NCBI GenBank assembly: GCA_017625935.1
Contig: JAGALA010000001.1
Span: forward strand, 34,473 to 98,472
Origin: Clostridia bacterium
GTDB taxonomy: Bacteria > Bacillota > Clostridia > Oscillospirales > CAG-272
Length of the DNA stretch: 64,000 bases
Direction: 5' to 3'
Positions 1 to 64,000 of this stretch are shown here, one piece after another. The position numbers were made by a program, and so were the translations under genes. Below the pieces are notes generated by a model. The model searched no databases. It had not been told where the DNA came from and worked only from the letters and a program-made list of their open reading frames with translations. Numbering within the stretch: the first letter of the stretch is position 1; each line of letters opens with the position of its first letter.

Positions 1-683
1 CCGAAGTAGCCGAAAATCACAGCCATTACAATGCGTCCGATAGCATCGCTGAGGTTCTTTTGCGAGCTGTACTCGCGCTTGCTTTTGCCAAAATCAAAGG
101 GGTTGTTTTCCTTCACGCCCTCGCAGGTTAAAACGCTCGGGGTTAACTGCTTGATTTTGATTTTCGCCGCGCGCTCAAACGCTCTTTTTCTTTTTAAGTT
201 TGTGCGCTTCATTTGTCTGCGGCGCCTGCCCTTGACCTCGGCTATTTCGCTATCGCCATATAGCTCGTAATTATACGAGGTGACAATGCCGTCCTCATCG
301 TAAAAATCGCTGTATCTTAGCCCGCCCGTTGCAAGAATCTGACATCGCACTCTTTTTGTTTCGCGCTTGTTTTCGCGCTCGCAAAATTCCTCCAAGCGGT
401 CAAAGTACGGTGAGATTTCGTCTATACTTTGCGAGTATAGCTTCGCGGTTTGGAGCGTTTTTTCGTCGCCTTCGCCGCGGCTGACTCCCATTGAGCGAAA
501 AACGCCGTTGATTAAAAGTCCCACGGTCATACTGATTACACCCGAGGCGATAATTTCAAGCGCGCTTTTGCCTGTTTTTGAAATTATGATAAAGCTGCTT
601 CCGATGTACGCCAAGGAAACAAGCACAACGGCAAGGTAGCCCGCGTTTTTGTAAAACGCATCAAATAACGTGCTTTTCTTCAT
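1..683 (-). CDS. Phage-module membrane protein, partial (C-terminus beyond window edge)
   Basis: It is absent from the ORF track because it has no stop in the window. Manual translation from ATG at 683-681 gives MKKSTLFDAFYKNAGYLAVVLVSLAYIGSSFIIISKTGKSALEIIASGVISMTVGLLINGVF... and stays open to nt 1. It has two N-terminal hydrophobic helices and an Arg/Lys-rich centre. The start lies 1 nt after the stop of 685..1092. Confidence 0.6.
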   Translation of the reverse strand, partial: MKKSTLFDAFYKNAGYLAVVLVSLAYIGSSFIIISKTGKSALEIIASGVISMTVGLLINGVFRSMGVSRGEGDEKTLQTAKLYSQSIDEISPYFDRLEEFCERENKRETKRVRCQILATGGLRYSDFYDEDGIVTSYNYELYGDSEIAEVKGRRRRQMKRTNLKRKRAFERAAKIKIKQLTPSVLTCEGVKENNPFDFGKSKREYSSQKNLSDAIGRIVMAVIFGYF

Positions 684-684
684 A

Positions 685-1092
685 CTACACCCTGCCGCTT
701 AAATCAAGGACCGTTTCTTTTAATATTTCCGCGGTTTTTTGTGCCCCCGTCTTATCCTTTTCGCGCTTTATAAAGAAGCGCACAACGGTTGCTAAAAGCT
801 CACCGATAAGTGCCATTAGCGAAAAGATAAGAAGGTCGGAAATTATGCTTTCAAGAAGGAAGGATAAAAGAAAAGCAAGCCCAAAGAAAACAAGCGTTGA
901 CTTGATTTTCAAATATCCGAGCGCTTTTATCACCAAAATCGCAACCAAAATCACTCCGCCGAAGAGCAAGCGCACGCTCTCGCCCCTTGTCGCTATATAT
1001 CTTTCGTGGTTAATGCCGAAATAGATAAGCGCAGGGGCGAGAGAGCATATAAATGAAAGGACGTACAAAAGCGGCAGCTTAATTTTCTTCAT
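685..1092 (-). CDS. Small multi-pass membrane protein, holin-like by size and position
   Basis: 135 aa with about 4 hydrophobic helices and a charged C-tail (KREKDKTGAQK). It lies downstream of the fibre-like genes and overlaps the upstream ORF by 14 nt. Confidence 0.5.
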   Translation of the reverse strand: MKKIKLPLLYVLSFICSLAPALIYFGINHERYIATRGESVRLLFGGVILVAILVIKALGYLKIKSTLVFFGLAFLLSFLLESIISDLLIFSLMALIGELLATVVRFFIKREKDKTGAQKTAEILKETVLDLSGRV

Positions 1093-1981
1093 TTTTCACC
1101 GCCTCGCTTCCCCTTTTATGTGTCTTTTTTGCGGTGTCCAAGCTTGTTTTTTCCTCATTTTCACCGTTTTCGGTGGGTGAGCCCTCCTTGCTTTCCTTCT
1201 CGTCTAAGAGCGCATTTTCAATATCGTTTTCGTCATCCTCCTTGCCCGACAACGCGCGGCATTTTGAAAGGAGTGCTGAAATTTTTCTGCCGTTTCCGCT
1301 CTTTACCACCGCGTAGCTGCCCGAGAAGCCAAGGGAAACCATCTTGCCGATGTTGTATGCCTCCTCATTCAGCTTGTCCTGTGCTTTTTTAAGCTCGGCA
1401 ATTTCATTTTCAAGCTGAGGGAGCAGCCTTGCAAGCTCGGAAAGCTCCCTCGCCTTGCTTTCAAGCAAGGCGCTTTGGCGCGCAAACTCGCTTTTTCTTT
1501 CGCTTGCCTCATTTTTGAAGTCATCCCTTGCACCCGAGAGGCGTGAAAGGGATTTTTTAATTGCGCCAAGGGATGCAAGCACAGCGGAAAGCGAGGTCAA
1601 AACGCCAACTATTACGGGAATTATTCGTTCTTTTATGTAATTTTTGATTTCCTCGGCACGCAAATCAACCTCGCTTTCATTCTCGGTTGCGCCCTCGCTT
1701 AAGGTATCGTTTTCTGTGATTTCGTTTTCCGTTGCAGAATTTTGCGCACCCTCGTTTGATGTATTTTCCGATGATATATTGACATCATTTTGCGCGCCAC
1801 TGTTTTCCGTGTTACTTGGTGCGTCACTCATCGCGTCGGTCGGTGCTTCGACCGCTTCAATTTCTGTAAGGCCCGCATTTTCTAAGTCCACGCTTGATGC
1901 GCCGCTTATATAGCGGAAGGAAAACAAAAAAACCAGCGTGCAAGCCGCCACAATTCCTATTGTGATTATCGCTTTTTTCAT
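1079..1981 (-). CDS. Membrane-anchored acidic low-complexity / coiled-coil protein (phage module)
   Basis: 300 aa. It has an N-terminal TM helix (IITIGIVAACTLVFLFSF), an N/E/S-rich acidic stretch and a heptad-like C-terminal half (ELSELARLLPQLENEIAELKKAQDKLNEE). There is an ATGA overlap with the upstream gene. Confidence 0.6.
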   Translation of the reverse strand: MKKAIITIGIVAACTLVFLFSFRYISGASSVDLENAGLTEIEAVEAPTDAMSDAPSNTENSGAQNDVNISSENTSNEGAQNSATENEITENDTLSEGATENESEVDLRAEEIKNYIKERIIPVIVGVLTSLSAVLASLGAIKKSLSRLSGARDDFKNEASERKSEFARQSALLESKARELSELARLLPQLENEIAELKKAQDKLNEEAYNIGKMVSLGFSGSYAVVKSGNGRKISALLSKCRALSGKEDDENDIENALLDEKESKEGSPTENGENEEKTSLDTAKKTHKRGSEAVKNEEN

Positions 1982-2229
1982 TTTTTCACCTCGTTCTCAA
2001 TCGGATATATTTCTCCGTTTCGCTCTATAAATTTTACACTCTTGCCGCTTTCTATCGCTTCCCTTGCCTCGGCTGAAAGCGGAAATTTGCCCACGCTTGC
2101 AAAATCAGAGATGCTTGGATTGGTTTTTACGCGGCGCTTACCGTGCGGATCCACGTATTCAAGCTTGTTTTCCGTGTTTTTTATCAGCGCGCCGTCCTCT
2201 ATTTTATATACGTTTTCGTATGCTTTCAT
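1978..2229 (-). CDS. Small phage-module protein (83 aa)
   Basis: The ORF track lists 1978..2283. An AAGGAG RBS (caAGGAGaaataATG) and a TAATG stop/start overlap with the 469-aa ORF favour the ATG at 2229 (MKAYENVYKIEDG...). Confidence 0.6.
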   Translation of the reverse strand: MKAYENVYKIEDGALIKNTENKLEYVDPHGKRRVKTNPSISDFASVGKFPLSAEAREAIESGKSVKFIERNGEIYPIENEVKK

Positions 2230-3638
2230 TATTTCTCCTTGTATTCTAAAGTTATCGTTTTGTCGTCCTTTATCGCACCCCAAAGCTCGCTTGCAATTGG
2301 CGTATAGCCGTCAATTTCGGGCGCGGTCAGCTTATATGCGCTGCCCTTTCTTAAAACGTACTCCGTCCTTGAAATTTCATCGCCGCTTTCGTTTCTGCAA
2401 AGCACGGTAAGTGTTGCGCTATCCCCCTCGTCCAAGGAGTAATATGCAAGCTCAAGCCTTGGATTAAGCTGATAGCCAACTGCGGAAATTTGACCGCTTG
2501 TGCCATACGATGGCAATTTTGCAAGTAGCGTCTCGGCAAGCGACGTGCCTGTAATATCGCGCTCTATTGCCATTCTGCGCTTTGCTATCACCGTGGCTCC
2601 TGCGCCTGCGGCATATGCTCCCTTTAAAAACGAGGTTATCTCCCCGAGGGATTGAGTATATTCAGATGAGGTGGCTTTGTTTCTTTCAAGCTTAATTGCA
2701 AGCTTTGACCCATCGAATATGGAAAAGACATTTTTCCGCGATGTTGGCGGTAGCCACGGCACGTAGTCAAAATATTGGCAGTAGCCCTCAATAATTTTAA
2801 TTAGCGAATCAAAATATGCAAAGACGCCGCCTGAAGCTGATGCAATTTCTTTGTTTATTGCCCACGGCTCACTTCCGCTAAGCTGAAGCTTTATGGAGCC
2901 CTCTCTATATACCACGCGTTTTTTCAGAGCATACAAAACAAGCTCGTCATATTCCGAAAAGAGCATTTCAAACGTAATACCGTCCTTGGTGGTCGTTTTC
3001 GTTGGTAAAGCGACGGTTTTTGATGCACCGTCAATATTAAAGGTGACTCTTACTCCTCTCTCGCCCGCGCTCACAACGGGTGCTTCAAAATCGGGGCAAA
3101 TTTCCGAGGTGATGGATAAATTGCACACATTCCAAAAGTCAATTATTCCGTCGCGCACCTCGCTGACCACGCCGTCCTCGCTTTCCTTGTCGGTTGTATA
3201 TACGTTTGTAAAAACAAGGTGAGTAAAGGTGCTTCCGCTTACCGTATAAGTCTTTCCGCTTGATGAGCAAAGCGGCGTAAGATTTGAAAAAAGCGCGCTC
3301 GCCCCGTCTGATAGGTAGAGCACAACGCCGCCAAGCGCGCCGCTAACACTCAGCCTGTAAGTTAAATTTTTCCCAACAAAACGGGACGGCAAAGCTAAGC
3401 AGTAAGCGCCGGTTACCCCGGCGGGTGAATATGCATCTGCGTTTCTTATAGTCGAGGAATATGCCTGTGCGAGGTTTTGAATGCTTTGCACAGTCGCGCC
3501 CTTGATTTTCAGATACTGACACGGCGCACCCGAATATGAATCATATGAAACGGAGTTCCCGCCCGAGACGCTTTTCAAGGTGCCAACCTTGAAATATGGC
3601 GTGGTTATTCTGCGCTCGAATCTTTTCGTCCCTCTCAC
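2229..3638 (-). CDS. Receptor-binding / tail-fibre-like protein with MucBP-like C-terminal domain
   Basis: 469 aa and beta-rich. The last ~70 aa (ATLTVLCRNESGDEISRTEYVLRKGSAYKLTAPEIDGYTPIAS...KTITLEYKEK) fit the MucBP pattern (V.Y.D..G..I....G..G..Y.....I.GY). It overlaps the upstream fibre gene. Confidence 0.55.
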   Translation of the reverse strand: MRGTKRFERRITTPYFKVGTLKSVSGGNSVSYDSYSGAPCQYLKIKGATVQSIQNLAQAYSSTIRNADAYSPAGVTGAYCLALPSRFVGKNLTYRLSVSGALGGVVLYLSDGASALFSNLTPLCSSSGKTYTVSGSTFTHLVFTNVYTTDKESEDGVVSEVRDGIIDFWNVCNLSITSEICPDFEAPVVSAGERGVRVTFNIDGASKTVALPTKTTTKDGITFEMLFSEYDELVLYALKKRVVYREGSIKLQLSGSEPWAINKEIASASGGVFAYFDSLIKIIEGYCQYFDYVPWLPPTSRKNVFSIFDGSKLAIKLERNKATSSEYTQSLGEITSFLKGAYAAGAGATVIAKRRMAIERDITGTSLAETLLAKLPSYGTSGQISAVGYQLNPRLELAYYSLDEGDSATLTVLCRNESGDEISRTEYVLRKGSAYKLTAPEIDGYTPIASELWGAIKDDKTITLEYKEK

Positions 3639-4762
3639 ATAATCACCTCGTAATCAACCGAGCCAACGCGTGCAAGCAAAACGCCCGATACGCGCTTGAC
3701 GCTTATCTCATAAAGGCGCTTTTGCACGGGATAGAAGCGGCCCTCAAGCGTATCGTCACCCACGAAAAGCAATTCCTCCGGCGCATCGAGCGTGATTTGA
3801 CCGCTTCCCGTCTTAAAGCAAAGAATTGCTTCAAAAAACTCGTCATCGCCTGTGTCAACCGTCAAGCTCGTTAGTGTGCCAAGGTGATATTCGTTCATAT
3901 TTTCAAGCATCACGCTCTCACCCGTTACGGTGTGCTTTGTCATAGCATTTTCCTTTTTCAAAATTGCTTCCTCTGCGCTTTTTAATCTCTCATCAAGCGC
4001 TTCTGTAATACCAACAAGATAGCTTTTTTGCTCATCCACATCATCCTTTTTAGCAAAAAGCGATGCTTCAAGGCGCCCCTCGGAGCTGCCCAAGCGCACG
4101 CCGTCAATATAGTATTTCTTGTTCGGCTCAAGCCTTGCGCCCGTGGCAATATCATTCATATCAAGTGAGATATCACCATCTTTTTTAGACACTCCCACGC
4201 CAAAAACGGTGAAATCGGGCAGCTCGGGGTCCTCTAAAAGAAGGACGTCGCCAACGCGCGCCTCGCTCGTGGCGTATTCGAAAAGCTCCATCTCGTCGCC
4301 GAAGCTCACCACCTGATTTTTGCCTTGGGCAAGTATAGCTACAACCTCAAGCTCATCTGCAATATCGTTTATCGCCTCTCTTATATCTGCGTGGGCACTT
4401 GCGCTTTGGTTGTGGCTGTTTTTCTCGTCCGTGATTTTTTGGCGGATGTGAGCGTGGGCGCTTTCGCTTGCGTCGTGCTCGCTCAGTGCCATAGCGACAG
4501 CCTCGCCAAGCTCCGCTATTCTTTCTAAAGCCTCGTCAATTTCAAGCGCGGTTGCATCAAGCTCCGTGTCGATTTCTCCGAGGTGCAAATTGATTTTCTC
4601 GGCAAGCGTTTTTATGAACTGATAAAAATATCTTTTCGTTTGCGACGCCTTTTGTCCGAGTGCGGCGGGGGAATCCGCAAGAGAGTACGGTGAATTGAGT
4701 ATCACCTCGTTCACCTCGCCGCCTGTTATTTTAAATCTGTCACTCAATTGTTTTTCCTCCAT
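3635..4762 (-). CDS. Tail-fibre-like coiled-coil protein
   Basis: 375 aa. It has an N-terminal coiled coil carrying a duplicated His-rich motif (SESAHAHIRQKI / SASAHADIREAI) and a beta-rich C-terminal half. This composition and its position are typical of phage fibres. Confidence 0.55.
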   Translation of the reverse strand: MEEKQLSDRFKITGGEVNEVILNSPYSLADSPAALGQKASQTKRYFYQFIKTLAEKINLHLGEIDTELDATALEIDEALERIAELGEAVAMALSEHDASESAHAHIRQKITDEKNSHNQSASAHADIREAINDIADELEVVAILAQGKNQVVSFGDEMELFEYATSEARVGDVLLLEDPELPDFTVFGVGVSKKDGDISLDMNDIATGARLEPNKKYYIDGVRLGSSEGRLEASLFAKKDDVDEQKSYLVGITEALDERLKSAEEAILKKENAMTKHTVTGESVMLENMNEYHLGTLTSLTVDTGDDEFFEAILCFKTGSGQITLDAPEELLFVGDDTLEGRFYPVQKRLYEISVKRVSGVLLARVGSVDYEVIM

Positions 4763-4767
4763 TTATT

Positions 4768-7245
4768 TTAGCTTACGTAGTATTCAAGCATTAAAAAGCC
4801 AATATAAATCGGCTTTTCGTCGTTTGCGCTGATTTTCACGTCAAGATAGTCAAAGCCGCGCACAAAAAACGGTATTGATATGTGCTTATCAAGCCCGTAG
4901 GTCGTATCAAGGCGGTTAAAATCAAGCGCATCAAAATCAAGTGCGGGGGCGCTTGCGGTTTTCTTTGAATATTTGGCGCTTCGTGTTGAAATTTCCGCAG
5001 TTATTTCGCCCTCGGTGCCACTATATACGTTTAGGTAGAGCTTTGTCACGGTTGCGTTTTTTGCGTGTGTGCCAATTGGAAGCGGCGCGGTTTTGTATTC
5101 GCTTGGAATATCACGTCTCGTTTCAATGAGCAAGCTTGAAAAACCGTCAATTTTAACCACGTCCCCGCCTGTTTTCAGGTATATCGCGCCGTCTTGCCAC
5201 TCTGCCTCGTAAACTGCCGACTGCTTTTTCAGATAGACCGCGTATTCCTCGTCTTCCACAAATATACCGTCGTTTTCCGTATAGCTTGACGTGTCCTCGC
5301 CGTCAAAATACACCTTTTCTCCAAGCACACCGAGCACCGTTTTTTCGACTGCCTCGTCACCGTTTTCAAGCTCTAAAATATCGCCGTGAAAGATTTTGAC
5401 CGAGCCGTCGGGGTAGGTTGGCGCGCCCTCAAAAAAGGAAATGCCGCCGTTTGTTTTTCGCGCCATGCCGAGATAGAGCCTGTGCTCACCAAGCTTCGCG
5501 CTTGAATCACCGTCGAGTCCTGACAAATCGGTAATTATGCGCGTTTTATCCCCCTCGTTGTCAACTATCAAGCTGAGTGTCGCGTATGAATACTCACGCT
5601 CGGTATAATCCTTATATTCCGTGTGCATTTTTCTGATTTCGCCGTCATTTGTGCCAAAGAAAAGCTCGCCGTCAAAGGCGTACGCCACTCTTGCGCCAAA
5701 GCCGTACCACGGGTACCAATCATATTCCTTAGCGCTCTTTGATTTCGGCACACCGACGTAGCACTCGTTTCCTATAAACAGGTAGTATTTGCCACCAAAA
5801 GCAATCGATGCGGCTTCTCTTTTTTCGTCCCTTCCGTATTTTGAAAGCGCGCTATCTATATCGAGCGAGCGCGAGCTCAAAAGACACGCATCGCGCACGC
5901 TTGATTTGTAGTCGTCAACACCGAAAATGCCTTGATTATTAAGCGCTAAGCAGTCGCTGCCGCAAATTGACGTCGAGTGAAGCGAAAACGCACCGAGCGA
6001 GTCGCCCGAGGACGAAACCTCATACCCGTCCCCAACGAATTTGACCCTATAAAACGAGCTTTCCTTGTAAACGCCTATCAAGCTGTCCCAAAGCTGAGCT
6101 ATCGAGGTGATTTTTTCGGACATAGAGCCGATTCTTATTCTGTTCTTTCTCGGAATGTACGAAAAACCGCTTTCGGGGTCGCTGTAATATAGCTCGTTGC
6201 CATTTGTGAAAACGAGCATATCGCCGCCGCTTGCGTGCGTGCAAAGAGTGCCCATCTGAGCGCCCCTTATCAGCTCGTAGTCGTTTTCGGCTGACTCATA
6301 TTCGATAGTGATGTTTTCCTCGTTTGGATACGGCGCGTCAACGTCAAAGCCGAAGCAAATTTCACGGTCGGTCAAGAAGCGCACACCAAATGGAACAGTG
6401 TCGTAATCGTAGATTTTTTCGCCGATTTTTATCTTGATTTTCTCGCCGCGGTCATTTCTCATCGGCTCGGCTAAGAAAAATATAACGTGGTCGTCAATAT
6501 TTGTCCTTGCGTATCTCAAATTGACAATGGTGCTGACCTCCTCGCCCGCCTCGTTAATTCCTACGTACGAGGTTGTATAATCGTTGTCCTCATCCTCTGT
6601 CAGCTTTGTTCTGATTTTTACGTCGATTACAAACGGCTTTTTATAGGTTATCGCGCTGTCAAGCACAAAAATGTTTGGCAGATTCATCTTTTTGTGGGTG
6701 TTTGTGCCCATTAACTTGTTTATTCGGCGCGGGGTTAAGATGTTTGGGCTTTGATACGTCTCGCACCTCATTCCGCTTTGGCGGTCGGTTATCATTTTCG
6801 ACGTTGTCGGAATATACGCATCATCCATAAAATATGCGCTTCTGACGTTTTCTCCGTCGCAAACCAAAATATCGCCCGCGCCGATGATATAAAGCAAGCC
6901 GTCCCTATAAAAGCCGCGTGAGCGCTCGTCCTTTATCGTTATTCCGCTGTCAGGCACAAGCTCACCGATATAATTAAACTGTGCATCGAGCTTAAAAAGG
7001 CGATTGCCCGCGTGCACTATTTTACATTCGTGGGTCTCGCCGTTTTCAGTATAGCCGCAGCTGAAAATCCCGTTGATTCTGAGTGGCGTGCCGTTTTTGT
7101 CCTTAATGGAGGTCACGCTTTTATGTCCGTGTCTTTTGACAAGACCCTCGCCCGCGGGAATTAAATTTTTGAGCGCGCCGTAGCTTCTACCCTCGGAAAG
7201 CCTTGCACCGCCGTTTATGTTTTCAATATGTAGCTTCTTCTTCAT
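4768..7245 (-). CDS. Large phage structural protein (repeated beta-propeller-like G..LY/F.G motifs)
   Basis: 825 aa, the largest ORF of the module, with recurrent motifs (GLLYIIGAGDILVCDG, ELYYSDPESGF, GKYYLFIGNECYVG, GELFFGTNDGEIRKMH). I recognised no family. Confidence 0.5.
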   Translation of the reverse strand: MKKKLHIENINGGARLSEGRSYGALKNLIPAGEGLVKRHGHKSVTSIKDKNGTPLRINGIFSCGYTENGETHECKIVHAGNRLFKLDAQFNYIGELVPDSGITIKDERSRGFYRDGLLYIIGAGDILVCDGENVRSAYFMDDAYIPTTSKMITDRQSGMRCETYQSPNILTPRRINKLMGTNTHKKMNLPNIFVLDSAITYKKPFVIDVKIRTKLTEDEDNDYTTSYVGINEAGEEVSTIVNLRYARTNIDDHVIFFLAEPMRNDRGEKIKIKIGEKIYDYDTVPFGVRFLTDREICFGFDVDAPYPNEENITIEYESAENDYELIRGAQMGTLCTHASGGDMLVFTNGNELYYSDPESGFSYIPRKNRIRIGSMSEKITSIAQLWDSLIGVYKESSFYRVKFVGDGYEVSSSGDSLGAFSLHSTSICGSDCLALNNQGIFGVDDYKSSVRDACLLSSRSLDIDSALSKYGRDEKREAASIAFGGKYYLFIGNECYVGVPKSKSAKEYDWYPWYGFGARVAYAFDGELFFGTNDGEIRKMHTEYKDYTEREYSYATLSLIVDNEGDKTRIITDLSGLDGDSSAKLGEHRLYLGMARKTNGGISFFEGAPTYPDGSVKIFHGDILELENGDEAVEKTVLGVLGEKVYFDGEDTSSYTENDGIFVEDEEYAVYLKKQSAVYEAEWQDGAIYLKTGGDVVKIDGFSSLLIETRRDIPSEYKTAPLPIGTHAKNATVTKLYLNVYSGTEGEITAEISTRSAKYSKKTASAPALDFDALDFNRLDTTYGLDKHISIPFFVRGFDYLDVKISANDEKPIYIGFLMLEYYVS

Positions 7246-7249
7246 TTTC

Positions 7250-7858
7250 TCACCAGCTATATACCGTTTCCACCTCTGACTGCGCTATCGTCTGAGCGAC
7301 GCATTTTGCAAGCCCTTGGGTGAATTTTTGGCGTAAATCCTTTGCTTTTTCGGTATTTTCCTGCGCACAAAGCTCGCTTGCCACAAAGTACGGGATTAGG
7401 CAAGAAACGCTGTCGTCGAGGTCGATTTCGCTCGCATCCTCGGTCACGTATCGCACCATTTGAGCTTTAGGCTTGTAAATTACCTCTATTTCCCCTTTTT
7501 GTGTTCCTGTCAGCATTACTCGCGTGTCGCGCTCGTTGAAGCTAAGCGCCCTGCCGTTTTGATATATCGCTATGATTTTCAAAAGGTCGGGAAGCTCTTT
7601 TTCTAAGTCAAGCAGTCCGCCCGCGCTTTCAAGCCTTGCCGTTGTGCGCTTGGTTTTGGTTGCACCTGCGTTTTCAATTTCGCAAAGCGCGCGGTTGATT
7701 GCAGGCACACAGCTCTCAAGGTAAGCGCGCAGGCTCGGGTCGCACTTAAGCGCGCTTATGCCCTCGTTTACGCTCTCGTCGCTTTCTGCGTCAAAATGCG
7801 CCTCAATCTCGGGGAAAATCAAGAGGAGTGATTGCTTTTTGATTTCTCCAATTTTCAT
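7250..7858 (-). CDS. Phage-module protein, adaptor/connector-like (weak)
   Basis: 202 aa, acidic and helical, lying 4 nt upstream of the 825-aa ORF. The call rests on context only. Confidence 0.4.
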   Translation of the reverse strand: MKIGEIKKQSLLLIFPEIEAHFDAESDESVNEGISALKCDPSLRAYLESCVPAINRALCEIENAGATKTKRTTARLESAGGLLDLEKELPDLLKIIAIYQNGRALSFNERDTRVMLTGTQKGEIEVIYKPKAQMVRYVTEDASEIDLDDSVSCLIPYFVASELCAQENTEKAKDLRQKFTQGLAKCVAQTIAQSEVETVYSW

Positions 7859-7945
7859 TTTTTCTCCTTTTTGGGTCGGCTCATTAAGAATCCGATAAAA
7901 TCAAGTGATTTAGTCCGTTTTTTATTCTTAATGTGACACCCTCCT

Positions 7946-8269
7946 CTAAAAATCCTCAAATTTTAAGTTTTGTCCTGTTTGCTTTTCAGCATCCTTCAGC
8001 TTGTTGCCGGAGGTGTCACGCAGGAACACCGCCGCCTGCGTATCTCCGCCGCAAGCCTTCAGAATTTGCATAAGGAGGACAACCTCCCTATAATTCAAGC
8101 GCCCACCGACAGACGAGCTTTTTATCGCCTGCGGCAGCGCCTCCTCGGGTAGCTCCAGGGCAAGCAGGGAGTCAAGCGTTTCCTTGAAGGAAACAAGCTC
8201 CCGCACTCGCCTTTTGCTTTTCTTTACAGCCATTTTGCCGACCGTTTCCGATGCTTTTTCCTTTGTCAT
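7946..8269 (-). CDS. Small basic/helical protein, first gene of the phage-like module
   Basis: 107 aa with a Lys/Arg-rich N-terminus (KMAVKKSKRRVRE) followed by a helical region. Function is unknown. Confidence 0.45.
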   Translation of the reverse strand: MTKEKASETVGKMAVKKSKRRVRELVSFKETLDSLLALELPEEALPQAIKSSSVGGRLNYREVVLLMQILKACGGDTQAAVFLRDTSGNKLKDAEKQTGQNLKFEDF

Positions 8270-8355
8270 ATGCCCTCTCTTTCCTTTAACCGCTCATGCG
8301 GCTTTTACCCTTCGCACCCTCATTATTGCATAAAAAAAGCGGTACAGAACGGTAC

Positions 8356-8495
8356 ATTTTCATACAATTTGTGTTTTCAAATTGATTCCATACAAGCATA
8401 TCACTTGATTCCATGCACCTAACGGTGATGCCATACAATGCGTTGCATTGATTTAATACAAGCCACAGGCTTGATCGATGATTTTGAGCGCAAAA
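8356..8495 (-). repeat. Hairpin array A: 6 different short hairpins joined by ATTCCATA-like 8-mers
   Basis: The hairpins are caattt..aaattg, caag..cttg, cacc..ggtg, caatgc..gcattg, caagcc..ggcttg and ttttg..caaaa. They are separated by attccata, attccatg, atgccata, atttaata. On the minus strand the linker reads TATGGAAT. Confidence 0.7.
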
Positions 8496-8522
8496 AAAGA
8501 ACAGGCGGTTGCCTGTTCTTTT
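8491..8522 (-). terminator. Rho-independent terminator of the dxs-lipoprotein transcript
   Basis: The stem is aagaacaggc / gcctgttctt with loop ggtt. An A7 run on plus gives a U-run on the minus transcript. Confidence 0.75.
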
Positions 8523-8580
8523 AGTATTTTATTTTGAAATATTATTCTTCTATGTCAGGGAGTTGGAGACAAGGAACCGT

Positions 8581-8616
8581 CCCCTGTCTTATTCCCTGTC
8601 TTAGTCCCCTGTCTTA
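8581..8616. repeat. Three tandem CCCTGTCTTA decamers spanning the stop codon of 8601..9239
   Basis: The sequence is cccctgtctta ttccctgtctta gtcccctgtctta. The third copy encodes the C-terminal KTGD plus the stop. Confidence 0.8.
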
Positions 8617-9239
8617 TCAGCGGAAGCGCCTATATATTTTTCATTTTCTACACATTCAAATTCAAATGACATTTTTTCCCCGTCTATATCGATGATTTTT
8701 AGAGATAAGCTTTGAGAAAGCAGTGCAGTTATTGCTTCTTCACTTTTTTTAGGATAGTTGATTCTATATATATCCGTCTCATTAATTACGATTATTTTTA
8801 CCTCTCCGCTTTCGCTCGAATAAGAATAACAGTGCCAAATGCTTAAATCAAATCCGTCATCATTATCTTCCTTCATCGAGGTATTGTAATATATCTGTGC
8901 TTGCTCTGCTTCTTTGAACTCATACGCAAATATCTCAAAGCTATATTCTTCACATTCATATTTTGCTAAATATTGATTTTCGTATTCCAAGCCGTTCAAA
9001 AATTCGTCTGCGCTTACTGCGTATTTTTCTACACTTCCGTATTCACAAAAGCGCTTTCCCATATTTTCAAGCTCTTCTGTGGTCTCGTATATGTAAAACT
9101 CATCAAAGCTATTATCCATAATTCTATTTGCGAGATATAAAAAGTTAGTAAACATCTCTAACGCACAAGCAGGAAAGCATAATAAAACAATAGCCAACAT
9201 TAATAATAATGCAAGCACTTTAGTAATCGTTTTTTTCAT
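8601..9239 (-). CDS. Secreted/membrane-anchored hypothetical protein
   Basis: The track ORF is 8601..9263. An AGGAGAG RBS sits 5 nt before the ATG at 9239 (MKKTITKVLALLLMLAIVLLCFPAC...), giving a signal/anchor helix with a lipobox-like FPAC. I found no family match. Confidence 0.7.
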   Translation of the reverse strand: MKKTITKVLALLLMLAIVLLCFPACALEMFTNFLYLANRIMDNSFDEFYIYETTEELENMGKRFCEYGSVEKYAVSADEFLNGLEYENQYLAKYECEEYSFEIFAYEFKEAEQAQIYYNTSMKEDNDDGFDLSIWHCYSYSSESGEVKIIVINETDIYRINYPKKSEEAITALLSQSLSLKIIDIDGEKMSFEFECVENEKYIGASADKTGD

Positions 9240-9249
9240 TTTTTCTCTC

Positions 9250-11088
9250 CTACATTTTTTCACTTATTATTTCGTTTACCACGTCGTGAGGTGTTAAGGA
9301 AAGATGCTCATACAGCTCGCTAAGCGTGCCGCACGGAACAAAGGTGTCAATCGCTTTGATTTTAACCCTCGCTTGCGTGCCCGCGAGGTATGAAGCGATT
9401 TTTTCGCCGACGCAGCCGTTTTTATAAATTTCCTCAAGCGTGTAAATTAGCTCCTTGCCCGAGAGCAAGCCTGTCAGATAGCTTCTGTCAAGCGGGAAAA
9501 TTTTAACAAGCTTTACTATGCCCGTGTCGCTCGGCAAGTCCTTTAATGCCTCGTTTGCTACCTCTGCCATTCTGCCATAGGTGACTATTACGCGCTTGGC
9601 AGCTTCAATGCCCGATGAGTAGTAAAGCATATGCTCACCGTCGTATATCATTTCGCGCGCAGGTGTGTACGTTTTCTCCGCGCCCTTTGGATATCTTACA
9701 ACCGATAAGCAACCGTCGCTTGATGATTTTGAAATTGTGTTTTTTAATTCCTCGTATGTTTCGGGGGAATAAATTTTCGCATTTGGCACACACGAGAAAA
9801 GCTGATAGTCAAAAACGCCCTGATGTGTGTATCCGTCACCCTCGACAACGCCGCACCTATCAAGCAGGAGCGTAAGCGGAAGATTTTGGAGCGAAATATC
9901 GTGAAGCGCTTGGTCAAACGACCTTTGTGCAAACGTGGAATATAGAGCCACAATCGGCTTCATTCCGTTTTTGGCAAGACCGCCCGCAAAGGTGACTGCG
10001 TGCTCCTCGGCTATGCCGACATCGTAAAAGCGCTCGGGAAATTCATTTGCAAACGGAGTGAGCCCTGTGCCGTCTGCCATTGCGGCGGTTATTGCACAAA
10101 CTTTCTCGTCCTCTCTTGCTAAACCGACAACCGCTTCACCCGCAACCGAGGAAAAGGTTTGGGGCATCTTTTTGTGCGCCTCTCCGCTTTCGATGTCAAA
10201 CGTGCCAATGCCATGATACCTGCTTGGCTCGCGCTCGGAGGGCAGATAGCCAACGCCCTTTTGAGTTTTCATATGCACAACGCAAGCGCCGCCGCGTTTT
10301 TTGGCTTCCTCTAACACGTTTATCAGCGCTTTTATATTATTTCCGTCAACAGGACCAATGTAGTCAAGCCCGAGGTTTTCAAAAATCGTGTTGCCCATCA
10401 ACGCACGGCGAATTTTGTTCTTTACCCAAGCAAAGAGCTTGACAAAGGGCTTGCCAAGAAGCGGGAAAAATCCAATACGCTTAGCGCCGCGCTTGAACCT
10501 GAAATAGCCGCGGCTGACTCTGATTTTGGAAAGATATTTTGCAAGGCCGCCCACGTTTTGGGAAATTGACATTTCGTTGTCGTTTACCAAAATAATTAGC
10601 TTCAGCCCCTTGGCTGAGGCATTGTTCAGCGCCTCGTAAGCCATGCCGTTTGTAAACGAGCCGTCTCCGATTATTGCAATTGTGTATGAGTCGTCGCCCT
10701 TTAATTTGTTCGCCTCGGCAATGCCGATAGCGCTTGAAATTGAAGTGCCCGAGTGACCTGCAAAGAATATATCGTGCGCACTCTCCTGGGGACTTGTAAA
10801 GCCCGAGGTGCCGCCGAGCTTGCGTAAATTTTCAAACGGAACGCTTCTTTCATTTTCGGTTATTATCTTATGTGCGTACGCCTGGTGGCCGACGTCAAAA
10901 ATCAGCTTATCCTTTGGGGATGCAAAAACGCGATGGAGGGCAACCGTTGCTTCAACCATACCGAGGTTTGATGCTAAGTGACCGCCGTTTTTTGAAACGG
11001 TATCTATTATTCTTTCGCGAATTTCGTGCGCCAAAAGCGGCAGCTCTTTAACACCTGCGCTCTTTATTTCGCTTAAATAATCTCGCAT
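9250..11088 (-). CDS. dxs: 1-deoxy-D-xylulose-5-phosphate synthase
   Basis: 612 aa matching Dxs across its full length: N-terminal LP.LA.EIR, the ThDP motif GDGS..NGMAYEALN, and transketolase-like pyrimidine and C-terminal domains. Confidence 0.95.
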   Translation of the reverse strand: MRDYLSEIKSAGVKELPLLAHEIRERIIDTVSKNGGHLASNLGMVEATVALHRVFASPKDKLIFDVGHQAYAHKIITENERSVPFENLRKLGGTSGFTSPQESAHDIFFAGHSGTSISSAIGIAEANKLKGDDSYTIAIIGDGSFTNGMAYEALNNASAKGLKLIILVNDNEMSISQNVGGLAKYLSKIRVSRGYFRFKRGAKRIGFFPLLGKPFVKLFAWVKNKIRRALMGNTIFENLGLDYIGPVDGNNIKALINVLEEAKKRGGACVVHMKTQKGVGYLPSEREPSRYHGIGTFDIESGEAHKKMPQTFSSVAGEAVVGLAREDEKVCAITAAMADGTGLTPFANEFPERFYDVGIAEEHAVTFAGGLAKNGMKPIVALYSTFAQRSFDQALHDISLQNLPLTLLLDRCGVVEGDGYTHQGVFDYQLFSCVPNAKIYSPETYEELKNTISKSSSDGCLSVVRYPKGAEKTYTPAREMIYDGEHMLYYSSGIEAAKRVIVTYGRMAEVANEALKDLPSDTGIVKLVKIFPLDRSYLTGLLSGKELIYTLEEIYKNGCVGEKIASYLAGTQARVKIKAIDTFVPCGTLSELYEHLSLTPHDVVNEIISEKM

Positions 11089-11215
11089 TTTTCATCCTCC
11101 CTTCCAAGCGTTATACTGTACATTTTTACATAACTATACATAATAAATATATCACAATGCGCGCCCAAAGTCAAGGGCGATGTGCGCGCCGCTTGTGCAA
11201 AATACGGGATTTTTG

Positions 11216-11244
11216 TTGCAAAGCGCATAAATAAATGATATAAT
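11216..11244 (+). promoter_or_regulatory. SigA-type promoter for the CotH-lipoprotein gene
   Basis: TTGCAA (11216-21), a 17-nt spacer, then TATAAT (11239-44). Confidence 0.6.
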
Positions 11245-11305
11245 AAACTAAGAGAGGTGCGCTAAATCTCTGTTACACGCAAATTAACCTTGAAGGGAGA
11301 GCTTT

Positions 11306-13636
11306 ATGAAAAGAATTTTGCCCGTTTTTGTCAGTTTAATATCTATATTGCTTCTTCTTTGCGCATGCGGTGAGGAAGCGCAAGCACCAAAAAATATAAC
11401 CGTGCGCGCTGAATATATAGCTTCCGAGGGTGGCACTATTGAGGGTGCGGTTACACAGGAAAAGACGGTTATAAAGGGTGAAAATGCAGCGTTTGATCTG
11501 GTGACAGCCAAGCCAAATGACGGCTTCTCCTTCCTTTCGTGGAGTGATGGCAAAACAGACCCATCCCGCTCCGATTTACTTTCCCAAAGCACAGTGTTCA
11601 CCGCAGTTTTTGAGAAAATCCCAACGTACAAGCTCACCTATTTAGCAAGTGAGGGCGGCACTATAAGCGGTGCAAGCTTGCAAGAAATACAAATCGGCAA
11701 CGTGGGCACGCCTGTTATAGCGGTACCGAGCGAGGGCTACAAGTTTATTGGCTGGGATGACGGCTGCAATACGAGCGAAAGAAGCGATGCATCTGATGCG
11801 GACAAGACCGTTACCGCACTTTTCGAGCTGATACAATACGGCACGGTTGAATATAAGCACACAATGGGCGGCACACTTGTGGGAGAAGCAATACAAACGG
11901 TTGAATACGGCAAATCAACCACCACAATTACCGCTGTGCCAAGCGAGGGCTACACCTTTGCTTCTTGGAATGACGGCGTGACAACCCCATCAAGAAGCGA
12001 TATTGTAAACGGGAATAAAACCTACCTTGCGCGCTTTTCAAGCGGCGTTACCGCCAATTATTCAGCTACCGACGGTGGAGTGATCGACGGTGAAAGCACC
12101 CAAAAATTGAGCTACGGTCAAAAATCAAGTGAGGTTACCGCTGTTGCAAACGACGGATATATATTTGTTTCGTGGAGCGACGGCGTAACGGACAACCCAA
12201 GATGCGACACGGTTAAAGCAAATTTATCGGTAACGGCGATTTTTAAGCGCTACTACTCCGTGCACTACTCCTGCAACGATACACAAGGTACGCTAACGGG
12301 TGTGCTTGAGCAGGATATTATCGAGGGTGAATACGGCACTGAGGTAACGGCAACGCCAAAATCGGGCTTCGAGTTTATCATGTGGAGCAATGGCGAAACA
12401 AGCCCGACAATTAAGTCCGTTGGCGAGGAAACAATCACACATATTGCATATTTTTCACCAAAAAGCACAGGACTTCCTGTCATTTCAATAAACACCGAGG
12501 GGAACAAGCAAATCACCTCAAAGACGGAATACATAAACTGCGTTATCACCGTTTACGACACGGAAACAGGTGAGTACCACGTGTGCGAGGAGGGCGCTGA
12601 GATAAGAGGCCGCGGAAACTCCACGTGGAACTTTGAGAAAAAGCCGTACAAATTTAAGTTCAATAAAAAGCAAAACCTTTTTGGCTTCGGCAAGGACAAG
12701 GACTGGGTTTTAATGGCGGACTATATTGACAATTCTCTGCTTCGTAACTACCTTGCCTACACAGTAGCAGGTGAGCTCAGCGCACTTGAATCCTCTCCCG
12801 ACTGCCAAAGCGTTGAGCTTTATCTAAACGGTCAGTACAGGGGCGTTTATCTGCTTTGTGAGCAGGTTGAGGTCAACAAGGGCAGAGTTGAAATCAGCGA
12901 TGACCCAACCGAGGTTGACACCGGTTATCTAATTGAGATGGACGGTTGGGGGGATACAGTTCAGGTTTACGTGCCTGACCGACTCTCGTCAAACCGTAAA
13001 TATACTGTAAAATCGCCTGACAGCGACGTTATCACACCAACTCAAAAGCAATATATTCAAAATTATATAACGCAATGCATTCAAGCCATTCAAGGCTCGA
13101 ACTACGATCACGTTTTAGGGCTTATTGACGTAGAGTCCTTTGCGCAGGCGTACATAATTTATGAGATGTTCAAAAACCCCGACGTTGACTACTCAAGCGT
13201 TTATTTTTACAAGGAAGCAAGCGGCAAGCTATACTGCGGACCGATGTGGGACTTCGATATGTCAATCGGCAACGTAAACCATAAGGGCGGCGGTGCGTTC
13301 CAAAGCACCGAAACGCTCTGGACAAAGGAGAAAAACCCTTGGTTCAATGCGCTTTTAGAGTTTGACCAGTTCAAGGAGCTTGTTTACGAGGAATTAATCA
13401 AGGCAGAGCCGATAATTAAATCAAAGCTCGCCGAATGCTACGACTATGCCTATGCGCACGATGACGCATACAAAAAGAATTTCCAAACGTGGCGCGTCAT
13501 CGGAATAAATACATGGACAAACCCATACTATATCGTTCAAATCAGCACCTGGGAGGGACACGTTGAATACACACGTGAGTACCTGCTTGACAGCTTAGCA
13601 TATCTGATAAAATACTATACGCCGAAGCAGACTTGA
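11306..13636 (+). CDS. Lipoprotein with ~6 Listeria-Bacteroides (Flg_new-type) repeats and a C-terminal CotH kinase-family domain
   Basis: It has a signal peptide with lipobox LLLCAC. The repeats follow GGTI.G......G......A.P..GY.F..W.DG....R.D. The C-terminal half carries CotH hallmarks (IRGRGNSTWNFEKKPYKFKF..., DWVLMADYIDNSLLRNYLA). Confidence 0.85.
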   Translation: MKRILPVFVSLISILLLLCACGEEAQAPKNITVRAEYIASEGGTIEGAVTQEKTVIKGENAAFDLVTAKPNDGFSFLSWSDGKTDPSRSDLLSQSTVFTAVFEKIPTYKLTYLASEGGTISGASLQEIQIGNVGTPVIAVPSEGYKFIGWDDGCNTSERSDASDADKTVTALFELIQYGTVEYKHTMGGTLVGEAIQTVEYGKSTTTITAVPSEGYTFASWNDGVTTPSRSDIVNGNKTYLARFSSGVTANYSATDGGVIDGESTQKLSYGQKSSEVTAVANDGYIFVSWSDGVTDNPRCDTVKANLSVTAIFKRYYSVHYSCNDTQGTLTGVLEQDIIEGEYGTEVTATPKSGFEFIMWSNGETSPTIKSVGEETITHIAYFSPKSTGLPVISINTEGNKQITSKTEYINCVITVYDTETGEYHVCEEGAEIRGRGNSTWNFEKKPYKFKFNKKQNLFGFGKDKDWVLMADYIDNSLLRNYLAYTVAGELSALESSPDCQSVELYLNGQYRGVYLLCEQVEVNKGRVEISDDPTEVDTGYLIEMDGWGDTVQVYVPDRLSSNRKYTVKSPDSDVITPTQKQYIQNYITQCIQAIQGSNYDHVLGLIDVESFAQAYIIYEMFKNPDVDYSSVYFYKEASGKLYCGPMWDFDMSIGNVNHKGGGAFQSTETLWTKEKNPWFNALLEFDQFKELVYEELIKAEPIIKSKLAECYDYAYAHDDAYKKNFQTWRVIGINTWTNPYYIVQISTWEGHVEYTREYLLDSLAYLIKYYTPKQT

Positions 13637-13668
13637 ATTAAGATATCAAGGTAAGGAAATGAGGAAAA

Positions 13669-14493
13669 ATGTACTATAAGCATAATTTAGACTATAAATA
13701 TCCCGACAAGTGCGACGAGCATATGCTTGTGGTAAAGCGTGTGCGCGAAACGAATTTTGACGAAAATTACGACTATATAGACAAGAAAAAAAGCCGCAAG
13801 GTGAAGAATTTCTTTTTCGCATTTGCTATGAACTTAATTGTTTTTCCGCTCCTTCGCTTAACGCACGGGCTGAAGATTTACGGCAAGGAAAACTACAAGA
13901 AAAACAAGGATTTATTCAAAAACGGCGCGATAACGATTTCAAACCACGTTTTCAAATGGGATTTTATCTGCGTTATCAAGGCGATAAGACCGCACCTTGT
14001 GCGCTTCCCTGCTTGGCAAACGAACTTTGAGGGCTCAGATGCAAAGCTCATTCGTTGGGCGGGAGGCATGCCTATACCGACGCACAGTATGAAGGCGATG
14101 AGGCGCTTCGGGCGCGACTTTGAGGAGCTTTTGGAAAGCGGAAAATGGATTCACTTCTTCCCCGAGGGCTCAATGTGGTATTTTTACCCCGATATTAGAC
14201 CCCTTAAAAAGATGGTCTTTAAGTACGCGGTGAAATTCAACCGCCCGATAATTCCAATGTCGTTTTCGTTCCGTGAGCGAAGGGGAATTACGCGCCTGTT
14301 CACCAAAAAGCCGTGTGTTGACCTGCACGTAGGCGCGCCGCTCATTCCAAACGCGCAAGCACCTGCATACAGCGAGGTTGACCGCCTGCACACCGTCGCA
14401 TACGATATAATGCAAAAAATGGCAGGCATCACTCCCGATATGGAAAACTACCGCACCGTACAGGATTTTGAGAATTACCAAAAAACGATGTAA
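13669..14493 (+). CDS. Lysophospholipid (1-acyl-glycerol-3-phosphate-type) acyltransferase family protein
   Basis: 274 aa with the HX4D motif (NHVFKWD), an FPEGS motif and an N-terminal membrane helix. Confidence 0.75.
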   Translation: MYYKHNLDYKYPDKCDEHMLVVKRVRETNFDENYDYIDKKKSRKVKNFFFAFAMNLIVFPLLRLTHGLKIYGKENYKKNKDLFKNGAITISNHVFKWDFICVIKAIRPHLVRFPAWQTNFEGSDAKLIRWAGGMPIPTHSMKAMRRFGRDFEELLESGKWIHFFPEGSMWYFYPDIRPLKKMVFKYAVKFNRPIIPMSFSFRERRGITRLFTKKPCVDLHVGAPLIPNAQAPAYSEVDRLHTVAYDIMQKMAGITPDMENYRTVQDFENYQKTM

Positions 14494-14494
14494 C

Positions 14495-14610
14495 TGGCGC
14501 AAAGCGAATGAATTGCCCGTTGGGCATGAATTGCAACACAGTTGCATGAATTGACCCGCGGTCATGAATTGGCTATCGCCATGAATTGTTGTTTCACAAT
14601 ATGAATTTTA
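14495..14610 (+). repeat. Hairpin array B: six ATGAATT linkers (core CATGAATTG) separating unrelated short hairpins
   Basis: ATGAATT occurs at 14508, 14526, 14546, 14564, 14581 and 14601. The intervening hairpins are gcccgttgggc, gcaacacagttgc, gacccgcggtc, ggctatcgcc and attgttgtttcacaat. The array starts 2 nt after the stop codon at 14493. Confidence 0.8.
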
Positions 14611-14640
14611 ATTTCTATATTGCAACAAAAGCCATCCGCT

Positions 14641-14704
14641 GTCATTCTGAGTTTTTATCGGTGCGTACCTGCAACGCGGCAGGAGCAAGCCCCTGCCCTA
14701 CAAG
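14641..14704 (-). repeat. GTCATTCTGAG ... hairpin ... CTACAAG intergenic repeat element (single copy, inverted relative to the copies at 62.6 kb)
   Basis: The sequence is gtcattctgag-N26-ggcagg agcaagcc cctgcc-ctacaag. Its reverse complement aligns with CTTGTAGGG-hairpin-CTCAGAATG at 62625-62667 and 62805-62847. Confidence 0.65.
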
Positions 14705-14726
14705 TACACATCACACTAATAAAAAA

Positions 14727-14762
14727 ACAGCACCCTGTGTCTAATTTGGGTGCTGTTTTTTT
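14727..14762 (+). terminator. Bidirectional rho-independent terminator
   Basis: An A7 run is followed by the stem cagcaccc / gggtgctg and then a T7 run. Confidence 0.7.
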
Positions 14763-14970
14763 AAGTTTAGAGTTATGAGGCTCGCTTCTCTCGCCGTTAT
14801 GAGCTTGAGAAAACTCAAGCGTTATGATATGATTGCCCATATTGCCTAAAGCTTGGCGAAGCCAATCATAACGATGCAAAGCATCTCATAACTCATATCT
14901 TGCCCATTTGGGCAATCATAGTTTAGCGTGATGTCCTTGTAAGACATCACGCTAATTTGGGTGCTGTTTT
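14761..14970 (+). repeat. Element C: nested-helix structured segment with GTTATGA / TCATAAC arms, bounded by 19-bp direct repeats
   Basis: The direct repeats ctaatttgggtgctgtttt lie at 14741-59 and 14952-70. CGTTATGAT (14820-28) pairs with ATCATAACG (14865-73), and GTTATGAG (14796-803) pairs with CTCATAAC (14885-92). There are local hairpins at 14804-19, 14853-65, 14873-85 and 14900-15, and a 13-bp stem at 14922-55. Confidence 0.7.
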
Positions 14971-14973
14971 CTT

Positions 14974-15141
14974 TTATTCAATTATTTCATATTGCAGCAT
15001 TTCGTACTTTAGTCGCGTGCCGATATCGACACCGTCTGGCAAAAGAAACATAGCAATAAAAATCTCCTCGCCGCTTTCTTCATTGGCAATGTAGGCGTAC
15101 TCGCCCTCGATGCGCGTTACTCTATAAAATTGTGTTTCCAT
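14974..15141 (-). CDS. DUF3006-like small protein (55 aa), translationally coupled to the upstream Cys-rich lipoprotein
   Basis: It falls below the ORF-track size cutoff. The product is METQFYRVTRIEGEYAYIANEESGEEIFIAMFLLPDGVDIGTRLKYEMLQYEIIE. There is an ATGA overlap with the stop of 15141..16469. Confidence 0.55.
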   Translation of the reverse strand: METQFYRVTRIEGEYAYIANEESGEEIFIAMFLLPDGVDIGTRLKYEMLQYEIIE

Positions 15142-16469
15142 CATTCTGTTTCCTCGGCACTGTATTCGTATGCAATATCGCCGTTTTCATCAAGCAACGC
15201 AAAATAATACATTTCGTTCCATCCGATAAGCGACGGCTTGTATAAGCGAACGCACTTAAAGTCACAGTTTATACATTCATAATTATCGCCGACTCTATCA
15301 AGGCAGTGTTGGACTTGGAAGTCTAACAGCTCAAGATGCTTATACGCGCCACAGTAGCATTCAAAAAGATACAGCTGACCGTGCTCGCCAAAATCCTTTA
15401 TCAGCTCTTTATTACCGCTTGTGTGGTTTTCGTTTGTTAAAAATTCTCTTTCTGTATAATCACATCCGTTACAGCTTCTCGTTACTATATAACCAAGCTC
15501 GCAGGTTCCGTAAATCGGCGGCTCAACAGTAGCGGAGAGCGTGTGATCTCTTTCATTTTTGTGAATGTAGTTTTTGGCGCGGAAAATCTCCTCACCGTTT
15601 ATCGTCAACGCTTCCTCAGTCAATATGTTATTGACATTCGGTATGCCCTCTTTGTATAAATAATGCTCTATTCCGCACAGCGTACAAGCTGTTGTACGCA
15701 TATAAATGCTTTTTCCGTTTTCGACAGTATCGATGCTTTGCTTTGTTTTTATGTGTCTGCCATCGCAATATTGACTAACGGTATAGGTTTGGTTTTGTCC
15801 GCAAGGACAGGATTTTTTGGTTGCCGTACCGCCGCATGCACCAAATTCATCAAGATTTACAGTTTCTTCAATAAGCAGGTCGTGCGTGCGTCCTTCCGTG
15901 GCGATTTTTTTGCCACACGTAATGCACTCACCGTAACGGGTGTAGCCGTCTGCACAGTTGTCCTTTGCAAGCGAAAGTGAATAATATTCATAAATACACT
16001 CGCCGATTGGCAATTCCACCTCTTTTTTGTCCACGTATTCGCGTCCGTTCAAAATAAAAGTAGCTGACAGTATATATTTTCCCTTGGTTTTACAGGTTGA
16101 ATATATAATTTCATCCGTCACCGATGGGGAGTTTGAGGAATAAAACTTATTACAGCGCGAGCAGGTAATTGTAGCGTCAACCATTCCCCTCTCAAAATCC
16201 CACTCATAGTTTTCTGTGAAGCTGTGACCGAGTGGATCGTATTCCGTCATCTCTCTTTTATCACAAAGATCGCATTTTTTAATGCTGTATCCATCCGTCT
16301 CACACGTTGGAGCGACGGAGCTTTGTGTTGACCACTCGTGCGCGCACGCCTCCTCGCCCGAGTCGGATGAGGTGTCCGTATCGTCTCCTTGACAGGCGCT
16401 GAAAATGAGAGCTGAAAGAACAAGCGATAATATAATGACAAATATGCTCAAATGTTTTTTATTTTTCAT
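15141..16469 (-). CDS. Cys-rich lipoprotein, paralog 1 of 4
   Basis: GGAGGTG RBS before the ATG at 16469 (MKNKKHLSIFVIILSLVLSALIFSAC, lipobox). It has repeated C..C / H..W....PTC...G.....C..C modules and aligns with the ORFs at 18078, 19431 and 20980. Confidence 0.85.
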   Translation of the reverse strand: MKNKKHLSIFVIILSLVLSALIFSACQGDDTDTSSDSGEEACAHEWSTQSSVAPTCETDGYSIKKCDLCDKREMTEYDPLGHSFTENYEWDFERGMVDATITCSRCNKFYSSNSPSVTDEIIYSTCKTKGKYILSATFILNGREYVDKKEVELPIGECIYEYYSLSLAKDNCADGYTRYGECITCGKKIATEGRTHDLLIEETVNLDEFGACGGTATKKSCPCGQNQTYTVSQYCDGRHIKTKQSIDTVENGKSIYMRTTACTLCGIEHYLYKEGIPNVNNILTEEALTINGEEIFRAKNYIHKNERDHTLSATVEPPIYGTCELGYIVTRSCNGCDYTEREFLTNENHTSGNKELIKDFGEHGQLYLFECYCGAYKHLELLDFQVQHCLDRVGDNYECINCDFKCVRLYKPSLIGWNEMYYFALLDENGDIAYEYSAEETE

Positions 16470-16561
16470 CTTATCACCTCCAAAAAGCAAGCGCGGACGG
16501 TGAAAACGCATTCACCGTCCGCACAAAATGATATGCGTTTTTGATTTCTCAAATAGGTCGA

Positions 16562-17086
16562 TTATAGCTTTGAATAGCCGTGGCTGTTAACAAGTGCGTC
16601 GATTTTTTCGCCTTTTTTACACATCGGGCACTCGTGCGATGGGTAGGTTGCGTAGTCCTTAAGGTCATTCGGGTCGAAAACGGAGTTAACGGTATAGCCC
16701 GCGCACTCGTTAACGGTTGCGAATATGGCTGAGATGCCTGCAACGTTACCGCCGTAATACTTAACCGCTTCAACCGCCGCATTTGCGGTATAGCCCGTTG
16801 TAACGGAAGCCGCTAAGATAAGAACGTTTTTGCCCTTTATTGCACCTGCAATATTATCTCTGAAGATAAGCTGGCTGCCTGAGGTATGCTCAGGTGTGAT
16901 AACGTATATCGTTTGGTGCGCGTTTATGCTGAGGAAGCCGCCGCTTGTAAGCTCGTTTGCCAAGCAAGTGCCGACAACCTGCATACCGTCAAGACAAAGA
17001 ATGGTATCAACAATTGTGCTTGTGTTGTAATATGAAACAAGCTCACGTGCAACCGCCTGTGCCTCGGAAAGACGTGTTTTTTGCAT
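16562..17086 (-). CDS. Phosphoribosyltransferase-fold protein (PyrE-like) with C-terminal CxxC
   Basis: 174 aa with a PRPP-binding-loop-like VLILAASVTTGYT and a C-terminal HECPMCKKG. No Shine-Dalgarno precedes the ATG. Confidence 0.65.
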   Translation of the reverse strand: MQKTRLSEAQAVARELVSYYNTSTIVDTILCLDGMQVVGTCLANELTSGGFLSINAHQTIYVITPEHTSGSQLIFRDNIAGAIKGKNVLILAASVTTGYTANAAVEAVKYYGGNVAGISAIFATVNECAGYTVNSVFDPNDLKDYATYPSHECPMCKKGEKIDALVNSHGYSKL

Positions 17087-17264
17087 TGCAACGTCAATAT
17101 AGTAGTTTATATGGCTGTGGCTTGTTGCGAAGTGTCCCTATGAAACACGCAAAAATAGATTTTTGTTTTTGGTAATAACCTTAATTGAATCATTAGTAGG
17201 CATAATAAAACCCCTTTTTCTTTTATTGTATCACGAAACAGTCCTATGTGTCAACATAAAAATG

Positions 17265-17301
17265 AAAGCGCCCTCTGCTTTTTGGATGCAAAGGGCGCTT
17301 T
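17265..17301 (-). terminator. Terminator after lipoprotein gene 17315..17785
   Basis: The stem is aaagcgccct / agggcgcttt, and the minus transcript continues into a U-rich stretch. Confidence 0.5.
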
Positions 17302-17314
17302 AAAATATGCTTTA

Positions 17315-17785
17315 TCAGTAATTCGATGCTAATACGTTATATTCCATAGTCAAGCTTGCGCTCTCTCCCGCAATTTTCAGCTTGTATTTTCCGCTTGGGT
17401 TTTCTATTCTCGTTTCCACATTTTCACCGAGCGGGATATCAGCGATGATTTTGCCGTCCTGAACAAGACAAATGCGCACGTTGCCCGATTCAAGTGTAAC
17501 GGTTGATTTAATAATCAAGCAGCTTGCGTTGTTGCTATACACGTTGCCGATGGTATAAACGCCCGAAAGCTTTTTCGTCGTATAGCGCGTAACTCCGCCC
17601 TGCATACCCTGCTTGTTTGAGCTCATTGCTTGAAAGTTATCCGAATTGTCCACAATGTCTTCCTCAGTCAGCTTACCAAGGGAATAGTCCTCCTCGCCGT
17701 TTGTGTCCGCAATATGCACGCACGAGCAAAGGCAGACAGACAAAAGAAGCAAAGAAGCTGCAATTATTGCAATTTTTTTATTCAT
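17315..17785 (-). CDS. Small lipoprotein, hypothetical
   Basis: 156 aa. It has a signal peptide with Cys cluster LLSVCLCSC and a beta-rich mature part. Confidence 0.75.
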   Translation of the reverse strand: MNKKIAIIAASLLLLSVCLCSCVHIADTNGEEDYSLGKLTEEDIVDNSDNFQAMSSNKQGMQGGVTRYTTKKLSGVYTIGNVYSNNASCLIIKSTVTLESGNVRICLVQDGKIIADIPLGENVETRIENPSGKYKLKIAGESASLTMEYNVLASNY

Positions 17786-18077
17786 AAGGCTCTCCTTTAT
17801 ATCTAATTATTGTTTGGTAAAATTATATCACATTTGGTACACCTTGTCAACTGCTTTGCTTTTGACGCGCATTCCCTTTTTTTCATTTATTTTTCACGAT
17901 TTGTTCAGACACGCTACATTGACTTTTATTTTCTTACTGTGATATACTGTATATGGGAAAGTATACAAATTTTTAAGAAATTTGAAAATTTATGTAACCT
18001 AAAGAACAAAAAAGCCGTCTTTTTTAATGAAGGGCAATGAGCCTTTTCTTCTAAGACGCCTTTGAAAGGACTTTTTT

Positions 18078-19397
18078 ATGAAAAAGAAGCTGATTTTAAT
18101 TGCAATTCTCGCATTTGGCGTATTGGCGCTTATTTCCTGCGGACAAAACACCGCAAACTCGGACACGTCCACGGGCGAAAAGGCGGAATGTGTGCACGAA
18201 TATATCTCGGTGGGGACAACGGTGCCCACCTGCACAGAGGGTGGCTCTGCCACGCTTGAGTGTACTCTTTGCGGCTTTAGAAAGGACGTAACCTTAGACC
18301 CTGCGGGACACGATTTCAATGCTTCCTTCGATTGGTCAAGCGACTACACACACGCATCCGTTTTGCTTGAATGCAAGCGCGATGCAAGCCACGTATATAA
18401 CGTATCCGCAACCATATACGAGGAAACGGTTGAGCCGAGCTGCAAGACCGTCGGCTCACAAAAAATCACCGCCAAGGTTACTTGGGGAGGCAAGGACTAC
18501 ACCGACGTAAAGGAATTCAACCTCGGGCTCGGTGAATGCAAAAATACGTACTCCTTTTCCCTTCACGGTGACTCCTGCACGGACGGCTTTGATATGGAGG
18601 CTGTTTGCTCCGAATGCGGGGCGAAATCACACGCATCCTTTGATTCACACGTGCTTTTCGATATGGCAAGCTTTAAGGTTTGCGGCGGTGAGGCGGTGGT
18701 GAAGGAATGTCCGTGCGGCGAAAACGTAGAGCTTGACGAGGTGGGCGCGTGCCTTGGAGAGGTCGAGCTTGACGAGTGGACGGAAACGGACGAGGACGGC
18801 ATAACCTACACCTTTGAGCATCGCTTTTGCACAAGATGCGATTTTGAAATTATACGCAAAAAGCATTCAACAAGCGAGGGCTGCTATACGTATTTACATA
18901 GACAAACAAGCATCGTTGACGGCGACAAGGTGCTTTATTCCTTCAACGAGCCAAGATACGACGTGGTAGATTTTCACGAGCTTGTTTATTCATATGACGG
19001 CGGAAAAATTGAGTCCTGCGAAAACGGATATACCGCCGAGGTGAGCTGCAAAAAATGCGGCTACACCGCCGAAATTACGGAAAACACACACGCGTTGAAA
19101 TTTGATTTTGAAAAAATTGACCTCTCCACCCTTGGCGCGTGCGGCGGCTACCTGCTTATCAAAAAATGCCCGTGCGAAAAATCGTCGGACGTTAGCTATT
19201 CTCTTTTCTGCGACTATGAATATTCATACGAGGAAAAGAGCGTGGACGGTGAGCTGCACACAGTTAAAACCTATACCTGTGACGCGTGCAAAACAGAATT
19301 TATGTACGACGAATATATAAAGGATGGAAAGATATACGGTCTTTGGCGCTTAACCGTTGACGGCGAGGTAAAATACGAGCTTTCGCTCACTTTTTAA
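18078..19397 (+). CDS. Cys-rich lipoprotein, paralog 2
   Basis: Lipobox LALISCGQN. The modules CVHEY....PTCTEGGSATLECTLCG, SCTDGF...CSECG, VCGGE..KECPCG and SCENGY...CKKCG are present. Confidence 0.9.
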   Translation: MKKKLILIAILAFGVLALISCGQNTANSDTSTGEKAECVHEYISVGTTVPTCTEGGSATLECTLCGFRKDVTLDPAGHDFNASFDWSSDYTHASVLLECKRDASHVYNVSATIYEETVEPSCKTVGSQKITAKVTWGGKDYTDVKEFNLGLGECKNTYSFSLHGDSCTDGFDMEAVCSECGAKSHASFDSHVLFDMASFKVCGGEAVVKECPCGENVELDEVGACLGEVELDEWTETDEDGITYTFEHRFCTRCDFEIIRKKHSTSEGCYTYLHRQTSIVDGDKVLYSFNEPRYDVVDFHELVYSYDGGKIESCENGYTAEVSCKKCGYTAEITENTHALKFDFEKIDLSTLGACGGYLLIKKCPCEKSSDVSYSLFCDYEYSYEEKSVDGELHTVKTYTCDACKTEFMYDEYIKDGKIYGLWRLTVDGEVKYELSLTF

Positions 19398-19430
19398 GAA
19401 AAATTTATTTAAAATTCGGGAGGAACGGAT

Positions 19431-20942
19431 ATGAAAAAAAGAATAGCTTTAATGATGACTCTTGCACTTATGCTCATTTTCATTTTTCTGCTTTGCTCCT
19501 GTGGCAAGGAAAACGAACAAACCAAGATTATTTATATTGACAGAAACGAAAAGTACGGCTACTGCGAGCACAGATGGGAGTCACAGGGGCAAACCTCACC
19601 CACCTGCACAAAAGAAGGCGCAAACTATATGAAATGCACCCTTTGCGGTGAGAGAAAAACTGTCAAAATTCCAACAGTTGAGTGTGAATATGAAGAAAGC
19701 TGGCAATGGTACAATAATAATAATTCCGTTGCGCTTATTCTTCACTGCAAGCATAATCCCGCGCACAATAAAACAGTAACGGGACACGTAAGCTACATCT
19801 ACGGTCAGCTGATACAGCCCTCAACCTGCACGGAGGCGGGCAAGCTTAGCTACCGTGCAAGCGCAGTTTATCAAGGAAAAACGTACTCTACGGAAAAAAT
19901 AGAAACGCTTTCACGTACACCGCACAAGTATGAAACAGTTACAACCCAGATGGGCGGTTGCCTTGGCAGAACAAGAACCGTACAAAAATGCACAGAGTGC
20001 GGTATTGAAAAAATCTACACCGAAAAAATAACCTACGAGCACACAGACACTGCCTTGAAGGCACGCTATGACCTGACGAGCTACGGCTACTGCGGCGGCT
20101 ATATTGAAATAAAGGGATGCGAGTGCGGCGAGATAACCTATCTTAACATCAAGCCAAGCTGTCAGGATTTAAAAGAGGTGTGCGAGGTAGTAAGCGAGGA
20201 CGAAAAAACAGGCGAAAGACACGTAAGAATGACCTCAATTTGCACCGCCTGCTCACTGTGCATTGTAAACGAGCTTGGCACATATGATGGCTGTGAGCTC
20301 TACTCAAAAACAACCGTTGCCCTTAACGGTGACACTGTGATTTCATACTGCGATGTAAACGAAGCAAACCACGATCTCCTCAGTATGAATCACGAAACGG
20401 TGATAACGTATGAAGGCTTAAAGGCAAGCTGCAAGGACGGATACTTTTTGGTATTTTCCTGCGTCAAGTGCCCGTACGAAAAGAAGCTTTACACAAAGGG
20501 ACACTACTTGACAAGCGAGTCCGAGTCGTTCAGTGACACGTGCGGTATTGGCGTTACCGTGGAAAAATGCCATTGCGGCTACATCGGTGATATAGAATTA
20601 GAATACGTTGACCGCCAAGAAACCGAAATTTCACCAAGCGAGCACTTTGGTGAAAGCACAGGCTTGCAATATCTTGCAAAAGCCTATAAATGCACCGAGT
20701 GCGGCATTTCCTACTATTTCGGTCCCGTTTTGGAGGTTGCCGAGGTTGACGGAACGGAAATTGCTTTGATTTATGAAATCTGCTCGATAAAAAAGGACGG
20801 CGAGATAATTTATGAGATAAGCTCCTCAAACGTTAGCTACTTAAACGCCTCCCCGAGCTTCACCTTTACCAGGGACCCCGTTGATGAGGAGCGAGCCTTG
20901 CTCGATGATTATTTTAATTCGATAAAAAATCAAGCGCAATAA
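19431..20942 (+). CDS. Cys-rich lipoprotein, paralog 3
   Basis: Lipobox LLCSCGKEN, GGAGG RBS, and the same module order as paralogs 1, 2 and 4 (CEHRWESQGQTSPTCTKEGANYMKCTLCG...). Confidence 0.9.
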   Translation: MKKRIALMMTLALMLIFIFLLCSCGKENEQTKIIYIDRNEKYGYCEHRWESQGQTSPTCTKEGANYMKCTLCGERKTVKIPTVECEYEESWQWYNNNNSVALILHCKHNPAHNKTVTGHVSYIYGQLIQPSTCTEAGKLSYRASAVYQGKTYSTEKIETLSRTPHKYETVTTQMGGCLGRTRTVQKCTECGIEKIYTEKITYEHTDTALKARYDLTSYGYCGGYIEIKGCECGEITYLNIKPSCQDLKEVCEVVSEDEKTGERHVRMTSICTACSLCIVNELGTYDGCELYSKTTVALNGDTVISYCDVNEANHDLLSMNHETVITYEGLKASCKDGYFLVFSCVKCPYEKKLYTKGHYLTSESESFSDTCGIGVTVEKCHCGYIGDIELEYVDRQETEISPSEHFGESTGLQYLAKAYKCTECGISYYFGPVLEVAEVDGTEIALIYEICSIKKDGEIIYEISSSNVSYLNASPSFTFTRDPVDEERALLDDYFNSIKNQAQ

Positions 20943-20979
20943 GAAAACAGCAAAAACAGCCACCACGGGGGAATAAAAC

Positions 20980-22626
20980 ATGAAAAAAAGAATTATTTCA
21001 ATTGCACTTTTAGCATTTTCCTTTGTTTTCGCGCTCCTTCTTGCCTCTTGCGGTAAGGGAAATGAAAGAACAGAGGTAGTATTTATTGAAAAACCCGATA
21101 GATACGAATCGTGCGAGCATAATTGGCAAATAAAAAGTCAAACCCTTGCAACCTGCGTTTCAGAGGGCAAAATCACAATGAGCTGTACGCTTTGCCGCAA
21201 GGTCAACACAGTATCAACGCCCAAGACCGAATGTGAATATAACACCTATTGGAAATGGCACAACAATCAAACCTTAGCGCGCCTTTATTTTGACTGTCCG
21301 TACAATTCCGCACATACGTATTCCGTTGACGGCACATGCACGACTACAACCGTTGAAAAAACCTGCTTACAGCGCGGCTCTGTCACGAAAGTTGCCGAGG
21401 TTACTCATAACGGAGAAAAATACACCGACACGCTTATTATCGACAAGGGTTTGGGCGCTCACAACTACAAAACCACATATGAGCTTCTCGCATTTAACTG
21501 CGAGGACGGAATAAAAAGGACCGACACCTGCACCGTTTGCGGTGACGTGCAAGAGAGCATTGAATATTCGCATCGTTTATTAAACGAGGAAACGGTATAT
21601 TCCTTCGACGAGCTTGGTCTTTGCGCGGGAGGCAGTATTACACAGCGCGTATGCTTATGCGGTGAAACGCGTAGTGATAAATATACCGTACACAATTCGA
21701 GCTGTACCGTAACACGTAATAAGAATATTGCACATAACGGCACAATAGATTATTACAGCATTACAGATGTATGTAGCGAGTGCGGCTTTACCTACAAGTT
21801 TGACGGCGCCGCCACCCATGATAGCACGGACAGATATATGTACGCATACAAAATAAACACATATACTCTTACGGAAGATATCACCCTAATTAACGAAGCT
21901 TTTGATAATAGCGCGCACGATTTATTCGAGCATAAGGTTGAATACACCTACAATATGATAGACAACCGCTGGCACGAACAAACCGCCACCTGCACTGAAT
22001 GCTTGTATAAGCATAAAAATCAAGCATTACACAGTATGAGCTATTTCTACGAGCCGCTTGGAAAAACATGTCTTGACGGGGTGAAAGCATCGGGCGAATG
22101 CCGCGATTGTGGATATACCAATGAATACGTTACCTACAATCACACAACATCAGGCGTAAAGGAAATCTATGACCTTGAAAGCTACGGCTTCTGCCAAGGA
22201 GAAATAGTCCTTGAGGTGTGCTATTGCGGATATGAGCGCTTAGCGCCAAGAGGCGTGCATTGGTACAGCCAACGCACAAGCGAGAAAAAGGAAGAAACCG
22301 ACACATCAATTCTCATCAAGAAAACCGAAAGATGCTCAAAATGCGGATTTTCCATAGAAACAGTCGATGAGCGCACGTTAATTGACGGTGCTTGGTACAA
22401 AACCGGCATCATCACAAACATTTATTTGGATGAGGAAACAGCGCTTACATCAAGAAAGGATATCTTTAAGCTACACAGCGGCATTCCGCTACCCGACGAG
22501 GAGATACCTAAAGCAATAGAAGAGCTTGAAGCATTGCTAAACGACGCAAGCTGCACCTTGGACGACGATATGCGGCGAATCCTTACTTACTATTTGGAGG
22601 ATTTGAAAAATCGCCAAGCGAACTAA
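20980..22626 (+). CDS. Cys-rich lipoprotein, paralog 4
   Basis: Lipobox LLASCGKGN. It begins CEHNWQIKSQTLATCVSEGKITMSCTLC... and has a helical acidic C-terminal tail. Confidence 0.9.
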   Translation: MKKRIISIALLAFSFVFALLLASCGKGNERTEVVFIEKPDRYESCEHNWQIKSQTLATCVSEGKITMSCTLCRKVNTVSTPKTECEYNTYWKWHNNQTLARLYFDCPYNSAHTYSVDGTCTTTTVEKTCLQRGSVTKVAEVTHNGEKYTDTLIIDKGLGAHNYKTTYELLAFNCEDGIKRTDTCTVCGDVQESIEYSHRLLNEETVYSFDELGLCAGGSITQRVCLCGETRSDKYTVHNSSCTVTRNKNIAHNGTIDYYSITDVCSECGFTYKFDGAATHDSTDRYMYAYKINTYTLTEDITLINEAFDNSAHDLFEHKVEYTYNMIDNRWHEQTATCTECLYKHKNQALHSMSYFYEPLGKTCLDGVKASGECRDCGYTNEYVTYNHTTSGVKEIYDLESYGFCQGEIVLEVCYCGYERLAPRGVHWYSQRTSEKKEETDTSILIKKTERCSKCGFSIETVDERTLIDGAWYKTGIITNIYLDEETALTSRKDIFKLHSGIPLPDEEIPKAIEELEALLNDASCTLDDDMRRILTYYLEDLKNRQAN

Positions 22627-22671
22627 GCACCGCAAATCAAGACAAATTTATTCTTCTCTTTGCATATATAA

Positions 22672-22702
22672 CAAAAAACAGCCACCCTGTGGCTGTTTTT
22701 TA
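22672..22702. terminator. Bidirectional terminator
   Basis: An A6 run is followed by the stem cagccac / gtggctg and a T6 run, between convergent genes. Confidence 0.75.
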
Positions 22703-22918
22703 ATATAATTTTTTCGGCGTGTCGATTATCCCCACCAAATAGTCTATACTTATATTGTAAAATTCTGCAAGCTTTATATATTTGTCTATACCCATTAGTT
22801 GCTTGCCCGTTTCATACTTACTGATTTGCTCCTGTGTTGTTTCAAGAATCTTGGCAATATCAGATTGCTTCAAATCCCTATCCTCGCGCACATCTTTTAA
22901 TCTGTTTTTAATTTTCAT
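22700..22918 (-). CDS. XRE-family HTH transcriptional regulator (small, Cro/cI-like)
   Basis: It carries the HTH_3 pattern (LKQSDIAKILETTQEQISKYETGK). The track start (TTG at 22930) is probably spurious, and the ATG at 22918 gives MKIKNRLKDVRED.... Confidence 0.8.
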   Translation of the reverse strand: MKIKNRLKDVREDRDLKQSDIAKILETTQEQISKYETGKQLMGIDKYIKLAEFYNISIDYLVGIIDTPKKLY

Positions 22919-22949
22919 ATTTCCTCGCAAAAATATCTTAAAAAGTATA

Positions 22950-22978
22950 TTGACATTATAACCTATAAGGTGTATAAT
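22950..22978 (+). promoter_or_regulatory. Perfect-consensus SigA promoter driving the plus-strand XRE gene
   Basis: TTGACA (22950-55), a 17-nt spacer, then TATAAT (22973-78). It is flanked by the similar half-sites aacctataaggtg / taccttatgaggta. Confidence 0.7.
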
Positions 22979-23017
22979 GTTATATAAATATACCTTATGA
23001 GGTATAAAGGAGAAAAA

Positions 23018-23227
23018 ATGAAAACAAAAGCATTAAAGCAACGAATTGGTCGTTTACTAAAAAAGGTAAGAATTGAGCATTGTAAAAGCAAGGCAGAAAT
23101 TGCTTTTATATTAGAAGTAAGTACGCAACATTATAAAAGCATAGAAACGGGACGAAAAAATCTTTTTTTGAGTCAAGCTATTAAATTATCAAAGTATTAT
23201 AATGTTAGTCTGGATATTTTTTGTTAA
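23018..23227 (+). CDS. XRE-family HTH transcriptional regulator (small)
   Basis: An AAGGAG RBS precedes the ATG at 23018 (MKTKALKQRIGRLLKK...), and the HTH is KSKAEIAFILEVSTQHYKSIETGRK. The track start at 22997 lacks an RBS. Confidence 0.8.
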   Translation: MKTKALKQRIGRLLKKVRIEHCKSKAEIAFILEVSTQHYKSIETGRKNLFLSQAIKLSKYYNVSLDIFC

Positions 23228-23253
23228 AAGCGAGAGGAAAATCCTCTCGCTTT
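23228..23253. terminator. Bidirectional terminator hairpin
   Basis: The stem is aagcgagagg / cctctcgctt with loop aaaat, between convergent genes. Confidence 0.6.
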
Positions 23254-24117
23254 CTATCCATTCTTATATTCCTCTAATATTTCCTTTGCCACCCATTGAT
23301 TGGTTTGTGGACTGTAGTGAATGAGGTCCCAACGGAAAAGAGTGTACGGGTCGTCGGGGTTGTAGTGCGGTGCGCGTGTGCTGTCAAACATAGTAACGTT
23401 GGGTAGATCATGGCAAAGCTCGCCGAACACCTCGTTGATAAATCGCATTGACGGCAGGTGCTTGCCGTCCTCAATGCCGCTTAAGACCGCTTCAAAATTC
23501 AATTTATGAAGCACAATGGGAAATTGTGCGCCGAGCGACTCGCGCAAGCCGGCAAAAATTGTTTTATACGTATTTTTCAAGCGGTCATCGTTCTTTAAAT
23601 TGGGAACCGACTGCCAAAACTCCTGCTCGCCACCGCGCCAATGCATACCTACAAAATCGGGCTCGAGCTCGTTTTCCTCCATATATTTTTTGAATAGCGA
23701 AAGCACGTGGCAAGCAAGCGGATACATTGAAATGTCGCAATCACCGAGCTTGCCCGGGATGAGCTTTCTTTGGCGCGTGGGTGACCACATTCCGTAAACG
23801 CCCTGTGAACCGATTGAAATATGAATTATGTATAGGTCGGGCAGGTTAGCACCGCTGTCAATATCGCTCTGCCACGCTTTTGCCAAGCAGTTTGCAACGG
23901 AATACGTGTTGTCCTGATTCTCCGCCAAATTCATTCCATAGCTTGTGTATCCCGTGAACTTCAGTTTTTCCGTATCAAACGATTGGTTCGGCTCGCGGTT
24001 TAAGCCTAAAACGTTTTTAAGCGGCTCCTTTATTATATCCTCCTCTGCCATCGGCACGCCGTGTCCTGTCGCATTTGACTGACCGAAAAGCATAAATACT
24101 GCAATTTTTTTCATCAT
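23254..24117 (-). CDS. SASA-type (sialate O-acetylesterase-like, SGNH-related) carbohydrate esterase
   Basis: 287 aa with the N-terminal motif FMLFGQSNATGHG characteristic of the DUF303/SASA family. There is no signal peptide. Confidence 0.65.
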   Translation of the reverse strand: MMKKIAVFMLFGQSNATGHGVPMAEEDIIKEPLKNVLGLNREPNQSFDTEKLKFTGYTSYGMNLAENQDNTYSVANCLAKAWQSDIDSGANLPDLYIIHISIGSQGVYGMWSPTRQRKLIPGKLGDCDISMYPLACHVLSLFKKYMEENELEPDFVGMHWRGGEQEFWQSVPNLKNDDRLKNTYKTIFAGLRESLGAQFPIVLHKLNFEAVLSGIEDGKHLPSMRFINEVFGELCHDLPNVTMFDSTRAPHYNPDDPYTLFRWDLIHYSPQTNQWVAKEILEEYKNG

Positions 24118-24192
24118 TATCTCCTTAGCTTACGCGTTTTTTTCAGTATATCATTTTACAAATGATAAATCAATACAAACGGTCAAAAGCAG

Positions 24193-24221
24193 TTGACAGA
24201 ATTTTTAAGAAATGATATAAT
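24193..24221 (+). promoter_or_regulatory. Perfect-consensus SigA promoter
   Basis: TTGACA (24193-98), a 17-nt spacer, then TATAAT (24216-21), upstream of 24277. Confidence 0.7.
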
Positions 24222-24276
24222 TTATCTTGAAAACACGACGGCTTTGATTCCGTCGAACTTAAGGAGATAAAACAAA

Positions 24277-25116
24277 ATGTACAAAATAGGACTTTCCACC
24301 CCGTCAAACGAGGAAATTTGCGAGGAATTTTTCAAAAGCTGTGCCGAAAGCGGCGTTTCGCACGTTGAAATTTCCGTGAGCGACGAGCTTTCAAGAAAAT
24401 TAAATTACCAAAAAATCAAGGAATGGGCAGATAAATACGGCATTGTGCTTTGGTCGTTCCATTTGCCGTTTTGGCCATTTAACGCGCTTGACATTTCAAA
24501 GCCCGAGCTTGCAGATGCAACCGTTGAATACTTAAAGGGCTACATCGATAAATCAAGCAAAATCGGCATTGACAAATTTGTTATTCACGCAAGCGGCGAG
24601 CCTATTGACGACGCCGACCGCGCGCAAAGAATGGAAAGAGCGAAAAAATCGCTCGCGATCCTTGCCGAGTACGCGGCAGAGCGCGGTGCGAAAATTGCGG
24701 TTGAAAATCTTCCGCGCACCTGTCTTGGCAGAAATTCAAGCGATATAAAGGAGCTCCTCTCCGCTCACCCTGCGCTTGTCTCCTGCTTTGATACAAACCA
24801 TTTGCTTGCTGAGGATTTTGGCGAGTATATAGACAAAATCGGAGATAAAATTATAACGCTGCACGTCTCCGACTATGACTTTAAGGACGAGCGCCATTGG
24901 CTCCCGTACGAGGGAAAAATCGATTGGCAAAGATTGCTTAAAAAGCTCGCTTCAAATAACTATACAGGCGTTTGGCTGTACGAAATCGATTTTAACGCGC
25001 CGTGGACGATAGAGAGAGCGCGACGCCTCACACCAAGCGATTTTGTAGATAACGCGAAAAGCGTTTTTGCAAACGAAAAGCCAAGCTTCCTTGGCACACC
25101 GAAGGAAAATTTATAA
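24277..25116 (+). CDS. Sugar phosphate isomerase/epimerase (xylose-isomerase-like TIM barrel)
   Basis: 279 aa with an AP_endonuc_2-type pattern (FVIHASGEP, AVENLP, FDTNHL, LHVSDYD...HWLP.EG.IDW). Confidence 0.75.
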   Translation: MYKIGLSTPSNEEICEEFFKSCAESGVSHVEISVSDELSRKLNYQKIKEWADKYGIVLWSFHLPFWPFNALDISKPELADATVEYLKGYIDKSSKIGIDKFVIHASGEPIDDADRAQRMERAKKSLAILAEYAAERGAKIAVENLPRTCLGRNSSDIKELLSAHPALVSCFDTNHLLAEDFGEYIDKIGDKIITLHVSDYDFKDERHWLPYEGKIDWQRLLKKLASNNYTGVWLYEIDFNAPWTIERARRLTPSDFVDNAKSVFANEKPSFLGTPKENL

Positions 25117-25136
25117 AACCGAAAAGGGGGATAAAA

Positions 25137-25463
25137 ATGACCGTTTTATTTATACTTTTTGTGCTTTTATGCATTATTTTAATACCCCTATTAATAGTCG
25201 TTGATATCGCGCTTGTGATTTTCGCAATTATGATTATCATTTCTGACGCGTCAATCATAAAGGAAACAAAGGGCAAAAAGGGCGCTATCAAAATGGTTGT
25301 TGACGACACGATGGAGGCGCTTGACGAGGTTACCGACATCAAGGACTACGCCGCCGATGCCGCAACCGTTGCCGCCGAGGCAGTTTCCGAGGTTGCCGAT
25401 AAATTTGCCACCGCGGCAAGCGCAGGTGCAGAGGCAGTAAAGGAATCATTCGAGGCGCTATAA
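25137..25463 (+). CDS. Small membrane protein with Ala-rich helical tail
   Basis: 108 aa with two N-terminal hydrophobic helices and a GGGGG-type RBS (aaaaggggga). Confidence 0.6.
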   Translation: MTVLFILFVLLCIILIPLLIVVDIALVIFAIMIIISDASIIKETKGKKGAIKMVVDDTMEALDEVTDIKDYAADAATVAAEAVSEVADKFATAASAGAEAVKESFEAL

Positions 25464-25467
25464 TACC

Positions 25468-25508
25468 AAAAAGGGGCTGTCGCATTGTTAAGCGACGCCC
25501 CTTTTTTA
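25468..25508 (+). terminator. Rho-independent terminator
   Basis: The stem is aaaaggggctgtcgc / gcgacgcccctttt, followed by a T-run. Confidence 0.75.
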
Positions 25509-25510
25509 TA

Positions 25511-25614
25511 GATGTGCTTTAGCACAATTTATGACGTAGTCAATTCATGAAAGCTTGCTTTCAATTCATGCAGCCTCAAGCTGCAATTCATCAAGCGTCA
25601 TATTATGACGCTTA
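25511..25614 (-). repeat. Hairpin array D: AATTCAT linkers (reverse complement of array B motif) separating unrelated hairpins; overlaps the stop codon of 25612..25926
   Basis: The linkers are AATTTAT at 25526 and AATTCAT at 25542, 25563 and 25585. The hairpins are gtgctttagcac, gacgtagtc, gaaagcttgctttc, gcagcctcaagctgc and aagcgtcatattatgacgctt. On the minus strand the motif reads CATGAATTG. Confidence 0.8.
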
Positions 25615-25926
25615 GCTTGCTTCGCGCTCTCTTTGCCTGTCAAGGTGCAAATTGCGGAAGTAAAGTGCAACGTCAATTGAGATTGCAACGAAGTTGACGA
25701 TGTAGAAAACAAAGCTGAGATAGAACACAAAGCCGCTTGAGCCCTGTGTGATTTGAATGATTTTGCGCACAATTCCGAATATGTATCCAACCAAAAGGAA
25801 AATTTCAAAAAACAGGCTTTTTCCCTTCGTCGTTCTCGAAATGTATGATTTTCTTATTGATATTGGCCAAGAAAGACCAAAGCATAAAATTGTAAGTGCC
25901 TCAAGCAAGTCTATTACTATATCCAT
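25612..25926 (-). CDS. PQ-loop / SemiSWEET-like 3-TM membrane protein
   Basis: 104 aa with three hydrophobic helices. FGLSWPISIRKSYISRTTKGKS resembles the PQ-loop motif followed by a basic loop. Confidence 0.5.
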   Translation of the reverse strand: MDIVIDLLEALTILCFGLSWPISIRKSYISRTTKGKSLFFEIFLLVGYIFGIVRKIIQITQGSSGFVFYLSFVFYIVNFVAISIDVALYFRNLHLDRQREREAS

Positions 25927-26015
25927 TGTTAACCTCTTTTATTGTTTTTCTTTACCACGTGTCGCTTTTCGTCCCCCAAAACAAGCGAATTATCGACACA
26001 GGGTATCGTTTTTTA

Positions 26016-26618
26016 TTAACCGACCTGACCCTTAAGATGTGCAAGGGAAAGTGCTAAATTTTCCTGTACTATTGATATGCCGCTTGGCAAGGTGAGCTTG
26101 CACGGCGCAAAATTCCAAATACCTTTTATTTTGCAGGAAAGCAAAAGGTCGCAAATTTCCTGTGCGCTTTTTTCGCCAACCGCGATTATTCCGATTTTGA
26201 CCTTCTTTTCGCGGCAGATTCTTTCAAGCTCGCTAAGTGGGAAAACTCGCTCGTTTCCGCGCACAATGTCCTCATTTATATCAAACGCACCAACAATTTT
26301 CACGCCAAAATCCTCAAATCCGCTGTAATCAAGCAAGGCTCTGCCCAATTTTCCTGCGCCGACAATAACTGCATTGGTTGTTTTTCCGCTTCCGAGCGCG
26401 CGCTCAAGCGCTTCGACAAGCTCCTCGCGGTTATATCCGACACGCGGCTTTCCCTTTCCCGAAACCGCGCTTAAGTCCTTCCTTACCTGCACCTCGCCAA
26501 GATAAAGCGATTTTGCCACGTAAGCCGAGGAAATATACTCCTCGCTCGATTCCTTCAAAAATTCAAGATACTTTGGCAATCTGCCAAGTGTTGCCATGCC
26601 AATTGATAGCTTGCTCAC
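26016..26618 (-). CDS. rex: Redox-sensing transcriptional repressor Rex
   Basis: 200 aa. It has an N-terminal winged helix (ATLGRLPKYLEFLKE...QVRKDLS..G.GKPRVGYN), a Rossmann motif (VGAGKLGRALLDY) and the C-terminal GIWNFAP. Confidence 0.9.
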   Translation of the reverse strand: MSKLSIGMATLGRLPKYLEFLKESSEEYISSAYVAKSLYLGEVQVRKDLSAVSGKGKPRVGYNREELVEALERALGSGKTTNAVIVGAGKLGRALLDYSGFEDFGVKIVGAFDINEDIVRGNERVFPLSELERICREKKVKIGIIAVGEKSAQEICDLLLSCKIKGIWNFAPCKLTLPSGISIVQENLALSLAHLKGQVG

Positions 26619-26810
26619 GGTGTACCTCCTTAAAAGCTCTACTCACATTCGGTAGATAAATTATCGATAAAACGAATATCGATAACAGTTGCACCTATTA
26701 TAGCACACAAAATTTATAAGTTCAAGACCTAATTTGAATTTATTGCATTAATCAAGCTTTTTAGCTCAAGCACACTCTCTTCAGATGTCCTTTTTTGTGA
26801 CCATCGGAAC

Positions 26811-26832
26811 AAAAAGGGCGGTTTTCCCGCCC
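26811..26832 (-). terminator. Terminator after HAD gene
   Basis: The stem is gggcgg / ccgccc, with a U-run on the minus transcript. Confidence 0.65.
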
Positions 26833-26836
26833 TAAT

Positions 26837-27631
26837 TTACTTTAAAATATCAAGCAGCTCGCGGCCACTTTCCATCACGTAGCTCGGCTTATCGGGGGAT
26901 TTTTCAAGAATTTCCCTTGTTGTCTCACCCGAAAGCACCAAAATTGTCGACACGTCTGCCCTGATTCCGCTTTTTATGTCGGTGTAAATTCTATCACCGA
27001 TGACAACCGTTTCTTCCTTTGTGTAACCCCATTTGTCCATTGCCAAAATGGGCATTAGCGGCTCGGGCTTGCCGATAACAAGCGGACGCCTGCCCGATAC
27101 GTTATATAGCATATCGCAAACGCTGCCGCAGTCGGGCACGGAGCCAAACTCGGTTGGACAAACGTAGTCGGGGTTTGTCGCAATATACGGTATATTCTCT
27201 CTTAAAAGCAGTAATTTAGACACGTCCTCAAGCTTTTTGAAGGTCAATTCGGTGTCAAAGCCCATCACCACCACGTCAACCTTTTCAAGCTCGTCGGTGA
27301 TTTCAAAGCCCTGCCCGCGTATCTCCGCCTTCAGTGATTCCGTTCCGCAAACGTACAGCACCTTGCCCCGATAATTCTTTTTCAGGTAATAGCCCGTTGC
27401 CTGCGACGAGGTGATAAAATCGTCCTCTTCCGCGTGAATGCCCAAGCGAGCGAGCTTTTTTATGTAGTCGGAAACACTCTTTGACGAGTTATTCGTCATA
27501 AACATATATTTGCCGCCGCGCGCTTTAATTGTCGCAAGCAGCTCGTTTGTAAAATCATATAAGCGCTCACCAAGATAGAGCGTGCCGTCCATATCGAAAA
27601 GAAACAGCTTTTTTTCCTTTAGCTTCTCCAT
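26837..27631 (-). CDS. HAD-IIA family hydrolase (NagD-like sugar phosphatase)
   Basis: 264 aa with the motifs FDMDGTLYLG, MTNNSS, GKPEP and IGDRIYTDI. Confidence 0.85.
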   Translation of the reverse strand: MEKLKEKKLFLFDMDGTLYLGERLYDFTNELLATIKARGGKYMFMTNNSSKSVSDYIKKLARLGIHAEEDDFITSSQATGYYLKKNYRGKVLYVCGTESLKAEIRGQGFEITDELEKVDVVVMGFDTELTFKKLEDVSKLLLLRENIPYIATNPDYVCPTEFGSVPDCGSVCDMLYNVSGRRPLVIGKPEPLMPILAMDKWGYTKEETVVIGDRIYTDIKSGIRADVSTILVLSGETTREILEKSPDKPSYVMESGRELLDILK

Positions 27632-27641
27632 TTTTACCGCC

Positions 27642-27857
27642 TCAATGCTTAATTACGGAATGGAACTCAAATCCGTTACAGGTTGTCAACCAGTTGGTTT
27701 CAAGGTTCCAGTATCCCTTTCTGTTCATGCACTTGCCCTTTGCGTGCAAGTCAAAAATTTCAGCTCTGCCAAAAAACGCATTAAACGTCCTCGGTCCTGC
27801 CCACCAAACGCAGTTCGCGCACCATTTGTATGAGGTATTTACAGGTGTTGATGCCAT
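27642..27857 (-). CDS. Small Cys/Trp-rich hypothetical protein
   Basis: 71 aa, lying 10 nt upstream of the HAD gene, with 5 Cys (C.NC...C...C). No family was recognised. Confidence 0.5.
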   Translation of the reverse strand: MASTPVNTSYKWCANCVWWAGPRTFNAFFGRAEIFDLHAKGKCMNRKGYWNLETNWLTTCNGFEFHSVIKH

Positions 27858-27951
27858 AATTTTCTCCTTAAGCTATAAAATTTGAGGCAACGCCTCGTTT
27901 TTTCTTATTATATCATATGTACCGTTATTTTTCAACATAAATAACACGCTA

Positions 27952-27980
27952 TTGACTTTTGCAGATATATATGATAAAAT
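27952..27980 (+). promoter_or_regulatory. SigA-type promoter of the LRR lipoprotein gene
   Basis: TTGACT (27952-57), a 17-nt spacer, then TAAAAT (27975-80). The ORF-track TTG start at 27952 is actually the -35 box. Confidence 0.6.
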
Positions 27981-28014
27981 TTTTACGATATTTTATCATA
28001 AAGAAGGATATTTT

Positions 28015-29445
28015 ATGAAGCTTAGAATTATTTCACTTTTGCTTATTTCCACCCTATGCGTTTTGCTTCTTGCCTCGTGCGGTAGCGGTGACACAGGCAC
28101 AAACGTCACCATAGGTGACTTGCTCAGCGGCGGCTCAAAGGGGCTTGCTTACGAGGTGTCAAGCGAAAATCCAAATGAATGTACAATAACGGACATCGGC
28201 ACCTGCACAGATAAGGACATCGTCGTGCCATCGCAAATTGACGGCAAGCGCGTTGTTGGAATTGCAGACGGTGCTTTTTCCGCTAAAAAGTCGGTTGCTC
28301 CTGCTCCGCGCGCTGCTCGTGCGCGCAATTTAGCGACACAGGGTGACGAATTTTATTCAACCGTTCTTCCCGATGACTTGTTTGACGACACAAGCAATTC
28401 AACCGCGCCCGAGGAAATTGAAAGCGTAACGTTGCCGCTTTCGGTTAGGGAAATCGGTGAGGAAGCATTTCTCGGCTGCGAAAATCTTGAAACGATCACC
28501 ACGACCCAAAGCATCACCTCCATCGGCAAGGATGCATTCAAGGATACGGCGTACTTCAACAATCAAGAAAACTGGGAAAATGGCGCACTTTATTTAAGCT
28601 CCTATCTTATCACGGTAAGCACAACCTACACAGGAGAATTTACTGTCAAGGAGGGCACAACCATAATTGCCGACCACGCGTTCAACAGCTGCGTTCAGCT
28701 CACCAAGGTTAACCTTGCAGATTCTGTTACCGCGGTTGGAAATTACGCATTTTACGGCTGCACCTCATTTTCTTACATCACAAGTGCAGGCGGCAACCTA
28801 AATTACGTTGTTGGCGAGGGTGCGTTTGACGGGTGCGTCTCCTATAAGGATTTTATTCCCGTTTTCCCAAATCCCTCACCGAACCCCGATGAAAAGCCCG
28901 AGGAGCCAAGCGAGCCCGAATCACTCTACGATGCTTTAACAAAAGAGATTTTCGATGCGGTAAAAGCATCGCGCTACGATAATTACACCGCGGTTACAAT
29001 GCGCGGTGCAGATCTTAAAGAAACTTATAAAGCAAGCGGAGCTCGGTATTACTTCACCCGTGAGGAAAACGGCGAGCTCGTGCGCGAAATGTATGCAGAC
29101 ACGGACGAGAACGGACTTGTTAATTATATGAAAGCGGACGGCAAATGGCACTTTACAACCGCAAGCATTGAACTTTCCCCTTATATTCCCGACGAGCTTG
29201 AATTTGAAATGCTTCAGCTGATTGACGATGTAAATAATGTCTATGGCTACTATGCACCCGAAAATCCCGAGATGCGCATTGAGATAGGCATCAAGGGCGA
29301 CAAGCTTGTTTATCTTTGCTACCAAACCCCGGACTATCAAATAAGAACAGACTATACCGATTTTGACAAAACCGTAATAGACGGATATTCGCATGATGAC
29401 TTTGTCCCGGGCATCACACTTGACCACAACGGAAATCCAATCTAA
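28015..29445 (+). CDS. Lipoprotein with BspA-type leucine-rich repeats (LRR_5)
   Basis: The start is MKLRIISLLL...LLASCGSG (lipobox) after the RBS aagaagga. The LRR units include IGEEAFLGCENLETI, ITSIGKDAFKDT, IADHAFNSCVQLTKV and VTAVGNYAFYGCTSF. Confidence 0.85.
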   Translation: MKLRIISLLLISTLCVLLLASCGSGDTGTNVTIGDLLSGGSKGLAYEVSSENPNECTITDIGTCTDKDIVVPSQIDGKRVVGIADGAFSAKKSVAPAPRAARARNLATQGDEFYSTVLPDDLFDDTSNSTAPEEIESVTLPLSVREIGEEAFLGCENLETITTTQSITSIGKDAFKDTAYFNNQENWENGALYLSSYLITVSTTYTGEFTVKEGTTIIADHAFNSCVQLTKVNLADSVTAVGNYAFYGCTSFSYITSAGGNLNYVVGEGAFDGCVSYKDFIPVFPNPSPNPDEKPEEPSEPESLYDALTKEIFDAVKASRYDNYTAVTMRGADLKETYKASGARYYFTREENGELVREMYADTDENGLVNYMKADGKWHFTTASIELSPYIPDELEFEMLQLIDDVNNVYGYYAPENPEMRIEIGIKGDKLVYLCYQTPDYQIRTDYTDFDKTVIDGYSHDDFVPGITLDHNGNPI

Positions 29446-29460
29446 GCCCAAAAAAGCAAC

Positions 29461-29510
29461 AAAAAGACCTCAAATGAGGTCTTTTTTAGTTAAAATATAG
29501 ACACAGGGTC
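29461..29510. repeat. 50-bp terminator-containing module, copy 1 (46/50 identical to 30264-30313)
   Basis: The sequence is aaaaagacctcaaatgaggtcttttttagttaaaatatagacacagggtc, containing the bidirectional terminator hairpin agacctc / gaggtct. Confidence 0.8.
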
Positions 29511-30138
29511 AAGAATTTTCCCCTTTTTCGCGCTTGCTGACAACCTTTTTCTGCCAGGATTTTTGACTGCATTTCGGGCAGCGCATATATCTCGTTCTTC
29601 CCATATGCGCAGAAAAAGTGATTGCCTTTCCGCTTGGCACGTAGCGATGTCCGCATTTTCCGCACTCATAGTAGCCTGCCACCTGCTCGATTTTCATCGC
29701 GGCAATGATGCCAACGATGGCAGGAACAACGCCCAAAAGTGAAATAACCACCCTTTGCCACTCATCAATTTCTAAAAGTGATGCCAAAATTATCGGCACA
29801 AGCAAAACACCCACCGAAAGGATACCAATCACCCATTCAAGTGCAAGCAAGCGCCTGTCCGCTATCTCCTTCTCCTTTATCGCATCTAAAAGATTCTTTT
29901 CCATTTTTTCATTATAATTTTCCATTGAAACAACCTCCCCACTTAATAAGTCGTTTGCACTTATGCCGAGCGCGGTGCAAAGCTCAAGCATAATTGACGA
30001 GTCGGGCATTGAACGTCCCGTCTCCCATTTTGACACCGCCCTGTCCGTTACGTTTAATAGCTCGGCTAATTCCGCCTGCGTTAAATTTTTCTTTTTGCGC
30101 TGAAGCGCTATAAATTTTCCTATCTTTCCTAAGTCCAT
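29509..30138 (-). CDS. XRE HTH - transmembrane - zinc-ribbon protein (membrane-tethered regulator)
   Basis: 209 aa with an N-terminal HTH_3 (LTQAELAELLNVTDRAVSKWETGR), two TM helices and a C-terminal C..C-N17-C..C. Confidence 0.8.
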   Translation of the reverse strand: MDLGKIGKFIALQRKKKNLTQAELAELLNVTDRAVSKWETGRSMPDSSIMLELCTALGISANDLLSGEVVSMENYNEKMEKNLLDAIKEKEIADRRLLALEWVIGILSVGVLLVPIILASLLEIDEWQRVVISLLGVVPAIVGIIAAMKIEQVAGYYECGKCGHRYVPSGKAITFSAHMGRTRYMRCPKCSQKSWQKKVVSKREKGENS

Positions 30139-30263
30139 AGCTGCCTCCTTTCGCTATCAGTATATCAATCTGACGTGAAATATTCAACATACCGTTGGTT
30201 GAGTGTGGGTTTTTCAACAAGCGGTAGTGTTTTTATTATATCACAAAATCAGCGCATCAACCA

Positions 30264-30313
30264 AAAAAGACCTCAAGTGAGGTCTTTTTTAGTTAAAATT
30301 CAGACACAAGGTC
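30264..30313. repeat. 50-bp terminator-containing module, copy 2
   Basis: The sequence is aaaaagacctcaagtgaggtcttttttagttaaaattcagacacaaggtc. Confidence 0.8.
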
Positions 30314-30319
30314 GCATTT

Positions 30320-30796
30320 TTATATCAAAAGCGCCAATCCCAAAAACGGGAAAACACATCCTACGGGAATTGCAACAGTTGAAACAATCTTAGCTGCTTT
30401 ATAAAAGCCGTTTTCGCGGTTGCCAAGCTCTATATGCCTTTTTGCGTATTTCTTGCTAAGTGATGTGAATACGATAAACGCAGGTAAAAATACAAAAAGA
30501 TTAAGTATCGGAATCACACAGTATATCGCAAAAAGCAAAGCGCCAACTCCAAATGCAAAGCCCATAATGGAATATTTTAATCTATTTTTGGGCTTACCCG
30601 ACGGACAGCTTGTTTGCTCCGCTCGTTCCTCTGCTTGCTCCGTTGTGTCGTTTATCTGCTCAGTTTCAGCCACACACTCGCATGGTGCTTCCGCTTTCTC
30701 ATTTTCCGCTTCTTCCACGCTTGCGCTCTTGCCGCAATTTATGCAAAACTTGTGCTCATCCTTTAACTGCGCACCGCAAAATCCGCAATATTTCAT
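30320..30796 (-). CDS. Zinc-ribbon N-terminal, multi-TM membrane protein
   Basis: 158 aa. It starts MKYCGFCGAQLKDEHKFCINCG, followed by an acidic linker and 3-4 TM helices. Confidence 0.75.
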   Translation of the reverse strand: MKYCGFCGAQLKDEHKFCINCGKSASVEEAENEKAEAPCECVAETEQINDTTEQAEERAEQTSCPSGKPKNRLKYSIMGFAFGVGALLFAIYCVIPILNLFVFLPAFIVFTSLSKKYAKRHIELGNRENGFYKAAKIVSTVAIPVGCVFPFLGLALLI

Positions 30797-30876
30797 ATTA
30801 ATCCCTCCTTTAATATATCTTCAATTACATCATAGCACATTATTTTTCATTTTTCAAGTGCTTCATTTTCTTAACG

Positions 30877-30912
30877 CAAAAACAGAATTTCGTCACCGAA
30901 ATTCTGTTTTTT
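30877..30912 (-). terminator. Cassette terminator (family AACAGAATTTCG-N4-CGAAATTCTGTT), copy 1
   Basis: A 12-bp stem sits between flanking A and T runs. The same hairpin recurs at 43040-67 and 56343-70, each just after a micro-ORF stop. Confidence 0.8.
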
Positions 30913-30916
30913 ATTT

Positions 30917-31057
30917 TTAGTTTTTGAAGATGCTGCTTGCGTTTATGATAAAATCCGCAGAGCCGTCCTCGTTTTTATTCATTATTACCTCACCCGACAT
31001 TATAATGTCACAGGCTTCAAGCAAGGCTTTTTCGTACATAGGAGAAACGTATTTCAT
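30917..31057 (-). CDS. Cassette micro-ORF 1 (46 aa, tail type 1)
   Basis: The product is MKYVSPMYEKALLEACDIIMSGEVIMNKNEDGSADFIINASSIFKN. Its ATG overlaps the TGA of 31054..32688 (caATGA). Four paralogs exist, and against copy 5 there are 10 synonymous versus 4 non-synonymous codon differences. Confidence 0.7.
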   Translation of the reverse strand: MKYVSPMYEKALLEACDIIMSGEVIMNKNEDGSADFIINASSIFKN

Positions 31058-32688
31058 TGTGCGCTCACTCCGTTTTTAGCATCAACTATTGCTTTTACGT
31101 CATTATATGAAGCAAAGAAGTATTTTGCACCCGCCTCGGGTGTGCCGTCCTGCAAGTATGCATACTCGGTTGCGCCGCCCTTACTTGTCTTAACGTACGC
31201 GCCCATTGCAAGGTCAATGTCAACCTGCTTGTCCGTAAAGCCTACTATTTTAAGGTTGAAAATATCAAAGTCTGTGCCTGTGATATCCGCGGCTATAACA
31301 CCTTCAAGTGCTTTTTCGTCTGCATCAAAGATATCGTTTGTCTTAATTACGTCTGCCAAAACCGCGAACACGCCGTAGTTAACTGTCTTGCCCGTTGCTT
31401 TCTCGTATTCTTCAATCGCCGTCTTGTTTACCTTAAAGCCTATGGACATTCCTCCGCCTGAATATTCAGCCGCTGAGAAGCCGAGATTTGTAAAGAGCGC
31501 GGGCATTGGGGTTGTTATATTATGCTTGCAGCCCTCGTTTGTGCAGCTTACTGTTTTTGTGCCTGCCGCATCAAAGCTTGCGTATGAAATTGAGGCAAGC
31601 TCACTATGAACGGGGTTTTCCTTTGGCACGTTTACAGAGCCACAGCGTGTGCAATTCAAGACGCAAGGATTGGTGTCGTTTACATGCTCACTGTTATAGT
31701 AATACTCACAATGGTTGCCTATCGTTATAGTTGCCGCGCCATAGTTAGGGCTTACATATTTTCTCATATCCGCAACAACGTCATCCTCAATATTGCCTGT
31801 ATAAACAAACTCACTCAGATAAAATGTCATATCAAAGGCGTTTGAATCAATGCTTGTCATATCCTTATGGATTACTATCGTATTCAAGCCCGTACAGTAC
31901 GAGAACTGATTTGATTTAAGCGTTGTTATTCCCAACGGCACAACAAAGGTTCCTATTGATTTCATTTCGGAAATTGAGCCCATATATGTAACCGAGTCGG
32001 GCAAATACAGTGTTTTAAGTGAGCCAAGACCGTTTTGAAAGGTTGTACCGCCACCACCGCCACCGCCGAAATATTCAAAGCCCTCCGGGAAAATTAATTC
32101 CTCTAAGTTCGGGCAGTTGTAAAATTGGTTCGCTTCCGTTCTTTTCAAGCTCTGCGCATTCGACATATCAATGGTTTTAAGCGAAGAGCAGCCGTAAAAT
32201 GCATATCCGCCAATGCTAACGCAGTCTCTTGGAACGTTCGTCCACTCAAGACCGTGAGCGCAATAAAACATATTTCCGCTGATTTCCGTCAACGTGTCAG
32301 GAAAAAGCACATATTTAATGTCGTTATAATTATTAAAAACATCTCCGGTTACCTTATGCACGTTATGCGGTATTTCGGCACGGATAACGCTTGTTTTTCC
32401 ATAGTATTTTCCCGTTAAGGAATTAAGCTGCGAAAAATCCGTGGTTGTGTTGACGCTATTTGTGAAAACGTAGTAGGCGGGATACGTATGGTATTCCGTT
32501 CCGTCAAACAGCACTACTCTTGTTGTGTAGGTATCTGCCCTGCCGTCATCGCCGAATACCGATTTTTCATCCATTCCCGGAACGATTTCCGCTTCACCGA
32601 ATTCATTTGTCGCCGCCGCGCCTGCCGTAGCAATAAACAAGCACAGAAGCATACTTATAATTACCAATGTTAAAGTGATTTTCTTCAT
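31054..32688 (-). CDS. Secreted LRR / Cys-rich protein with conserved C-terminal domain (family copy 1)
   Basis: 544 aa with Sec signal MKKITLTLVIISMLLCLFIATAGAAA, LRR_5 units, a G7 stretch, a C-rich segment and a CTD that runs from PALFTNLGFSAAEYSGGGMSIGFKVN to ...YFFASYNDVKAIVDAKNGVSAQ. Confidence 0.9.
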   Translation of the reverse strand: MKKITLTLVIISMLLCLFIATAGAAATNEFGEAEIVPGMDEKSVFGDDGRADTYTTRVVLFDGTEYHTYPAYYVFTNSVNTTTDFSQLNSLTGKYYGKTSVIRAEIPHNVHKVTGDVFNNYNDIKYVLFPDTLTEISGNMFYCAHGLEWTNVPRDCVSIGGYAFYGCSSLKTIDMSNAQSLKRTEANQFYNCPNLEELIFPEGFEYFGGGGGGGTTFQNGLGSLKTLYLPDSVTYMGSISEMKSIGTFVVPLGITTLKSNQFSYCTGLNTIVIHKDMTSIDSNAFDMTFYLSEFVYTGNIEDDVVADMRKYVSPNYGAATITIGNHCEYYYNSEHVNDTNPCVLNCTRCGSVNVPKENPVHSELASISYASFDAAGTKTVSCTNEGCKHNITTPMPALFTNLGFSAAEYSGGGMSIGFKVNKTAIEEYEKATGKTVNYGVFAVLADVIKTNDIFDADEKALEGVIAADITGTDFDIFNLKIVGFTDKQVDIDLAMGAYVKTSKGGATEYAYLQDGTPEAGAKYFFASYNDVKAIVDAKNGVSAQ

Positions 32689-32733
32689 TTTTCTCTCCTT
32701 TTTTATTTTATATATTTGCGTGGGATAACAAAA

Positions 32734-33819
32734 TTAATAAAGCTCCTTCGGTATTTCCATTAGCTCGCCGCCGCGCCTTGCGGACTCGTTGGCTATTATT
32801 CCGGGCAAGGAAATTCTAATTCCCATATCAACGTCAATCGGTGGGTCGGTGTCCTCTATGATACATCTGATAAAATCGCGTATCATTTTAGCGTCCACGC
32901 CGCCGTGACCGTACACGTCGTCCGTTTCAGAGAGCTTTACGGGAATTTCAAAATACTTTTCAAAGGTGTTTGGCACCTCATACATTTTTGCAAAGGAGGT
33001 TGCTTCCTCAAGCGGTTTGGTTTTGTCGGTAAGAATAGAGCCGCGCGTTCCGTACATCGCAAAATTGTGTTCATAGCCAACGTACATGCCGAAGCCGATA
33101 AAAATGCGAATTACCGCACCCTTGGCGGTTTTGAAAATTGCTATTCCGTTTTCATCACCCACGCTATGCTCGTTATATTTTGCGGCAGTCGGCACCATAC
33201 AGGAAACGCTGACGGCGTAGTCGTCCATTATGTAAAGAAGCGGTCCTAAATTGTGTGTCAAATACGTTATCGCATTGTTGTATTTGCGCCAATGGCTATC
33301 CTTTTCGTACGGCTTAATATCGTCGGGATGAATTGCGTGCAAATACTCGCTCTCCGCATATAGAATTTCGCCGAATTTTCCGTCCTCACGCATTTTTTTC
33401 CAAGCCTTGATAAAAGCCCAATAGAAGCAATTTTCGCCCGCCATATATTTTAGCTCGGGATGCGATTTTACCGCATCGCGCAAAGCTTTTGCTTCCTCAA
33501 GCGTTTCAATTACGGGAATTTCACTTAAAACGTGCTTCCCTGCTTCAAGCGCCATTATCGTATGCTTTGTATGAAGCGGCTTGTCGGTTGCGATATAAAC
33601 CGCGTCAATATCGCTCTTCAAAAGCTCCTCTATGCTGTCAAATGCAAGCAAATCCGTCACTCCGTTTTTAGCGTAGTCCTCGCAGCACGCCTTCAAAACC
33701 TCGGGGTCGCTGTCCGCAACCGCGCGAATGACAACATTTTCATCTCCTATCAGCGTCCAAGCAACGTATGCTCCTCTTTTTAAGCCCACAACGCCTAATT
33801 TTATTACCTTATTTTCCAT
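32734..33819 (-). CDS. Gfo/Idh/MocA family oxidoreductase
   Basis: 361 aa with the N-terminal Rossmann motif KLGVVGLKRGAY, an EKP-like motif (TDKPL) and a typical C-terminal alpha/beta domain. Confidence 0.85.
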   Translation of the reverse strand: MENKVIKLGVVGLKRGAYVAWTLIGDENVVIRAVADSDPEVLKACCEDYAKNGVTDLLAFDSIEELLKSDIDAVYIATDKPLHTKHTIMALEAGKHVLSEIPVIETLEEAKALRDAVKSHPELKYMAGENCFYWAFIKAWKKMREDGKFGEILYAESEYLHAIHPDDIKPYEKDSHWRKYNNAITYLTHNLGPLLYIMDDYAVSVSCMVPTAAKYNEHSVGDENGIAIFKTAKGAVIRIFIGFGMYVGYEHNFAMYGTRGSILTDKTKPLEEATSFAKMYEVPNTFEKYFEIPVKLSETDDVYGHGGVDAKMIRDFIRCIIEDTDPPIDVDMGIRISLPGIIANESARRGGELMEIPKELY

Positions 33820-35236
33820 ATTCTAAATCCTTTTTATCACCCTTGCGTAATTTTTTACGCACTAATACGAAATAAAATATCACACCTATCGATATTGGAA
33901 CAAGCTCCGCCAGGGTTGTGCCAAACCAAAGCCCCATATATCCAAGCTTCAGTAAAACGCCGAACACAACCGCCAAGCCAATTCTTGCGACAATAGCATC
34001 AAGCAACGCAACTATTAGGTTAATCCGCTTATTTCCGCTTCCGTCAATCAGCGCTCGTGTCACAGGTCTTACCCCTGCATTCACCAAGGAAAAAATCAAA
34101 ATCGGCAAATACGGTCGCACTAACGCGAGAACGTCATTTTCCTTTGTAAATATCCCAAAAATAGACACAGGGTACGCCAAAAATAGAAATATAAGCACCG
34201 CGGAAATTGACAAAGTAATAATGCCTACACGGATTAGCGTTCCGTTTACACGCTTTAGTTTTCCCGCCGCGATATTCTGCCCTATTATCATAGCTCCCGC
34301 CGTTGATACCGAGCCGAGAATCAAATCAACGGTGGTGGCAATATTCGCCCGTATGCCTCCAAAGGCGGAAACCGTCACGCCATAATCATTTATCATCGCG
34401 TTTATTACCATTCCTGCAATTTGAATGGCGGAGTTGTTTATCGCCATAGGAATTGCAAGCTTAACAAATTTTGAAAGCTCTCTTTTGTCCCATCTGCAAA
34501 AGTCTTTGATTTTTATATTCAGCCCAAACGCTTCACGCTTCCTTGCAAAAACTATGAAGGAAAGCAAAACGCTCACAAGCTGAGCAATAACGGTTGCTAT
34601 CGCCGCACCGCCAACGCCCATATCAAGTCCAAGGACGAAAGCCACATCCAAGACAATATTGAGTCCGCAAGCAAAGGCAATAAATATAAACGGATGCTTT
34701 GCATCCCCTAAGCCTCTGAATATCGCGCTTACAATATGATAAAAATATATGGGTACTATGCCCAAAATGCAAATTCGCGCATATTCGCGCGCACCTGCAT
34801 ATGCTTCGCTCGGGGTGTTAAGTAAATTAAGCATCGTGTCGGTAAACGGCAGCATTATAAATATAGATGCAATAGCAACAACGAAAATAAAACTGCATAC
34901 TGTGCTTATAAATTTTGATATATGCTTCTGCTTGCCAGACCCTATCATCATCGCTATAATAACCTGCGCGGCAGATGAAAAGCCGCCTATAAAGGCGTTT
35001 AAGAACATAGCAACGGAGCCGCCTATCGACACAGATGACGTGCCTACCTCGCCAAGCCTTTGCCCTACCACTATCATATCCACAGTGTTGAGCAGAATCA
35101 TCATAAAATGAGAAAGCAACACAGGGATGGCAAATTTAATCAGGTGAGACGTCAAATTCCCCTCTGTGAATATTCTAATTTCAGTACCTTTTTTCACACC
35201 GTTCAACCGTAACACCTCTAAAGTAAAATGCTCCAA
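33809..35236 (-). CDS. MATE family efflux transporter
   Basis: 475 aa with 12 predicted TM helices and the N-terminal pattern P.LLS.....L.NTVDMIVVG typical of MATE/MatE. It overlaps the downstream gene by 11 nt. Confidence 0.85.
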   Translation of the reverse strand: MEHFTLEVLRLNGVKKGTEIRIFTEGNLTSHLIKFAIPVLLSHFMMILLNTVDMIVVGQRLGEVGTSSVSIGGSVAMFLNAFIGGFSSAAQVIIAMMIGSGKQKHISKFISTVCSFIFVVAIASIFIMLPFTDTMLNLLNTPSEAYAGAREYARICILGIVPIYFYHIVSAIFRGLGDAKHPFIFIAFACGLNIVLDVAFVLGLDMGVGGAAIATVIAQLVSVLLSFIVFARKREAFGLNIKIKDFCRWDKRELSKFVKLAIPMAINNSAIQIAGMVINAMINDYGVTVSAFGGIRANIATTVDLILGSVSTAGAMIIGQNIAAGKLKRVNGTLIRVGIITLSISAVLIFLFLAYPVSIFGIFTKENDVLALVRPYLPILIFSLVNAGVRPVTRALIDGSGNKRINLIVALLDAIVARIGLAVVFGVLLKLGYMGLWFGTTLAELVPISIGVIFYFVLVRKKLRKGDKKDLEYGK

Positions 35237-35377
35237 TATTAGTTTAACAAAAAGAAATTGGTAAGTAAATGCAAATTTTCGTGTTTGTTTTGTAAAAAAT
35301 CCATAATATATTTTTTATTCTTGACAAAGCTTATTTGAAAAATATATAATTAAATAAAGAAATCAGGGGAGGTTGCT

Positions 35378-36199
35378 ATGAGTGAAAGCATCTGCCGCTT
35401 TATGTCGGCAAAGAATGAAGATTCAACAATACAGGCGGTGCGCTTTGTATATGAAACCGAATGTCTTTCCTTGGCACAGCCGTTTTTGCATCCCATATAC
35501 GTTTTTCATATTGTCACTAAAGGGACTGCGGTTTTTCACATAGGAAACAGCAAATATTCCTTGAAAAGAGGGGATGTTTTTTTCGCCTTTCCTGCCTATC
35601 CGTACTATCTGGATGCAGACGAGGAATTTGAATATATTTATATCAGCTTTATGGGAAACGGGGCAACCTCGCGCCTATCAAAATGCAATATAACATCGGA
35701 AAATCCATATTATTCCGATTACGGCTTTCTTTGCACGTTGTTTGAAAATGCAATAAGACGCATAACGCCCTCCAACTCAAATTTACTTACAGAGGCTGTT
35801 TTATACTATGCACTTTCCTTTTTTGATATTAAGGGCAGCGAGTACGAGGTGGATGAGCAAAATAACTCAAGCAGTGTTTTTGAAAACATTGTGGACTACG
35901 TGGACTATCATTATAGGGAAAGTGATATTTCTCTTAGCAGACTTGCAAACGTTTTTTCATATACCGAAAAGTACCTCTCGTCGCTTTTCAAAAAAAATAT
36001 GCAAATCGGATTTATTAGCTATCTGAACAACTTAAGAATACAGTATGCGTGCGAGCTTATTCAAAAGGGTAATATGAATATGGCTGATATTTCAGTTGCG
36101 TGCGGATATAGCGATTACTCGTATTTTTCCAAGGTGTTCAAAAAAATCACGGGACACTCCCCAAGGGAAGGACTCAAATACCTTAAAACAAAAAGCTAA
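35378..36199 (+). CDS. AraC family transcriptional regulator
   Basis: 273 aa with a cupin-like N-terminal domain and a C-terminal HTH_18 (LSRLANVFSYTEKYLSSLFKK...ACGYSDYSYFSKVFKKITGHSP). It is divergent from the MATE-oxidoreductase-LRR operon. Confidence 0.9.
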   Translation: MSESICRFMSAKNEDSTIQAVRFVYETECLSLAQPFLHPIYVFHIVTKGTAVFHIGNSKYSLKRGDVFFAFPAYPYYLDADEEFEYIYISFMGNGATSRLSKCNITSENPYYSDYGFLCTLFENAIRRITPSNSNLLTEAVLYYALSFFDIKGSEYEVDEQNNSSSVFENIVDYVDYHYRESDISLSRLANVFSYTEKYLSSLFKKNMQIGFISYLNNLRIQYACELIQKGNMNMADISVACGYSDYSYFSKVFKKITGHSPREGLKYLKTKS

Positions 36200-36231
36200 G
36201 AGAGCTTTGTAATCTTTCTTGCATCAAATCT

Positions 36232-36259
36232 AAAAAAGAGACCTCACGGTCTCTTTTTT
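36232..36259. terminator. Bidirectional terminator
   Basis: An A6 run is followed by the stem gagacc / ggtctc and a T6 run, between AraC (+) and micro-ORF 2 (-). Confidence 0.75.
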
Positions 36260-36266
36260 GTCATTT

Positions 36267-36416
36267 TCAATTAAAAAGCTTTCCGAAAATGCTGCTTGCG
36301 TTTATGATAAAATCCGCAGAGCCGTCCGCATTTTCATTCATTATTACCTCGCCCGACATTATAATGTCGCTTATATCAAGCAAGGCTTTTTCGTACATAG
36401 GAGAAACGTATTTCAT
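36267..36416 (-). CDS. Cassette micro-ORF 2 (49 aa, tail type 1 variant)
   Basis: The product is MKYVSPMYEKALLDISDIIMSGEVIMNENADGSADFIINASSIFGKLFN. There is an ATGA overlap with the stop of 36413..38128. Confidence 0.7.
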   Translation of the reverse strand: MKYVSPMYEKALLDISDIIMSGEVIMNENADGSADFIINASSIFGKLFN

Positions 36417-38128
36417 TGTGCGCTCTCCTCGTTTTTAGCGTCAAGTATTGCTTTCACGTCGTTATATGAAGCACAGTAGTATTTTCCGTTCGTCGGTGCT
36501 GCAATTTGCAGGTACGAATAGGTTGTCTTTTCGTCCTTGGTTGTACCAACGAACGCGCCCATTACAAGGTCGATGTCCTTTTGCTCATTTGTAAAGCCCG
36601 TTATCTTAAGGTTAAAGAGCGTATATCCGCTGCCTGTGATATCTGCGGCGATTACGCCTGCGAGTGCTTTTCCGTCGGCATCAAAGATATCGTTCGTTTC
36701 TATTCTGTCTGCGCGAACCGCAAACACGCCGTAATTTAGCGCTACGCCCATTACATCCTCATAATCCTTAACCGCTTGCGCATTTACCTTATAGTTAACG
36801 GAAATTTGTGCGCCGTCATATTCCGATGATGAGTAGCCGAGATTTACAAAGAGTGCAGGCACTTCCTCTGTCACACGGTACGTGCAGCCCGCGTTTTGGC
36901 AAGCTGTCACCTTTTCGCCTGCCAAGGTGTAATCTGAATATACCATAGCAGTAGAAACAGTTGCATCCTGTGCGTGATTTACAATAGCATCATTGCACAC
37001 GTCGCAAACTCCTACACACGCGTTTGTTGGATTTGTTATTTCGTGTAAGCCGTCGTTATATGCTTCGCACCAGCTGTAATTGTAAACCATATACTTGCCG
37101 CTCTTGTCCTTGAGATTCTTATAATCAGCATAGGAAATAAGATTTTCTCTGTTTTCGCCTGCAACAGCAAGGAACGCATCGTTGCCGGATTCAGTTCTGT
37201 CAAGAAGCGCATTAAGCTCATCAAGTGTGCCAACATAGTAAACCGTGGTAAGTGATGAACAACCAAAGAAGGCATCCTTGCCTATTGTGCCTGTTATACC
37301 CTTGCTCAAGGTAACAACTTCAAGATCCGCACAGCCGTAGAACATATTAGTGTTTATCCCTGTTACCTTTTCGGGATATGTAAAGGAAATAAGCGCGGTG
37401 TTCTTAAAGGAGTCACCAAGTCTTGTTATAGTGCTTGGAAGCTTAATTCCAATCATAGGAACGCCTGTGAAGGAATTGTTCCAGTCGATAGACCAAAGCT
37501 TTGAATTGGAAAGGTCAAGCACCTGTCCTTCAAAAAGTGATGTGCAGCTTGAAAAATTGTAATTATCGCCTATTCTTTCAAGCTTTGTCAAGTCCTCAAG
37601 GTTTATATACTTTAATTTGGGACAATTGTTAAAGCTTTCCTTATAAATTCCCGTGGTGTCAAGGCGCAAATATACATATTCAAGGTTTGACCAGTTGCGG
37701 AACACATACTTAAATCCTGTAATATGCTTTCCGTAATGAGATGTTCCGGGACCGTGATTCGTAACAATATCGTCATCCATCATATTAACCACTACGATAT
37801 TTTTGCCTTCAACCTTTGTTCCGTCATCAAAGTTAATGCCTACACCTGTTACCTCGCCCCAGCTTTCGGTGTACCACTTCACCTGGCTGTCTTCGCTCAA
37901 GATAGATGCATATGTATTTTTCCCGCTTTCGTCCTTGCCGTCGATGTACCAGATAAGCGCATCATTGTTTTCATCAAACAACGGAAGCACCTTTCCGTCG
38001 CTAAGTGTTACGGTTTCATCGTAATCAACCGTATTTTCGTTATGAACCGATTCTGCCGACACTGCAAGCATAAGTGCCACTGCAAAAACGAGCGTCATAA
38101 CAACCGTTAAAAACAGTTTCTTTTTCAT
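36413..38128 (-). CDS. Secreted LRR / Cys-rich protein with conserved C-terminal domain (family copy 2)
   Basis: 571 aa with signal MKKKLFLTVVMTLVFAVALMLAVSA. The N-terminal region is paralogous to copy 5, and the CTD runs from PALFVNLGYSSSEYDGAQISVNYKVN to ...YYCASYNDVKAILDAKNEESAQ. Confidence 0.9.
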   Translation of the reverse strand: MKKKLFLTVVMTLVFAVALMLAVSAESVHNENTVDYDETVTLSDGKVLPLFDENNDALIWYIDGKDESGKNTYASILSEDSQVKWYTESWGEVTGVGINFDDGTKVEGKNIVVVNMMDDDIVTNHGPGTSHYGKHITGFKYVFRNWSNLEYVYLRLDTTGIYKESFNNCPKLKYINLEDLTKLERIGDNYNFSSCTSLFEGQVLDLSNSKLWSIDWNNSFTGVPMIGIKLPSTITRLGDSFKNTALISFTYPEKVTGINTNMFYGCADLEVVTLSKGITGTIGKDAFFGCSSLTTVYYVGTLDELNALLDRTESGNDAFLAVAGENRENLISYADYKNLKDKSGKYMVYNYSWCEAYNDGLHEITNPTNACVGVCDVCNDAIVNHAQDATVSTAMVYSDYTLAGEKVTACQNAGCTYRVTEEVPALFVNLGYSSSEYDGAQISVNYKVNAQAVKDYEDVMGVALNYGVFAVRADRIETNDIFDADGKALAGVIAADITGSGYTLFNLKITGFTNEQKDIDLVMGAFVGTTKDEKTTYSYLQIAAPTNGKYYCASYNDVKAILDAKNEESAQ

Positions 38129-38172
38129 GTAAGCCCTCCATAATTTAGTTTTTTTGCCAATTGTTCATTTTA

Positions 38173-38206
38173 ATTCTAAACTATAACCTTGGGTCAAGGT
38201 CAAGTG
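38173..38206 (-). promoter_or_regulatory. MerR-type promoter block upstream of LRR copy 2 (TTGACC-19 nt-TAGAAT)
   Basis: On the minus strand TTGACC (38203-198) is separated from TAGAAT (38178-73) by 19 nt. The spacer contains the palindrome ACCTTG-GGT-CAAGGT. About 30 bp are shared with 41189-41222. Confidence 0.5.
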
Positions 38207-38232
38207 TTTTTCGAAATTTTTTTGAATTTTTA

Positions 38233-39438
38233 TTAAAGGTCCTCAAATATAAGCTCTCCGTTTTCCTTGGCGGTGGCGGACTTAAAGGTCATCGTCCCTG
38301 CGTAGCCGTTTATCGGCTCAAAGCCTGTGAAGACGAGCTTGTTTTCCCACTCGGCGCATTTGGGCACGCCTGCGCAAGGGATTAAAGTGTCGTCTATTAC
38401 CTCAAAGCCGTCAAATGGGCTATTTGACACGAGGTATCTCGCCCTGCCTCTTATACTGAACACCAAATAGTATTTTCCCTTGTACTTAAAATAGTCGGGA
38501 CATTCGGGATGGTCACTGTTTTCAACCACGTGTAAGGGTTTTTCTGCTTCCTGCCACGTTTCCAAATCGCTTGAAATATAGTGCGCAAGGCAGCCCAAAT
38601 TCTCCTTTACGAGCACGGTTGTCAAAAACATATGGTAAATTCCATCATCGTCTTTTATCACCTTTGGGTCGCGTGCAACCGCACCGTTGAATTTTTCTGA
38701 TAAAACAAAGCCAAAGTCCTTATCCTTTGTAAAATGATAGCCGTCATTTGACACGCTACGGCTGATAATTGCGGGCAAGCCGTTTGCGCGTCTTACCGTG
38801 TAGTAGAGATACTCCACACCGTCCTTTTCAATCCACGAGCCTGTGCAAATTGAGCCTTCCCAGCTTTCGGTAATGGGCACCGCCGTAGGATGAACGCACC
38901 ACGTCTTAAAATCCTTGGTTGAAATATGCTCCCATTGATGTGCGCCCATGCCCCACTTGCTTTTGTGGTGGCGGCGGTCCTTCAGGTACAAAACGTGATA
39001 TTCCTCGCCTCTTCTGTACGGCATACAGTCACCGACGAAAATACCGCCGCCCGGGCGCCAGCCCTGCGCGTTTTCAAAGCTTGAAATCACAGACGGAGGC
39101 TCTTCTTTTATTTCGGCGTGTTCCTTTACGGATATACCGTCAACGCCAACGATATCGTCACCCAAATTAAAAAGTCTATTGCCAAAGGGCCATTCCTCAT
39201 CGGCTATTTCGCCGTTTACGTATAGCTTGATTATATGCTCGCACAGAATTATCGACACGCGGTCGCCTGTTTTCACCTTGCAAGAGAGTACAAGCGGAAA
39301 TTCCTTGTAGTCATACATAACCGACACGGTCATTTTTTCCTCGTCTGCTTTCAGCTCAAATGTGCTTATCTCGCCTTTTTTAGCAGATGCGTAAAACGGA
39401 AGCTTATTTACGTCAAATTTTATTTCTATATTTTTCAT
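38233..39438 (-). CDS. GH32-family-like glycoside hydrolase (five-bladed propeller, fructosidase-type motifs)
   Basis: 401 aa with an RDP motif (ARDPKVIKDDDGIYHMF), an EC motif (HPECPDYFKYKGKYYLVFS) and an N-terminal D-containing block (VGDCMPYRRGEEYHVLYL). There is no signal peptide. Confidence 0.6.
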   Translation of the reverse strand: MKNIEIKFDVNKLPFYASAKKGEISTFELKADEEKMTVSVMYDYKEFPLVLSCKVKTGDRVSIILCEHIIKLYVNGEIADEEWPFGNRLFNLGDDIVGVDGISVKEHAEIKEEPPSVISSFENAQGWRPGGGIFVGDCMPYRRGEEYHVLYLKDRRHHKSKWGMGAHQWEHISTKDFKTWCVHPTAVPITESWEGSICTGSWIEKDGVEYLYYTVRRANGLPAIISRSVSNDGYHFTKDKDFGFVLSEKFNGAVARDPKVIKDDDGIYHMFLTTVLVKENLGCLAHYISSDLETWQEAEKPLHVVENSDHPECPDYFKYKGKYYLVFSIRGRARYLVSNSPFDGFEVIDDTLIPCAGVPKCAEWENKLVFTGFEPINGYAGTMTFKSATAKENGELIFEDL

Positions 39439-39451
39439 TTTAGCTCACCCA

Positions 39452-40825
39452 TTAATACTTTATATACTTGCCAAAGCCGTTTTTATACTCCGCGTTGCCT
39501 GTAGCAAAAGCGGCAAATAGCGACACTCCTGTGGCTGTTTCTTCCTTCATCTTGCTTGTAAACACCGACATATCAAAGGTGTTGCCTATCAAACGTTTTA
39601 ATATATCGTTCTTTTGTATTGCGCCGCCCGACGCTATCGCCTTGCTCTTTTTTTCAGGGAACAGACTGTAAAGTGCATAAAGCTCGTTGCACATTCCCTT
39701 TAGTACGCCAAGGACAAGATTTGACGGCGTGAAATTCTGCCTGTCTATCATTTTGATTGAGCCGCGCACGTTCGGGTCACTGCGTTTGCCGAAGAATGAA
39801 ACGTCAACGTCGAGTCCCTTTTCGCCTTTTTCGTAGGACACCCTTGCAAGCTGATTGATGATTTTATATTGGGAGGTGTCTTGTGCGCCCAAACGGATTG
39901 CGTAATCTCTGAAAAATGCTTCAAGCATTGAGTAGGCATAGCCGCCGCACAATGCAGATGCGCAAATTAAATATTTACCCTCAATAAACGGGCGGATTTC
40001 CACGTCTCCCGAGGTCTCGTGGTATTCGCTAACGGACGAAACCTGCGACCCTGTGCCTATATTTATCAGCACGCTGTCGTTGTTTTCGCTAACCGAGCCC
40101 AAAAAGCTCGCCTGGTTGTCGCCAATCGCCACCGAAACGGGAATCCCTCTGCATTTTCCCACAGTCACGCTCTTGTCCGTTACCTCGGGTAAAAGCTCCA
40201 TATTTATTCCGAGAAGCTCGAGCTCGTTTTTCATAAACTCATTTTTTCTTGCGTCAAAAAGACCGAAGCTTGCCCCGACCGAGCTATGCGTCACTACTCT
40301 TTTAAGACCGCAAATTTTCATCACAAAGTAGTCCATTATGCTCACAACAGACACGGCGTTTTGGGGCACCTCGCCCTTCAAGACGTTGTAATAATGTGTG
40401 GAAATACCGTACCCTGTGGATGTTTTTACGCCTGTTATGTCAAAAATCCTTTGGCAAACGGTCCTTCCGTCCTCCAAAACCTCGTCCCCGCGCTTGTCCT
40501 GCCAATTTATAAGATTTGATACGCTGTTTCCGTCCTTGTCGATATATAAAATTCCGTGCATTTGACCCGAAACGCCTATACTGACTACGCTTTTATATGA
40601 ATCAAGAATACGGTAAAGGAGCTTCTCTGTCTTTTCTATAATCAAGGAAACGTCCTGCTCGGATCGAAAATCGGAGTAAACGTACGAGTTGTGCGGGGCG
40701 CAAAACGCTTCCACCTGCTCGCATAGGTCTATATCGTAAATAACCGCGCTGACGGTAGTTGTGCCGATATCTATTCCAACGGACAAGCGCCCGTGATTTT
40801 TTCCTTTGCTTCCTCTCTCTCGCAA
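39452..40825 (-). CDS. FGGY/ASKHA-type carbohydrate kinase
   Basis: 457 aa with the N-terminal phosphate-1 motif GIDIGTTTVSAV, and later IGDNQASFLG and GGA. The true start may be the TTG just before SVGIDIG, since the track start overlaps merR by 55 nt. Confidence 0.7.
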   Translation of the reverse strand: MRERGSKGKNHGRLSVGIDIGTTTVSAVIYDIDLCEQVEAFCAPHNSYVYSDFRSEQDVSLIIEKTEKLLYRILDSYKSVVSIGVSGQMHGILYIDKDGNSVSNLINWQDKRGDEVLEDGRTVCQRIFDITGVKTSTGYGISTHYYNVLKGEVPQNAVSVVSIMDYFVMKICGLKRVVTHSSVGASFGLFDARKNEFMKNELELLGINMELLPEVTDKSVTVGKCRGIPVSVAIGDNQASFLGSVSENNDSVLINIGTGSQVSSVSEYHETSGDVEIRPFIEGKYLICASALCGGYAYSMLEAFFRDYAIRLGAQDTSQYKIINQLARVSYEKGEKGLDVDVSFFGKRSDPNVRGSIKMIDRQNFTPSNLVLGVLKGMCNELYALYSLFPEKKSKAIASGGAIQKNDILKRLIGNTFDMSVFTSKMKEETATGVSLFAAFATGNAEYKNGFGKYIKY

Positions 40826-41169
40826 AATCCGTCTATCTCGCCAAAAAGATCAAGGGAGTTATTTTGCATTAAGCGTTGGCAAATTTGGTACCTTTTCGAG
40901 TTTTGTCCGCTTTCGTTCAAAATCTCCGACTTGCGCTTGTCCATCAGCTCGCTAACGGACACTACACCGTATAAATAAAGCTTAATGTCGGAAATTGAAA
41001 CGCCTACACTTCTTAAAACCTTTATATTTTTCAGCGTGTTTACATCCTCATTTGAATAGTTGCGATATCCGTTATCATCTCTTTTAACGTCAATCAGTCC
41101 CTTGCTTTCGTATAAACGGATCGCCTTGCTTGTAAGACCCGTTATTTTTTCCACGTCGTTAATCTTCAA
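40771..41169 (-). CDS. MerR family transcriptional regulator
   Basis: It carries the HTH_MerR pattern KINDVEKITGLTSKAIRLYESKGLI. A GGAGG RBS lies 8 nt before the TTG at 41169, and the track's GTG start overlaps that RBS. Confidence 0.85.
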   Translation of the reverse strand: MKINDVEKITGLTSKAIRLYESKGLIDVKRDDNGYRNYSNEDVNTLKNIKVLRSVGVSISDIKLYLYGVVSVSELMDKRKSEILNESGQNSKRYQICQRLMQNNSLDLFGEIDGFCEREEAKEKITGACPLE

Positions 41170-41188
41170 AATAACCACCTCCTTTATT

Positions 41189-41222
41189 ATATTAAACTAT
41201 AACCCAAGGTCAATGTCAACTG
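41189..41222 (-). promoter_or_regulatory. MerR-type promoter block of the merR-kinase-GH32 operon (TTGACA-19 nt-TAATAT)
   Basis: On the minus strand TTGACA (41219-14) is separated from TAATAT (41194-89) by 19 nt. It is homologous to 38173-38206 except for three adjacent substitutions, which are equivalent to flipping a 7-bp core (cccaagg vs ccttggg). Confidence 0.5.
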
Positions 41223-41242
41223 CTTTTTTAACAATAGTAAAT

Positions 41243-41277
41243 AAAAAGCTGTATAGATTTCTCTATACAGCTTTTTT
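41243..41277 (-). terminator. Terminator after LRR copy 3
   Basis: A 14-bp stem (aaaagctgtataga / tctatacagctttt) with loop tttc. Confidence 0.8.
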
Positions 41278-41291
41278 GTTATTTGAATAAG

Positions 41292-42851
41292 TCAAGCGTC
41301 ACTTGGTGTGAGTTTAGCAACTTCGTTATATGAAGCGAAGTAATATTTTTCTCCCTCAGCGGGTGCTGCAATTTGCAGGTAGCTATACTCTGTCGCGCCG
41401 TCCTTCTCTGTGCCAACGAATGCACCCATTGCAAACGAAAGCTTCTTTTGTGCCTCGGTAAAGCCTGTTATCTTCAAGGTGAAGAGGTTGAAGCCCGCGC
41501 CTGTAATATCGGCGGCAATAACGCCAGAGAGCACGTTTCCTTCCGCGTCAAAGATATCGTTTTTCTCGATATTTTTCTTTGTCACCGCAAATACGCCGTA
41601 GCTTATCTTTTCGCCCGTTATTCTCTCGTATTCCGAGATTGCTTTCTCGTTTACTCTGTAGTTAACCGACATCATATCGCCGTACTCAGCCGCGGAGAAG
41701 CCCTTGTTTTCAAACAGCGGAGCGCAAAGCTCAACCTTGCTTATCTCGCCGCATCTTGAGCAATCAAAAAATTCGCAGTAGCTTGAAAGGTACGCTTCAC
41801 CCTCGAATTTTTGCGTTTTCTCGGACTCGGCGTGCTTGCCGTTATAGAAAGCTTGGCATCTGTTATATTCCGTGTGAATAATAGCATAGCCCGCGCCGTT
41901 TTCCTCATTAATGCCAAGCTCCTTTGCCTCGCCCTCAGTAATAAAGGTCATATATTGACCTGCGCTTTGAGCCTTCAACGTGTTAATCATAGCATTACAT
42001 TCCTCAGCTGAACCGACAATGTAGAAGTTAACGAGGTTTGCGCATTTATAGAATATATTATTTCCCTCAAACGTCGTGTTTGCGGAAATATAAACGTTTT
42101 CAAGGTACGCATTGTCTGTTTGTCCGTACGTGCCTAAAAAGTTGTAGCCAATTTCAAGAGCTCCGTCACCCAAATACAAATTTTCAATTTTGGTGGAAAG
42201 AAGTGCGCCCGGAGCAAGATACGTAACGGAGTTAGGAATAACTATCGTGCCGCTTAAGCCCGATTGCCAGAAGCAGTTACGTCCTAAGCTTTCAAGCCCC
42301 TCGGGAAAATCAAAGGTTGTAAGGTTGGTACAGCCCAGAAACGCGGCGCCTTCAATCGCTTTAAGCTGAGAGCCCTCCTCAAAAATCACCCTTTGAACAG
42401 GTGAGTTTTGAAATGAACAGGCAATATAGGTTACGGTATTGGGAATATAAACGGTTTTCAAGCTTTTCCATCCGTTTGTAAATGAGGTGTTCAAAATCTT
42501 TGTAACCTGTGAGGAAAAGTAAAATTCCTCAACGTTAACAGCCTGACCGTTGCAATTAAGACCTGCAACCTCACTATAGCTTTTTGTGCCAACTATAACG
42601 GAATCACGCATATCAAAAACCTTGATATCGCCCCAGTCATAAGTGCCGTCATCTGTATTTTCGGGATTTTTGTAAACGTTATCCCTCTGGAAGCGGCCGT
42701 CAACAACACAATATCCCGTTGTCTTGGTACCGTCAACAAGCGTAAGTTCAACGCTTGCGTAGTTTGTAAGGGCTGCTGCACCTGCGGAAACGGCAAACAT
42801 ACAAACAAGTAATGCTGACAATGCTAAAATCAGTAAAACTTTTCTTTTCAT
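41292..42851 (-). CDS. Secreted LRR / Cys-rich protein with conserved C-terminal domain (family copy 3; micro-ORF deleted)
   Basis: The start is MKRKVLLILALSALLVCMFAVSAGAAA after the RBS aaaggagag (the track start at 42899 is 16 codons upstream). The CTD is about 93-95 percent identical at nt level to copy 4, by eye. The stop codon lies inside a 20-nt remnant of a type-2 micro-ORF. Confidence 0.88.
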   Translation of the reverse strand: MKRKVLLILALSALLVCMFAVSAGAAALTNYASVELTLVDGTKTTGYCVVDGRFQRDNVYKNPENTDDGTYDWGDIKVFDMRDSVIVGTKSYSEVAGLNCNGQAVNVEEFYFSSQVTKILNTSFTNGWKSLKTVYIPNTVTYIACSFQNSPVQRVIFEEGSQLKAIEGAAFLGCTNLTTFDFPEGLESLGRNCFWQSGLSGTIVIPNSVTYLAPGALLSTKIENLYLGDGALEIGYNFLGTYGQTDNAYLENVYISANTTFEGNNIFYKCANLVNFYIVGSAEECNAMINTLKAQSAGQYMTFITEGEAKELGINEENGAGYAIIHTEYNRCQAFYNGKHAESEKTQKFEGEAYLSSYCEFFDCSRCGEISKVELCAPLFENKGFSAAEYGDMMSVNYRVNEKAISEYERITGEKISYGVFAVTKKNIEKNDIFDAEGNVLSGVIAADITGAGFNLFTLKITGFTEAQKKLSFAMGAFVGTEKDGATEYSYLQIAAPAEGEKYYFASYNEVAKLTPSDA

Positions 42852-43035
42852 TCTTATCTCTCCTTTTGAATTTGTTTTATATTTTAATGCCATTTGCAAA
42901 CGGTGTACGGCACATCTTTCGCCGCTTCATTCGAGCAATGCTTGAATTAACACCTATTATAATAATTCTAACATAACAGTAAATGAAAGTCAAGCGCGAT
43001 TTCCGCCTCTGAAATTCACGTGATACAGCCTAACT

Positions 43036-43070
43036 AAAAAACAGAATTTCGTCTCCGAAATTCTGTTTTT
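43036..43070 (-). terminator. Cassette terminator, copy 2
   Basis: The hairpin is aacagaatttcg tctc cgaaattctgtt with flanking A/T runs. Confidence 0.8.
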
Positions 43071-43074
43071 GGTT

Positions 43075-43227
43075 TTATTTGAATAAGTCAAGCGCTCTCA
43101 TAATTACGTTGCCGACCGAGTTTCCGCTTTCGTCCTTTGTTTCCTCGACGGTGTAATTCTCACCCGACATAAGTATGTCGCTTACCAAAAGCTCGGTGCG
43201 CTCATATTTTGGAGAGGCGTATTTCAT
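43075..43227 (-). CDS. Cassette micro-ORF 3 (50 aa, tail type 2)
   Basis: The product is MKYASPKYERTELLVSDILMSGENYTVEETKDESGNSVGNVIMRALDLFK. There is a TAATG overlap with the stop of 43227..44801. Confidence 0.7.
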   Translation of the reverse strand: MKYASPKYERTELLVSDILMSGENYTVEETKDESGNSVGNVIMRALDLFK

Positions 43228-44801
43228 TATGAATTTCCCTTGTCGCTCGGAGTGAGTTTGGCAACTTCGTTATATGTAGCGAAATAATATTTTTCTCCCT
43301 CAGCGGGTGCTGCAATTTGCAGGTAGCTATACTCTGTCGCGCCGTCCTTCTCTGTGCCAACGAATGCACCCATTGCAAACGGAAGCTCCTTTTGTGCCTC
43401 AGTAAAGCCTGTTATCTTCAAAGAAAAGAGGTTGAAGCCCGCGCCTGTAATATCAGCGGCGATAACGCCCGAGAGCGCGTTTCCTTCCGCGTCAAAGATA
43501 TCGTTTTTCTCGATATTTTTCTTTGTTACCGCAAATACGCCGTAGCTTATCTTCTCGCCCGTTGCTTCCTCATATTCTGCAATAGCTACATTGTTCACAG
43601 TAAAGCCTATTGACATACCGCCTCTGCCATCTTCTGATGCGGAGTAGCCAAGGCAGGTAAATAGCGGTGTTGTTTTTTCATAAGACTGTGCGCCGCAAGA
43701 TGCGCAAATCAATGTCTTTGTTCCTTCCTCATTAAAGCGCACATATGAAACGCCGCCGAAAATGCTGAAATCGTGCTTTGCGGTTACATAGTCATCAAGT
43801 CCGTCTGAATCGTTAAACAAAATATTGATGCCATCTGCTGTAAAGTCATTGAAAACAGAGCCTTCTGTTACATATTTTGCATTGTCGGGATGGGATAAAA
43901 TAATAGTTGTTAGCTTTTCGTATGGCGCGCGTCCTGTTGTGGTAGGGAAATAAAACGCACCGGAATTAACGCCTTGATTTGCAAATTTTATTTGTGATAC
44001 ATCGCATTGGAACTCAATAGACACAAGGGCAGGCTTAATGTCCTCGGGGGCATAAAAGGTAGGTATTTCGTTATGGTGCTGAATCGCAAAAAGGACAGTT
44101 AGCGCCTGTGTTCCTATGGATTTTACTTTAGGGCCTAAAATCAAGTGTGTTACATTGGAAATAGCGTTATTAAATGCTGAACCACCAATAGTTTCTGCAT
44201 TTATATAAAGCTCTCCCTCAAACGCACCGTAGCAGCTATCAAAAGCATTTGAACCAATAGTTGTTAAGTTCCTTGGCAAATTTTTAACACTTGCCATTCT
44301 TCTTGCTTGGTTTGCAAAGCAAAGCGGAATAGCTGTTATTTGGCTATTTTCTCCAAAGTCAACACATCTTAGCTGATTTACACATTCGTTCATATCGTTA
44401 ACCTTGTTTACGGTTCCCTCAAGCTGAATGTATCCGCACACATGCTTAAAATACTTATGGGTTTTCATTGAGTTTAGGTTGACATAAGTGATAAGATTTT
44501 CACCTACATATGCAGGGAAATTAAATCTTGTAAGGTACTCTGTTCCTATTTTGGACTTATCAATGCCTGCTGATGCCATATCTGCATCCATCTTGTCACC
44601 ATTAAGTCCGCTAATTGTATTGTCCGAGCTAACAAAATATTCTGCTTCCTCAAAAACAACAAAGTGTGTAAACGTGTCATTTTCTGCCTTGAGCTCATCA
44701 GGAATCGACTCAAGATATACGCTTTTTGCGCTCACACTTATGGCAAAAGCGCACGCAAGCACTGTTATAATAGCTAAAGATAATAAAAGCTTTCTTTTCA
44801 T
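43227..44801 (-). CDS. Secreted LRR / Cys-rich protein with conserved C-terminal domain (family copy 4)
   Basis: The start is MKRKLLLSLAIITVLACAFAISVSA after an AAGGAG RBS (the track start at 44855 is 18 codons upstream). The CTD runs from PLFTCLGYSASEDGRGGMSIGFTVN to ...YYFATYNEVAKLTPSDKGNS. Confidence 0.88.
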   Translation of the reverse strand: MKRKLLLSLAIITVLACAFAISVSAKSVYLESIPDELKAENDTFTHFVVFEEAEYFVSSDNTISGLNGDKMDADMASAGIDKSKIGTEYLTRFNFPAYVGENLITYVNLNSMKTHKYFKHVCGYIQLEGTVNKVNDMNECVNQLRCVDFGENSQITAIPLCFANQARRMASVKNLPRNLTTIGSNAFDSCYGAFEGELYINAETIGGSAFNNAISNVTHLILGPKVKSIGTQALTVLFAIQHHNEIPTFYAPEDIKPALVSIEFQCDVSQIKFANQGVNSGAFYFPTTTGRAPYEKLTTIILSHPDNAKYVTEGSVFNDFTADGINILFNDSDGLDDYVTAKHDFSIFGGVSYVRFNEEGTKTLICASCGAQSYEKTTPLFTCLGYSASEDGRGGMSIGFTVNNVAIAEYEEATGEKISYGVFAVTKKNIEKNDIFDAEGNALSGVIAADITGAGFNLFSLKITGFTEAQKELPFAMGAFVGTEKDGATEYSYLQIAAPAEGEKYYFATYNEVAKLTPSDKGNS

Positions 44802-44949
44802 AAATTTCTCCTTTTTCATATTAATTTTATTTGTTGAACTTTTTTGATAACCCACAGATATAATTTAGCATTATAAATATAAAATAGCAAATATTAATTT
44901 AGATTTTACCAATTTGTTTTGAATTAAAGACGCTTTATAAGAAAATCAT

Positions 44950-46098
44950 TTATACTCTATTTTGTGTGTTCCAAGAAAGGGGAAGGGGGAAATTGGCTTT
45001 TGCAAACAAATTTGGCTGAGTTACAGACACGGGTGGATGCATTCCGAAAATAAATCTTGTTGCATCAGACTTTGAAAGCTCGAAATCGCACTCGCCGTCA
45101 AATTTGACACATCCACAGTCATTTTCATTTGCAAAAATCTTGATTTTTCCATAATCCTTTATGGAAATAGTAACGCTTCCCGGCAACAAGCAAGTATAGC
45201 TCGCTTTCAATTTGATATAGGCATCAACCACCCTTTCAAAGTTTACTACATTAAAATTTGATGGAATTTGTATGCTCATATATTCAGCGCACTTATTAAT
45301 TTCTCTTATTAAATCTATATCGTGCTGGGGCAAGGTTATTGAAAAACCATCATTTAAGTAATTCGAAATTGCAACAACCGTATCTAAATATGATTCTTTA
45401 TTAATTGCATACGCTTCTGACACCTCTTTTTTATCAGATGCCAAAGCAAAATAACCGATGGGCTCATCATTTTTAGTTACTAAATAGGGTGTGTTTTTCC
45501 ACGCTGTCATTACTCTGTACATTACATCGTTATCATTTCTCAACACACTTACCTTGTTTTGATGATATACCTCTCTTGCGAAGGCTAAAGAGTTTTCATC
45601 ATTTGACAAAATCTCAACAGCTCTTGTATTTTGACCGTAGTCCCCAAGCAATGACTTTTTTGTATTTTTTGGCGTTATGTAATAAGAGTAATTCCCACCG
45701 CAAAGCTCAAAGCCAAAGCGCAAATATCTTGCTCTGTCGCCACCGAGCCTACAAATGTCATATTTTTCTTCCTTTACAATTTCCATAGCGCGATTAAGCA
45801 AAATATTCATATATCCCCGTCCCTCGTAATCGGGATGTGTAGCAACATTTCCAACGGTGCAAAAATTAATTTTTCTATCCAAAACCTTTGTTGGCAAAGG
45901 ATAAACTCCAACAGCTGAAACAAGCTTATTATCCAAGAAAAGTCCTATATGCTTTCTCATATGCGCGTCATCTCTTAAGCACATATTGGGTAGCTCCCTT
46001 TCAAAATCCATTGTGCATTTATTTTGTCTAGAGAAAACAAGGTTCAAAAGTGAAATTAATTCATCGTAATTCTCTTTTTTTAGTCGTCTAATTTCCAT
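44950..46098 (-). CDS. GNAT family N-acetyltransferase, Eis-like (GNAT plus SCP2-like C-terminal region)
   Basis: 382 aa with the acetyl-CoA-binding-type motif VATHPDYEGRGYMNILLNRA. Its length and architecture resemble Eis-type enzymes. Confidence 0.7.
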   Translation of the reverse strand: MEIRRLKKENYDELISLLNLVFSRQNKCTMDFERELPNMCLRDDAHMRKHIGLFLDNKLVSAVGVYPLPTKVLDRKINFCTVGNVATHPDYEGRGYMNILLNRAMEIVKEEKYDICRLGGDRARYLRFGFELCGGNYSYYITPKNTKKSLLGDYGQNTRAVEILSNDENSLAFAREVYHQNKVSVLRNDNDVMYRVMTAWKNTPYLVTKNDEPIGYFALASDKKEVSEAYAINKESYLDTVVAISNYLNDGFSITLPQHDIDLIREINKCAEYMSIQIPSNFNVVNFERVVDAYIKLKASYTCLLPGSVTISIKDYGKIKIFANENDCGCVKFDGECDFELSKSDATRFIFGMHPPVSVTQPNLFAKANFPLPLSWNTQNRV

Positions 46099-48946
46099 TT
46101 TTCTCTTCCTTTGTTTTCTTTACAATTGCAATGGCGCTTTCGGGACTAATTGTGATGGTGATTTTTGAGCCCACAACAGGGGAAACCTTGCCTTGACCGT
46201 AATATCTTATTTCATCATAGCTATCAAATGGTGCATCATACGCTAATGTGTATTCGTTTTTGTCGCAGTTGGTGACAAGCATAACGGTATTTCCGTCCTT
46301 TTCCCAAGAGGATGAAAGAATCAGCGGTGCTTCACTAACATCTGAAAAACCGATTGCACTATCTGTTACAAAGGTTGGAATAAAATCATTTGTTTTTGGT
46401 GGGCGAAGCATTTTACCGTAGTTGAAATAATCCTTAAATTCATATCTCATCTGGCACATACGGGACAAATACACCATTTTTTCATCGTCGTCAACAATAT
46501 CGGCATTAATCCAACCGATTTGCTGACCAAACATAACGCTTTGACCCACATGGAATCTGAAATATTCCTTGTCTGATTTTTTGTATCCGTTAGTGCTTCT
46601 GCCGAACATAACCACGTGACCTGCATAAATTTTTGAGAAAAACGGCACATAATTGGTCGCAACCCACGCCCATGTCAAAAATCCGTCAAATTGGTCAGCG
46701 TAAGGCTCAGCGTTACATTCGCTTGTGAAAATACAGTTATCATTACATTCTTCCTTGAGACGTGACATAATGTTCTTGTATGAACGAACCCACCAAGAAC
46801 CACCACCACCCTCGTGATTGTGATGGGGAGCACAGCATAAATTGGCATCGGATGCGCTGACCTGATCAAGATAAACGCCGTCAACGTGGCATTCCTTTGA
46901 CATTTTTCTGATAATTTCTGCAAGTGCCTCGCGCCAAATATGACTGGACGGGCACATTGCGGCAAGCTGACAAAGTGAGCCGTCAGGCTCGTGTGAGGCA
47001 TATGTTTCGATACATAATTTGCCGTCTACATCAAGTGTTGCGCCTGACAAAAATTCCCGTTCAAATTTCTCGGTTGAAAGGTCGCTTGTTCTTGTATCAA
47101 CAAGGCGAGCGTTGATATATGGCATTACATAAATATTGTTTTCGTGGAATTTTTCAATGCTTTCCATAAATCCCGCTTTTACAGGGAAATAGTACGGATA
47201 GTCATTGTTAAACGGAATTCGGTGCCAATTGTAAATATGATAACCAACAGGGAGACCAAGTCTTTTTGCAAATTCAATTGGCTTGTTTTTCCAATCATCC
47301 GGCTTTGGCGGAACAAGGCTTCTTAAAGAAATTGGAACAGGCTCAGCTAAGGGGTTATCATCATTAGGCATCCAGTCCATAAGCCAAACAGGAATATCCT
47401 TAAACCAATCTGGAGTATCGTATCTTCCAATTGGAGCATACCACTCTGCGTGATTTTTAACATATTCTTCGTATATACACGCAATATCGTACCAGTCACC
47501 GTCTAAAGCTCGCACAACGACCTTTCCAACCGGTTCAAAGGAGTTGTATGCTTTTCCCATAGAGGTGGAGGGATATTCAAATGAAAAGCTTCCTTCTCCT
47601 TTTCTGAACATATCGCATCTCATATCGCATCTTTCAGCACTGGGCGAATGAACGGCTACATAAAGTCCGTTTGATTTTTCTTTTGTAGGCTCGTAAATTC
47701 CAAGCACAGGAGAAACGCAACCGAATCCGTTAGGATAATGTGAGTTCCAATGAACCTCTTTTTCGTAAGCATTATCGAAAACCTGACCGCTTGCTTGAGC
47801 TATAAGCAAATGCGGCTTTTCATATCCAACAAAGGAAATTGACGTAACAGATGCTGATAATACTGTGTAGTCCTGTGAATCGTTGATAACCTGTAAGCCG
47901 AAGGTAATTTCATCCTTTCGGTATGCTCTTAGAGTGATAATTACACGAATTGGCAGGGAACGGGGAAATTCAAAAACAACACGAAGCTCATTTTTACCGC
48001 TCCACACATTGACATTGTCCCAGCCTTGCTCGGAAGAAAAGCTTTCCACCTCACCCGTTTTGAGATTTTTTACTTTAAGCGCGGTCATAGGATTTACACA
48101 AATCTCATCTATGGGCTGATAGTCTAAAAGTGATGTTTTTGCCATCGATGCGCCGTCTTTTCTTACATAAACCGCACAGGTAAGGCGACCACTTGTAATA
48201 TCGTATCTATCTCCGCTTATTTTTGCAGCAGGCACGAATTTCTTTCCAGTAACGGTTGGCAATTTAGGCTTGCCCTCTCCGAAGGAAATAACAGAGGATA
48301 AAGCGTAAGCTTCACTTATCATATTTAAAAAGAAATCTATTTTTGTGCCTACATTACTTTTTAGTGAGCAAAATTCGACCTCGCCATCTCCCGAAAGATA
48401 AGGAACGACCGCATTAACGCTTTTCGGTGCAAAGGCTGTGCAGCCTGCGTTTGATAGCATAATATAACCGTAATCATCACATAAAGCGCCGTCCCCAAGG
48501 GTAACTTGATGAGTTATATCATTCACACCAACTGAAAAATCAGGGTTAAAGCCTTGAAATGTATTAAATTTACTTCTTTCAAAATTCAAATCCATCCATG
48601 ACATTATATGGATAGGCAGATGTATTTTTGATGTAAAATATGTACTTATACGAAGTGCATTGTCACCGCACATTTCAAAACAGTAGTGAACTGTAACAGG
48701 ACCTATTGAAGTGTTATTTTCATCGGTTGGACAAGCATGAATAGTTAAAGAATTTTCATTTTCCTCGGTCTCTATATTTGAGCCAAGCATATTATAGTAT
48801 CCAACGGTTTTCAAGGTATCCTTTGAGAAAAACCTATATTCGTGCTTTCCGTTTGATAATATATAAAATAAATTGCCATTTTCAAGATTTAGGTTTAAAG
48901 TGAAACCGTTTTTAAATTTAAAGGTTTTTAAAAATCGCATAATCAA
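46088..48946 (-). CDS. Large cytoplasmic protein, putative glycoside-hydrolase-like (TIM-barrel-like C-terminal half); family not recognised with certainty
   Basis: 952 aa with no signal peptide. The C-terminal half has motifs such as HIYNWHRIPFNNDYPYYFP, VDGVYLDQVSA and CCAPHHNHEGGGGSWW. It overlaps the GNAT gene by 11 nt. Confidence 0.4.
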   Translation of the reverse strand: MIMRFLKTFKFKNGFTLNLNLENGNLFYILSNGKHEYRFFSKDTLKTVGYYNMLGSNIETEENENSLTIHACPTDENNTSIGPVTVHYCFEMCGDNALRISTYFTSKIHLPIHIMSWMDLNFERSKFNTFQGFNPDFSVGVNDITHQVTLGDGALCDDYGYIMLSNAGCTAFAPKSVNAVVPYLSGDGEVEFCSLKSNVGTKIDFFLNMISEAYALSSVISFGEGKPKLPTVTGKKFVPAAKISGDRYDITSGRLTCAVYVRKDGASMAKTSLLDYQPIDEICVNPMTALKVKNLKTGEVESFSSEQGWDNVNVWSGKNELRVVFEFPRSLPIRVIITLRAYRKDEITFGLQVINDSQDYTVLSASVTSISFVGYEKPHLLIAQASGQVFDNAYEKEVHWNSHYPNGFGCVSPVLGIYEPTKEKSNGLYVAVHSPSAERCDMRCDMFRKGEGSFSFEYPSTSMGKAYNSFEPVGKVVVRALDGDWYDIACIYEEYVKNHAEWYAPIGRYDTPDWFKDIPVWLMDWMPNDDNPLAEPVPISLRSLVPPKPDDWKNKPIEFAKRLGLPVGYHIYNWHRIPFNNDYPYYFPVKAGFMESIEKFHENNIYVMPYINARLVDTRTSDLSTEKFEREFLSGATLDVDGKLCIETYASHEPDGSLCQLAAMCPSSHIWREALAEIIRKMSKECHVDGVYLDQVSASDANLCCAPHHNHEGGGGSWWVRSYKNIMSRLKEECNDNCIFTSECNAEPYADQFDGFLTWAWVATNYVPFFSKIYAGHVVMFGRSTNGYKKSDKEYFRFHVGQSVMFGQQIGWINADIVDDDEKMVYLSRMCQMRYEFKDYFNYGKMLRPPKTNDFIPTFVTDSAIGFSDVSEAPLILSSSWEKDGNTVMLVTNCDKNEYTLAYDAPFDSYDEIRYYGQGKVSPVVGSKITITISPESAIAIVKKTKEEKNGN

Positions 48947-48962
48947 TCTCTTTTCTAACCTG

Positions 48963-49793
48963 TTATGTGTTTTTGATATGCTTTTGAACAGATGTTCTTA
49001 TGTCCCAATCTGACTGTTCAAGTAATTTTATTGCCTCTTTTTCACTTTCACCGGTAATTTCAGTAACAATTCTTATCATACGCCTCTTTAGCTTGTCGTT
49101 AGTTGGGCGTAAATTTATCATCATATTTTCATAGACATTACCGAGCTTTATCATTGCAACTGTGGAAAGCATATTCAAAATTATTTTTTGCGCAGTGCCC
49201 GCCTTCATTCGCGTAGAGCCTGTAATAACCTCTGCTCCTGTATCTGATATAATTGAAACCTTTGCACATTTAGTTATAAGAGTATTCTCATTAGAGGTAA
49301 TTCCTATTGTTTCACAACCAAGCTCATTTGCGTAATTAAGAGCACCGATTATGTACTGTGCATTTCCCGATGCAGATATTCCAACCACCACATCTTTTTT
49401 TGTAAGATGCTTGTCCTTTAAATCCTTAATACCGCTTTCGTAGCTGTCTTCTGCACCCTCGGCGGCTTGAAACATACATTTTTCTCCTCCGGCAATAATG
49501 CCGATTACCATATCTCTCGGCACTCCATAGGTAGGTGGACATTCGGTAGCATCCAAAACGCCAAGCCTGCCTGATGTTCCTGCTCCAACATAAATAAGCC
49601 TACCGCCCCGGGATAGCTTTTCTGCGATTATATCACAAGCAATTTCAATTTTGTCAAGTGCATTTCTTACAGAAAGCACCGCATTTTCGTTTTCCTTTTG
49701 AATTATGTCAAGCATCTTAGCAGTTGTCATACGGTCTATATTTGTGCTATTGGGATTGCGCATCTCTGTTTTTAATATTTTATGCTCATTCAT
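48963..49793 (-). CDS. murQ: N-acetylmuramic acid 6-phosphate etherase
   Basis: 276 aa. It has a SIS domain (GRLIYVGAGTSGRLG), the N-terminal TE..NP.S..ID motif (TEMRNPNSTNIDRMTT) and a C-terminal UBA-like tail typical of MurQ. Confidence 0.85.
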   Translation of the reverse strand: MNEHKILKTEMRNPNSTNIDRMTTAKMLDIIQKENENAVLSVRNALDKIEIACDIIAEKLSRGGRLIYVGAGTSGRLGVLDATECPPTYGVPRDMVIGIIAGGEKCMFQAAEGAEDSYESGIKDLKDKHLTKKDVVVGISASGNAQYIIGALNYANELGCETIGITSNENTLITKCAKVSIISDTGAEVITGSTRMKAGTAQKIILNMLSTVAMIKLGNVYENMMINLRPTNDKLKRRMIRIVTEITGESEKEAIKLLEQSDWDIRTSVQKHIKNT

Positions 49794-50919
49794 TTTGATT
49801 TCTCTTCCTCCAAAGTGCCTTTGCTAACTCCAAGGCTCCGTTAACGGGCGGAACATCCAAAACTTGAATATTGCATTTTTTTATATCATTCCCAAGCTCG
49901 TCAGTAAGATACGGAAGTAAAAGCTTTTGGTTAGTCAAGCCGCCGCCCAATATTATAGGAATTCTTTCGTTATAATTTGAAAAATGAGAAAGTGAGGCAC
50001 GGACAAGTCTGGCAATTTCAGCTATATGCTTCTTTAGTATAGCAATAGATACACGGTCGCCCTTTTCAGCCTCCTCAAAAACGTACATAGCATATGAAGA
50101 CACCAGTTTGTTTCCCCCATTGTATAAATATTTAAGAAACTCACTGTTTGAATAACTAAAGGTTTCCTTTATTCTTTGTACTAAGGTTGTTTCCTCACCC
50201 GAGCCGTCAAACGCGGAAAAATAAGCATTTATGGCATCTCTGCCAATATGAAATGAGCTTCCGCCGTTATCGAATAAATATCCCCAGCCTGCAATTCTTT
50301 TTGTTTCTTCTTTCTTAACTACATAAGCACAAATTCCTGTTCCGAGAATCATTGTTATGCCCTCGTTATCACCAAGTCCTGCAGCGACAATGTTGTTATT
50401 ATCACTGCCCACATCACAGGCGGCAAAAGACATTTTTTCAAGCATAATCTTAATTTCATCTGCATAGCTTTCAGATGCGCAACCGGCAATTCCCGCATAC
50501 ACCACTACAGACGAAAGAGGAACATCCTTACATACCTGAACAACGCCATCCTCAATTATGCACTTTGCCCTCTCTATACCCACGGTATTAGGATTGCATC
50601 CATCCATAAAAAGTCGGCAAACTATCTTACCATTGGGATCTGACAATGCAAACTCTGTTTTAGTTCCGCCTCCATCAATTCCCAAATAATATATAGCCTC
50701 ATCACATCTAAATAGCTCCAATATACTCACACGGAAAATATTAGCTACTCTAAAAAGCGCCTCTATAGACGGAACGCTTCCCTCATTTTCCCATTTGCTT
50801 ACTGTTTTTTCTGAGTATCCTATATTATCTGCTAATGATTTTTGTGTTAAATTATGCTTTTTGCGCAACCTGCGCACATTTATCGAAAAGGCTTTTTCAT
50901 AATCGTTTTTATTTGGCAT
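49786..50919 (-). CDS. XRE HTH fused to BadF/BadG/BcrA/BcrD-type ATPase (N-acetylhexosamine/MurNAc kinase-like)
   Basis: 377 aa. It has an N-terminal HTH_3 (LTQKSLADNIGYSEKTVSKWENEG) followed by GIDGGGTKTEFAL and the rest of an ASKHA kinase fold. It overlaps murQ by 8 nt. Confidence 0.8.
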   Translation of the reverse strand: MPNKNDYEKAFSINVRRLRKKHNLTQKSLADNIGYSEKTVSKWENEGSVPSIEALFRVANIFRVSILELFRCDEAIYYLGIDGGGTKTEFALSDPNGKIVCRLFMDGCNPNTVGIERAKCIIEDGVVQVCKDVPLSSVVVYAGIAGCASESYADEIKIMLEKMSFAACDVGSDNNNIVAAGLGDNEGITMILGTGICAYVVKKEETKRIAGWGYLFDNGGSSFHIGRDAINAYFSAFDGSGEETTLVQRIKETFSYSNSEFLKYLYNGGNKLVSSYAMYVFEEAEKGDRVSIAILKKHIAEIARLVRASLSHFSNYNERIPIILGGGLTNQKLLLPYLTDELGNDIKKCNIQVLDVPPVNGALELAKALWRKRNQNE

Positions 50920-50960
50920 ATTTTCTCACCTTTCCCTACTCACAGTATACCTTTAAACCA

Positions 50961-50989
50961 ATTATATCTTAATTATACTTAGTTGTCAA
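50961..50989 (-). promoter_or_regulatory. Perfect-consensus SigA promoter of the XRE-kinase/murQ operon
   Basis: On the minus strand, TTGACA (50989-84), a 17-nt spacer, then TATAAT (50966-61). Confidence 0.7.
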
Positions 50990-51192
50990 CCGACAGATAA
51001 GAGTGCTGAAATTGTAAATATCTACTGTTGGTAGAGTTTTGTTTAAATTGACTTGACAAATAAAAACGACTTATATGTTTCGTTCAAGGCAAAAGAGACA
51101 AGCATAGTAACAAAAAAGCAGCATCCCATTGACTCCACCATCAGTTATAATGTTATGTTCGGAACTTTAATATTTCAGTCCACCAAACAAAG

Positions 51193-51217
51193 AAGGTAGG
51201 TTTTTGTCTACCTTTTT
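51193..51217 (-). terminator. Secondary terminator-like hairpin downstream of cassette 5
   Basis: The stem is aaggtag / ctacctt, and both sides are T/A-rich. Confidence 0.4.
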
Positions 51218-51242
51218 ATTGTATATAGAAAAAGCTTACCGA

Positions 51243-51293
51243 AAATGATATGCACCTCCAAAAGTTAGACACTTTTGGAGGTGCATATCATTT
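51243..51293 (-). repeat. 23-bp perfect-stem hairpin (family GATATGCACC(T)CCAAAAG), copy 1
   Basis: The hairpin is aaatgatatgcacctccaaaagt tagac acttttggaggtgcatatcattt. It lies 21 nt downstream of the micro-ORF 4 stop and is inverted relative to 62433-62475. Confidence 0.85.
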
Positions 51294-51313
51294 AGTCAAG
51301 TAAGCCTTATTTT

Positions 51314-51466
51314 TTATTTAAATAGGTCAATTGCGCCAATGATTACGTTGCCGATCGAGTTACCGCTTTCGTCCTTGTTTTCCTCAATGGTATAATTCTC
51401 GCCCGACATTATAATGTCGCTTATATCAAGCAAGGCTTTTTCGTACATAGGAGAAACGTATTTCAC
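51314..51466 (-). CDS. Cassette micro-ORF 4 (50 aa, GTG start; chimeric: type-1-like head, type-2 tail)
   Basis: The product is (M)KYVSPMYEKALLDISDIIMSGENYTIEENKDESGNSIGNVIIGAIDLFK. There is a GTGA overlap with the stop at 51463. The first ~66 nt are nearly identical to micro-ORF 2. Confidence 0.6.
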   Translation of the reverse strand: MKYVSPMYEKALLDISDIIMSGENYTIEENKDESGNSIGNVIIGAIDLFK

Positions 51467-53081
51467 TGTGCGCTCACTCCGTTTTTAGCATCAACTATTG
51501 CTTTTACGTCAGTATATGAGGCAAAGAAATATTTTGCGCCCGTTTCGGGTGTACCGCCCTGCAAATATGCATATTCGGTCTTACCGTCCTTGGTTGTGCC
51601 AACGTATGTGCCCATTGCAAGATCGATATCATCCTGTTCGTCTGTAATGCCTACTATTTTAAGGTTGAAAATATCAAAGCCTGTATTAGTGATATCTGCA
51701 ACAATAACGCCTGCAAGAGCTTTGCCGTCCGCACCGAAAATATCGTTTGCTCCTATCTTCTCTGCCAAAGATGCGAACACGCCGTAGTTAACGGTCTCGC
51801 CCGTGATTTCTTCGTATTTTTCAATAGCCTCATATCCACCTTAAAGCCTATGGACATTCCTCCGCCCGGGTATTCAGCCGCCGAGAAGCCGAGATTTGTA
51901 AAGAGCGCGGGCATCTCTGATATTTCAGTGTATCCACAGCCCTCGCGTTGGCAGGCCGTTACCTTTTCGCCCGATAATGAATAATTTGAATAATTAATTA
52001 CTACGCTTGTATTTCCGTCCACATGGTTAACAATATATGTTCCGCACACATTACAGATGGCAACACAATCGTTTTTCACCGTTGCTTCTCCATGAACACC
52101 GTTACTAAACGCCTCGCATCTGCTGTAATTATATACTGCATATACTCCGCTCTTGTCGGGAAGTGCCCGATATTCAGCATAAGACTTTGTTGTGGCAGAA
52201 ATCACGCTGCTACCGATTGAAGCAGTTAATTCGTCTAATGTACCAACATAGTAAATTGCTTTAAATGATGTGCAACCACTAAACGGTGTGCCGTAGAATC
52301 TTGCCTTGTTACCTATGGAAACAAATTCAAGCTTTGTGCAGTTATTAAATGTTGTTCCACTACCCACTTTAGCCATTGTTTCCGGGAATTTTACACCTTT
52401 AAAGGGAACGCCGCTAAAAGTTGAGGAACCCTCAAATTCGTATAATTGAGTTCTTGTAAGGTCAAGCACCTGTCCGTCAAACAAGCTTGTGCATCCGGAA
52501 AACTGGCTGCTATGTGCCATTCTTTTAAGCTGCGTCAAATCCTCCAAGTTTATATACTTCAATTTAGAGCATCCGGAAAAGGAGTGGGTGTTAATAGCTT
52601 TTGTATCGAGTCTTAGATAACAATATTCAAGATTTTTCATGCCTTCAAACAGCCTCTTAAAGTTGTCCATAGGCTTGTTGAGAAATATAGCATTACCTGT
52701 ATTTCTGATAACATCATCGTCCATCAAATTAATTACTACGATTTTACTTTTAATTGATGTTTTTCCATCCTCAAGCAGGGCGTCCCAGCTCTGAACCTCG
52801 TCCCAGCTTTCTGCCTTCCATGTTACCCTACTGCTGTCATCCGCACAGACTGATGAATAAATCGTCTTACCATTCTCATCTTTACCATCAATATACCAGA
52901 TAAGGGCATTGTGGTTTGTGTCATACAACGGAAGCACGGCCCCGTCATTAAGCGTTACGGTAGCCCTATAATCAACCGTATTAGCGTTATGAACCGATTC
53001 TGCTTCTGCTGACACCGCAAAGGCAAGTGCCAATACAAAAAGAAATGTCATAACAACCATTAAAAATAGTTTCTTTTTCAT
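51463..53081 (-). pseudogene. LRR / Cys-rich / CTD family copy 5, disrupted by a 1-nt deletion near 51831-51835
   Basis: The track shows two ORFs in different frames (51753..53081 and 51463..51780). Alignment with copy 6 (56860-56920) shows one base missing after GFKVD. No slippery sequence is present at the site. Confidence 0.8.
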
Positions 53082-53153
53082 AAATGCTCCTTAATTTCAA
53101 ATAATTATCATGTATAGCAAGTATATCATATCATGGAAGCTTAATAAATTGAC

Positions 53154-53181
53154 TTTTAGGTCAATTTGTAATTTTAGGTCA
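53154..53181 (+). promoter_or_regulatory. Direct repeats TTTTAGGTCA x2 (18-bp period) in the AraC / cassette-5 divergent region
   Basis: The copies lie at 53154-63 and 53172-81, and the first is embedded in the palindrome TTGAC-ttttag-GTCAA. This is a candidate AraC-type operator. Confidence 0.3.
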
Positions 53182-53255
53182 CTATTTTGTGTGATATTGC
53201 TAAAAAAATTGCAATTTTTTGTAGAAATGGTTTATAATTTATACGAGGTGATTTT

Positions 53256-54032
53256 GTGAAAAAGGATTTTATTATTACCAAAATAGATAGCGTTCTTCTA
53301 TTTAGAAAGCAAAAAAATGCAGAGCAATATCCAAGCACACTTAAGCTAAACGAATTGATTTTTGATTTTTCAGGAGAGTATACGGTGTATTTTGGCGATA
53401 CTGTCTTGAAGGTATTACCTAATACCATACGTTTTTTGCCTTGCGGGACTGTTTCCAAATACGAAATTGAGCGTTCAAAATTAGGCGAATGTATAGACGT
53501 TTTCTTTAGCTCTGATAAACCAATATCGGATGTTGCTTTTACGGTCAACGCCGGCAACAATGAATATGTCGGCTCTCTGTTTAAAAAGTTGTTTTCAGCT
53601 TGGAACAACAAAAACGAGGGATATTACTTTAAATGCATGTCCTTGCTATATGAAATTTTCTCAAGTATTCAAGGTAATAATTATTTACCTACCAAACAGT
53701 ACTTAAAAATTCTTCCGGCTATTGATGAAATTGAACGAAGCTTTTTAAATACGAGCCTAACAAATGAATATTTAGCATCTATTTGCGGTATAAGCGAATC
53801 ATGCCTTAAGAGATTATTTAAAAAGAAATTCGGTCATTCAGTTAAAAAGTATGTAATTCAAAAGAAAATAAATTATGCTTGCGAGCTTCTGATGGTACAT
53901 AGATATTCTATTAATCAAATTGCTGAGATGTGTAATTTCTCTGATGTATATTATTTTAGTAAGCAGTTTAAATTGCAAATTGGAATATCACCCACAGAAT
54001 ACATAAAAAAATATAAAAATCAACACGATTAA
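53256..54032 (+). CDS. AraC family transcriptional regulator
   Basis: 258 aa with a GTG start after GAGGTG and a C-terminal HTH_18 (LASICGISESCLKRLFKKKFG...MCNFSDVYYFSKQFKLQIGISPTEY). Confidence 0.9.
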   Translation: MKKDFIITKIDSVLLFRKQKNAEQYPSTLKLNELIFDFSGEYTVYFGDTVLKVLPNTIRFLPCGTVSKYEIERSKLGECIDVFFSSDKPISDVAFTVNAGNNEYVGSLFKKLFSAWNNKNEGYYFKCMSLLYEIFSSIQGNNYLPTKQYLKILPAIDEIERSFLNTSLTNEYLASICGISESCLKRLFKKKFGHSVKKYVIQKKINYACELLMVHRYSINQIAEMCNFSDVYYFSKQFKLQIGISPTEYIKKYKNQHD

Positions 54033-54043
54033 GGGAGAACTTT

Positions 54044-55390
54044 ATGGATAGATACAAGACGCTTGAATTCTTTGAAAAAAACAAGGAATTTTTTGAAAGC
54101 ACAGTAAACGAAAATATAGAAAAATACCGCAAGGGAAATATGACCGTTTCCGTAATTGATGAAAACGGAAATGCTGTGCATAATGCGAAAATTAAAGTTA
54201 ACCAAATTAAACACGAGTTTAAATTCGGTGCTAACTTATTTATGCTCGATGAGCTTGAAACCGATGAGAAGAATAAGCTTTATAAGGATTATTTTAAGAG
54301 TATTTTCAATATGGCGACCTTGCCATTTTATTGGAGCTCTATTGAGCCTGAAAAGGGCAAGGTAAGATACGATAAAAATTCAGAAAAATATTATCGCCGT
54401 CCCCCTATTGATTTGTGCATTGAATATTGCGAGGAAAACGGAATTGAGCCAAGGGAGCATGCTCTTGCATACGAGCATCAATTCCCCAAGTGGCTTTCTA
54501 ACGCAACGGTTGACGAGGTTAAAGAAGCACTTGAGGAACGATACAAGGAAACTGCTCAAAGATATGCAGATAAGATACCCACGATAGAGGTTACTAATGA
54601 AATGCTTTGGGATCATAGTGTCACTGAATTTTATAATGAAAATGACTACATAGAATGGTGCTTCAAGTTAGCTGAAAGATATTTCCCCAATAATCAACTG
54701 GTTATAAATGAATATACCGAGGCATTTTGGGGCGAAAACTGCCGTTCAACTGATAGCTATTACGCATACACCGAAGCAAATATGCTAAAGGGCGCTAGAA
54801 TTGATGCCATTGGAGCACAGTTCCACGTGTTTGAAAGCAGAGAGTCCGAAATAAATAAAGCAAGCTATCTTTACAATCCCAAACGCCTTTACGACCACAT
54901 GAATTTATATTCTAATTTGTCAAAGCATTTGCAAGTAACCGAAATTACTATACCTGCTTATTCTAACGAAAAGGAAGACGAGGATATTCAAGCAAAAATT
55001 CTTGAATATTTATATACTGTTTGGTTTTCGCATCCGTCTATGGAGCAAATTATTTATTGGAATTTAGTTGACGGATATGCTTACGTTGAAAATCCAACCC
55101 CCGAGGCTATAAGATGGTCACAAGGAAATATGACAGTGGGTGAAAATGTGTACTATGGTGGCTTATTAAGATTCGATATGACACCAAAGCCAGCTTACAT
55201 CACGCTTGACAATTTAATCAATAAAAAATGGCACACCGAGCTTGATTTAATTTCAAGCGATACGGGAAGCATAAGCTTCAGAGGCTTCTTTGGCGATTAC
55301 GAAATTGAAGTCACCTTCAAAGAAAAGACGGTCAAGGGTACGTTTTCCTTATCAAGCAAGGGAAAAAACGAAATAACCGTGGCTATTTGA
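54044..55390 (+). CDS. Glycoside hydrolase family 10-like (intracellular beta-1,4-xylanase type)
   Basis: 448 aa with no signal peptide. It has an acid/base-type block (IEVTNEMLWD) and a nucleophile-type block (HLQVTEITIPA). Confidence 0.65.
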   Translation: MDRYKTLEFFEKNKEFFESTVNENIEKYRKGNMTVSVIDENGNAVHNAKIKVNQIKHEFKFGANLFMLDELETDEKNKLYKDYFKSIFNMATLPFYWSSIEPEKGKVRYDKNSEKYYRRPPIDLCIEYCEENGIEPREHALAYEHQFPKWLSNATVDEVKEALEERYKETAQRYADKIPTIEVTNEMLWDHSVTEFYNENDYIEWCFKLAERYFPNNQLVINEYTEAFWGENCRSTDSYYAYTEANMLKGARIDAIGAQFHVFESRESEINKASYLYNPKRLYDHMNLYSNLSKHLQVTEITIPAYSNEKEDEDIQAKILEYLYTVWFSHPSMEQIIYWNLVDGYAYVENPTPEAIRWSQGNMTVGENVYYGGLLRFDMTPKPAYITLDNLINKKWHTELDLISSDTGSISFRGFFGDYEIEVTFKEKTVKGTFSLSSKGKNEITVAI

Positions 55391-55438
55391 TTATAAGGCT
55401 TCATACCTAAAAAAGACAAAACTGACTTAGAGGTTTTT

Positions 55439-56308
55439 ATGGACATTATTTCCGCGTTGCTTCTGCTGGTGAGCGCTTCGCTTGCATCGGTGAGAAACGT
55501 TTTAATGAAGAGCTTTGCGCCGTTTTTGTTCAGACGGCGAGAGTTTTTCTTAATACAGGCTGCCGTTTTCGGTGTTGGCAGCGCCGCGCTCTTCGTTGTT
55601 AACCTGTTTTCGTTCAGCGGGCTTTCCGCCTTGACCGTTCTTCTCGGCTTGACCTACGGCGTGCTGCTTATGTGCGCACAATGGTTTTACACGATAGCGC
55701 TATCAAACGGAAAAACAGGAATTTGTGCAACGATTTATTCCTTTGGATTTTTACTTCCCACGCTCTCGGGTGCTGTTTTTTGGCAAGAAAAAATAACGTT
55801 TTGGGGCTTTTTGGGCATATTAATCGCCGTCCCTGTGATGTTAATTTCGGGAATAAACAAGAAAAAGGGCAGGGGACGTGTCTCAAATTCGTACTTTTTA
55901 CCGTTACTGATAGCACTTATATGCTCGGGCTCACTCGGCGTTGTGCAAAAAATACAGCAGGGGTCCGAATACAAGGCTCAAGCAAATTCGTTTATTTTGG
56001 TTGCTTTTGTTTTTTGCTTCACCGTCTCGCTTTTGGTTTCCCTGCTTCTTAAGAGGGGAAGCACGAAAATACGAGGAAAAAATCTTACATCCGCTTCACT
56101 TGTCGGCGTGTTTTTCGCATCCTGTAACCTGATAAATACGTATCTTGCAGGCAAGCTGGCAAGCGCGGTTTTCTTTCCCGCTCTAAATATCGGCGGCATT
56201 CTTTTCTCGCTTCTCTTAGGCTTTATAATTTACAGAGAAAAAATAACGAAAAAGGATGTTTTGGTGCTTTTGCTTGCAGAAGCTTCAATTATTTTGGTTA
56301 ATCTTTAG
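55439..56308 (+). CDS. DMT-superfamily (EamA/RhaT-like) permease
   Basis: 289 aa with ~10 TM helices in two homologous halves. Confidence 0.6.
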   Translation: MDIISALLLLVSASLASVRNVLMKSFAPFLFRRREFFLIQAAVFGVGSAALFVVNLFSFSGLSALTVLLGLTYGVLLMCAQWFYTIALSNGKTGICATIYSFGFLLPTLSGAVFWQEKITFWGFLGILIAVPVMLISGINKKKGRGRVSNSYFLPLLIALICSGSLGVVQKIQQGSEYKAQANSFILVAFVFCFTVSLLVSLLLKRGSTKIRGKNLTSASLVGVFFASCNLINTYLAGKLASAVFFPALNIGGILFSLLLGFIIYREKITKKDVLVLLLAEASIILVNL

Positions 56309-56340
56309 CGCAGCTGAAGCTCGGAATACATTCCCAAACA

Positions 56341-56374
56341 AAAAACAGAATTTCGCTCACGAAATTCTGTTTTT
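56341..56374 (-). terminator. Cassette terminator, copy 3
   Basis: The hairpin is aacagaatttcg ctca cgaaattctgtt. Confidence 0.8.
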
Positions 56375-56381
56375 ATTATTT

Positions 56382-56522
56382 TTAATTCTTGAAGATGCTG
56401 CTTGCGTTTATGATAAAATCAGCTGAGCCGTCCGCATTTTCATTCATTATTACCTCGCCCGACATTATAATGTCGCACGCTTCAAGCAAGGATTTTTCGT
56501 ACATAGGGGAAGCATATTTCAC
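56382..56522 (-). CDS. Cassette micro-ORF 5 (46 aa, GTG start, tail type 1)
   Basis: The product is (M)KYASPMYEKSLLEACDIIMSGEVIMNENADGSADFIINASSIFKN. There is a GTGA overlap with the stop of 56519..58684. Confidence 0.65.
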   Translation of the reverse strand: MKYASPMYEKSLLEACDIIMSGEVIMNENADGSADFIINASSIFKN

Positions 56523-58684
56523 TGTGCGCTCACCCCGTTTTTAGCATCAACTATTGCTTTTACGTCAGTATATGAGGCAAAGAAATATTTTGCGCCCGTT
56601 TCGGGTGTACCGCCCTGCAAATATGCATACTCGGTCTTACCGTCCTTGGTTGTGCCAACGTATGCGCCCATTGCAAGATCGATATCATCCTGTTCGTCTG
56701 TAATGCCTACTATTTTAAGGTTGAAAATATCAAAGCCTGTGCCTGTGATATCTGCGACAATAACGCCTGCAAGAGCTTTGCCGTCCGCACTGAAAATATC
56801 GTTTGCTCCTATCTTCTCTGCCAAAGCCGCGAACACGCCGTAGCTAACCGTTTCGCCCGTTGCTTCCTCGTATGCTAAGATCGCTGCCTTATCCACCTTA
56901 AAGCCTATGGACATTCCTCCGCCTGAGTATTCAGCCGCCGAGAAGCCGAGATTTACAAAGAGTGCTGGCATTGGGGTTGTTATATTATTCTTGCAGCCAT
57001 CATTTTGACACGCAACTGTTTTTAATCCCTCTGCGGTATAACCCTTTTCGTATAATACCGTTGTTTTTATATCGTGTATAAGTGCTTCCTTAAGTGTTTT
57101 TAAGCAAACGTCACAGTTAAGAGCGGTTTCACAGTTGAGGTCATCCTCATATGTATGGTTGCCTGTTGCTTTTTCCCCAACTACCACGCTTCGAAGCTTA
57201 CAAATCACACATGTGTTTGTAGTTGTTTCGTCGTAACCGCAGTTTCCCTTTTGATATACTCTGTCATTATAATGAATAGCCTCTGCCTCGTGTGTGCTTA
57301 TATCGTACACTTCGCTCGTTGTATGGAATCTGTACCAACCCTTGTCTGTGTGATTACATCTTATGGTATAGCTTATTTCCACGCTATCTCCTCCACAGAA
57401 AATTATTTCTGTCGGAGAAATTCCAACACTGTGAATAGTGTTGCCGTTTGCATCAGCCCCAAGACCTGTTAGGTTATAATAGTTAGCATTTTCAAAGCTT
57501 ACTGTAAGCGTTCCCTCTTGATTTTGGTAAAGAGAGCTACCATCCTTTGAGATAGCAACAAAGCCTTTTTGTCCGTTAAAATCAAAGGTAGAAACAATAG
57601 CACCTGAAAGGTCAGAAAATTCATTTTTAGCAAATACTAATTTTATCGGTTGCTTTGTGCCATTGTTCATAAAGTTTGTTAATGGTGCATCACATAAATT
57701 AACGTTTGTCATTTTGCCAAGGAACACTAGTGTTAAAGATGTTTTTGGTGCAAATGTGCCAATAAAATTATATCTTGAGCTAAGCGATGTAAATCCTTCT
57801 GGAAAATATAACACGTCGTTTTCAAGCTGACAGTCACTTAAAAAATACTGACCAATAGTCTTTAAGCTTTTTGGTAAATAACTGCTTTCAAACTCAAAAT
57901 CACCTAAATTATATAGTGCCCAAGAACTTATTGTTTCCAACGAATCCGGTAGTGATAACTTATCTATCGCTGTACATCCTCTAAAGGCTGCTTCACCAAG
58001 TGTTTTAAGGCTTTGGCAATTTTCAAGATTTACGCTTGATAAATTTGAACAACCATCAAAACTACACTTAGCTATCGTTTGAACTGCACATCCCTCGGGG
58101 AATATAACAGTTTCAAGATCCTTTGAATTGTAAAAAGCCCATTCATTTATGGTTATAACATTTTTGGAAATAGTAATTTTTTTACAATTATTTATCTCGG
58201 AAAAAGCATTATATGAAATTGAAGTTACAGAATCAGGAATTACAAATTCGACCACATTTGGCTCAGCCTTACCCTTGCCCCATACATTAACGGCAGTGCA
58301 TGAGGTTAAGCCGTACGGAAGCTCCGCATAGTATATGCTTCCTGATCCATAATTTTTTTCCGCTTTCTCATTTACAAACGAGTAATCGACACCATTGTCG
58401 CTTGCCCAAGCTATTCGAACTCCTGAACCATCGATCATATATCTGAATATGTAATATGACGGATATGCAGTCATATTACCATTTGTGTCCTTCAAGATAA
58501 CGATAGATTCCTTGTCCGTAATTTTGGTTGCTGTTGTGCCTGTGTACCATGATGGATCACCTAAATCGTTTACAAGCTCGATTTCTTGTCCCTCGTAAGT
58601 GATTGTTTCAGCACTTATAGAAAGAACAAATAGACAAGCTAATACTGCCACCATCATAGCAATCAAAAGAATTTTCCTTTTCAT
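56519..58684 (-). CDS. Secreted LRR / Cys-rich protein with conserved C-terminal domain (family copy 6, longest)
   Basis: 721 aa with signal MKRKILLIAMMVAVLACLFVLSISA, LRR_5 units and an extended Cys/His-rich region (CNHTDKGW..., NCGYDETTTNTCVICK, NCETALNCDVC, ACQNDGC). The CTD is about 97 percent identical at nt level to copy 5, by eye. Confidence 0.9.
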   Translation of the reverse strand: MKRKILLIAMMVAVLACLFVLSISAETITYEGQEIELVNDLGDPSWYTGTTATKITDKESIVILKDTNGNMTAYPSYYIFRYMIDGSGVRIAWASDNGVDYSFVNEKAEKNYGSGSIYYAELPYGLTSCTAVNVWGKGKAEPNVVEFVIPDSVTSISYNAFSEINNCKKITISKNVITINEWAFYNSKDLETVIFPEGCAVQTIAKCSFDGCSNLSSVNLENCQSLKTLGEAAFRGCTAIDKLSLPDSLETISSWALYNLGDFEFESSYLPKSLKTIGQYFLSDCQLENDVLYFPEGFTSLSSRYNFIGTFAPKTSLTLVFLGKMTNVNLCDAPLTNFMNNGTKQPIKLVFAKNEFSDLSGAIVSTFDFNGQKGFVAISKDGSSLYQNQEGTLTVSFENANYYNLTGLGADANGNTIHSVGISPTEIIFCGGDSVEISYTIRCNHTDKGWYRFHTTSEVYDISTHEAEAIHYNDRVYQKGNCGYDETTTNTCVICKLRSVVVGEKATGNHTYEDDLNCETALNCDVCLKTLKEALIHDIKTTVLYEKGYTAEGLKTVACQNDGCKNNITTPMPALFVNLGFSAAEYSGGGMSIGFKVDKAAILAYEEATGETVSYGVFAALAEKIGANDIFSADGKALAGVIVADITGTGFDIFNLKIVGITDEQDDIDLAMGAYVGTTKDGKTEYAYLQGGTPETGAKYFFASYTDVKAIVDAKNGVSAQ

Positions 58685-58729
58685 CGTTTTTCTCCTTTAT
58701 TTCTTTTATTTACATTTTAATTGTTTATA

Positions 58730-60310
58730 CTATGAATTAACAATGTGTTTCATTGTGCGTTTAGCGCAATCTGAAATTTTTACCGTTTCAATGCCAAATA
58801 ATGATGTGTGTAACGTGTCGTTGATTGGCTTCTTCCAATAATCGGGAATTTTTTCAAAGCCGATAATCATACCGAGCACAGAGCCAACGGTTGCGCCGTT
58901 ACAGTCCGTATCGAAGCCAGTTTCCACTGCCATACAGATGGATTTTTCAAAATCTCCGTTTCCGTATAGTAGCGAAGCCACAACAATCATCGCGTTAGGT
59001 ATTGTGTGGCACCAACCGTGCGAGGTATATTCGTCGTATTTTTTATGAATCATATCAAAGCAATTCTTTTGAGAAATTCCATTTTTATGAGCTTCAACAA
59101 TAGACATAACATCTTCATATAACCTTGAAGTGCACGGAATCTCACCAAGACCACAAAGGATTATATCTTCAATATTATCAGTGGCAGAAGCAACAGCCAA
59201 CATAGCGCTGACAAGCATCTCTCCGTAAATTCCGTTTTTTATGTGAGAAATCGAAGCATCTCTCCATGCCATTTCTGCCGCGCGCTCGGGATTCCCCGGA
59301 TTTATATATCCAAAATAATCGCCTCTTATCTGCGCACCAATCCACTCTCTATAAGGATTTTTATAAATTGCGGATTCCGGTGGGTCAAAGCCCTTTATAA
59401 AATTTAGGTAAGCAACGCGCTCTGCTGAAAAATAATATTCTTTGCTTTGATATTTCAACCATGCATTGGCAACATCAAGAGATGTGAAATCTTTTCCGTG
59501 CTTATCTATGATTTCTTGTGCAAGCACAATATAGTTTGTATCATCGTCCACGGGCATGCCGTCAATTTCATCCGCATAGGACTGTCCGACAAAGCCAAAT
59601 TTATACTTCCCTATAATCTCATCCGTCAAATCGCTTCTCAAAACATACCTGTGCATTGGATAATTATTTGTTTCTTTTAGAAACGGAATTAACTCATCCG
59701 TACGGATTCCCTCAAGGGGCTTTCCAAGCATACATCCGCAGATTCGCCCCATCCATGCACCGTGAATTTTATTTTCCATGTCATCGCAACTATATGCTAA
59801 TTGAACATTATGCTTTTTTCTTAGACCCCTTATTTGTTCAAGCTCTGAAGGCTCGATATATGGATATCCGTCTCTTTGATTTGCAGTTGTGATGGCTTCA
59901 AATAAAACATCACCAAGCTTCTTTTTTATTTCTCCCTTGGGAAGCCTTGATACAGAAGAAAACACGTCGCTATAAACCTCTATATCTAATCCTTCATCAA
60001 TAGACTCTTGATATTCGAGCAAAAGGTTGGATGAATAAAACTCCCAGTCATGGATATTTTTATAATGCGGTTTGATCACCTTGGTTTTTTTCATTTCGTC
60101 TACAGTTCTATTATCATTTCCAAGGATAAGAGCATCAAGAGAAATATCAAAATACTTTGAAATTGTAATAATTTTGTCAAGATCCGGAGTTGCCAGATCG
60201 CGCTCCCATTTTTGAACCGATTGCTGAGATACCCCGAAAATTTCAGAAAACTGTTCTTGTGTAAGCTTTGCTTCGGTTCTGATTTTATGAATTGTTTTTC
60301 CCAGTGTCAT
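58730..60310 (-). CDS. XRE HTH fused to an ADP-ribosylglycohydrolase-family domain
   Basis: 526 aa. It has an N-terminal HTH_3 (LTQEQFSEIFGVSQQSVQKWERD), and an ARH-type domain from ~aa 180 (GAWMGRICGCMLGKPLEG ... ETGFDTDCNGATVGSVLG). Confidence 0.8.
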   Translation of the reverse strand: MTLGKTIHKIRTEAKLTQEQFSEIFGVSQQSVQKWERDLATPDLDKIITISKYFDISLDALILGNDNRTVDEMKKTKVIKPHYKNIHDWEFYSSNLLLEYQESIDEGLDIEVYSDVFSSVSRLPKGEIKKKLGDVLFEAITTANQRDGYPYIEPSELEQIRGLRKKHNVQLAYSCDDMENKIHGAWMGRICGCMLGKPLEGIRTDELIPFLKETNNYPMHRYVLRSDLTDEIIGKYKFGFVGQSYADEIDGMPVDDDTNYIVLAQEIIDKHGKDFTSLDVANAWLKYQSKEYYFSAERVAYLNFIKGFDPPESAIYKNPYREWIGAQIRGDYFGYINPGNPERAAEMAWRDASISHIKNGIYGEMLVSAMLAVASATDNIEDIILCGLGEIPCTSRLYEDVMSIVEAHKNGISQKNCFDMIHKKYDEYTSHGWCHTIPNAMIVVASLLYGNGDFEKSICMAVETGFDTDCNGATVGSVLGMIIGFEKIPDYWKKPINDTLHTSLFGIETVKISDCAKRTMKHIVNS

Positions 60311-60355
60311 AATGCCTCCTATTCAAATTTAATTATAACATATACATTATACGCC

Positions 60356-60403
60356 AAACAAGAAACCCGAAATTGTTATTTTTACAACTGTGGGGTGTTT
60401 TTG
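60356..60403 (+). promoter_or_regulatory. Shared upstream motif, copy 1 (AAACAAGAAACC + two AARTGTWATTTTT-like repeats)
   Basis: The sequence is aaacaagaaacccgaaattgttatttttacaactgtggggtgtttttg, lying 46-93 nt upstream of the XRE-ARH start. It aligns with 61196-61245. Confidence 0.35.
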
Positions 60404-60424
60404 CTTTTTAACAATACAAAAGAA

Positions 60425-60448
60425 AGACAAGGTTTTTACGCCTTGTCT
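60425..60448 (-). terminator. Terminator after esterase gene
   Basis: The stem is agacaagg / ccttgtct, with a U-rich tract on the minus transcript. Confidence 0.6.
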
Positions 60449-60454
60449 ACTTTA

Positions 60455-61108
60455 CTATATCTTTTTTGCTCGCTTGTGTGAAAGCAACCATGTATATAAC
60501 TCGTCGCCATCATAAGCATAGTCCCACGCGTTATGCCAAACTCCGTTTAACACTTTAATTTTAGCATTTCCACCGCGTCTGTTTACGGACTTTATCATTT
60601 CCATGCTATTCTCAATAGGAACCACGTCATCACAATCACCGTGATACACCATCACAGGCACATTTATAAGTGATTCACCGAACCAATAGATTCCACTCCC
60701 GCAAATCGGCGCGATCGCTGCAAATCTTTCAGCATCTGCCATTGCAAGCATCCACGTGCCTGTACCGCCCATTGAAAGTCCTGTAAGGTATACTCTATCC
60801 ATATCAATTGGAAGGCTTTCACATATGTAATCAAGAAACGCGAGCAAGGATTCCGTATAGCATCCCCAATATTTTCCCGCCGGGCATTGAGGTCCAATAA
60901 AGATAAATGGGTATTCCTTTCCGTTTTCTCTTACGTGCTTCATAAATCCGTGGCGGCAAGCTACATCTAAATCGTCGCCCCACTCCCCCGCACCATGCAA
61001 GAAAAAAACAAGAGGATATTTTTTGTTCTCATCATAATCCTTCGGCAAATATTTTACATAATTAAAGTTAAAATATCTATCGTTTTCCCATTTGTGCTTA
61101 GTATACAT
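60455..61108 (-). CDS. Alpha/beta-hydrolase esterase (phospholipase/carboxylesterase - PHB-depolymerase-like)
   Basis: 217 aa with the motifs FFLHGAGEWG, the nucleophile elbow GLSMGG and HGDCDDVVP. Confidence 0.75.
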   Translation of the reverse strand: MYTKHKWENDRYFNFNYVKYLPKDYDENKKYPLVFFLHGAGEWGDDLDVACRHGFMKHVRENGKEYPFIFIGPQCPAGKYWGCYTESLLAFLDYICESLPIDMDRVYLTGLSMGGTGTWMLAMADAERFAAIAPICGSGIYWFGESLINVPVMVYHGDCDDVVPIENSMEMIKSVNRRGGNAKIKVLNGVWHNAWDYAYDGDELYTWLLSHKRAKKI

Positions 61109-61195
61109 AATATCTCCTTAAAATTTCAAGTTATAAACTTATTATAAATCATTCTTTAAAAGATTTCAACTTTATTTTACCACAAATTAATCATT

Positions 61196-61245
61196 AAACA
61201 AGAAACCAAAAAGTGTATTTTTCACAACCGAAAAGTGTATTTTTG
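61196..61245 (+). promoter_or_regulatory. Shared upstream motif, copy 2
   Basis: The sequence is aaacaagaaaccaaaaagtgtatttttcacaaccgaaaagtgtatttttg, containing the direct repeat AAAAGTGTATTTTT x2. It lies between the divergent esterase and GH172 genes. Confidence 0.35.
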
Positions 61246-61345
61246 AGCTTGTTTTTGCTGTTGAATTTTTTTGCATTTTGAGTATTGAAAAAGAAAATTT
61301 GCTGTGTTATACTCTAATTAGATTCACACTTGTGAGGTAATAATT

Positions 61346-62404
61346 ATGCTACATAATTTAACAGTAAAAAAAGATAACGTTCGTTCCTTTTCCCTGTCTG
61401 CCGAAAATCCCACGGGAGAAAAGGGCAAGGGCGGAATGGCAATTGAAGGCAGTGCCGCCTACAACGCACGAGAGTTAGGACAGGGCTGGAAGGTCAATCC
61501 ATACGTTGTAATCAAAGCCGGAGAAAAATATAATATAGCTGACATAAAAGGCCAAGGAGCTATAAAGCATATTTGGATAGTGGATAGCTCACCTGCCGGA
61601 AGACTCAGCGTTTTACGTATCTTTTTTGACGGGCAGAGTGCCCCCTCTGTAGAGGCGCCTCTTTACGATTTTTTCTGCAACGCCGACAACACAGAATACA
61701 GACAAATAAACAGCCTTCCTATTTGCTACAATCCAAGACGGGGAATGAACTCATATTTTGAAATGCCTTATTTCAAATCCTTTCGCATTGAAATTGAGAA
61801 TCTCCACACCGAGGATATAATGGTATATTATCAAATTGACTGCGAAGAAAAGGAAATCGAAGAAAACAGTCTTTATTTTCACGCACAGTACAGACGTGTA
61901 AATCCCCTGCCATATATGGAAGCTTACACAATACTTGATAATATCAAGGGTAGCGGTGTATACGTTGGAACGTATATGCACTGGGGCGTAAAATCCAACG
62001 GCTGGTGGGGAGAGGGCGAAATCAAATTCTATATTGACGGCGATAAGGATTTCCCAACCATATGCGGCACAGGTACGGAGGATTATTTTGGCGGTGCATA
62101 TAATTTTGATGTTGATGGAAAATACGTTGAATTTTCAAGTCCGTATCAAGGTCTGGCCAAGGTAAACAAAACGGATTCAACATATATGGCGCAAAGATAT
62201 TTTGATATGTACCGTTTCCATATAACCGACCCTGTCTATTTCAAAGAGGATTTAAGAGTAACAATTCAAGCTTTGGGCTGGAGGAGCGAGGAGAGATATC
62301 TGCCGCTTCAAGACGACATTTCCTCCGTGGCATATTGGTACTCTGATAATTTGAATGATACCTATCCGAAATTCCCAAGTAAAAACGACTTGGAAATAAT
62401 ATAA
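61346..62404 (+). CDS. DUF2961 / GH172-family glycoside hydrolase
   Basis: 352 aa with the hallmark block GEGEIKFYIDGDKDFPTICGTGTEDYFGGAYNF and a jelly-roll-like composition. Confidence 0.75.
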   Translation: MLHNLTVKKDNVRSFSLSAENPTGEKGKGGMAIEGSAAYNARELGQGWKVNPYVVIKAGEKYNIADIKGQGAIKHIWIVDSSPAGRLSVLRIFFDGQSAPSVEAPLYDFFCNADNTEYRQINSLPICYNPRRGMNSYFEMPYFKSFRIEIENLHTEDIMVYYQIDCEEKEIEENSLYFHAQYRRVNPLPYMEAYTILDNIKGSGVYVGTYMHWGVKSNGWWGEGEIKFYIDGDKDFPTICGTGTEDYFGGAYNFDVDGKYVEFSSPYQGLAKVNKTDSTYMAQRYFDMYRFHITDPVYFKEDLRVTIQALGWRSEERYLPLQDDISSVAYWYSDNLNDTYPKFPSKNDLEII

Positions 62405-62432
62405 CTAACATCTTAACATACGTAGAATATTT

Positions 62433-62475
62433 TGATATGCACCCCAAAAGTGTTTAACTTTTGGGGTGCATATCA
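62433..62475 (+). repeat. 19-bp perfect-stem hairpin (same family as 51243-51293), copy 2
   Basis: The hairpin is tgatatgcaccccaaaagt gttta acttttggggtgcatatca. Relative to copy 1, one base is lost in each arm (cctcc to cccc, ggagg to gggg). Confidence 0.85.
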
Positions 62476-62490
62476 TTGTGTCTGCTTTTC

Positions 62491-62851
62491 CTTTTTGACT
62501 GCAAATGCCGGGTAGCAAATTTGAAAACAATTGATAATCGTTTTCGCCGAAGTTTTATCAACAAAGCAAGGGGTTTTACAAACAATTTTGAATTGTGAGG
62601 GAAAACTACTATGCGGTGCAAAACCTTGTAGGGGATGGCGCCCTCGACGTCCCGTTTGCTCAGAATGGTCTCTTTTTGACTCCGAATGCTAGGTAGCGAA
62701 GTTGAAAATGATTGATAATCGTTTCGCCGAAGTTTTATCAACAAAGCAAGAAGTTTTACAAACAATTTTGAATTGTGAGGGAAAATGACTATGCGGTGCA
62801 AAACCTTGTAGGGGATGGCGCCCTCGACATCCCGTTTGCTTAGGAGGGTCT
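62491..62851 (+). repeat. Tandem duplication (181 + 180 nt) of a structured intergenic element ending in CTTGTAGGGG-hairpin-(CTCAGAATG)
   Basis: Copy 1 spans 62491-62671 and copy 2 spans 62672-62851, about 90 percent identical by eye. Each contains the stems TTGATAA/TTATCAA and ACAATT/AATTGT and the hairpin gggatg..cgtccc. Confidence 0.85.
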
Positions 62852-62872
62852 TTGCTCGGCTGCGAAGCGGAA

Positions 62873-63018
62873 CCAGCAGGTTTACATGTAAACCAACTGG
62901 TGAGAGACGCATTCCGTTGTCTGTGGCGCTGGGCTCTCACACCCGACAAGTCGGGACGGCGCACAAGTGCGCTCGCAGCTCTCTCGTTACACTCGACACT
63001 GTTTCTCGCCACAGACAA
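62873..63018 (+). ncRNA. Candidate structured RNA/DNA element (class unknown)
   Basis: The 16-bp perfect palindrome GGTTTACATGTAAACC lies at 62879-94. A 12-bp long-range helix pairs TTGTCTGTGGCG (62917-28) with CGCCACAGACAA (63007-18). That helix encloses twin hairpins CCCGACAAGTCGGG (62942-55) and GCGCACAAGTGCGC (62959-72). Confidence 0.3.
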
Positions 63019-63056
63019 TGGGAATTAACCATAGGTTAAATTTTAAAATTAACGAT

Positions 63057-63080
63057 AAAAGCGAGTGCCGTAGCACTCGC
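63057..63080 (-). terminator. Terminator after 63103..63459
   Basis: The stem is gcgagtgc / gcactcgc with loop cgta, and there is a U-run on the minus transcript. Confidence 0.7.
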
Positions 63081-63102
63081 CATTGTTTAATTATTTTGCT
63101 TT

Positions 63103-63459
63103 TTATTGATTCATTGATTTTTCTATTTTATCTAAATTTTGTTTTATAAGCTCGGAATAATAATCAACCGTTTCTATTGGAGAAAAAAGCTTTAATTTTT
63201 CTTCACTAACGTCAATTATTTCTTTTATATTTTTGCCCTTTGAATACGGAAATTTACTATCATAAACAGAAATATCAAACGCAAAGGTGCTTGTTACATA
63301 ATATATCTGTATGCTTATTTTATCATTACAAAAAGTATGCTCTTCCTCGCCGTTTAAGAAATAATACTTATATTTATATCCGGCACTTGCAAGAAAATCA
63401 AATTTTTGTTTAACGTATTTTTTAGAATTTCTTTCAAATTTATTTCTAAATAATCTCAT
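63103..63459 (-). CDS. Hypothetical cytoplasmic protein
   Basis: 118 aa with an ATGA overlap with the upstream lipoprotein gene. No family was recognised. Confidence 0.6.
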   Translation of the reverse strand: MRLFRNKFERNSKKYVKQKFDFLASAGYKYKYYFLNGEEEHTFCNDKISIQIYYVTSTFAFDISVYDSKFPYSKGKNIKEIIDVSEEKLKLFSPIETVDYYSELIKQNLDKIEKSMNQ

Positions 63460-63926
63460 TTTTCTTTTATAAATGTCAGCACAGTTCCTTCCTCAAAAAT
63501 AGTTCCGCCATCAACTGTTGTTTCAATAACGCCACCTCGTTTATAATCACATTTCATACTGACAAGAAGGTATTTGTAGGGTATATTTGAATATCTGTCG
63601 TGTGTTCCTTCGTTTTCGATATCTTTTGAATAAAAAGCCATATCGTAGGTAACGTACGAGTTTGCATAGAACTCATATTTAATGCCATCAACCGTCATTT
63701 CGCCCGTTATGCTACTACAGTAATCTGTAATGCCTATACCCTCTACAATTGAGAATCGCTCATCGTGCACAAAAAATTTTATATCGTATTCCTTGCAGTA
63801 ATATGTGCTACCGGGGCTTTCCTCCGGCTGCCTTTTAGAATCCCATTCTGTCATACAAGAACTCAAAATGCCAAGAGTACAAAAACAGAAAATAATAATT
63901 GAAATGAATTTTACACTTTGTTTCAT
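63456..63926 (-). CDS. Hypothetical lipoprotein
   Basis: 156 aa with a signal peptide carrying lipobox ILSSC and the RBS GGAGGTAAAG. Confidence 0.7.
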   Translation of the reverse strand: MKQSVKFISIIIFCFCTLGILSSCMTEWDSKRQPEESPGSTYYCKEYDIKFFVHDERFSIVEGIGITDYCSSITGEMTVDGIKYEFYANSYVTYDMAFYSKDIENEGTHDRYSNIPYKYLLVSMKCDYKRGGVIETTVDGGTIFEEGTVLTFIKEK

Positions 63927-64000
63927 AGTTTCTTTACCTCCGTAAGTTCGTATTTTCCAAATTGATTTCCATATACGAATTTTCTTGTTTTCTAATTTAA

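What the first reader, a model, noticed from the sequence alone, without database searches (positions are those of the whole stretch)
14495..14610. Array B: six CATGAATTG-type linkers separating unrelated mini-hairpins, starting 2 nt after a stop codon
The pattern is the inverse of a CRISPR array. The conserved part is a short single-stranded-looking linker (ATGAATT at 14508, 14526, 14546, 14564, 14581 and 14601, spaced 17-20 nt). The variable parts are each self-complementary with different sequences (gccc/gggc, gcaac/gttgc, gacc/ggtc, ggc/gcc, attgt/acaat). Stem potential is therefore preserved while stem sequence is free.

The same motif in the opposite orientation forms array D at 25.5 kb, and a related motif forms array A at 8.4 kb. 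In each case the AUG(G)AAU-sense strand is the sense strand of the gene immediately upstream.

I cannot match this to REP/BIME, attC, CRISPR or terminator clusters. A 3-prime-UTR scaffold presenting repeated AUGAAUU sites is one hypothesis, for example a sponge or docking array for an RNA-binding protein or RNase, analogous in logic to CsrB/RsmZ.
Basis: seen in the sequence. Interest (0 to 1): 0.7.

Follow-up and report, generated by a model that had tools for sequence, protein, structure and literature searches.

The report
Gut-1-like hairpin and linker repeat array
The array is real and belongs to a large family of small repeat elements in uncultured gut Clostridia (relatives of the function-unknown Rfam 'Gut-1' motif), made of private mini-hairpins joined by a fixed 7-base linker, and I find these elements tightly tied to genes for a small four-helix-bundle protein of unknown function rather than to the 3' ends of host genes.

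Summary
ATGAATT occurs six times at 17-20 nt spacing (14508-14607), separated by different self-complementary spacers.

It is not unique. The same pattern hits more than 120 genome stretches, almost all from gut or rumen Clostridia MAGs. Across 296 distinct spacers, 88-94% of stem positions are Watson-Crick, against 29% when shuffled.

The class is already in Rfam as Gut-1 (RF01706, function unknown). Gut-1 is the best Rfam match to array B, but only at 17 bits against a cut-off of 50, so this is a linker variant.

New here:
- Complete elements are dyad-symmetric: four forward units, a centre, four reverse units.
- Loops are GNA/GNNA on the AATTCAT strand.
- G-U pairs are almost absent.
- Orientation relative to neighbouring genes is random.
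- 67 of 71 related PF05635 (23S-rRNA-IVS / Avd-like) genes carry such an array immediately upstream.
- Homologues in four other phyla sit between inverted heptamer arrays.

Array B is missing from the orthologous locus of a relative with 88% protein identity. Neighbouring array C lies in an insertion flanked by a 19-22 nt duplication.

Array B is therefore most likely an orphan arm of a selfish repeat element, not a conserved 3'-UTR device. The mechanism remains inferred.

The parts
13669..14493 (+). Upstream host gene, an acyltransferase (PF01553). Its stop codon lies 2 nt before the array. It is context, not part of the element.
14498..14506 (+). Hairpin 0 (CGC AAA GCG), before the first linker.
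14508..14607 (+). Array B: six ATGAATT linkers (14508, 14526, 14546, 14564, 14581, 14601). Between them lie five private hairpins at 14515-14525, 14533-14545, 14553-14563, 14571-14580 and 14585-14600. It is in forward orientation and no reverse half is present.
14608..14719 (+). An unassigned 112 nt between array B and the terminator. Like the array, it is absent from the orthologous locus L203. It contains a sigma-70-like match (TTCACA-17-TATATT, 14593-14621) that overlaps the last repeat.
14720..14763 (.). A 16-bp perfect inverted repeat flanked by an A-run and a T-run, a bidirectional terminator-like hairpin. It is conserved in the relatives L203 and L209.
14763..14951 (.). An insertion carrying array C: GTTATGA linkers forward at 14772, 14796 and 14821, then TCATAAC linkers in reverse, which makes it dyad-symmetric. 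It is flanked by the direct repeat CTAATTTGGGTGCTGTTTT at 14741-14762 and 14952-14973. L203 has a single copy of that repeat and no insertion.
25541..25592 (-). Array D: three ATGAATT linkers on the - strand with private hairpins. It lies downstream of ORF 25612-25926 (-) and next to a terminator-like hairpin at about 25470-25500.
8370..8480 (-). Array A: five hairpins that open with CA and close with TG, separated by 8-nt linkers (ATTCCATA and variants on the + strand). It is a related array with a different linker.

Best explanation
Array B is an orphan forward half of a Gut-1-like repeat element. These are short intergenic elements abundant in uncultured gut and rumen Clostridia.

**Shown: anatomy.**
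- Each unit is a 7-nt linker (ATGAATT, of which TGAAT is unpaired) followed by a short GC-rich hairpin.
- The hairpin sequence is free, but its pairing, its T-A and G-C foot, its C-G closing pair and its loop type are all kept.
- Complete elements have four forward units, a short centre and four reverse units.
- They lie directly upstream of, or around, genes for a ~118-aa four-helix-bundle protein (PF05635/TIGR02436, the 23S-rRNA intervening-sequence protein / Avd family).
- The elements come and go between close relatives.

**Inferred: mechanism.**
- The hairpins fold locally in single-stranded nucleic acid, in DNA or on either strand rather than in one mRNA sense.
- This presents or spaces the heptamer linkers, which are the sequence-specific part.
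- The linkers are recognised by a trans-acting factor. The best candidate is the multimeric four-helix-bundle protein encoded beside the master copies.
- Alternatively or additionally, forward and reverse linkers pair with each other, giving the branched stem that surrounds the gene, as in a 23S rRNA intervening sequence.

Gene-less copies such as array B would then be non-autonomous derivatives or remnants. Array B happens to be transcribed within the 3' UTR of the acyltransferase mRNA, and any effect there, such as protection against 3' exonucleases, is secondary.
For: **Family is real and widespread.**
My rough estimate of the chance expectation is below one.
- Viral contigs give 14 stretches.

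**Structure is under selection.**
- 296 distinct spacers are 88-94% Watson-Crick at each stem depth, against 0.29 when shuffled.
- Formal covariation is strong.

**Link to Gut-1.**
- RF01706 hits arrays with GUGAAAU or AUGAUAU linkers at 52-76 bits.
- It is the top Rfam hit to array B, aligned in register, at 17.3 bits.

**Dyad symmetry and strand-specific loops.**
- Element layout is forward units then reverse units.
- On the ATGAATT strand, loops are T..C 92 times and G..A 4 times.
- Upstream of PF05635 genes the loop bias flips between the proximal and distal halves: 82 vs 14, then 22 vs 90.

**Link to the protein.**
- PF05635 is the most recurrent neighbour family of the arrays.
- From the gene side, 67 of 71 genes have an upstream array.
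- By my count from the table, about 54 of 71 have at least 4 spaced copies, against 5 of 290 control windows.
- Linker variants differ between protein subgroups.
- 10 of 11 plasmid-borne homologues from Cyanobacteria, Bacteroidota, Spirochaetota, Chloroflexota and Monoglobus lie between inverted heptamer arrays.

**Gain and loss.**
- Array B is present in a 97%-identical relative, L211.
- It is absent in the 88%-identical, syntenic L203.
- It is replaced by a different hairpin repeat in L209 and L210.
- Array C lies in an insertion with a 19-22 nt flanking duplication.

**No transcription-sense rule.** Solo arrays are sense 22 times and antisense 18 times.
Against: - No PF05635 gene or remnant lies in this 64-kb window. 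The link to the protein is therefore by family, not by locus.
- No binding, transcription or transposition data exist.
- A 118-aa helical bundle has no recognisable nuclease or recombinase motif, so it cannot by itself explain mobility.
- The loops of array B itself (GTT, ACA, CGC, TATC) do not follow the family's T..C rule well.
- In the GUGAAAU variant, the Rfam model pairs U with G at the foot of every stem. That fits RNA better than DNA.
- Linker variants tracking protein subgroups could reflect joint inheritance rather than recognition.
- The gene calls behind the orientation statistics are crude ORF calls.
Confidence: 0.55

Rival explanations
1. RNA device: the array works as RNA in the ATGAATT sense, either as a small RNA or as a 3'-UTR module. 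It would offer repeated single-stranded (A/G)UGAAUU sites between stabilising hairpins. A protein or RNase would be titrated or docked there. This is the first reader's idea and the implicit Rfam/Weinberg classification of Gut-1 as a non-coding RNA.
For: - Covariation supports the stems.
- Gut-1 was rated a likely RNA by its discoverers.
- The GUGAAAU variant has U-G pairs at stem feet in the Rfam model.
- Arrays A, B and D in this window all lie downstream of a same-sense gene and upstream of terminators.
- From memory, Avd proteins bind RNA.
- The RNA fold of array B has a z-score of -2.3.
Against: - Solo arrays show no sense bias, 22 against 18.
- Complete elements are dyad-symmetric, which has no meaning for a single transcript.
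- G-U pairs are 2 of 378 cells.
- Four-base loops on the AATTCAT strand are GNNA with no preference for GNRA.
- The array is not conserved at the orthologous locus.
- The orientation next to the PF05635 start codon is reverse in 53 loci but forward in 11.
Confidence: 0.25
2. REP/BIME-like host element with no dedicated protein: clusters of small palindromes that spread by slippage and recombination. They would be kept because they stabilise mRNA ends, punctuate operons or absorb supercoiling. The conserved linker would simply be the copied unit boundary.
For: - The arrays are almost always intergenic, 144 of 154.
- Arrays expand by tandem duplication of two- or three-unit blocks (L143, L144, L153, L165, L167).
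- Different hairpin-repeat families occupy the same spot in relatives.
- Several linker families coexist in one genome.
Against: - In REP/BIME the palindrome itself is the conserved sequence. Here it is free and the linker is fixed.
- Loop type and closing pair are strand-specifically conserved.
- The association with PF05635 genes is very tight.
- No tyrosine-transposase (RAYT) type neighbour recurs.
Confidence: 0.15
3. Chance clustering, or a recent simple tandem duplication of a 18-20 nt unit that has no function.
For: Window-wide, the count of ATGAATT equals the shuffled expectation, 23 against 20.9.
Against: - Six copies fall within 100 nt.
- The spacers are unrelated in sequence yet all self-complementary.
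- The same design recurs in more than 150 arrays from many species, with 296 distinct spacers.
Confidence: 0.01

Closest known systems
Gut-1 RNA motif (Rfam RF01706; Weinberg et al. 2010, PMC2864571)
   Same: - It has consecutive short hairpins of variable sequence separated by a conserved heptamer, (G/A)UGA(A/U)AU.
- It comes from gut metagenomes.
- Its stems are supported by covariation.
- The flanks of its seed sequences show the same forward-then-reverse layout.
- Arrays that pass the Rfam threshold lie directly upstream of PF05635 genes in L200 and L192.
   Different: - The linker here is AUGAAUU. Position 6 cannot pair, which leaves 5 unpaired bases instead of 3.
- Array B has six linkers instead of four.
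- The Rfam model scores array B at only 17.3 bits against a cut-off of 50.
- The original description gives no organism, no gene association and no function.
23S rRNA intervening sequences carrying an S23p/PF05635 ORF (e.g. Coxiella burnetii, PMC4990558)
   Same: - It is a selfish insertion in which a PF05635 ORF is enclosed by inverted repeats.
- It is removed from the host transcript by RNase III.
- The arrays here, and the inverted heptamer arrays in other phyla, are inverted arms around or beside the same gene family.
   Different: - Array B is not in rRNA.
- It has no ORF and only one arm.
- Its arms are made of heptamers interleaved with private hairpins rather than one continuous stem.
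REP / BIME elements with RAYT transposases (REPtrons)
   Same: - These are abundant intergenic palindrome clusters.
- A single-copy gene is flanked by inverted repeats, with many orphan copies elsewhere.
   Different: - In REP the palindrome sequence is conserved and is recognised with a GTAG foot. Here the palindromes are all different.
- The associated gene is a small helical bundle, not an HUH transposase.
CsrB/RsmZ-type protein sponges
   Same: They present repeated short motifs on a scaffold of hairpins.
   Different: - In CsrB the motif (GGA) sits in hairpin loops and the RNA is a discrete regulated transcript.
- Here the motif is between hairpins, orientation is not tied to transcription, and no CsrA-type partner is indicated.
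Cyanobacterial short tandemly repeated repetitive (STRR) heptamers (recalled from memory: Mazel et al. 1990)
   Same: - The period is seven nucleotides.
- In Planktothrix, Dolichospermum, Nostoc and Euhalothece plasmids, such heptamer arrays flank PF05635 genes in inverted orientation.
   Different: - There are no hairpins between the heptamers.
- The identity with the named STRR classes is from memory and was not tested.

Membership tests
Rfam RF01706 Gut-1 | Score at or above the curated gathering threshold (50 bits) of the covariance model | tested here: not met
   Array B scores 17.3 bits, E 0.29. It is the best of 4227 families and aligns in register. There was no hit when searched within 900 nt or within the whole window.
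Rfam RF01706 Gut-1 | Three or more consecutive short hairpins of variable sequence separated by a conserved (G/A)UGA(A/U)(A/U)U heptamer | tested here: met
   Array B has six ATGAATT linkers and five to six private hairpins. The model consensus is shown.
Rfam RF01706 Gut-1 | Stems supported by compensatory changes | tested here: met
   For the ATGAATT sub-family, 5 of 6 pairs show changes on both sides. Cells are 90.7% paired against 64.5% shuffled.
Rfam RF01706 Gut-1 | Acts as an RNA (the family type is sRNA) | not testable with these tools
   No expression data are available. The indirect signs (no G-U pairs, dyad symmetry, no sense bias) lean against it.
Arms of a PF05635 (four-helix-bundle / 23S rRNA IVS protein) gene cassette | A PF05635 gene within about 100 nt of the array | tested here: not met
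   No PF05635 gene or fragment was found in the window or next to arrays A-D. In the family the link is strong: 67 of 71 genes carry an upstream array.
Arms of a PF05635 (four-helix-bundle / 23S rRNA IVS protein) gene cassette | The same linker and hairpin design as arrays that do flank such genes | tested here: met
   ATGAATT and AATTCAT arrays flank the genes in L030, L092, L125-L132, L155, L161 and others.
REP/BIME | A conserved imperfect palindrome sequence repeated across the genome | tested here: not met
   There are 296 distinct spacers among 427, and the stems are free in sequence.
REP/BIME | An associated RAYT (Y1 HUH) transposase | tested here: not met
   Clustering of 809 neighbouring ORFs gave no recurrent transposase. 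The top family is PF05635.
CRISPR array | Repeats of about 23-50 nt, non-palindromic spacers of similar length, and cas genes | tested here: not met
   The repeat is 7-9 nt and the spacers are 9-15 nt palindromes. There was no CRISPR repeat hit above noise.
MITE-like mobile insertion | Presence/absence polymorphism with a flanking target duplication | tested here: inconclusive
   Array B is present in L211 and absent in syntenic L203, but its borders cannot be defined. Neighbouring array C has a clear 19-22 nt flanking duplication, with a single copy in L203.
CsrB/RsmZ-type sponge | A discrete regulated transcript that titrates a known RNA-binding protein | not testable with these tools
   There are no transcript or binding data.

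The most novel reading that the evidence does not exclude
Heptamer arrays, with or without interleaved private hairpins, are the cis-acting arms of a widespread and so far unrecognised kind of selfish mini-cassette. The cargo of this cassette is the PF05635 four-helix-bundle gene.

The protein, an Avd-like multimer, would recognise its own heptamer. Orphan arrays such as array B would be non-autonomous derivatives.

This single idea would connect three long-standing orphans:
- the Gut-1 RNA motif;
- the ORFs of 23S rRNA intervening sequences;
- possibly the cyanobacterial STRR heptamers.
Probability: 0.3. Interest if true: 0.85.

Novelty: new variant of a known kind. Interest (0 to 1): 0.62.

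Why it matters
Gut-1 has been in Rfam since 2010 with no organism, no neighbour and no function. PF05635 proteins have been known since the 1990s as ORFs of rRNA intervening sequences and, as Avd, as partners of DGR reverse transcriptases, but the stand-alone members have no known role.

The results here give both a context:
- The arrays are common in named Clostridia MAGs.
- They are dyad-symmetric and gained or lost like mobile DNA.
- They are the near-constant upstream neighbour of one protein family.

That turns two descriptive entries into one testable hypothesis of a protein and its heptamer site. It also warns annotators that such arrays after stop codons are not gene-specific 3'-UTR regulators.

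Tried and rejected
- **Phage origin or phage N4-type hairpin promoters.** The window has no match in the phage collection. It carries housekeeping genes (dxs) and no tRNA genes. Only 14 viral contigs carry the pattern.
- **Rfam at gathering threshold on the window.** Nothing was found.
- **tRNA or tmRNA.** None were found.
- **CRISPR, attC and REP/RAYT.** Their defining features are not met (see the membership table).
- **A PF05635 gene or remnant beside the window arrays.** None was found.
- **Long direct repeats around PF05635 genes as a transposition signature.** They are present in only 6 of 64 loci, and in L131 they include host coding sequence. This looks like duplication or recombination, not a clean target-site duplication.
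- **G-T against A-C mismatch counts to pick the RNA strand.** The counts are 21 against 32, which is not decisive.
- **Literature searches.** I searched for hairpin arrays in Clostridia, for a PF05635 link to repeats, and for STRR with four-helix-bundle genes. None gave a prior description of the association. The library is incomplete, so this is not proof of novelty.
- **Structure prediction of the protein.** This was not attempted.

Full report
**1. The observation**

Reading 14200-14900 and searching for ATGAATT confirms six copies on the + strand. They lie at 14508, 14526, 14546, 14564, 14581 and 14601, at 17-20 nt intervals. They start just after the stop codon of ORF 13669-14493, a PF01553 acyltransferase.

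The spacers are all different and all self-complementary. The T that ends each linker pairs with the A that begins the next. The real unit is therefore a hairpin that opens with TG and closes with CA, followed by five unpaired bases, TGAAT. A further small hairpin at 14498-14506 precedes the first linker.

A k-mer scan finds only a few such spaced arrays in 64 kb:
- array B, the subject of this report;
- array D, with the same linker on the - strand (25541-25592);
- an array with linker GTTATGA (14772 onwards);
- array A (8370-8480), which was picked up by the hairpin-chain scan.

Folded as DNA, the - strand of array B gives a clean chain of independent hairpins. The RNA and DNA fold z-scores are about -2.3 and -2.4.

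**2. What the window is**

There is no phage match and no tRNA gene. The window carries dxs, a CotH-domain protein and other chromosomal genes.

Identical DNA occurs in two metagenome assemblies. The closest named homologues of the acyltransferase are from "Clostridia bacterium" MAGs.

**3. The array is one of a large family**

I scanned one genome per species for ATGAATTG-N6-16-CATGAATTG-N6-16-CATGAATT. Nearly all are gut or rumen Clostridia MAGs: Oscillospiraceae, Acutalibacteraceae, Christensenellales and "Eubacteriales". I estimate that fewer than one hit would be expected by chance.

Within these loci I found the following:
- There are 154 arrays, and 100 of them have exactly four exact linkers.
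- Among 427 spacers, 296 are distinct.
- Every stem depth is 79-94% Watson-Crick, 86-94% at the five outer depths. The outermost pair is G-C in 271 of 296.
- Shuffling each spacer gives 29% pairing, against 88% observed.
- On the 63 distinct 13-nt spacers, the named structure has 90.7% paired cells against 64.5% shuffled.
- The same set has 106 cells changed on both sides against 37, and a covariation score of 0.58 against 0.12. All slid controls are far lower.

The pairing is therefore under selection or constantly regenerated, while the stem sequence is free.

**4. It is a relative of a known Rfam family**

A gathering-threshold Rfam search of related loci returned Gut-1 (RF01706) on arrays with GUGAAAU or AUGAUAU linkers, at 52-76 bits.

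The model consensus is CAaUGAAAU-hairpin-GUGAAAU-hairpin-GUGAAAU-hairpin-GUGAAAU. This is the same design.

Searched alone, array B has Gut-1 as its best match of all 4227 families, aligned in register. The score is only 17.3 bits (E 0.29) against a cut-off of 50.

Weinberg et al. 2010 say only that Gut-1 occurs in human-gut metagenome sequence, in no sequenced organism, and is probably a non-coding RNA. Their seed flanks already show reverse-orientation heptamers after the modelled part.

Array B is therefore a linker variant of a described but functionally unknown class.

**5. Features that were not described**

*(a) Dyad symmetry.* About half of the arrays are one half of a complete element. 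A complete element has four forward units, a short centre (…ATGAATTGAATTGCC…GCAATTCAATTCAT…) and four reverse units, about 130-150 bp in all.

*(b) Strand-specific loops.* On the ATGAATT strand, 92 of 237 loops begin with T and end with C, against 4 that begin with G and end with A. The closing pair is C-G in 172. On the AATTCAT strand the hairpins are therefore C(GNA)G or C(GNNA)G. Among the four-base loops there is no preference for GNRA.

*(c) Almost no wobble.* G-U pairs account for 2 of 378 cells. G-T-type and A-C-type mismatches are equally rare.

*(d) No transcription-sense rule.*
- The upstream gene is on the same strand for 71 arrays and on the opposite strand for 53.
- Among solo arrays between same-strand genes, 22 are sense and 18 antisense.
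- Complete elements are found more often between divergent genes than between convergent ones.
- These counts rest on crude ORF calls.

**6. The neighbour**

I clustered 809 ORFs from the array loci. The most recurrent family, in 12 loci, is a ~118-aa protein:
- Pfam PF05635, the 23S rRNA intervening-sequence protein.
- NCBIfam TIGR02436, "four helix bundle protein".
- Its closest solved relative is PDB 2RLD, an entry with five chains.

The gene lies either between a forward and a reverse array (L030, L092) or immediately after a complete element.

I then searched from the gene side. The metagenome collection gave 477 relatives, of which 80 were kept.
- Of 71 genes with enough upstream sequence, 67 have an array of at least three spaced copies within 260 nt.
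- By my count from the table, about 54 have at least four copies. The figure for control windows from the same loci is 5 of 290.
- 29 of 78 genes also have a downstream array.
- The last linker usually lies 10-25 nt before the start codon, with only a ribosome-binding site between.
- The proximal half is in reverse orientation in 53 loci and forward in 11.
- Sense-strand loop types flip between the proximal 100 nt (G..A 82, T..C 14) and the next 120 nt (22 and 90).
- More distant proteins carry other heptamers: AAATCAT, ATTTCAT, AATTCAC, AATATCATT and GTGAAAT.

**7. Other phyla**

A protein search of plasmid records found homologues annotated as "four helix bundle protein" in Nostoc, Planktothrix, Dolichospermum, Euhalothece, Gloeocapsa, Bernardetia, Chondrinema, Treponema, Chlorohelix and Monoglobus. 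Many are wedged between co-directional genes, for example hsdS and hsdR, an RND adaptor and its permease, or next to cas1.

In 10 of the 11 records I inspected, the gene lies between inverted arrays of a 7-nt repeat without intervening hairpins. Examples are (AAATTCA)n … (TGAATTT)n in Nostoc and (GTAATTC)n … (TTACGAA)n in Dolichospermum.

The constant feature of the gene family is therefore a pair of inverted heptamer arrays. The gut Clostridia add a private hairpin between heptamers.

This is the layout of a 23S rRNA intervening sequence. In Coxiella that sequence is a selfish element carrying an S23p ORF, and RNase III cuts it out of the transcript (PMC4990558).

Earlier work noted PF05635 genes inside cas loci (PMC3936711; PMC10910872). 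That fits a hitch-hiking gene.

**8. Gain and loss at this very locus**

- A relative with a 97%-identical acyltransferase has the start of array B, with one loop change. Its contig ends inside the array (L211).
- A relative at 88% identity with the same gene order has only about 60 unrelated bases plus the same terminator. It has neither array B nor array C (L203).
- In the window, array C lies in an insertion of about 190 nt flanked by CTAATTTGGGTGCTGTTTT at 14741 and 14952. L203 has one copy of that sequence.
- A relative at 86% identity has a different hairpin repeat at the same place (L209, L210).

The arrays are therefore recent, dispensable insertions. They are not a conserved part of this gene's 3' UTR.

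**9. How it most likely works**

The following are shown:
- the anatomy of the elements;
- selection on the pairing;
- dyad symmetry and strand-specific loops;
- turnover between relatives;
- the association with the gene family.

The rest is inferred:
- The elements act as DNA, or on either strand, rather than in one mRNA sense.
- The heptamers are the specific contacts.
From memory, Avd relatives are pentamers that bind nucleic acids.
- Alternatively, forward and reverse heptamers pair to build a branched stem. A complete element folds into a long imperfect hairpin of -70 to -76 kcal/mol.

Array B has only the forward half and no gene. It is best seen as an orphan arm. By position it is transcribed with the acyltransferase mRNA, since no terminator lies before 14720, and it may incidentally protect the mRNA's 3' end.

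I put 0.55 on this reading as a whole. Within it, I put about 0.85 on membership of the Gut-1-like element family and about 0.35 on the protein-heptamer recognition step.

**10. Rivals**

- The RNA-device reading (0.25) keeps the covariation, the local 3'-UTR positions and the U-G feet of the GUGAAAU variant. It is weakened by the symmetry, the lack of sense bias, the lack of wobble and the lack of conservation at the orthologous locus.
- A REP-like element with no protein partner (0.15) does not explain the tight gene association or the strand-specific loops.
- Chance is excluded.

**11. Novelty**

The kind of element is known as Gut-1. This linker variant falls below the Rfam threshold.

As far as my searches show, several points have not been described:
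- the organisms that carry the arrays;
- the dyad architecture;
- the turnover between relatives;
- the link to PF05635.

The paper library is incomplete, so the absence of a prior description is not proof.

Noticed in passing
window 14741-14973: Array C has GTTATGA linkers forward and then TCATAAC in reverse. It lies in an insertion of about 190 nt flanked by the direct repeat CTAATTTGGGTGCTGTTTT, which is the 3' half of the terminator hairpin. The syntenic relative L203 has one copy of the repeat and no insertion.
   Followed up: yes
window 8370-8480 and 8580-8618: Array A has five hairpins that open with CA and close with TG, separated by ATTCCATA-like 8-mers. Just beyond it lies a separate 12-nt tandem repeat, TCCCCTGTCTTA x3.
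   Followed up: partly
window 14593-14720: A sigma-70-like match (TTCACA-17-TATATT) overlaps the last repeat of array B. It is followed by 100 nt of unassigned sequence that ends at the terminator. This could be a small transcript. It is absent from relatives that lack the array.
   Followed up: partly
L209 2166-2360 and L210 (same locus in an 86%-identical relative): A different repeat occupies the spot of array B. Its units are GAGAACCCC, then a private hairpin, then AGGACCCCTTGT. The design is the same (fixed linker, free hairpin) with an unrelated linker.
   Followed up: no
L122, L125, L130, L132, L137, L140 and others (3' ends of rlmD/TRAM methyltransferase genes): The last codons of the methyltransferase gene (…HVE…) form the first long hairpin of the array. 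In L122 the reading frame runs into the array and stops at the TGA of the second linker.
   Followed up: partly
L227-L236 (plasmids of Treponema, Bernardetia, Nostoc, Euhalothece, Planktothrix, Chondrinema, Dolichospermum, Chlorohelix, Gloeocapsa): Four-helix-bundle (PF05635) genes lie between inverted arrays of 7-nt tandem repeats. Some resemble the cyanobacterial STRR heptamers, but that resemblance is from memory. Pseudanabaena (L234) is the exception, with repeats in direct orientation.
   Followed up: partly
L226 1501-1830 (Monoglobus pectinilyticus NZ_OY725736.1 80876-81205): An unannotated PF05635 homologue lies between hsdS and hsdR of a type I restriction system. It is flanked by inverted TAATTAGGAATGAG-type repeats.
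   Followed up: no
L143, L144, L153, L165, L167: These arrays are expanded to 7-13 units by tandem duplication of two- or three-unit blocks with near-identical hairpins. This shows how arrays grow.
   Followed up: no
L127 and L131: The forward array is duplicated on both sides of the PF05635 gene, over 88 and 102 identical bases. In L131 the duplication covers the whole element plus the last 30 nt of the upstream gene.
   Followed up: partly
L188, L191, L196, L201, L176: In the ATTTCAT-linker subgroup, a TATAAT-like box lies between the last linker and the ribosome-binding site. The array is therefore upstream of a likely promoter there, rather than inside the leader.
   Followed up: no
window 62491-62851: A 180-nt unit is repeated twice in tandem at 90% identity. 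It is unrelated to the arrays.
   Followed up: no

What the first reader, a model, noticed from the sequence alone, without database searches (positions are those of the whole stretch)
14974..22626. Cluster of four paralogous Cys-rich lipoproteins built from repeated zinc-ribbon-like modules
The ORFs 15141-16469 (-), 18078-19397, 19431-20942 and 20980-22626 (+) all start with a lipobox signal peptide. They align over their N-terminal ~170 aa: C.H.W......PTC...G.....C.LC........P..(GH|EC).....W.W.........C......H... then ...C...G.....A.V...G..Y.

Each then continues with further C-x2-G...C-x2-C-G, CGG....K.C.CG and C..C units, giving ~30 Cys per protein.

Extracytoplasmic proteins this Cys-rich are unusual for an anaerobic Firmicute. 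They suggest structural metal sites or a dedicated oxidative-folding route.

Similar CxxC/His-rich segments sit just before the CTD of the LRR cassette family (for example 56519-58684: NCGYDETTTNTCVICK, NCETALNCDVC). The two families may therefore share a module.

The cluster also contains a coupled 55-aa DUF3006-like gene (ATGA overlap), a PRTase-like protein with its own C-terminal CPMC, and another small lipoprotein.
Basis: partly seen in the sequence, partly recalled or inferred. Interest (0 to 1): 0.6.

Follow-up and report, generated by a model that had tools for sequence, protein, structure and literature searches.

The report
Zinc-clasped rod-module lipoproteins, four paralogs
Four neighbouring genes encode membrane-tethered surface proteins built only from small His/Cys "knuckle" units that most likely hold zinc; the same units form the stalk of a gut-bacterial IgA protease and, unannotated, make up thousands of giant surface proteins of anaerobic bacteria.

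Summary
Four paralogs (A 15141-16469 minus; B 18078-19397, C 19431-20942, D 20980-22626 plus) each have a lipoprotein signal peptide and 27-31 Cys. They are 21-29% identical, yet 21-25 Cys positions are kept.

- **Architecture:** every protein is signal peptide, one ~120-aa "N" module, then two ~150-aa "R" modules.
- **Metal sites, not disulfides:** conserved Cys and His fall into sets of four (N = 2 sets, R = 3 sets). Cys counts are odd and Cys/His swap at ligand positions.
- **No annotation:** no Pfam, NCBIfam or direct PDB sequence match. The R module folds confidently (pLDDT 92) into an all-beta domain with no Foldseek neighbour in the PDB.
- **Closest relative:** profiles of the basic ~45-aa unit hit the C-terminal ZBD1/ZBD2 (CTD2/CTD4) domains of the Thomasclavelia ramosa IgA protease (E about 1e-7). 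In 2025 these were proposed as an uncharacterised zinc-associated "periscope" rod fold.
- **Not rare:** an exhaustive HMM search finds 11,024 cluster representatives, mostly 2,000-7,500-aa proteins carrying many copies.

The genes are therefore minimal members of a large undescribed module superfamily. Zinc binding and the rod/stalk role are inferred, and no ligand is known. The proposed link to the window's LRR cassette proteins is only weakly supported.

The parts
15141..16469 (-). Gene A: 442-aa lipoprotein (Cys26). N module 16002-16364, R1 15546-16010, R2 15147-15557 (R2 is divergent).
   Evidence: ORF. Module HMM hits: N 7.7e-36, R1 9.4e-33, R2 7.9e-7. Ortholog in L001 is 43% identical with 27/27 Cys kept.
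18078..19397 (+). Gene B: 439-aa lipoprotein (Cys21). N module 18171-18533, R1 18525-18974, R2 18963-19394.
   Evidence: ORF. HMM hits: N 1.2e-35, R1 2.9e-32, R2 2.5e-28. AF2 full length pLDDT 72; R2 alone pLDDT 91.9, pTM 0.77. Ortholog 59% identical, 27/27 Cys.
19431..20942 (+). Gene C: 503-aa lipoprotein (Cys24). N 19545-19919, R1 19911-20387, R2 20379-20852, acidic helical tail 20853-20939.
   Evidence: ORF. HMM hits: N 1e-34, R1 3.5e-28, R2 9e-22. It starts 33 nt after B and is preceded by GGAGG. Tail motif.
20980..22626 (+). Gene D: 548-aa lipoprotein (Cys24). N 21094-21456, R1 21448-21930, 29-aa insert with an extra knuckle, R2 22018-22476, tail 22477-22623.
   Evidence: ORF. HMM hits: N 2.8e-29, R1 6.7e-30, R2 4.7e-28. 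It starts 37 nt after C. A bidirectional terminator-like hairpin lies at 22672-22702.
14974..15144 (-). 55/56-aa DUF3006-like gene overlapping the end of A by ATGA. It is fused in frame to the A-type protein in relative P0005.
   Evidence: Pfam PF11213 E 3.3e-4, below the gathering score. Overlap. Conserved next to A in L001. Fusion in P0005.
16562..17203 (-). PRTase-like gene with a C-terminal HECPMC. It is interrupted by an in-frame TAG at 17138-17140; the 174-aa ORF 16562-17086 remains.
   Evidence: Sub-threshold PRTase hits (TIGR01367 E 6.5e-9, 35.7 bits against a 150-bit cut-off). The L001 ortholog is 213 aa with AAG at that codon.
17315..17785 (-). 156-aa small putative lipoprotein (LCSC lipobox). 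It is unrelated to the module family and absent from the syntenic locus.
   Evidence: ORF. No Pfam or NCBIfam family. No module hit. Not in L001.
16491..16524 (-). Strong hairpin plus T-run between the PRTase-like gene and A, 22 nt upstream of A's start codon.
   Evidence: 14-bp stem with 9 GC pairs. Sequence. No Rfam family.

Best explanation
**What the genes encode**
- A, B, C and D are Sec-exported, lipid-anchored extracytoplasmic proteins.
- Their whole mature part is a chain of small beta-sheet units, each clasped to the next by a tetrahedral His/Cys metal site. The metal is most likely structural Zn(II).

**The basic unit** (~45 aa) reads GH.Y...(P/A)TC...G.....C..CG....ALGH and supplies one His and three Cys.

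**Two fixed supermodules are built from it**
- N (~120 aa) is one canonical unit plus a permuted unit, with ligand sets H-C-C-C and H-C-H-C.
- R (~150 aa) is three divergent units followed by a beta-meander, with ligand sets H-C-C-C, H-C-C-C and C-C-C-C.

**Site count**
- Each protein is N-R-R, which predicts about eight metal sites.
- In B, every mature Cys except C38 is assigned to a site.

**Proposed role**
- The unit is homologous to the ZBD1/ZBD2 (CTD2/CTD4) stalk domains of the T. ramosa IgA protease.
- By analogy, the proteins are stiff, disulfide-free, metal-stabilised rods projecting from the membrane through or into the cell wall.
- They would act as short stand-alone versions of the stalks that make up giant surface proteins of gut and rumen anaerobes.
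- The four old, divergent paralogs would present different surfaces for binding.

**Shown:** paralogy, signal/lipobox, module architecture, ligand-column conservation, homology to the IgAse domains, a confident all-beta fold, and wide distribution.

**Inferred:** zinc occupancy, rod shape, surface exposure, and the structural or adhesive role. The ligand is unknown.
For: **Architecture**
- Every paralog and every small relative is SP-N-R-R.

**Ligand columns**
- In about 1,000 unique R copies, conservation is H5 85-87%, C18/C28/C31 96-100%, H42 85-88% with 10% Cys, and C58/C67/C69/C107/C110 96-100%. C81 is 51-89% and C125 is 60-68%, depending on which of the two R profiles is used.
- In about 200 N copies it is H9, C21, C31, C34, H47 (5% Cys), C68, H74 (70%) and C91.
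- That gives 12 and 8 ligand positions, i.e. 3 and 2 tetrahedral sets. Cys numbers per set are odd.

**Cys/His exchanges among the window paralogs themselves**
- N column 47 is GH in A and B but EC in C and D.
- R1 column 5 is Cys in A and B but His in C and D.
- A replaces C-x5-H with C-x2-C in the N module.
- All A orthologs have His for Cys at R2 column 58.

**R is three units**
- Profile-profile comparison shows the three R segments and the second half of N each resemble the basic unit (E 6e-6, 4e-4, 2e-5, 2e-5).

**Predicted structure**
- The knuckles sit at beta-hairpin turns in a pLDDT 91.9 model.

**Homology to a characterised protein**
- N and unit profiles hit PDB 9qa6 (IgA protease) at E 6e-8 and 1e-7, over its ZBD regions.
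- Published work on that protein reports no disulfides despite 24 Cys, predicted H2C2/C3H sites between three-stranded sheets, and ZBD1 about 110 A long (PMC12237041).
- A second paper reports a SAXS-verified extended rod and proposes a metal-associated periscope domain (PMC12415215).

**Weak hits all point the same way**
- Weak Pfam and PDB hits are predominantly to zinc-ribbon, zinc-finger and rubredoxin knuckles.

**Giant relatives**
- Median length is 2,581 aa with 9 R copies and 75% module coverage. 48 of 141 have lipobox-like N-termini, and the ten tested have no Pfam family reaching its cut-off that covers the modules.
Against: - **No coordinates:** none were available, so ligand geometry in the models was not inspected.
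- **No metal measurement:** none exists for any family member, including the IgAse ZBDs, which are themselves only modelled.
- **Incomplete third site:** the third R site is often incomplete. C125 is missing in 32-40% of copies and in B's R2.
- **Conflicting co-loss signal:** C58 tends to be lost together with C107/C110 (phi about 0.4). That fits a different ligand partition from the one suggested by unit homology.
- **R not linked directly:** the R profile does not hit the IgAse.
- **No head domain:** these proteins have no obvious functional head for a stalk to display, so a pure stalk role is incomplete.
- **Uninformative context:** neighbouring genes give no functional clue.
Confidence: 0.62

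Rival explanations
1. The proteins are disulfide-rich extracytoplasmic proteins. The Cys form cystine knots or ladders, as in EGF-like modules, and the organism has a dedicated oxidative-folding route.
For: The Cys density is high (5-6%) in exported proteins. R has 10 conserved Cys in many copies, an even number. C81 and C125 are the least conserved pair and could be an optional disulfide.
Against: - N has 5 conserved Cys and 3 conserved His, and the basic unit has 3 Cys and 1 His, so the Cys counts are odd.
- His is 85-99% conserved at fixed spacing, and Cys/His swap at four ligand columns among the paralogs.
- The homologous IgAse shows no disulfides despite 24 Cys (PMC12237041).
- No Dsb, VKOR or thioredoxin-like gene was found among the cluster and flanking genes scanned (about 4.8-27.6 kb).
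- The hosts are anaerobes (inference).
Confidence: 0.08
2. The proteins are surface metal-handling lipoproteins. The many His/Cys sites would capture, buffer or hand over Zn (or another thiophilic metal) at the cell surface. This is functionally like the pneumococcal histidine-triad (Pht) lipoprotein paralogs or ZinT/AdcAII (comparison from general knowledge).
For: About 8 predicted sites per ~420-aa mature protein. Four clustered paralogs with lipid anchors. The third R site is often three-coordinate and so potentially exchangeable.
Against: - Fully coordinated Cys3His or Cys4 sites at hairpin knuckles are typical of inert structural zinc (PMC12415215).
- The same modules make up kilobase-long arrays in giant proteins, which fits a structural role better.
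- No Zn ABC transporter or Zur/AdcR gene was found among the cluster and flanking genes scanned (about 4.8-27.6 kb).
- No AdcR- or Zur-like operator lies near the cluster (consensus sequences recalled from memory).
Confidence: 0.12
3. The proteins are redox-active iron sites. The CxxCG knuckles would bind Fe as in rubredoxins, making the proteins (and the giant arrays) extracellular electron-transfer or oxidant-scavenging elements.
For: The unit profile gives short hits to rubredoxin knuckles (E 7e-4 to 0.3, 12-13 aligned residues). Rubredoxin-like Pfam families appear among the weak hits. One giant relative lies next to rubrerythrin and Fur genes.
Against: - The hits cover only the CxxCG turn.
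- Most sites contain a His, whereas rubredoxin sites are Cys4.
- There is no second CPxCG knuckle at rubredoxin spacing.
- The neighbourhood of one relative is anecdotal.
- The IgAse authors assign zinc.
Confidence: 0.04
4. The proteins are specific adhesins or receptor-binding proteins in which the modules are themselves the binding surface, not merely a stalk. The four or five paralogs would have diversified for different host or glycan ligands.
For: - No other domain is present that could serve as a head.
- The paralogs are old and divergent (21-29% identity) but each is conserved across species at 40-59%.
- Only the ligand scaffold is invariant, and the C-terminal beta-meander of R is variable.
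- C and D types carry a conserved C-terminal tail.
- Related units sit in LRR, dockerin, SLH and InlB-repeat surface proteins.
Against: No ligand, binding pocket or similarity to a known adhesive domain was found. This reading overlaps with the best explanation rather than excluding it.
Confidence: 0.14

Closest known systems
ZBD1/ZBD2 (= CTD2/CTD4) of the Thomasclavelia ramosa M64 IgA protease (IgAse, UniProt Q9AES2, PDB 9QA6); described in 2025 as a putative novel zinc-binding fold / 'metal-associated periscope domain'
   Same: - It has the same ~35-45-aa unit, H..(A/P)T(C/A)...G.....C..C....GH. Profile matches are E 6e-8 (N profile) and 1e-7 (unit profile) over the ZBD regions.
- It has His/Cys tetrads, all-beta small sheets, and no structural homologue in the PDB.
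- It is extracellular in a gut Firmicute and disulfide-free.
   Different: - IgAse sites are mostly H2C2; here they are mostly HC3 or C4.
- IgAse has 2-3 simple units flanking a beta-barrel, as the tail of an enzyme with an LPXTG-type anchor.
- Here the units are organised into two larger fixed supermodules (N and R). R does not hit IgAse directly.
- Here the modules form the entire protein, which is lipid-anchored at its N-terminus and has no enzyme head.
Periscope proteins / fibrillar-adhesin stalk repeats (SasG/Aap G5-E repeats; concept cited in PMC12415215 and PMC9210967)
   Same: Tandem, rod-forming, mostly single-layer beta-sheet repeats in cell-surface proteins. Copy number varies from 3 modules to dozens in the giant relatives.
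   Different: There is no sequence or fold relationship. The G5-E repeats use no Cys, and their zinc mediates dimerisation rather than intradomain clasping. The window proteins lack an adhesive head domain.
Classical zinc ribbons / rubredoxin-type knuckles (TFIIS C-terminal domain, RPA12/RPB9, TFIIB, rubredoxin)
   Same: CxxC(G) knuckles sit at beta-hairpin turns. The weak sub-threshold matches are mostly to such families. The IgAse authors also note a distant resemblance of one subdomain to the TFIIS zinc domain.
   Different: No family reaches its threshold. A His plus a lone 'PTC' Cys replace the first CxxC knuckle. The proteins are extracellular, tandem and rod-forming rather than intracellular nucleic-acid-binding modules.
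Pneumococcal histidine-triad (Pht) surface proteins (comparison from general knowledge, not tested)
   Same: Several clustered paralogous surface proteins with multiple Zn-binding motifs in a Firmicute.
   Different: Pht proteins use HxxHxH triads with exchangeable Zn and are regulated by AdcR. Here the sites are Cys-rich and structural in type, and no Zn regulon signals were found.

Membership tests
IgAse ZBD / CTD2-CTD4 'metal-associated periscope' unit | Sequence-profile similarity to the ZBD subdomains | tested here: met
   The N-module profile A5 hits 9qa6_A at E 6.1e-8 (3 stretches). The unit profile A6 hits at E 9.6e-8, with two near-full-length unit alignments at i-E 0.0065-0.0068. Window protein B is a member of both profiles.
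IgAse ZBD / CTD2-CTD4 'metal-associated periscope' unit | A set of four His/Cys ligands per unit at conserved spacing | tested here: met
   Across 613 units: H5 99%, C17 99%, C27 100%, C30 97%, next H43 98%. All four window proteins carry the set.
IgAse ZBD / CTD2-CTD4 'metal-associated periscope' unit | Small antiparallel beta-sheet subdomains with knuckles at hairpin turns | tested here: met
   The AF2 model of R2 (pLDDT 91.9) is all-beta. C29/C32, C69/C71 and C106/C109 lie at strand ends or turns.
IgAse ZBD / CTD2-CTD4 'metal-associated periscope' unit | Zinc actually bound, with tetrahedral geometry | not testable with these tools
   No model coordinates were returned and no metal data exist. 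In IgAse itself the sites are only predicted.
IgAse ZBD / CTD2-CTD4 'metal-associated periscope' unit | Extended rod shape in solution | not testable with these tools
   SAXS exists only for IgAse CTD2. The full-length B model has pTM 0.39, consistent with a flexible multi-domain chain but not decisive.
Classical zinc-ribbon Pfam families (Zn_ribbon_*, TFIIS_C, rubredoxin) | Score above the family gathering threshold | tested here: not met
   No Pfam or NCBIfam family scored above its cut-off for any of the four proteins or 38 R modules. The best E-values to zinc-ribbon/zinc-finger families were 0.002-0.1.
Bacterial lipoprotein (Sec/SPII) | Positively charged n-region, hydrophobic h-region and a lipobox ending in Cys within the first ~30 residues | tested here: met
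   A FSAC26, B LISC21, C LCSC24, D LASC24 after K/R-rich starts. Judged by sequence rule only; no SignalP-type tool was available.
Disulfide-stabilised Cys-rich extracellular repeats (EGF-like type) | An even number of conserved Cys per repeat, paired loss of partners, and no dependence on His | tested here: not met
   3 Cys + 1 His per unit and 5 Cys + 3 His per N module. Cys/His exchanges occur at ligand columns.
DUF3006 (PF11213), for the 55-aa neighbour | Score above the gathering threshold | tested here: inconclusive
   E 3.3e-4, 21.3 bits against a 32.3-bit cut-off.
Type I phosphoribosyltransferase, for the 174/213-aa neighbour | Family-level HMM score | tested here: inconclusive
   TIGR01367 E 6.5e-9 but 35.7 bits against a 150-bit cut-off; Pfam Pribosyltran E 0.11. 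The gene carries an in-frame TAG.

The most novel reading that the evidence does not exclude
The dense arrays of Cys3His/Cys4 sites may not be inert clasps but the functional part. On that reading the N-R-R lipoproteins, and giant relatives with probably dozens to over a hundred predicted sites (extrapolated from up to 22 R copies and up to 72 units per protein), would act as an extracellular metal reservoir or sensor whose folding and stiffness depend on environmental zinc. Alternatively, loaded with iron, they could act as a redox-active surface wire in strict anaerobes. The evidence here cannot exclude this, because neither the metal identity nor its exchangeability was measured.
Probability: 0.07. 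Interest if true: 0.85.

Novelty: new variant of a known kind. Interest (0 to 1): 0.55.

Why it matters
- **A large unannotated family.** These genes are a compact entry point into a very large protein-module family: 11,024 cluster representatives in 1.84 billion, with proteins up to 7,583 aa that are about 75% made of the modules. The family is confined mainly to gut and rumen anaerobes.
- **How little is characterised.** Its only characterised relative is the stalk of one IgA protease, described in 2025 from models and SAXS alone.
- **A tractable test system.** The ~440-aa N-R-R lipoproteins, or a single 144-aa R module that models at pLDDT 92, are far easier to handle than the giants. They could settle whether the fold binds zinc, how stiff it is, and what it does.
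- **Practical pay-offs.**
  - Pfam-type models for the unit and for the N and R modules would annotate thousands of currently blank giant surface proteins.
  - They would also correct the impression that Cys-rich exported proteins are anomalous in anaerobic Firmicutes.

Tried and rejected
- **Direct family and structure matches:** Pfam and NCBIfam scans of the four proteins gave nothing. A PDB sequence search with the 4-sequence profile gave nothing.
- **Word-index homology search:**
  - The family profile returned only 8 close relatives plus weak unit hits, which misleadingly suggested a tiny family.
  - The same tool with the R-module alignment found nothing.
- **Foldseek:** the full-length model against the PDB gave only spurious propeller hits at TM about 0.1. 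The high-confidence R model had no PDB match (best E 0.16) and no viral BFVD match (best E 0.023).
- **Genome-collection scan:** The scan with protein B found a single species representative.
- **Ligand co-loss statistics:** intended to assign ligands to sites, they gave weak and partly conflicting signals because the columns are nearly invariant.
- **Regulation:** a search for a metal riboswitch or other RNA upstream of the genes found none. Searches for AdcR/Zur-type operators found none near the cluster.
- **Module shared with the in-window LRR cassettes:** only sub-significant hits.
- **Literature:** searches for the repeat itself found nothing. The PDB hit then led to the IgAse papers.

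Full report
**1. Observation**

The four ORFs are present as described.
- Each starts with a K/R-rich n-region, a hydrophobic stretch and a lipobox Cys: A FSAC26, B LISC21, C LCSC24, D LASC24.
- They contain 27, 27, 31 and 29 Cys.
- They align end to end at 22-27% identity. In a 12-sequence alignment with eight close relatives, about 24 Cys columns and several His columns are invariant.
- B, C and D are co-directional with 33- and 37-nt gaps and GGAGG/GGGGG ribosome-binding sites, which suggests an operon.
- A lies on the other strand. It is followed by a 55-aa gene that overlaps it by ATGA.

**2. Anatomy**

I built HMMs from the family alignment and iterated them on the hits of the exhaustive search. 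This shows that each protein is signal peptide, then an N module (~120 aa), then two R modules (~150 aa each). C and D also have a short tail.

In about 1,000 unique R copies and about 200 full N copies from 190 proteins, the conserved Cys/His columns are as follows.
- **R:** H5, C18, C28, C31; H42 (10% Cys), C58, C67, C69; C81, C107, C110, C125 (60-68%).
- **N:** H9, C21, C31, C34; H47 (5% Cys), C68, H74 (70%), C91.

That is 12 and 8 positions, i.e. three and two sets of four.

The basic ~45-aa unit reads GH.Y...ATCT..G.....C..CG....ALGH. Its His and three Cys are 97-100% conserved in 613 copies.

Profile-profile comparison indicates how the modules are built from this unit.
- R is three divergent copies of the unit (E 6e-6, 4e-4, 2e-5) followed by a beta-meander.
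- The second half of N is a unit that has lost its CxxC (E 2e-5) and borrows ligands from upstream.

In protein B, every mature Cys except C38 falls into one of eight predicted sets. The last set has only three ligands.

**3. Metal sites versus disulfides**

The evidence favours metal sites.
- Cys counts per unit and per N module are odd, and the partner is a highly conserved His.
- Cys and His exchange at ligand columns among the window paralogs themselves:
  - N column 47 is GH in A and B but EC in C and D.
  - R1 column 5 is Cys in A and B but His in C and D.
  - A uses C-x2-C where the others use C-x5-H.
  - All A orthologs have His for Cys at R2 column 58.
- In the pLDDT 91.9 model of B's R2, the CxxC and CxC pairs sit at beta-hairpin turns.
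- Sub-threshold Pfam and PDB hits are predominantly to zinc ribbons, zinc fingers or rubredoxin knuckles.
- No thiol-oxidoreductase gene was found among the cluster and flanking genes scanned, about 4.8-27.6 kb.

I could not inspect coordinates, so site geometry is inferred, not shown.

**4. Relatives**

The word-index search suggested a tiny family: eight full-length relatives, all from uncultured Clostridia/Eubacteriales MAGs. It also returned weak unit-level hits in LRR_5, dockerin and SLH proteins.

One GTDB species representative has a syntenic locus. It carries:
- five paralogs;
- the PRTase-like gene;
- the DUF3006-like gene;
- the acyltransferase, CotH and DXS genes.

Orthologous pairs are 40-59% identical and keep 27/27, 27/27, 27/31 and 27/29 Cys. 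The duplications therefore predate the species split, and each paralog is maintained.

The exhaustive HMM search changes the picture.
- It finds 11,024 cluster representatives at E<=1e-3, 3,406 at E<=1e-10 and 703 at E<=1e-30.
- The best hits are giants. For the 147 proteins of at least 1,000 aa, median length is 2,581 aa and the maximum is 7,583 aa. They have a median of 9 R copies (maximum 22) and 75% module coverage, and 48 of 141 have lipobox-like N-termini.
- Named members come from Erysipelotrichales and rumen Bacteroidales as well as Clostridia.
- In ten giants scanned, no Pfam family reached its curated cut-off except one InlB-type Flg_new repeat (P0044); weaker sub-threshold hits to Big_9, Imm50, DUF6383 and transglutaminase-like families also appeared. 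None covers the modules.

**5. Comparison with known families**
- No Pfam, NCBIfam or direct PDB sequence match exists for the four proteins.
- Broader profiles of the N module and of the unit hit PDB 9qa6, the Thomasclavelia ramosa IgA protease, at E 6e-8 and 1e-7. The matches fall exactly on its C-terminal repeats.

Two 2025 papers describe these regions.
- **PLoS Pathog (PMC12237041)** calls them ZBD1/ZBD2. It describes chains of three-stranded sheets with predicted H2C2 or C3H zinc sites at their interfaces. ZBD1 is about 110 A long for 129 residues, no disulfides were seen despite 24 Cys, and the domains are dispensable for catalysis. [quoted passage not shown]
- **PNAS (PMC12415215)** calls them CTD2/CTD4. 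It finds no structural homologue, shows by SAXS that CTD2 is a fully extended rod, and proposes "an uncharacterized periscope domain fold" that projects the protease from the cell.

The window proteins share this unit but differ in four ways.
- Their ligand sets are mostly HC3 or C4.
- The units are fixed into two larger supermodules. R is not detectable from IgAse, and N versus R align only over the unit.
- There is no enzyme head.
- The anchor is an N-terminal lipid rather than an LPXTG-type C-terminus.

**6. Mechanism proposed**

The proteins are Sec-exported and lipidated at the lipobox Cys. They fold outside the membrane by capturing Zn(II) at about eight His/Cys sites that clasp successive small sheets into a stiff, disulfide-free rod.

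This suits an anaerobe that lacks oxidative folding. The rod would project into or through the wall.

Because nothing but modules is present, the variable faces, especially the C-terminal meander of R and the C/D tails, are the likely interaction surfaces.

I put 0.62 on this explanation. The specific binding partner is unknown.

Rival explanations:
- modules acting as adhesins in their own right (0.14, overlapping the main explanation);
- surface zinc handling (0.12);
- disulfide-rich folding (0.08);
- rubredoxin-like iron or redox sites (0.04).

**7. The LRR link**

Six LRR cassette proteins in the window give only E 0.017-0.9 against the unit. Their segments (for example G.K.V.AC...GC.Y....PALF, and H.Y......NC.........C..C in 56519-58684) look like degenerate or short relatives with fewer ligands. 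Canonical units do occur next to LRR_5 domains in other organisms. A shared origin is plausible but not demonstrated within this window.

**8. Verdict**

The claim of rarity is wrong. The genes are minimal, tractable members of a large unannotated superfamily whose only described relative is the IgA-protease stalk. I rate this a new variant of a recently proposed kind, of moderate to good interest (0.55). Its main value is as an entry point for defining and testing the fold.

Noticed in passing
window 17138-17140 (-), within 16562-17203: The PRTase-like gene has an in-frame TAG where the ortholog in L001 has AAG (Lys22). The intact gene would be 213 aa starting at 17203; only a 174-aa ORF from an internal Met remains. 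This could be a pseudogene, a truncated product or a sequencing error.
   Followed up: partly
window 14974-15144 (-) and P0005: The DUF3006-like 55-aa protein is fused in frame to the C-terminus of the A-type lipoprotein in relative P0005 (4 contigs). It overlaps A by ATGA here and lies 72 nt downstream in L001. The fusion suggests the two act together, possibly outside the cell.
   Followed up: partly
window 20853-20939 (C) and 22477-22623 (D): C- and D-type paralogs and their orthologs end in a conserved acidic, probably helical tail (..L(T/D)(D/E)EE....(E/D).YF..hK(N)Q). It is absent from the A and B types and from all giant relatives, and may be a docking or sorting motif.
   Followed up: partly
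window 16491-16590 (-): A strong hairpin with a T-run (14-bp stem) ends only 22 nt before A's start codon. It is preceded by an 11/12 sigma70-like promoter inside the end of the PRTase-like gene. It could be a terminator with read-through, or a leader/attenuator for A. There is no Rfam match.
   Followed up: partly
window 21931-22017 (D residues 318-346): D carries a 29-aa insert between R1 and R2 containing H..TATCTEC..KH, which looks like an extra mini knuckle with its own possible H2C2 set.
   Followed up: no
window 11306-13636 (+): The upstream neighbour is a 776-aa lipoprotein with five InlB B-repeat/Flg_new domains and a CotH kinase-like domain. It is conserved next to the cluster in L001, together with an acyltransferase and DXS.
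   Followed up: partly
window 31057-32733, 36416-38164, 41295-42926, 43230-44864, 51756-53090, 56522-58696 (all -): This is a family of LRR cassette proteins sharing a highly conserved ~170-aa C-terminal domain (..PALF.NLGFSAAEY..GGMSIGFKV...YGVFA..) preceded by short Cys knuckles. 51756-53090 appears truncated or frameshifted within the CTD.
   Followed up: partly
L003 (GCA_045632545.1, JAZQWY010000163.1) 6001-14991: A 2,996-aa lipoprotein giant (P0021) made almost only of these modules sits among housekeeping genes, next to rubrerythrin and Fur genes. No Pfam domain is detected in it.
   Followed up: no

What the first reader, a model, noticed from the sequence alone, without database searches (positions are those of the whole stretch)
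25511..25614. Array D: the same linker motif in reverse orientation, overlapping the stop codon of the PQ-loop gene
On the plus strand the linkers are AATTTAT (25526) and AATTCAT (25542, 25563, 25585). They are separated by the hairpins gtgc/gcac, gac/gtc, gaaag/ctttc, gcagc/gctgc and a 9-bp stem aagcgtcat/atgacgctt that includes the TAA of 25612-25926.

Read on the minus strand (the sense of that gene) the linker is CATGAATTG, identical to array B. That gives two independent loci with the same orientation rule relative to the upstream gene.

The array fills the gap between two convergent genes, right after the plus-strand terminator at 25468-25508.
Basis: seen in the sequence. Interest (0 to 1): 0.6.

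Follow-up and report, generated by a model that had tools for sequence, protein, structure and literature searches.

The report
Mobile hairpin-and-linker repeat, Gut-1-like
The 80-base run of small hairpins joined by the fixed spacer CAATTCATG is real: it is one copy of a repeat scattered through the genomes of gut Clostridia, a divergent relative of the unexplained "Gut-1 RNA" motif, and the family travels with a small four-helix-bundle protein gene that may be its partner.

Summary
Window 25511-25613 reads xATG-H0-L1-H1-L2-H2-L3-H3-L4, where L is CAATTCATG or a near copy, followed by a 9-bp terminal hairpin that overlaps the stop codon of the minus-strand 104-aa gene. Array B (14507-14607) is the same module inverted.

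It is not chance and not private to this genome. More than 120 genome loci, nearly all gut or rumen Clostridia, carry it. 115 of 141 arrays have exactly four linkers. The hairpin stems covary and are strictly Watson-Crick.

Near-identical modules sit in unrelated flanks, with copy boundaries exactly at xATG and L4. That marks a mobile or copied element.

Same-species contigs carry a 74-nt contraction of D. A 97% relative keeps the terminal hairpin through a compensatory change.

The architecture matches Rfam Gut-1 (RF01706, function unknown), but with another linker. Neither B nor D is detected by that model.

PF05635 four-helix-bundle genes are flanked by such arrays, and linker class tracks protein clade.

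Best reading: a REP-like, non-autonomous hairpin module acting as single-stranded DNA, possibly recognised by that protein. The main rival is an RNA-level role.

The parts
25511..25514 (+). Half-linker GATG that opens the module (family consensus xATG, usually AATG, CATG or TATG)
   Evidence: In 103 arrays with an H0 hairpin, the two bases before H0 are A (98) then T (93). In the alignment of 56 arrays, the A and G of xATG are invariant columns and the T is nearly invariant.
25513..25526 (+). Hairpin H0: TGTGC-TTTA-GCACA
   Evidence: DNA fold. The matching helix covaries in the alignment of 56 arrays.
25525..25533 (+). Linker L1, CAATTTATG (one mismatch to CAATTCATG)
25532..25542 (+). Hairpin H1: TGAC-GTA-GTCA, with a GNA triloop
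25541..25549 (+). Linker L2, CAATTCATG
25548..25563 (+). Hairpin H2: TGAAAG-CTTG-CTTTCA
25562..25570 (+). Linker L3, CAATTCATG
25569..25585 (+). Hairpin H3: TGCAGC-CTCAA-GCTGCA
25584..25592 (+). Last linker L4, CAATTCATC. This is the 3' boundary of the copied module.
   Evidence: The last linker is CAATTCATT in 83 arrays and CAATTCATC in 23. Near-identical copies diverge exactly after L4.
25593..25613 (+). Locus-specific terminal hairpin AAGCGTCAT-ATT-ATGACGCTT. Its outer arm is the stop codon and 3' end of the minus-strand gene.
   Evidence: A compensatory change (AATCGTCAT/ATGACGATT) is seen in L133/L134. A stem of at least 5 bp follows L4 directly in 71 of 141 arrays.
25612..25614 (-). Stop codon TAA of the 104-aa membrane-protein gene (25612-25926)
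25529..25536 (+). Left copy of the 8-nt direct repeat TTATGACG that bounds the 74-nt contraction seen in L127/L128
25603..25610 (+). Right copy of the 8-nt direct repeat TTATGACG
25473..25507 (.). Neighbouring bidirectional intrinsic terminator (GGGGCTGTCGC...GCGACGCCCC, with an A-run before and a T-run after). It is not part of the module. It places D inside the 3' UTR of the minus-strand gene and outside the plus-strand transcript.
   Evidence: and the sequence.
14507..14583 (-). Sister array B, canonical four-linker module. Its L4 end lies 14 nt from the stop of the acyltransferase gene 13669-14493.
   Evidence: 66.4 bits.
14580..14607 (-). Two extra leader-side linkers of array B (CAATTCATG and AATTCAT)

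Best explanation
Array D is a solo copy of a small non-autonomous repeat module (about 80 nt) that is dispersed through the genomes of gut and rumen Clostridia.

The module is a string of four short hairpins. Their sequences are free to vary but their pairing is kept. They are joined by a fixed 9-nt linker, CAATTCATG, of which about 5 nt (ATTCA) stay unpaired. The module is a divergent-linker relative of the Rfam Gut-1 motif.

Shown:
- It is a discrete unit with sharp copy boundaries.
- It is copied to unrelated sites.
- It occurs solo or as inverted pairs.
- It contracts by deletion between short repeats.
- Its stems evolve by compensatory change.

Inferred:
- The selected form is single-stranded DNA of the CAATTCATG strand. 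The stems are strictly Watson-Crick, and the loops follow the d(GNA)/d(GNNA) mini-hairpin rule.
- The fixed linkers are the recognition sites of a trans-acting protein. The best candidate is the PF05635 four-helix-bundle protein, whose gene sits inside 'master' copies.
- This parallels RAYT genes flanked by REPs. The enzyme that actually cuts and joins is unknown.

At this locus the module sits in the 3' UTR of the 104-aa gene. It has recruited that gene's last bases into a fifth hairpin, and it probably also acts passively as a stack of 3' stem-loops.
For: Family and anatomy:
- At least 120 genome loci carry the array.
- 115 of 141 arrays have exactly four linkers.
- 372 of 507 inter-linker segments are end-anchored perfect hairpins, against 18 of 507 after shuffling.
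- 292 of 415 hairpin sequences are distinct.

Covariation:
- 98.2% of cells are paired against 72.7% in shuffles. 190 double-sided changes are seen against 55 (0/500 shuffles reach this).

DNA-like pairing:
- In a set chosen by linkers alone, 92-93% of pairs are Watson-Crick. G.T (14), A.C (12) and other mismatches (40) show no tolerance of wobble pairs.
- Loops on the CAATTCATG strand are GNA in 121 triloops, against about 4 TNC.
- 68 of 85 tetraloops are GNNA, with a pyrimidine at position 3 as often as a purine.
- This matches the GCGNAGC/GCGNNAGC DNA mini-hairpin rule (PMC13037366).

Mobility:
- L077 modules are 78/80 identical with unrelated flanks. L157 modules are 100% identical. L020/L049 (one MAG) are 97% identical.
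- Eighteen further pairs diverge exactly after L4.
- Copies also occur in 8 viral contigs.

Local evolution:
- A 74-nt contraction allele is bounded by TTATGACG repeats.
- The terminal hairpin shows a compensatory change in L133/L134.
- The array is absent from orthologues at 90% identity or below.

Partner gene:
- PF05635 genes lie beside arrays in 10 of about 96 loci.
- Starting from the protein instead, 51 of 80 loci have hairpin-linker chains of at least 3. Only 4 of 101 window tiles do, and all four are B or D.
- Linker class matches that of the nearest protein neighbour in 67 of 78 cases, against 26 expected (maximum 41 in 1000 permutations).

Gut-1 link:
- The architecture is the same. 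Sister classes score 76, 61 and 54 bits (above the cutoff of 50) and 40 and 37 bits (below it).
- The reciprocal search gives a weak hit.
Against: - No transposase or nuclease is linked to the arrays. An IS200-like gene is seen only once, 4.6 kb from an array.
- The four-helix-bundle protein has no known catalytic activity, and none is encoded in this 64-kb window.
- Co-variation of linker class and protein clade could be plain co-inheritance of a cassette.
- D's and B's own loops are mostly not GNA or GNNA. The DNA-hairpin argument therefore rests on the family, not on these copies.
- The curators of Gut-1 judged it an RNA.
- In most cassettes the forward array lies co-directionally 16-25 nt upstream of the protein gene's start. 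That placement would also suit an RNA leader.
- No target-site duplication or defined target was found.
- No expression or structure-probing data exist.
Confidence: 0.55

Rival explanations
1. RNA-level element. The array works as transcribed RNA: a Gut-1-type noncoding RNA or UTR module. Its single-stranded linkers (CAUGAAUUG or CAAUUCAUG), spaced by hairpins, bind an oligomeric RNA-binding protein such as the four-helix-bundle protein. Cassette copies would then act as an autoregulatory leader. Solo copies such as D would tie the host mRNA's 3' UTR into the same regulon.
For: - Rfam and Weinberg 2010 class Gut-1 as a likely noncoding RNA on covariation.
- D lies inside the 3' UTR of the 104-aa gene, upstream of the shared terminator. 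It would be transcribed in the Gut-1 orientation, and the same holds for B.
- In most cassettes the forward array sits 16-25 nt upstream of the protein gene's ATG, co-directionally.
- Avd, a homologue of PF05635 proteins, works in an RNA-templated system (PMC10053308).
- The closest solved relative, 2rld, has five identical chains. That invites comparison with a module of four linkers plus a half-linker.
Against: - There is no excess of G.U over A.C or other mismatches on either strand.
- Tetraloops are GNYA as often as GNRA.
- Arrays lie in either orientation relative to flanking genes in equal numbers.
- In inverted pairs the two arms put their GNA loops on opposite strands.
- The RNA fold of D on the transcribed strand is less exceptional than the DNA fold of the other strand (z -3.0 against -6.0).
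Confidence: 0.3
2. Passive 3'-end structure only. The hairpins are a locally evolved stack of stem-loops that stabilises or insulates the two convergent transcripts. There is no trans-acting partner and no mobility.
For: - The array lies between convergent genes, next to a terminator.
- The terminal hairpin sits at the stop codon and is kept by compensatory change.
Against: - This does not explain a 9-nt linker held constant in more than 120 loci of many species.
- It does not explain the fixed number of four linkers.
- It does not explain near-identical copies in unrelated flanks.
- It does not explain the linkage to PF05635 genes.
Confidence: 0.07
3. Double-stranded DNA binding sites (iteron-like). 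A DNA-binding protein reads CAATTCATG repeats in duplex DNA, and the palindromes between them are incidental.
For: The direct repeats are spaced 16-22 bp apart, which resembles iterons.
Against: - The spacing varies (16-22 bp here, 11-30 bp in the family) and is not phased.
- The spacers differ in sequence yet are almost always perfect palindromes with G...A loops. That has no use in a duplex.
Confidence: 0.05
4. Chance clustering in AT-rich intergenic DNA.
For: The whole-window motif count equals the chance expectation.
Against: - None of 1000 shuffles gives two clusters.
- The fold z-score is -6.0.
- The covariance model gives E of about 1e-11.
- Hundreds of homologous arrays exist elsewhere.
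Confidence: 0.01

Closest known systems
Gut-1 RNA motif (Rfam RF01706; Weinberg et al. 2010, PMC2864571)
   Same: The architecture is identical: four copies of a short A/U-rich linker, with three inner hairpins of variable sequence and length that covary. It occurs in gut Clostridia-type sequences. Arrays that pass the Gut-1 cutoff lie next to homologues of the same PF05635 gene.
   Different: - The linker is CAUGAAUUG, not GUGAAAU.
- B and D get no hit even at E<=10.
- The published description gives no function, no gene association and no repeat or mobile character, and says 'human gut only'.
- The Rfam strand is the complement of the strand that carries the GNA loops.
REP/BIME elements and their RAYT transposases (E. 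coli, Pseudomonas REPINs); comparison from my own knowledge
   Same: - Short, multi-copy intergenic palindromic units.
- They occur solo or in clusters of alternating orientation.
- They often lie at gene 3' ends or between convergent genes.
- One protein gene is itself flanked by inverted copies.
- Inverted pairs fold into one long branched hairpin.
   Different: - Here the palindromes are not conserved and the spacer between them is. This is the reverse of REPs.
- The linked gene is a four-helix-bundle protein, not an HUH Y1 transposase.
IS200/IS605-type single-strand 'peel and paste' elements; comparison from my own knowledge
   Same: - Solo modules have no terminal inverted repeats and no target duplication.
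- The elements are rich in hairpins.
- One strand is distinguished from the other.
   Different: No TnpA is linked. The module has four tandem hairpins rather than one subterminal hairpin at each end. No target tetranucleotide has been defined.
DGR accessory protein Avd and the hairpin/cruciform required next to DGR targets (Avd-PF05635 relation per PMC10053308; the hairpin requirement is from my own knowledge)
   Same: The linked protein belongs to the Avd-like PF05635 family. In both systems DNA hairpins with G...A loops matter in cis.
   Different: No reverse transcriptase and no template or variable repeats were seen in the flanks. The protein clade is the stand-alone '23S rRNA IVS protein' type.

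Membership tests
Rfam Gut-1 RNA (RF01706) | Scores at or above the curated gathering score (50 bits) with the Rfam covariance model | tested here: not met
   The window has no gathering hits. There is no Gut-1 hit at E<=10 over D or over B. Same-class arrays elsewhere reach only 40.3 and 37.2 bits.
Rfam Gut-1 RNA (RF01706) | Four short conserved linkers separated by three covarying hairpins of variable length | tested here: met
   Rfam consensus alignment, D anatomy and covariation.
Rfam Gut-1 RNA (RF01706) | Linker sequence (G)UGAAAU | tested here: not met
   D has CAUGAAUUG on that strand.
Rfam Gut-1 RNA (RF01706) | Expressed as a noncoding RNA | not testable with these tools
   No expression data are available. 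Wobble statistics do not favour RNA.
REP/BIME with RAYT | Multi-copy, intergenic, solo or in clusters of alternating orientation | tested here: met
   Of 141 arrays, 73 are solo, 56 are in divergent pairs and 12 in convergent pairs. For only 9 of the 141 does the crude ORF call place an ORF across the array.
REP/BIME with RAYT | Conserved palindrome sequence within a genome | tested here: not met
   292 of 415 hairpins are distinct. Hairpins differ even within one locus.
REP/BIME with RAYT | Cognate Y1 (HUH) transposase gene flanked by inverted repeats | tested here: not met
   Only one IS200-like ORF (in L044) was found in about 1 Mb of loci, using a query sequence recalled from memory. The flanked gene is PF05635 instead.
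MITE | Terminal inverted repeats plus target-site duplication | tested here: not met
   Solo modules have direct, not inverted, linkers. No duplication is seen at the L077 or L039 copy boundaries.
MITE | Non-autonomous copies of a longer element present in the same genomes | tested here: inconclusive
   Longer cassettes with a PF05635 gene exist, but they encode no recognised transposase.
CRISPR array | Repeats of 23-50 nt, unique non-palindromic spacers, cas genes | tested here: not met
   The repeat is 9 nt and the spacers are 7-17-nt palindromes. The Rfam CRISPR-DR25 match reaches 18 bits against a cutoff of 36.
DGR (Avd + RT + TR/VR) | Reverse transcriptase and template/variable repeat pair next to the Avd-like gene | not tested
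   The flanks of the 4HB loci were not screened systematically for RT. The neighbours that were seen are tRNA genes and unrelated genes.

The most novel reading that the evidence does not exclude
Gut-1-type hairpin-linker arrays and PF05635 (Avd-like, '23S rRNA IVS protein') four-helix-bundle proteins form a cognate pair, analogous to REP and RAYT. The oligomeric protein would read the four to five displayed linkers of a module, in ssDNA or RNA. Each protein clade has its own linker 'code': CAATTCATG, TATTTCAYA, AATTTAGCT or TGATGATAT. The pair would drive the spread or maintenance of hundreds of modules per genome, including B and D. This would be a new kind of protein-guided repeat system. 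It would give a first function both to Gut-1 and to the stand-alone PF05635 proteins.
Probability: 0.3. Interest if true: 0.8.

Novelty: new variant of a known kind. Interest (0 to 1): 0.62.

Why it matters
Gut-1 has sat in Rfam since 2010 with one sentence of description and no function. The stand-alone PF05635 four-helix-bundle proteins are equally unexplained.

This locus shows three things:
- The motif is one linker class of a much larger family of dispersed, copied modules in gut and rumen Clostridia.
- Current Rfam models miss whole classes of the family.
- The family is genetically tied to PF05635 genes, with matching linker classes.

That turns two orphan annotations into one hypothesis that can be tested by binding assays.

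It also matters for annotation. The modules overlap stop codons and rewrite protein C-termini, as in the 104-aa gene here and the RumA-like methyltransferases elsewhere. They also create spurious ORFs.

Tried and rejected
- **Literature search by sequence** returned only primers. Searches for hairpin arrays and for PF05635 gave no description of this family.
- **Rfam at gathering and at E<=10** over B and D gave nothing. The Gut-1 link came only through sister arrays.
- **Mini-ORF or leader-peptide reading** was rejected. Unit lengths of 16, 21 and 22 nt are not multiples of three. The long ORF through B (14170-14565) is antisense to a real gene.
- **A general link to intrinsic terminators** did not emerge from a strict scan, which found almost none. 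That scan also missed D's own bulged terminator, so the result is uninformative.
- **B and D as the ends of one 11-kb mobile unit** could not be tested. Synteny is lost in the 78-90% relatives.
- **A Y1 transposase partner** was sought and one hit was found in all loci.
- **Other repeats in the window** (1725-1803, 7685-7749, 8580-8618) are unrelated. The four-hairpin run at 8416-8495 is not detected by the model.
- **About 26 non-Clostridia hits** of the pattern scan are plain tandem repeats without hairpins and were set aside.

Full report
**1. The observation**

The plus strand from 25511 to 25613 reads as follows:

GATG | TGC-TTTA-GCA | CAATTTATG | AC-GTA-GT | CAATTCATG | AAAG-CTTG-CTTT | CAATTCATG | CAGC-CTCAA-GCTG | CAATTCATC | AAGCGTCAT-ATT-ATGACGCTT.

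Folded as single-stranded DNA, the stretch forms five hairpins and nothing else. The energy is -24.3 kcal/mol, against -11.8 +/- 2.1 for 200 dinucleotide shuffles (z = -6.0). Folded as RNA on the minus strand, it forms the same five hairpins with z = -3.0.

The TG and CA ends of each linker extend every stem by two pairs. Only ATTCA therefore stays unpaired between helices.

The last stem covers two of the three bases of the stop codon of ORF 25612-25926.

The array begins 5 nt after the T-run of the terminator of gene 25137-25463. That terminator has an A-run on its other side and so is bidirectional. This places D inside the 3' UTR of the minus-strand gene.

The whole-window count of the motif is at chance, but its clustering is not. 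Two clusters are observed, and none of 1000 shuffles gives two.

The other cluster is array B (14507-14607), which is the same module on the other strand.

Pfam and NCBIfam do not support the 'PQ-loop' label for the 104-aa protein.

**2. A widespread family**

Nearly all come from gut or rumen Clostridia MAGs labelled Acutalibacteraceae, Oscillospiraceae, Christensenellales or 'Eubacteriales'.

About 26 hits from other phyla are plain tandem repeats without hairpins and are unrelated.

Of 507 inter-linker segments, 372 are perfect hairpins anchored at both ends. After shuffling, 18 are.

The array is a discrete module, not an open-ended repeat:
- 115 of 141 arrays have exactly four linkers.
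- L1 to L3 are CAATTCATG.
- The last linker is CAATTCATT in 83 arrays and CAATTCATC in 23.
- The module opens with a half-linker xATG followed by hairpin H0.

D is a canonical module. B is a canonical module plus two extra leader-side linkers.

A covariance model built from 56 arrays (55 from other genomes plus D itself) finds only B (66.4 bits) and D (65.8 bits) in the window. B's score is the independent one.

Of the 141 arrays, 73 are solo, 56 form divergent pairs (usually 23-33 nt apart) and 12 form convergent pairs. A divergent pair folds into a ladder of linker-linker helices carrying the small hairpins (z = -6.6).

Copies also occur in 8 IMG/VR viral contigs.

**3. What is under selection**

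Hairpin sequences are very diverse: 292 of 415 are distinct. Their pairing is nevertheless kept.
- On the alignment of 56 arrays, 98.2% of cells pair, against 72.7% in shuffles.
- There are 190 double-sided changes, against 55 in shuffles (0/500 shuffles reach this).

That set was pre-selected for Watson-Crick stems, so I repeated the count on arrays chosen by linkers alone (157 arrays, 457 segments).
- Pairs 2 and 3 are Watson-Crick in 93% and 92% of cases.
- The exceptions are G.T 14, A.C 12 and other mismatches 40.

Wobble pairs are therefore no better tolerated than any other mismatch, and neither strand is favoured.

The loops, in contrast, are strongly strand-specific.
- On the CAATTCATG strand, 121 triloops are GNA, against about 4 TNC.
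- 68 of 85 tetraloops are GNNA. Position 3 is a pyrimidine (38) as often as a purine (30).

This is the rule of the very stable DNA mini-hairpins GCGNAGC and GCGNNAGC (PMC13037366). It is not the GNRA rule of RNA.

I infer that the selected form is single-stranded DNA of the CAATTCATG strand, or extruded hairpins.

This argument rests on the family. In D only H1 (GTA) follows the rule.

**4. Mobility**

Near-identical modules lie in unrelated flanks:
- L077: 78/80 identical, with flanks at the background level.
- L157: 100% identical.
- L020/L049: 97% identical, on two contigs of one MAG.
- Also L030/L047 and L071.

Eighteen further pairs share only the leader-side flank, which holds the partner arm, and diverge exactly after L4.

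Identity starts at xATG and ends at CAATTCAT[T/C]. I saw no target-site duplication. The module is therefore the unit that is copied.

**5. The terminal hairpin is local**

Because copies diverge after L4, the longer hairpin that follows L4 in 71 of 141 arrays is locus-specific.

In D, its outer arm is the end of the 104-aa gene. In the 97% relative (L133/L134) both arms have changed together: AAGCGTCAT/ATGACGCTT has become AATCGTCAT/ATGACGATT. The protein then ends ...ALQSS rather than ...AS.

At three RumA-like methyltransferase loci the ORF runs through such a hairpin into the module, ending ...VVCLTRH-NELPLA*. Orthologues without the element end ...VCISK* or ...LMSRA* and have no hairpin.

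Either insertion favours or creates a hairpin from host sequence, or selection builds one afterwards. I cannot tell which.

**6. Orthologous comparison of D**

- Seven of the nine same-species contigs whose array region I read carry the full array.
- L127 and L128 carry a 74-nt shorter allele that keeps only H0 and one linker. It is bounded by the 8-nt direct repeat TTATGACG (25529-25536 and 25603-25610).
- Because the 97% outgroup has the full array, the short allele is most simply a deletion.
- Orthologues at 90%, 85% and 79% identity have no array, although their neighbourhoods also differ.

Hairpin number does vary while the linker stays fixed.

**7. Orientation**

Across 141 arrays, the four combinations of flanking-gene orientation are about equal (32/29/27/25).

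A weak tendency remains. The L4 end lies within 60 nt of a convergent gene's 3' end in 30 arrays. The leader end lies that close to a co-directional gene's 3' end in 9. Leader ends are often occupied by a partner arm, which biases the comparison.

**8. The linked gene**

Clustering all ORFs of the loci gave one recurrent neighbour: a protein of about 118 aa in 10 loci.
- It matches Pfam PF05635, '23S rRNA-intervening sequence protein' (E 3e-26).
- It matches NCBIfam TIGR02436, 'four helix bundle protein'.
- Its closest solved structure is 2rld, which has five identical chains.
- Per PMC10053308, PF05635 resembles the DGR protein Avd.

The usual layout is: terminal hairpin, reverse array, a short centre (CATTAAAGGCAATT), forward array, Shine-Dalgarno sequence, ATG. 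Permuted and gene-in-the-middle layouts also occur.

I then started from the protein alone and fetched 80 metagenome loci.
- 51 of the 80 loci have chains of at least three exact 7-mers with hairpins between them. Among loci with at least 300 nt upstream, 44 of 60 do.
- Only 4 of 101 tiles of this window do, and all four cover B or D.

Homologues at or above about 61% identity nearly all carry CAATTCATG arrays. More distant homologues carry the same architecture with other linkers: TATTTCA[CT]A, AATTTAGCT or TGATGATAT. Many of these lie just downstream of tRNA genes.

Linker class equals that of the nearest protein neighbour in 67 of 78 cases. The expectation is 26, and the maximum in 1000 permutations is 41.

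This shows that gene and arrays travel as a cassette. That the protein binds the linkers is inference. No such gene lies in this window.

**9. The known relative**

The TATTTCA-class arrays match Rfam Gut-1 (RF01706) above its 50-bit cutoff: L195 at 76.2 bits and L220 at 61.3 and 54.4 bits. CAATTCATG-class arrays reach 40.3 and 37.2 bits, and AATTTAGCT-class arrays reach 30-34 bits.

The Gut-1 consensus is UGAAAU-hairpin-GUGAAAU-hairpin-GUGAAAU-hairpin-UGAAAU. This is the same architecture read on the complementary strand.

My model finds L220's Gut-1 arrays in return, at 26 bits (E 0.0015).

B and D themselves are invisible to the Rfam model.

The original paper says only that Gut-1 is found in human gut sequences and is probably a noncoding RNA. 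No other paper in the library mentions it.

**10. Verdict**

D is real. It is ordinary in the sense that it is one of very many copies. It belongs to a family whose only published member class has no known function.

The best-supported reading is a REP-like, non-autonomous, mobile hairpin module that acts as single-stranded DNA, with the PF05635 protein as the candidate reader of its linkers (confidence about 0.55). An RNA-level role is the main rival (about 0.3).

The mechanism of copying is unknown.

Noticed in passing
window 62491-62851: A 180-bp unit repeated twice in tandem (90% match, TRF score 603). It is unrelated to the hairpin arrays.
   Followed up: no
window 8416-8495 (and 8323-8384): Four adjacent short hairpins (CACC/GGTG, CAATGC/GCATTG, CAAGCC/GGCTTG and others) preceded by ...AATTGATTCCATG, but with no conserved linker. 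This may be a decayed module. The family model does not detect it.
   Followed up: partly
window 8580-8618: Tandem repeat TCCCCTGTCTTA x3.2 in an intergenic stretch.
   Followed up: no
window 51560-51602 and 56616-56658: The same 60-nt stretch (GTACCGCCCTGCAAATATGCATA.TCGGTCTTACCG...) occurs twice, 5 kb apart. This suggests a duplicated gene segment.
   Followed up: no
L220 759-1200; L195 992-1200; L199, L206, L233: PF05635 cassettes with their arrays often sit directly downstream of one or two tRNA genes and a terminator. This recalls the family's original discovery inside rRNA operons.
   Followed up: partly
L158 818-1937; L164 317-578; L209 1560-1900: Some metagenome loci carry very long runs of the hairpin-linker units (10-20 linkers) on both sides of the PF05635 gene. 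The four-linker module can therefore be concatenated or expanded.
   Followed up: no
L032 about 1920-1990; L105 35-110; L113 1100-1180: RumA-like methyltransferase ORFs read through a 9-10-bp hairpin and into the module. They gain the tails NELR*, NELPLA* and NELPMA*, so the element rewrites protein C-termini.
   Followed up: yes
L010 and L107 (Ferruginibacter / Bacteroidota MAGs): Plain tandem repeats (for example AAGCCCGAGG+CAATTCATG) lie next to ORFs with weak IS200/RAYT-like similarity (E 2.6e-4 and 0.02). This may be an unrelated REP-RAYT system that shares the 9-mer by chance.
   Followed up: no
L124 versus L121 (same-species contigs), downstream of the AP_endonuc_2 gene: Gene content between arrays B and D differs between strains: ORFs of 226, 79 and 88 aa replace the 286-aa ORF and the HTH gene. 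The 11-kb stretch bracketed by the two inverted modules is therefore variable.
   Followed up: no
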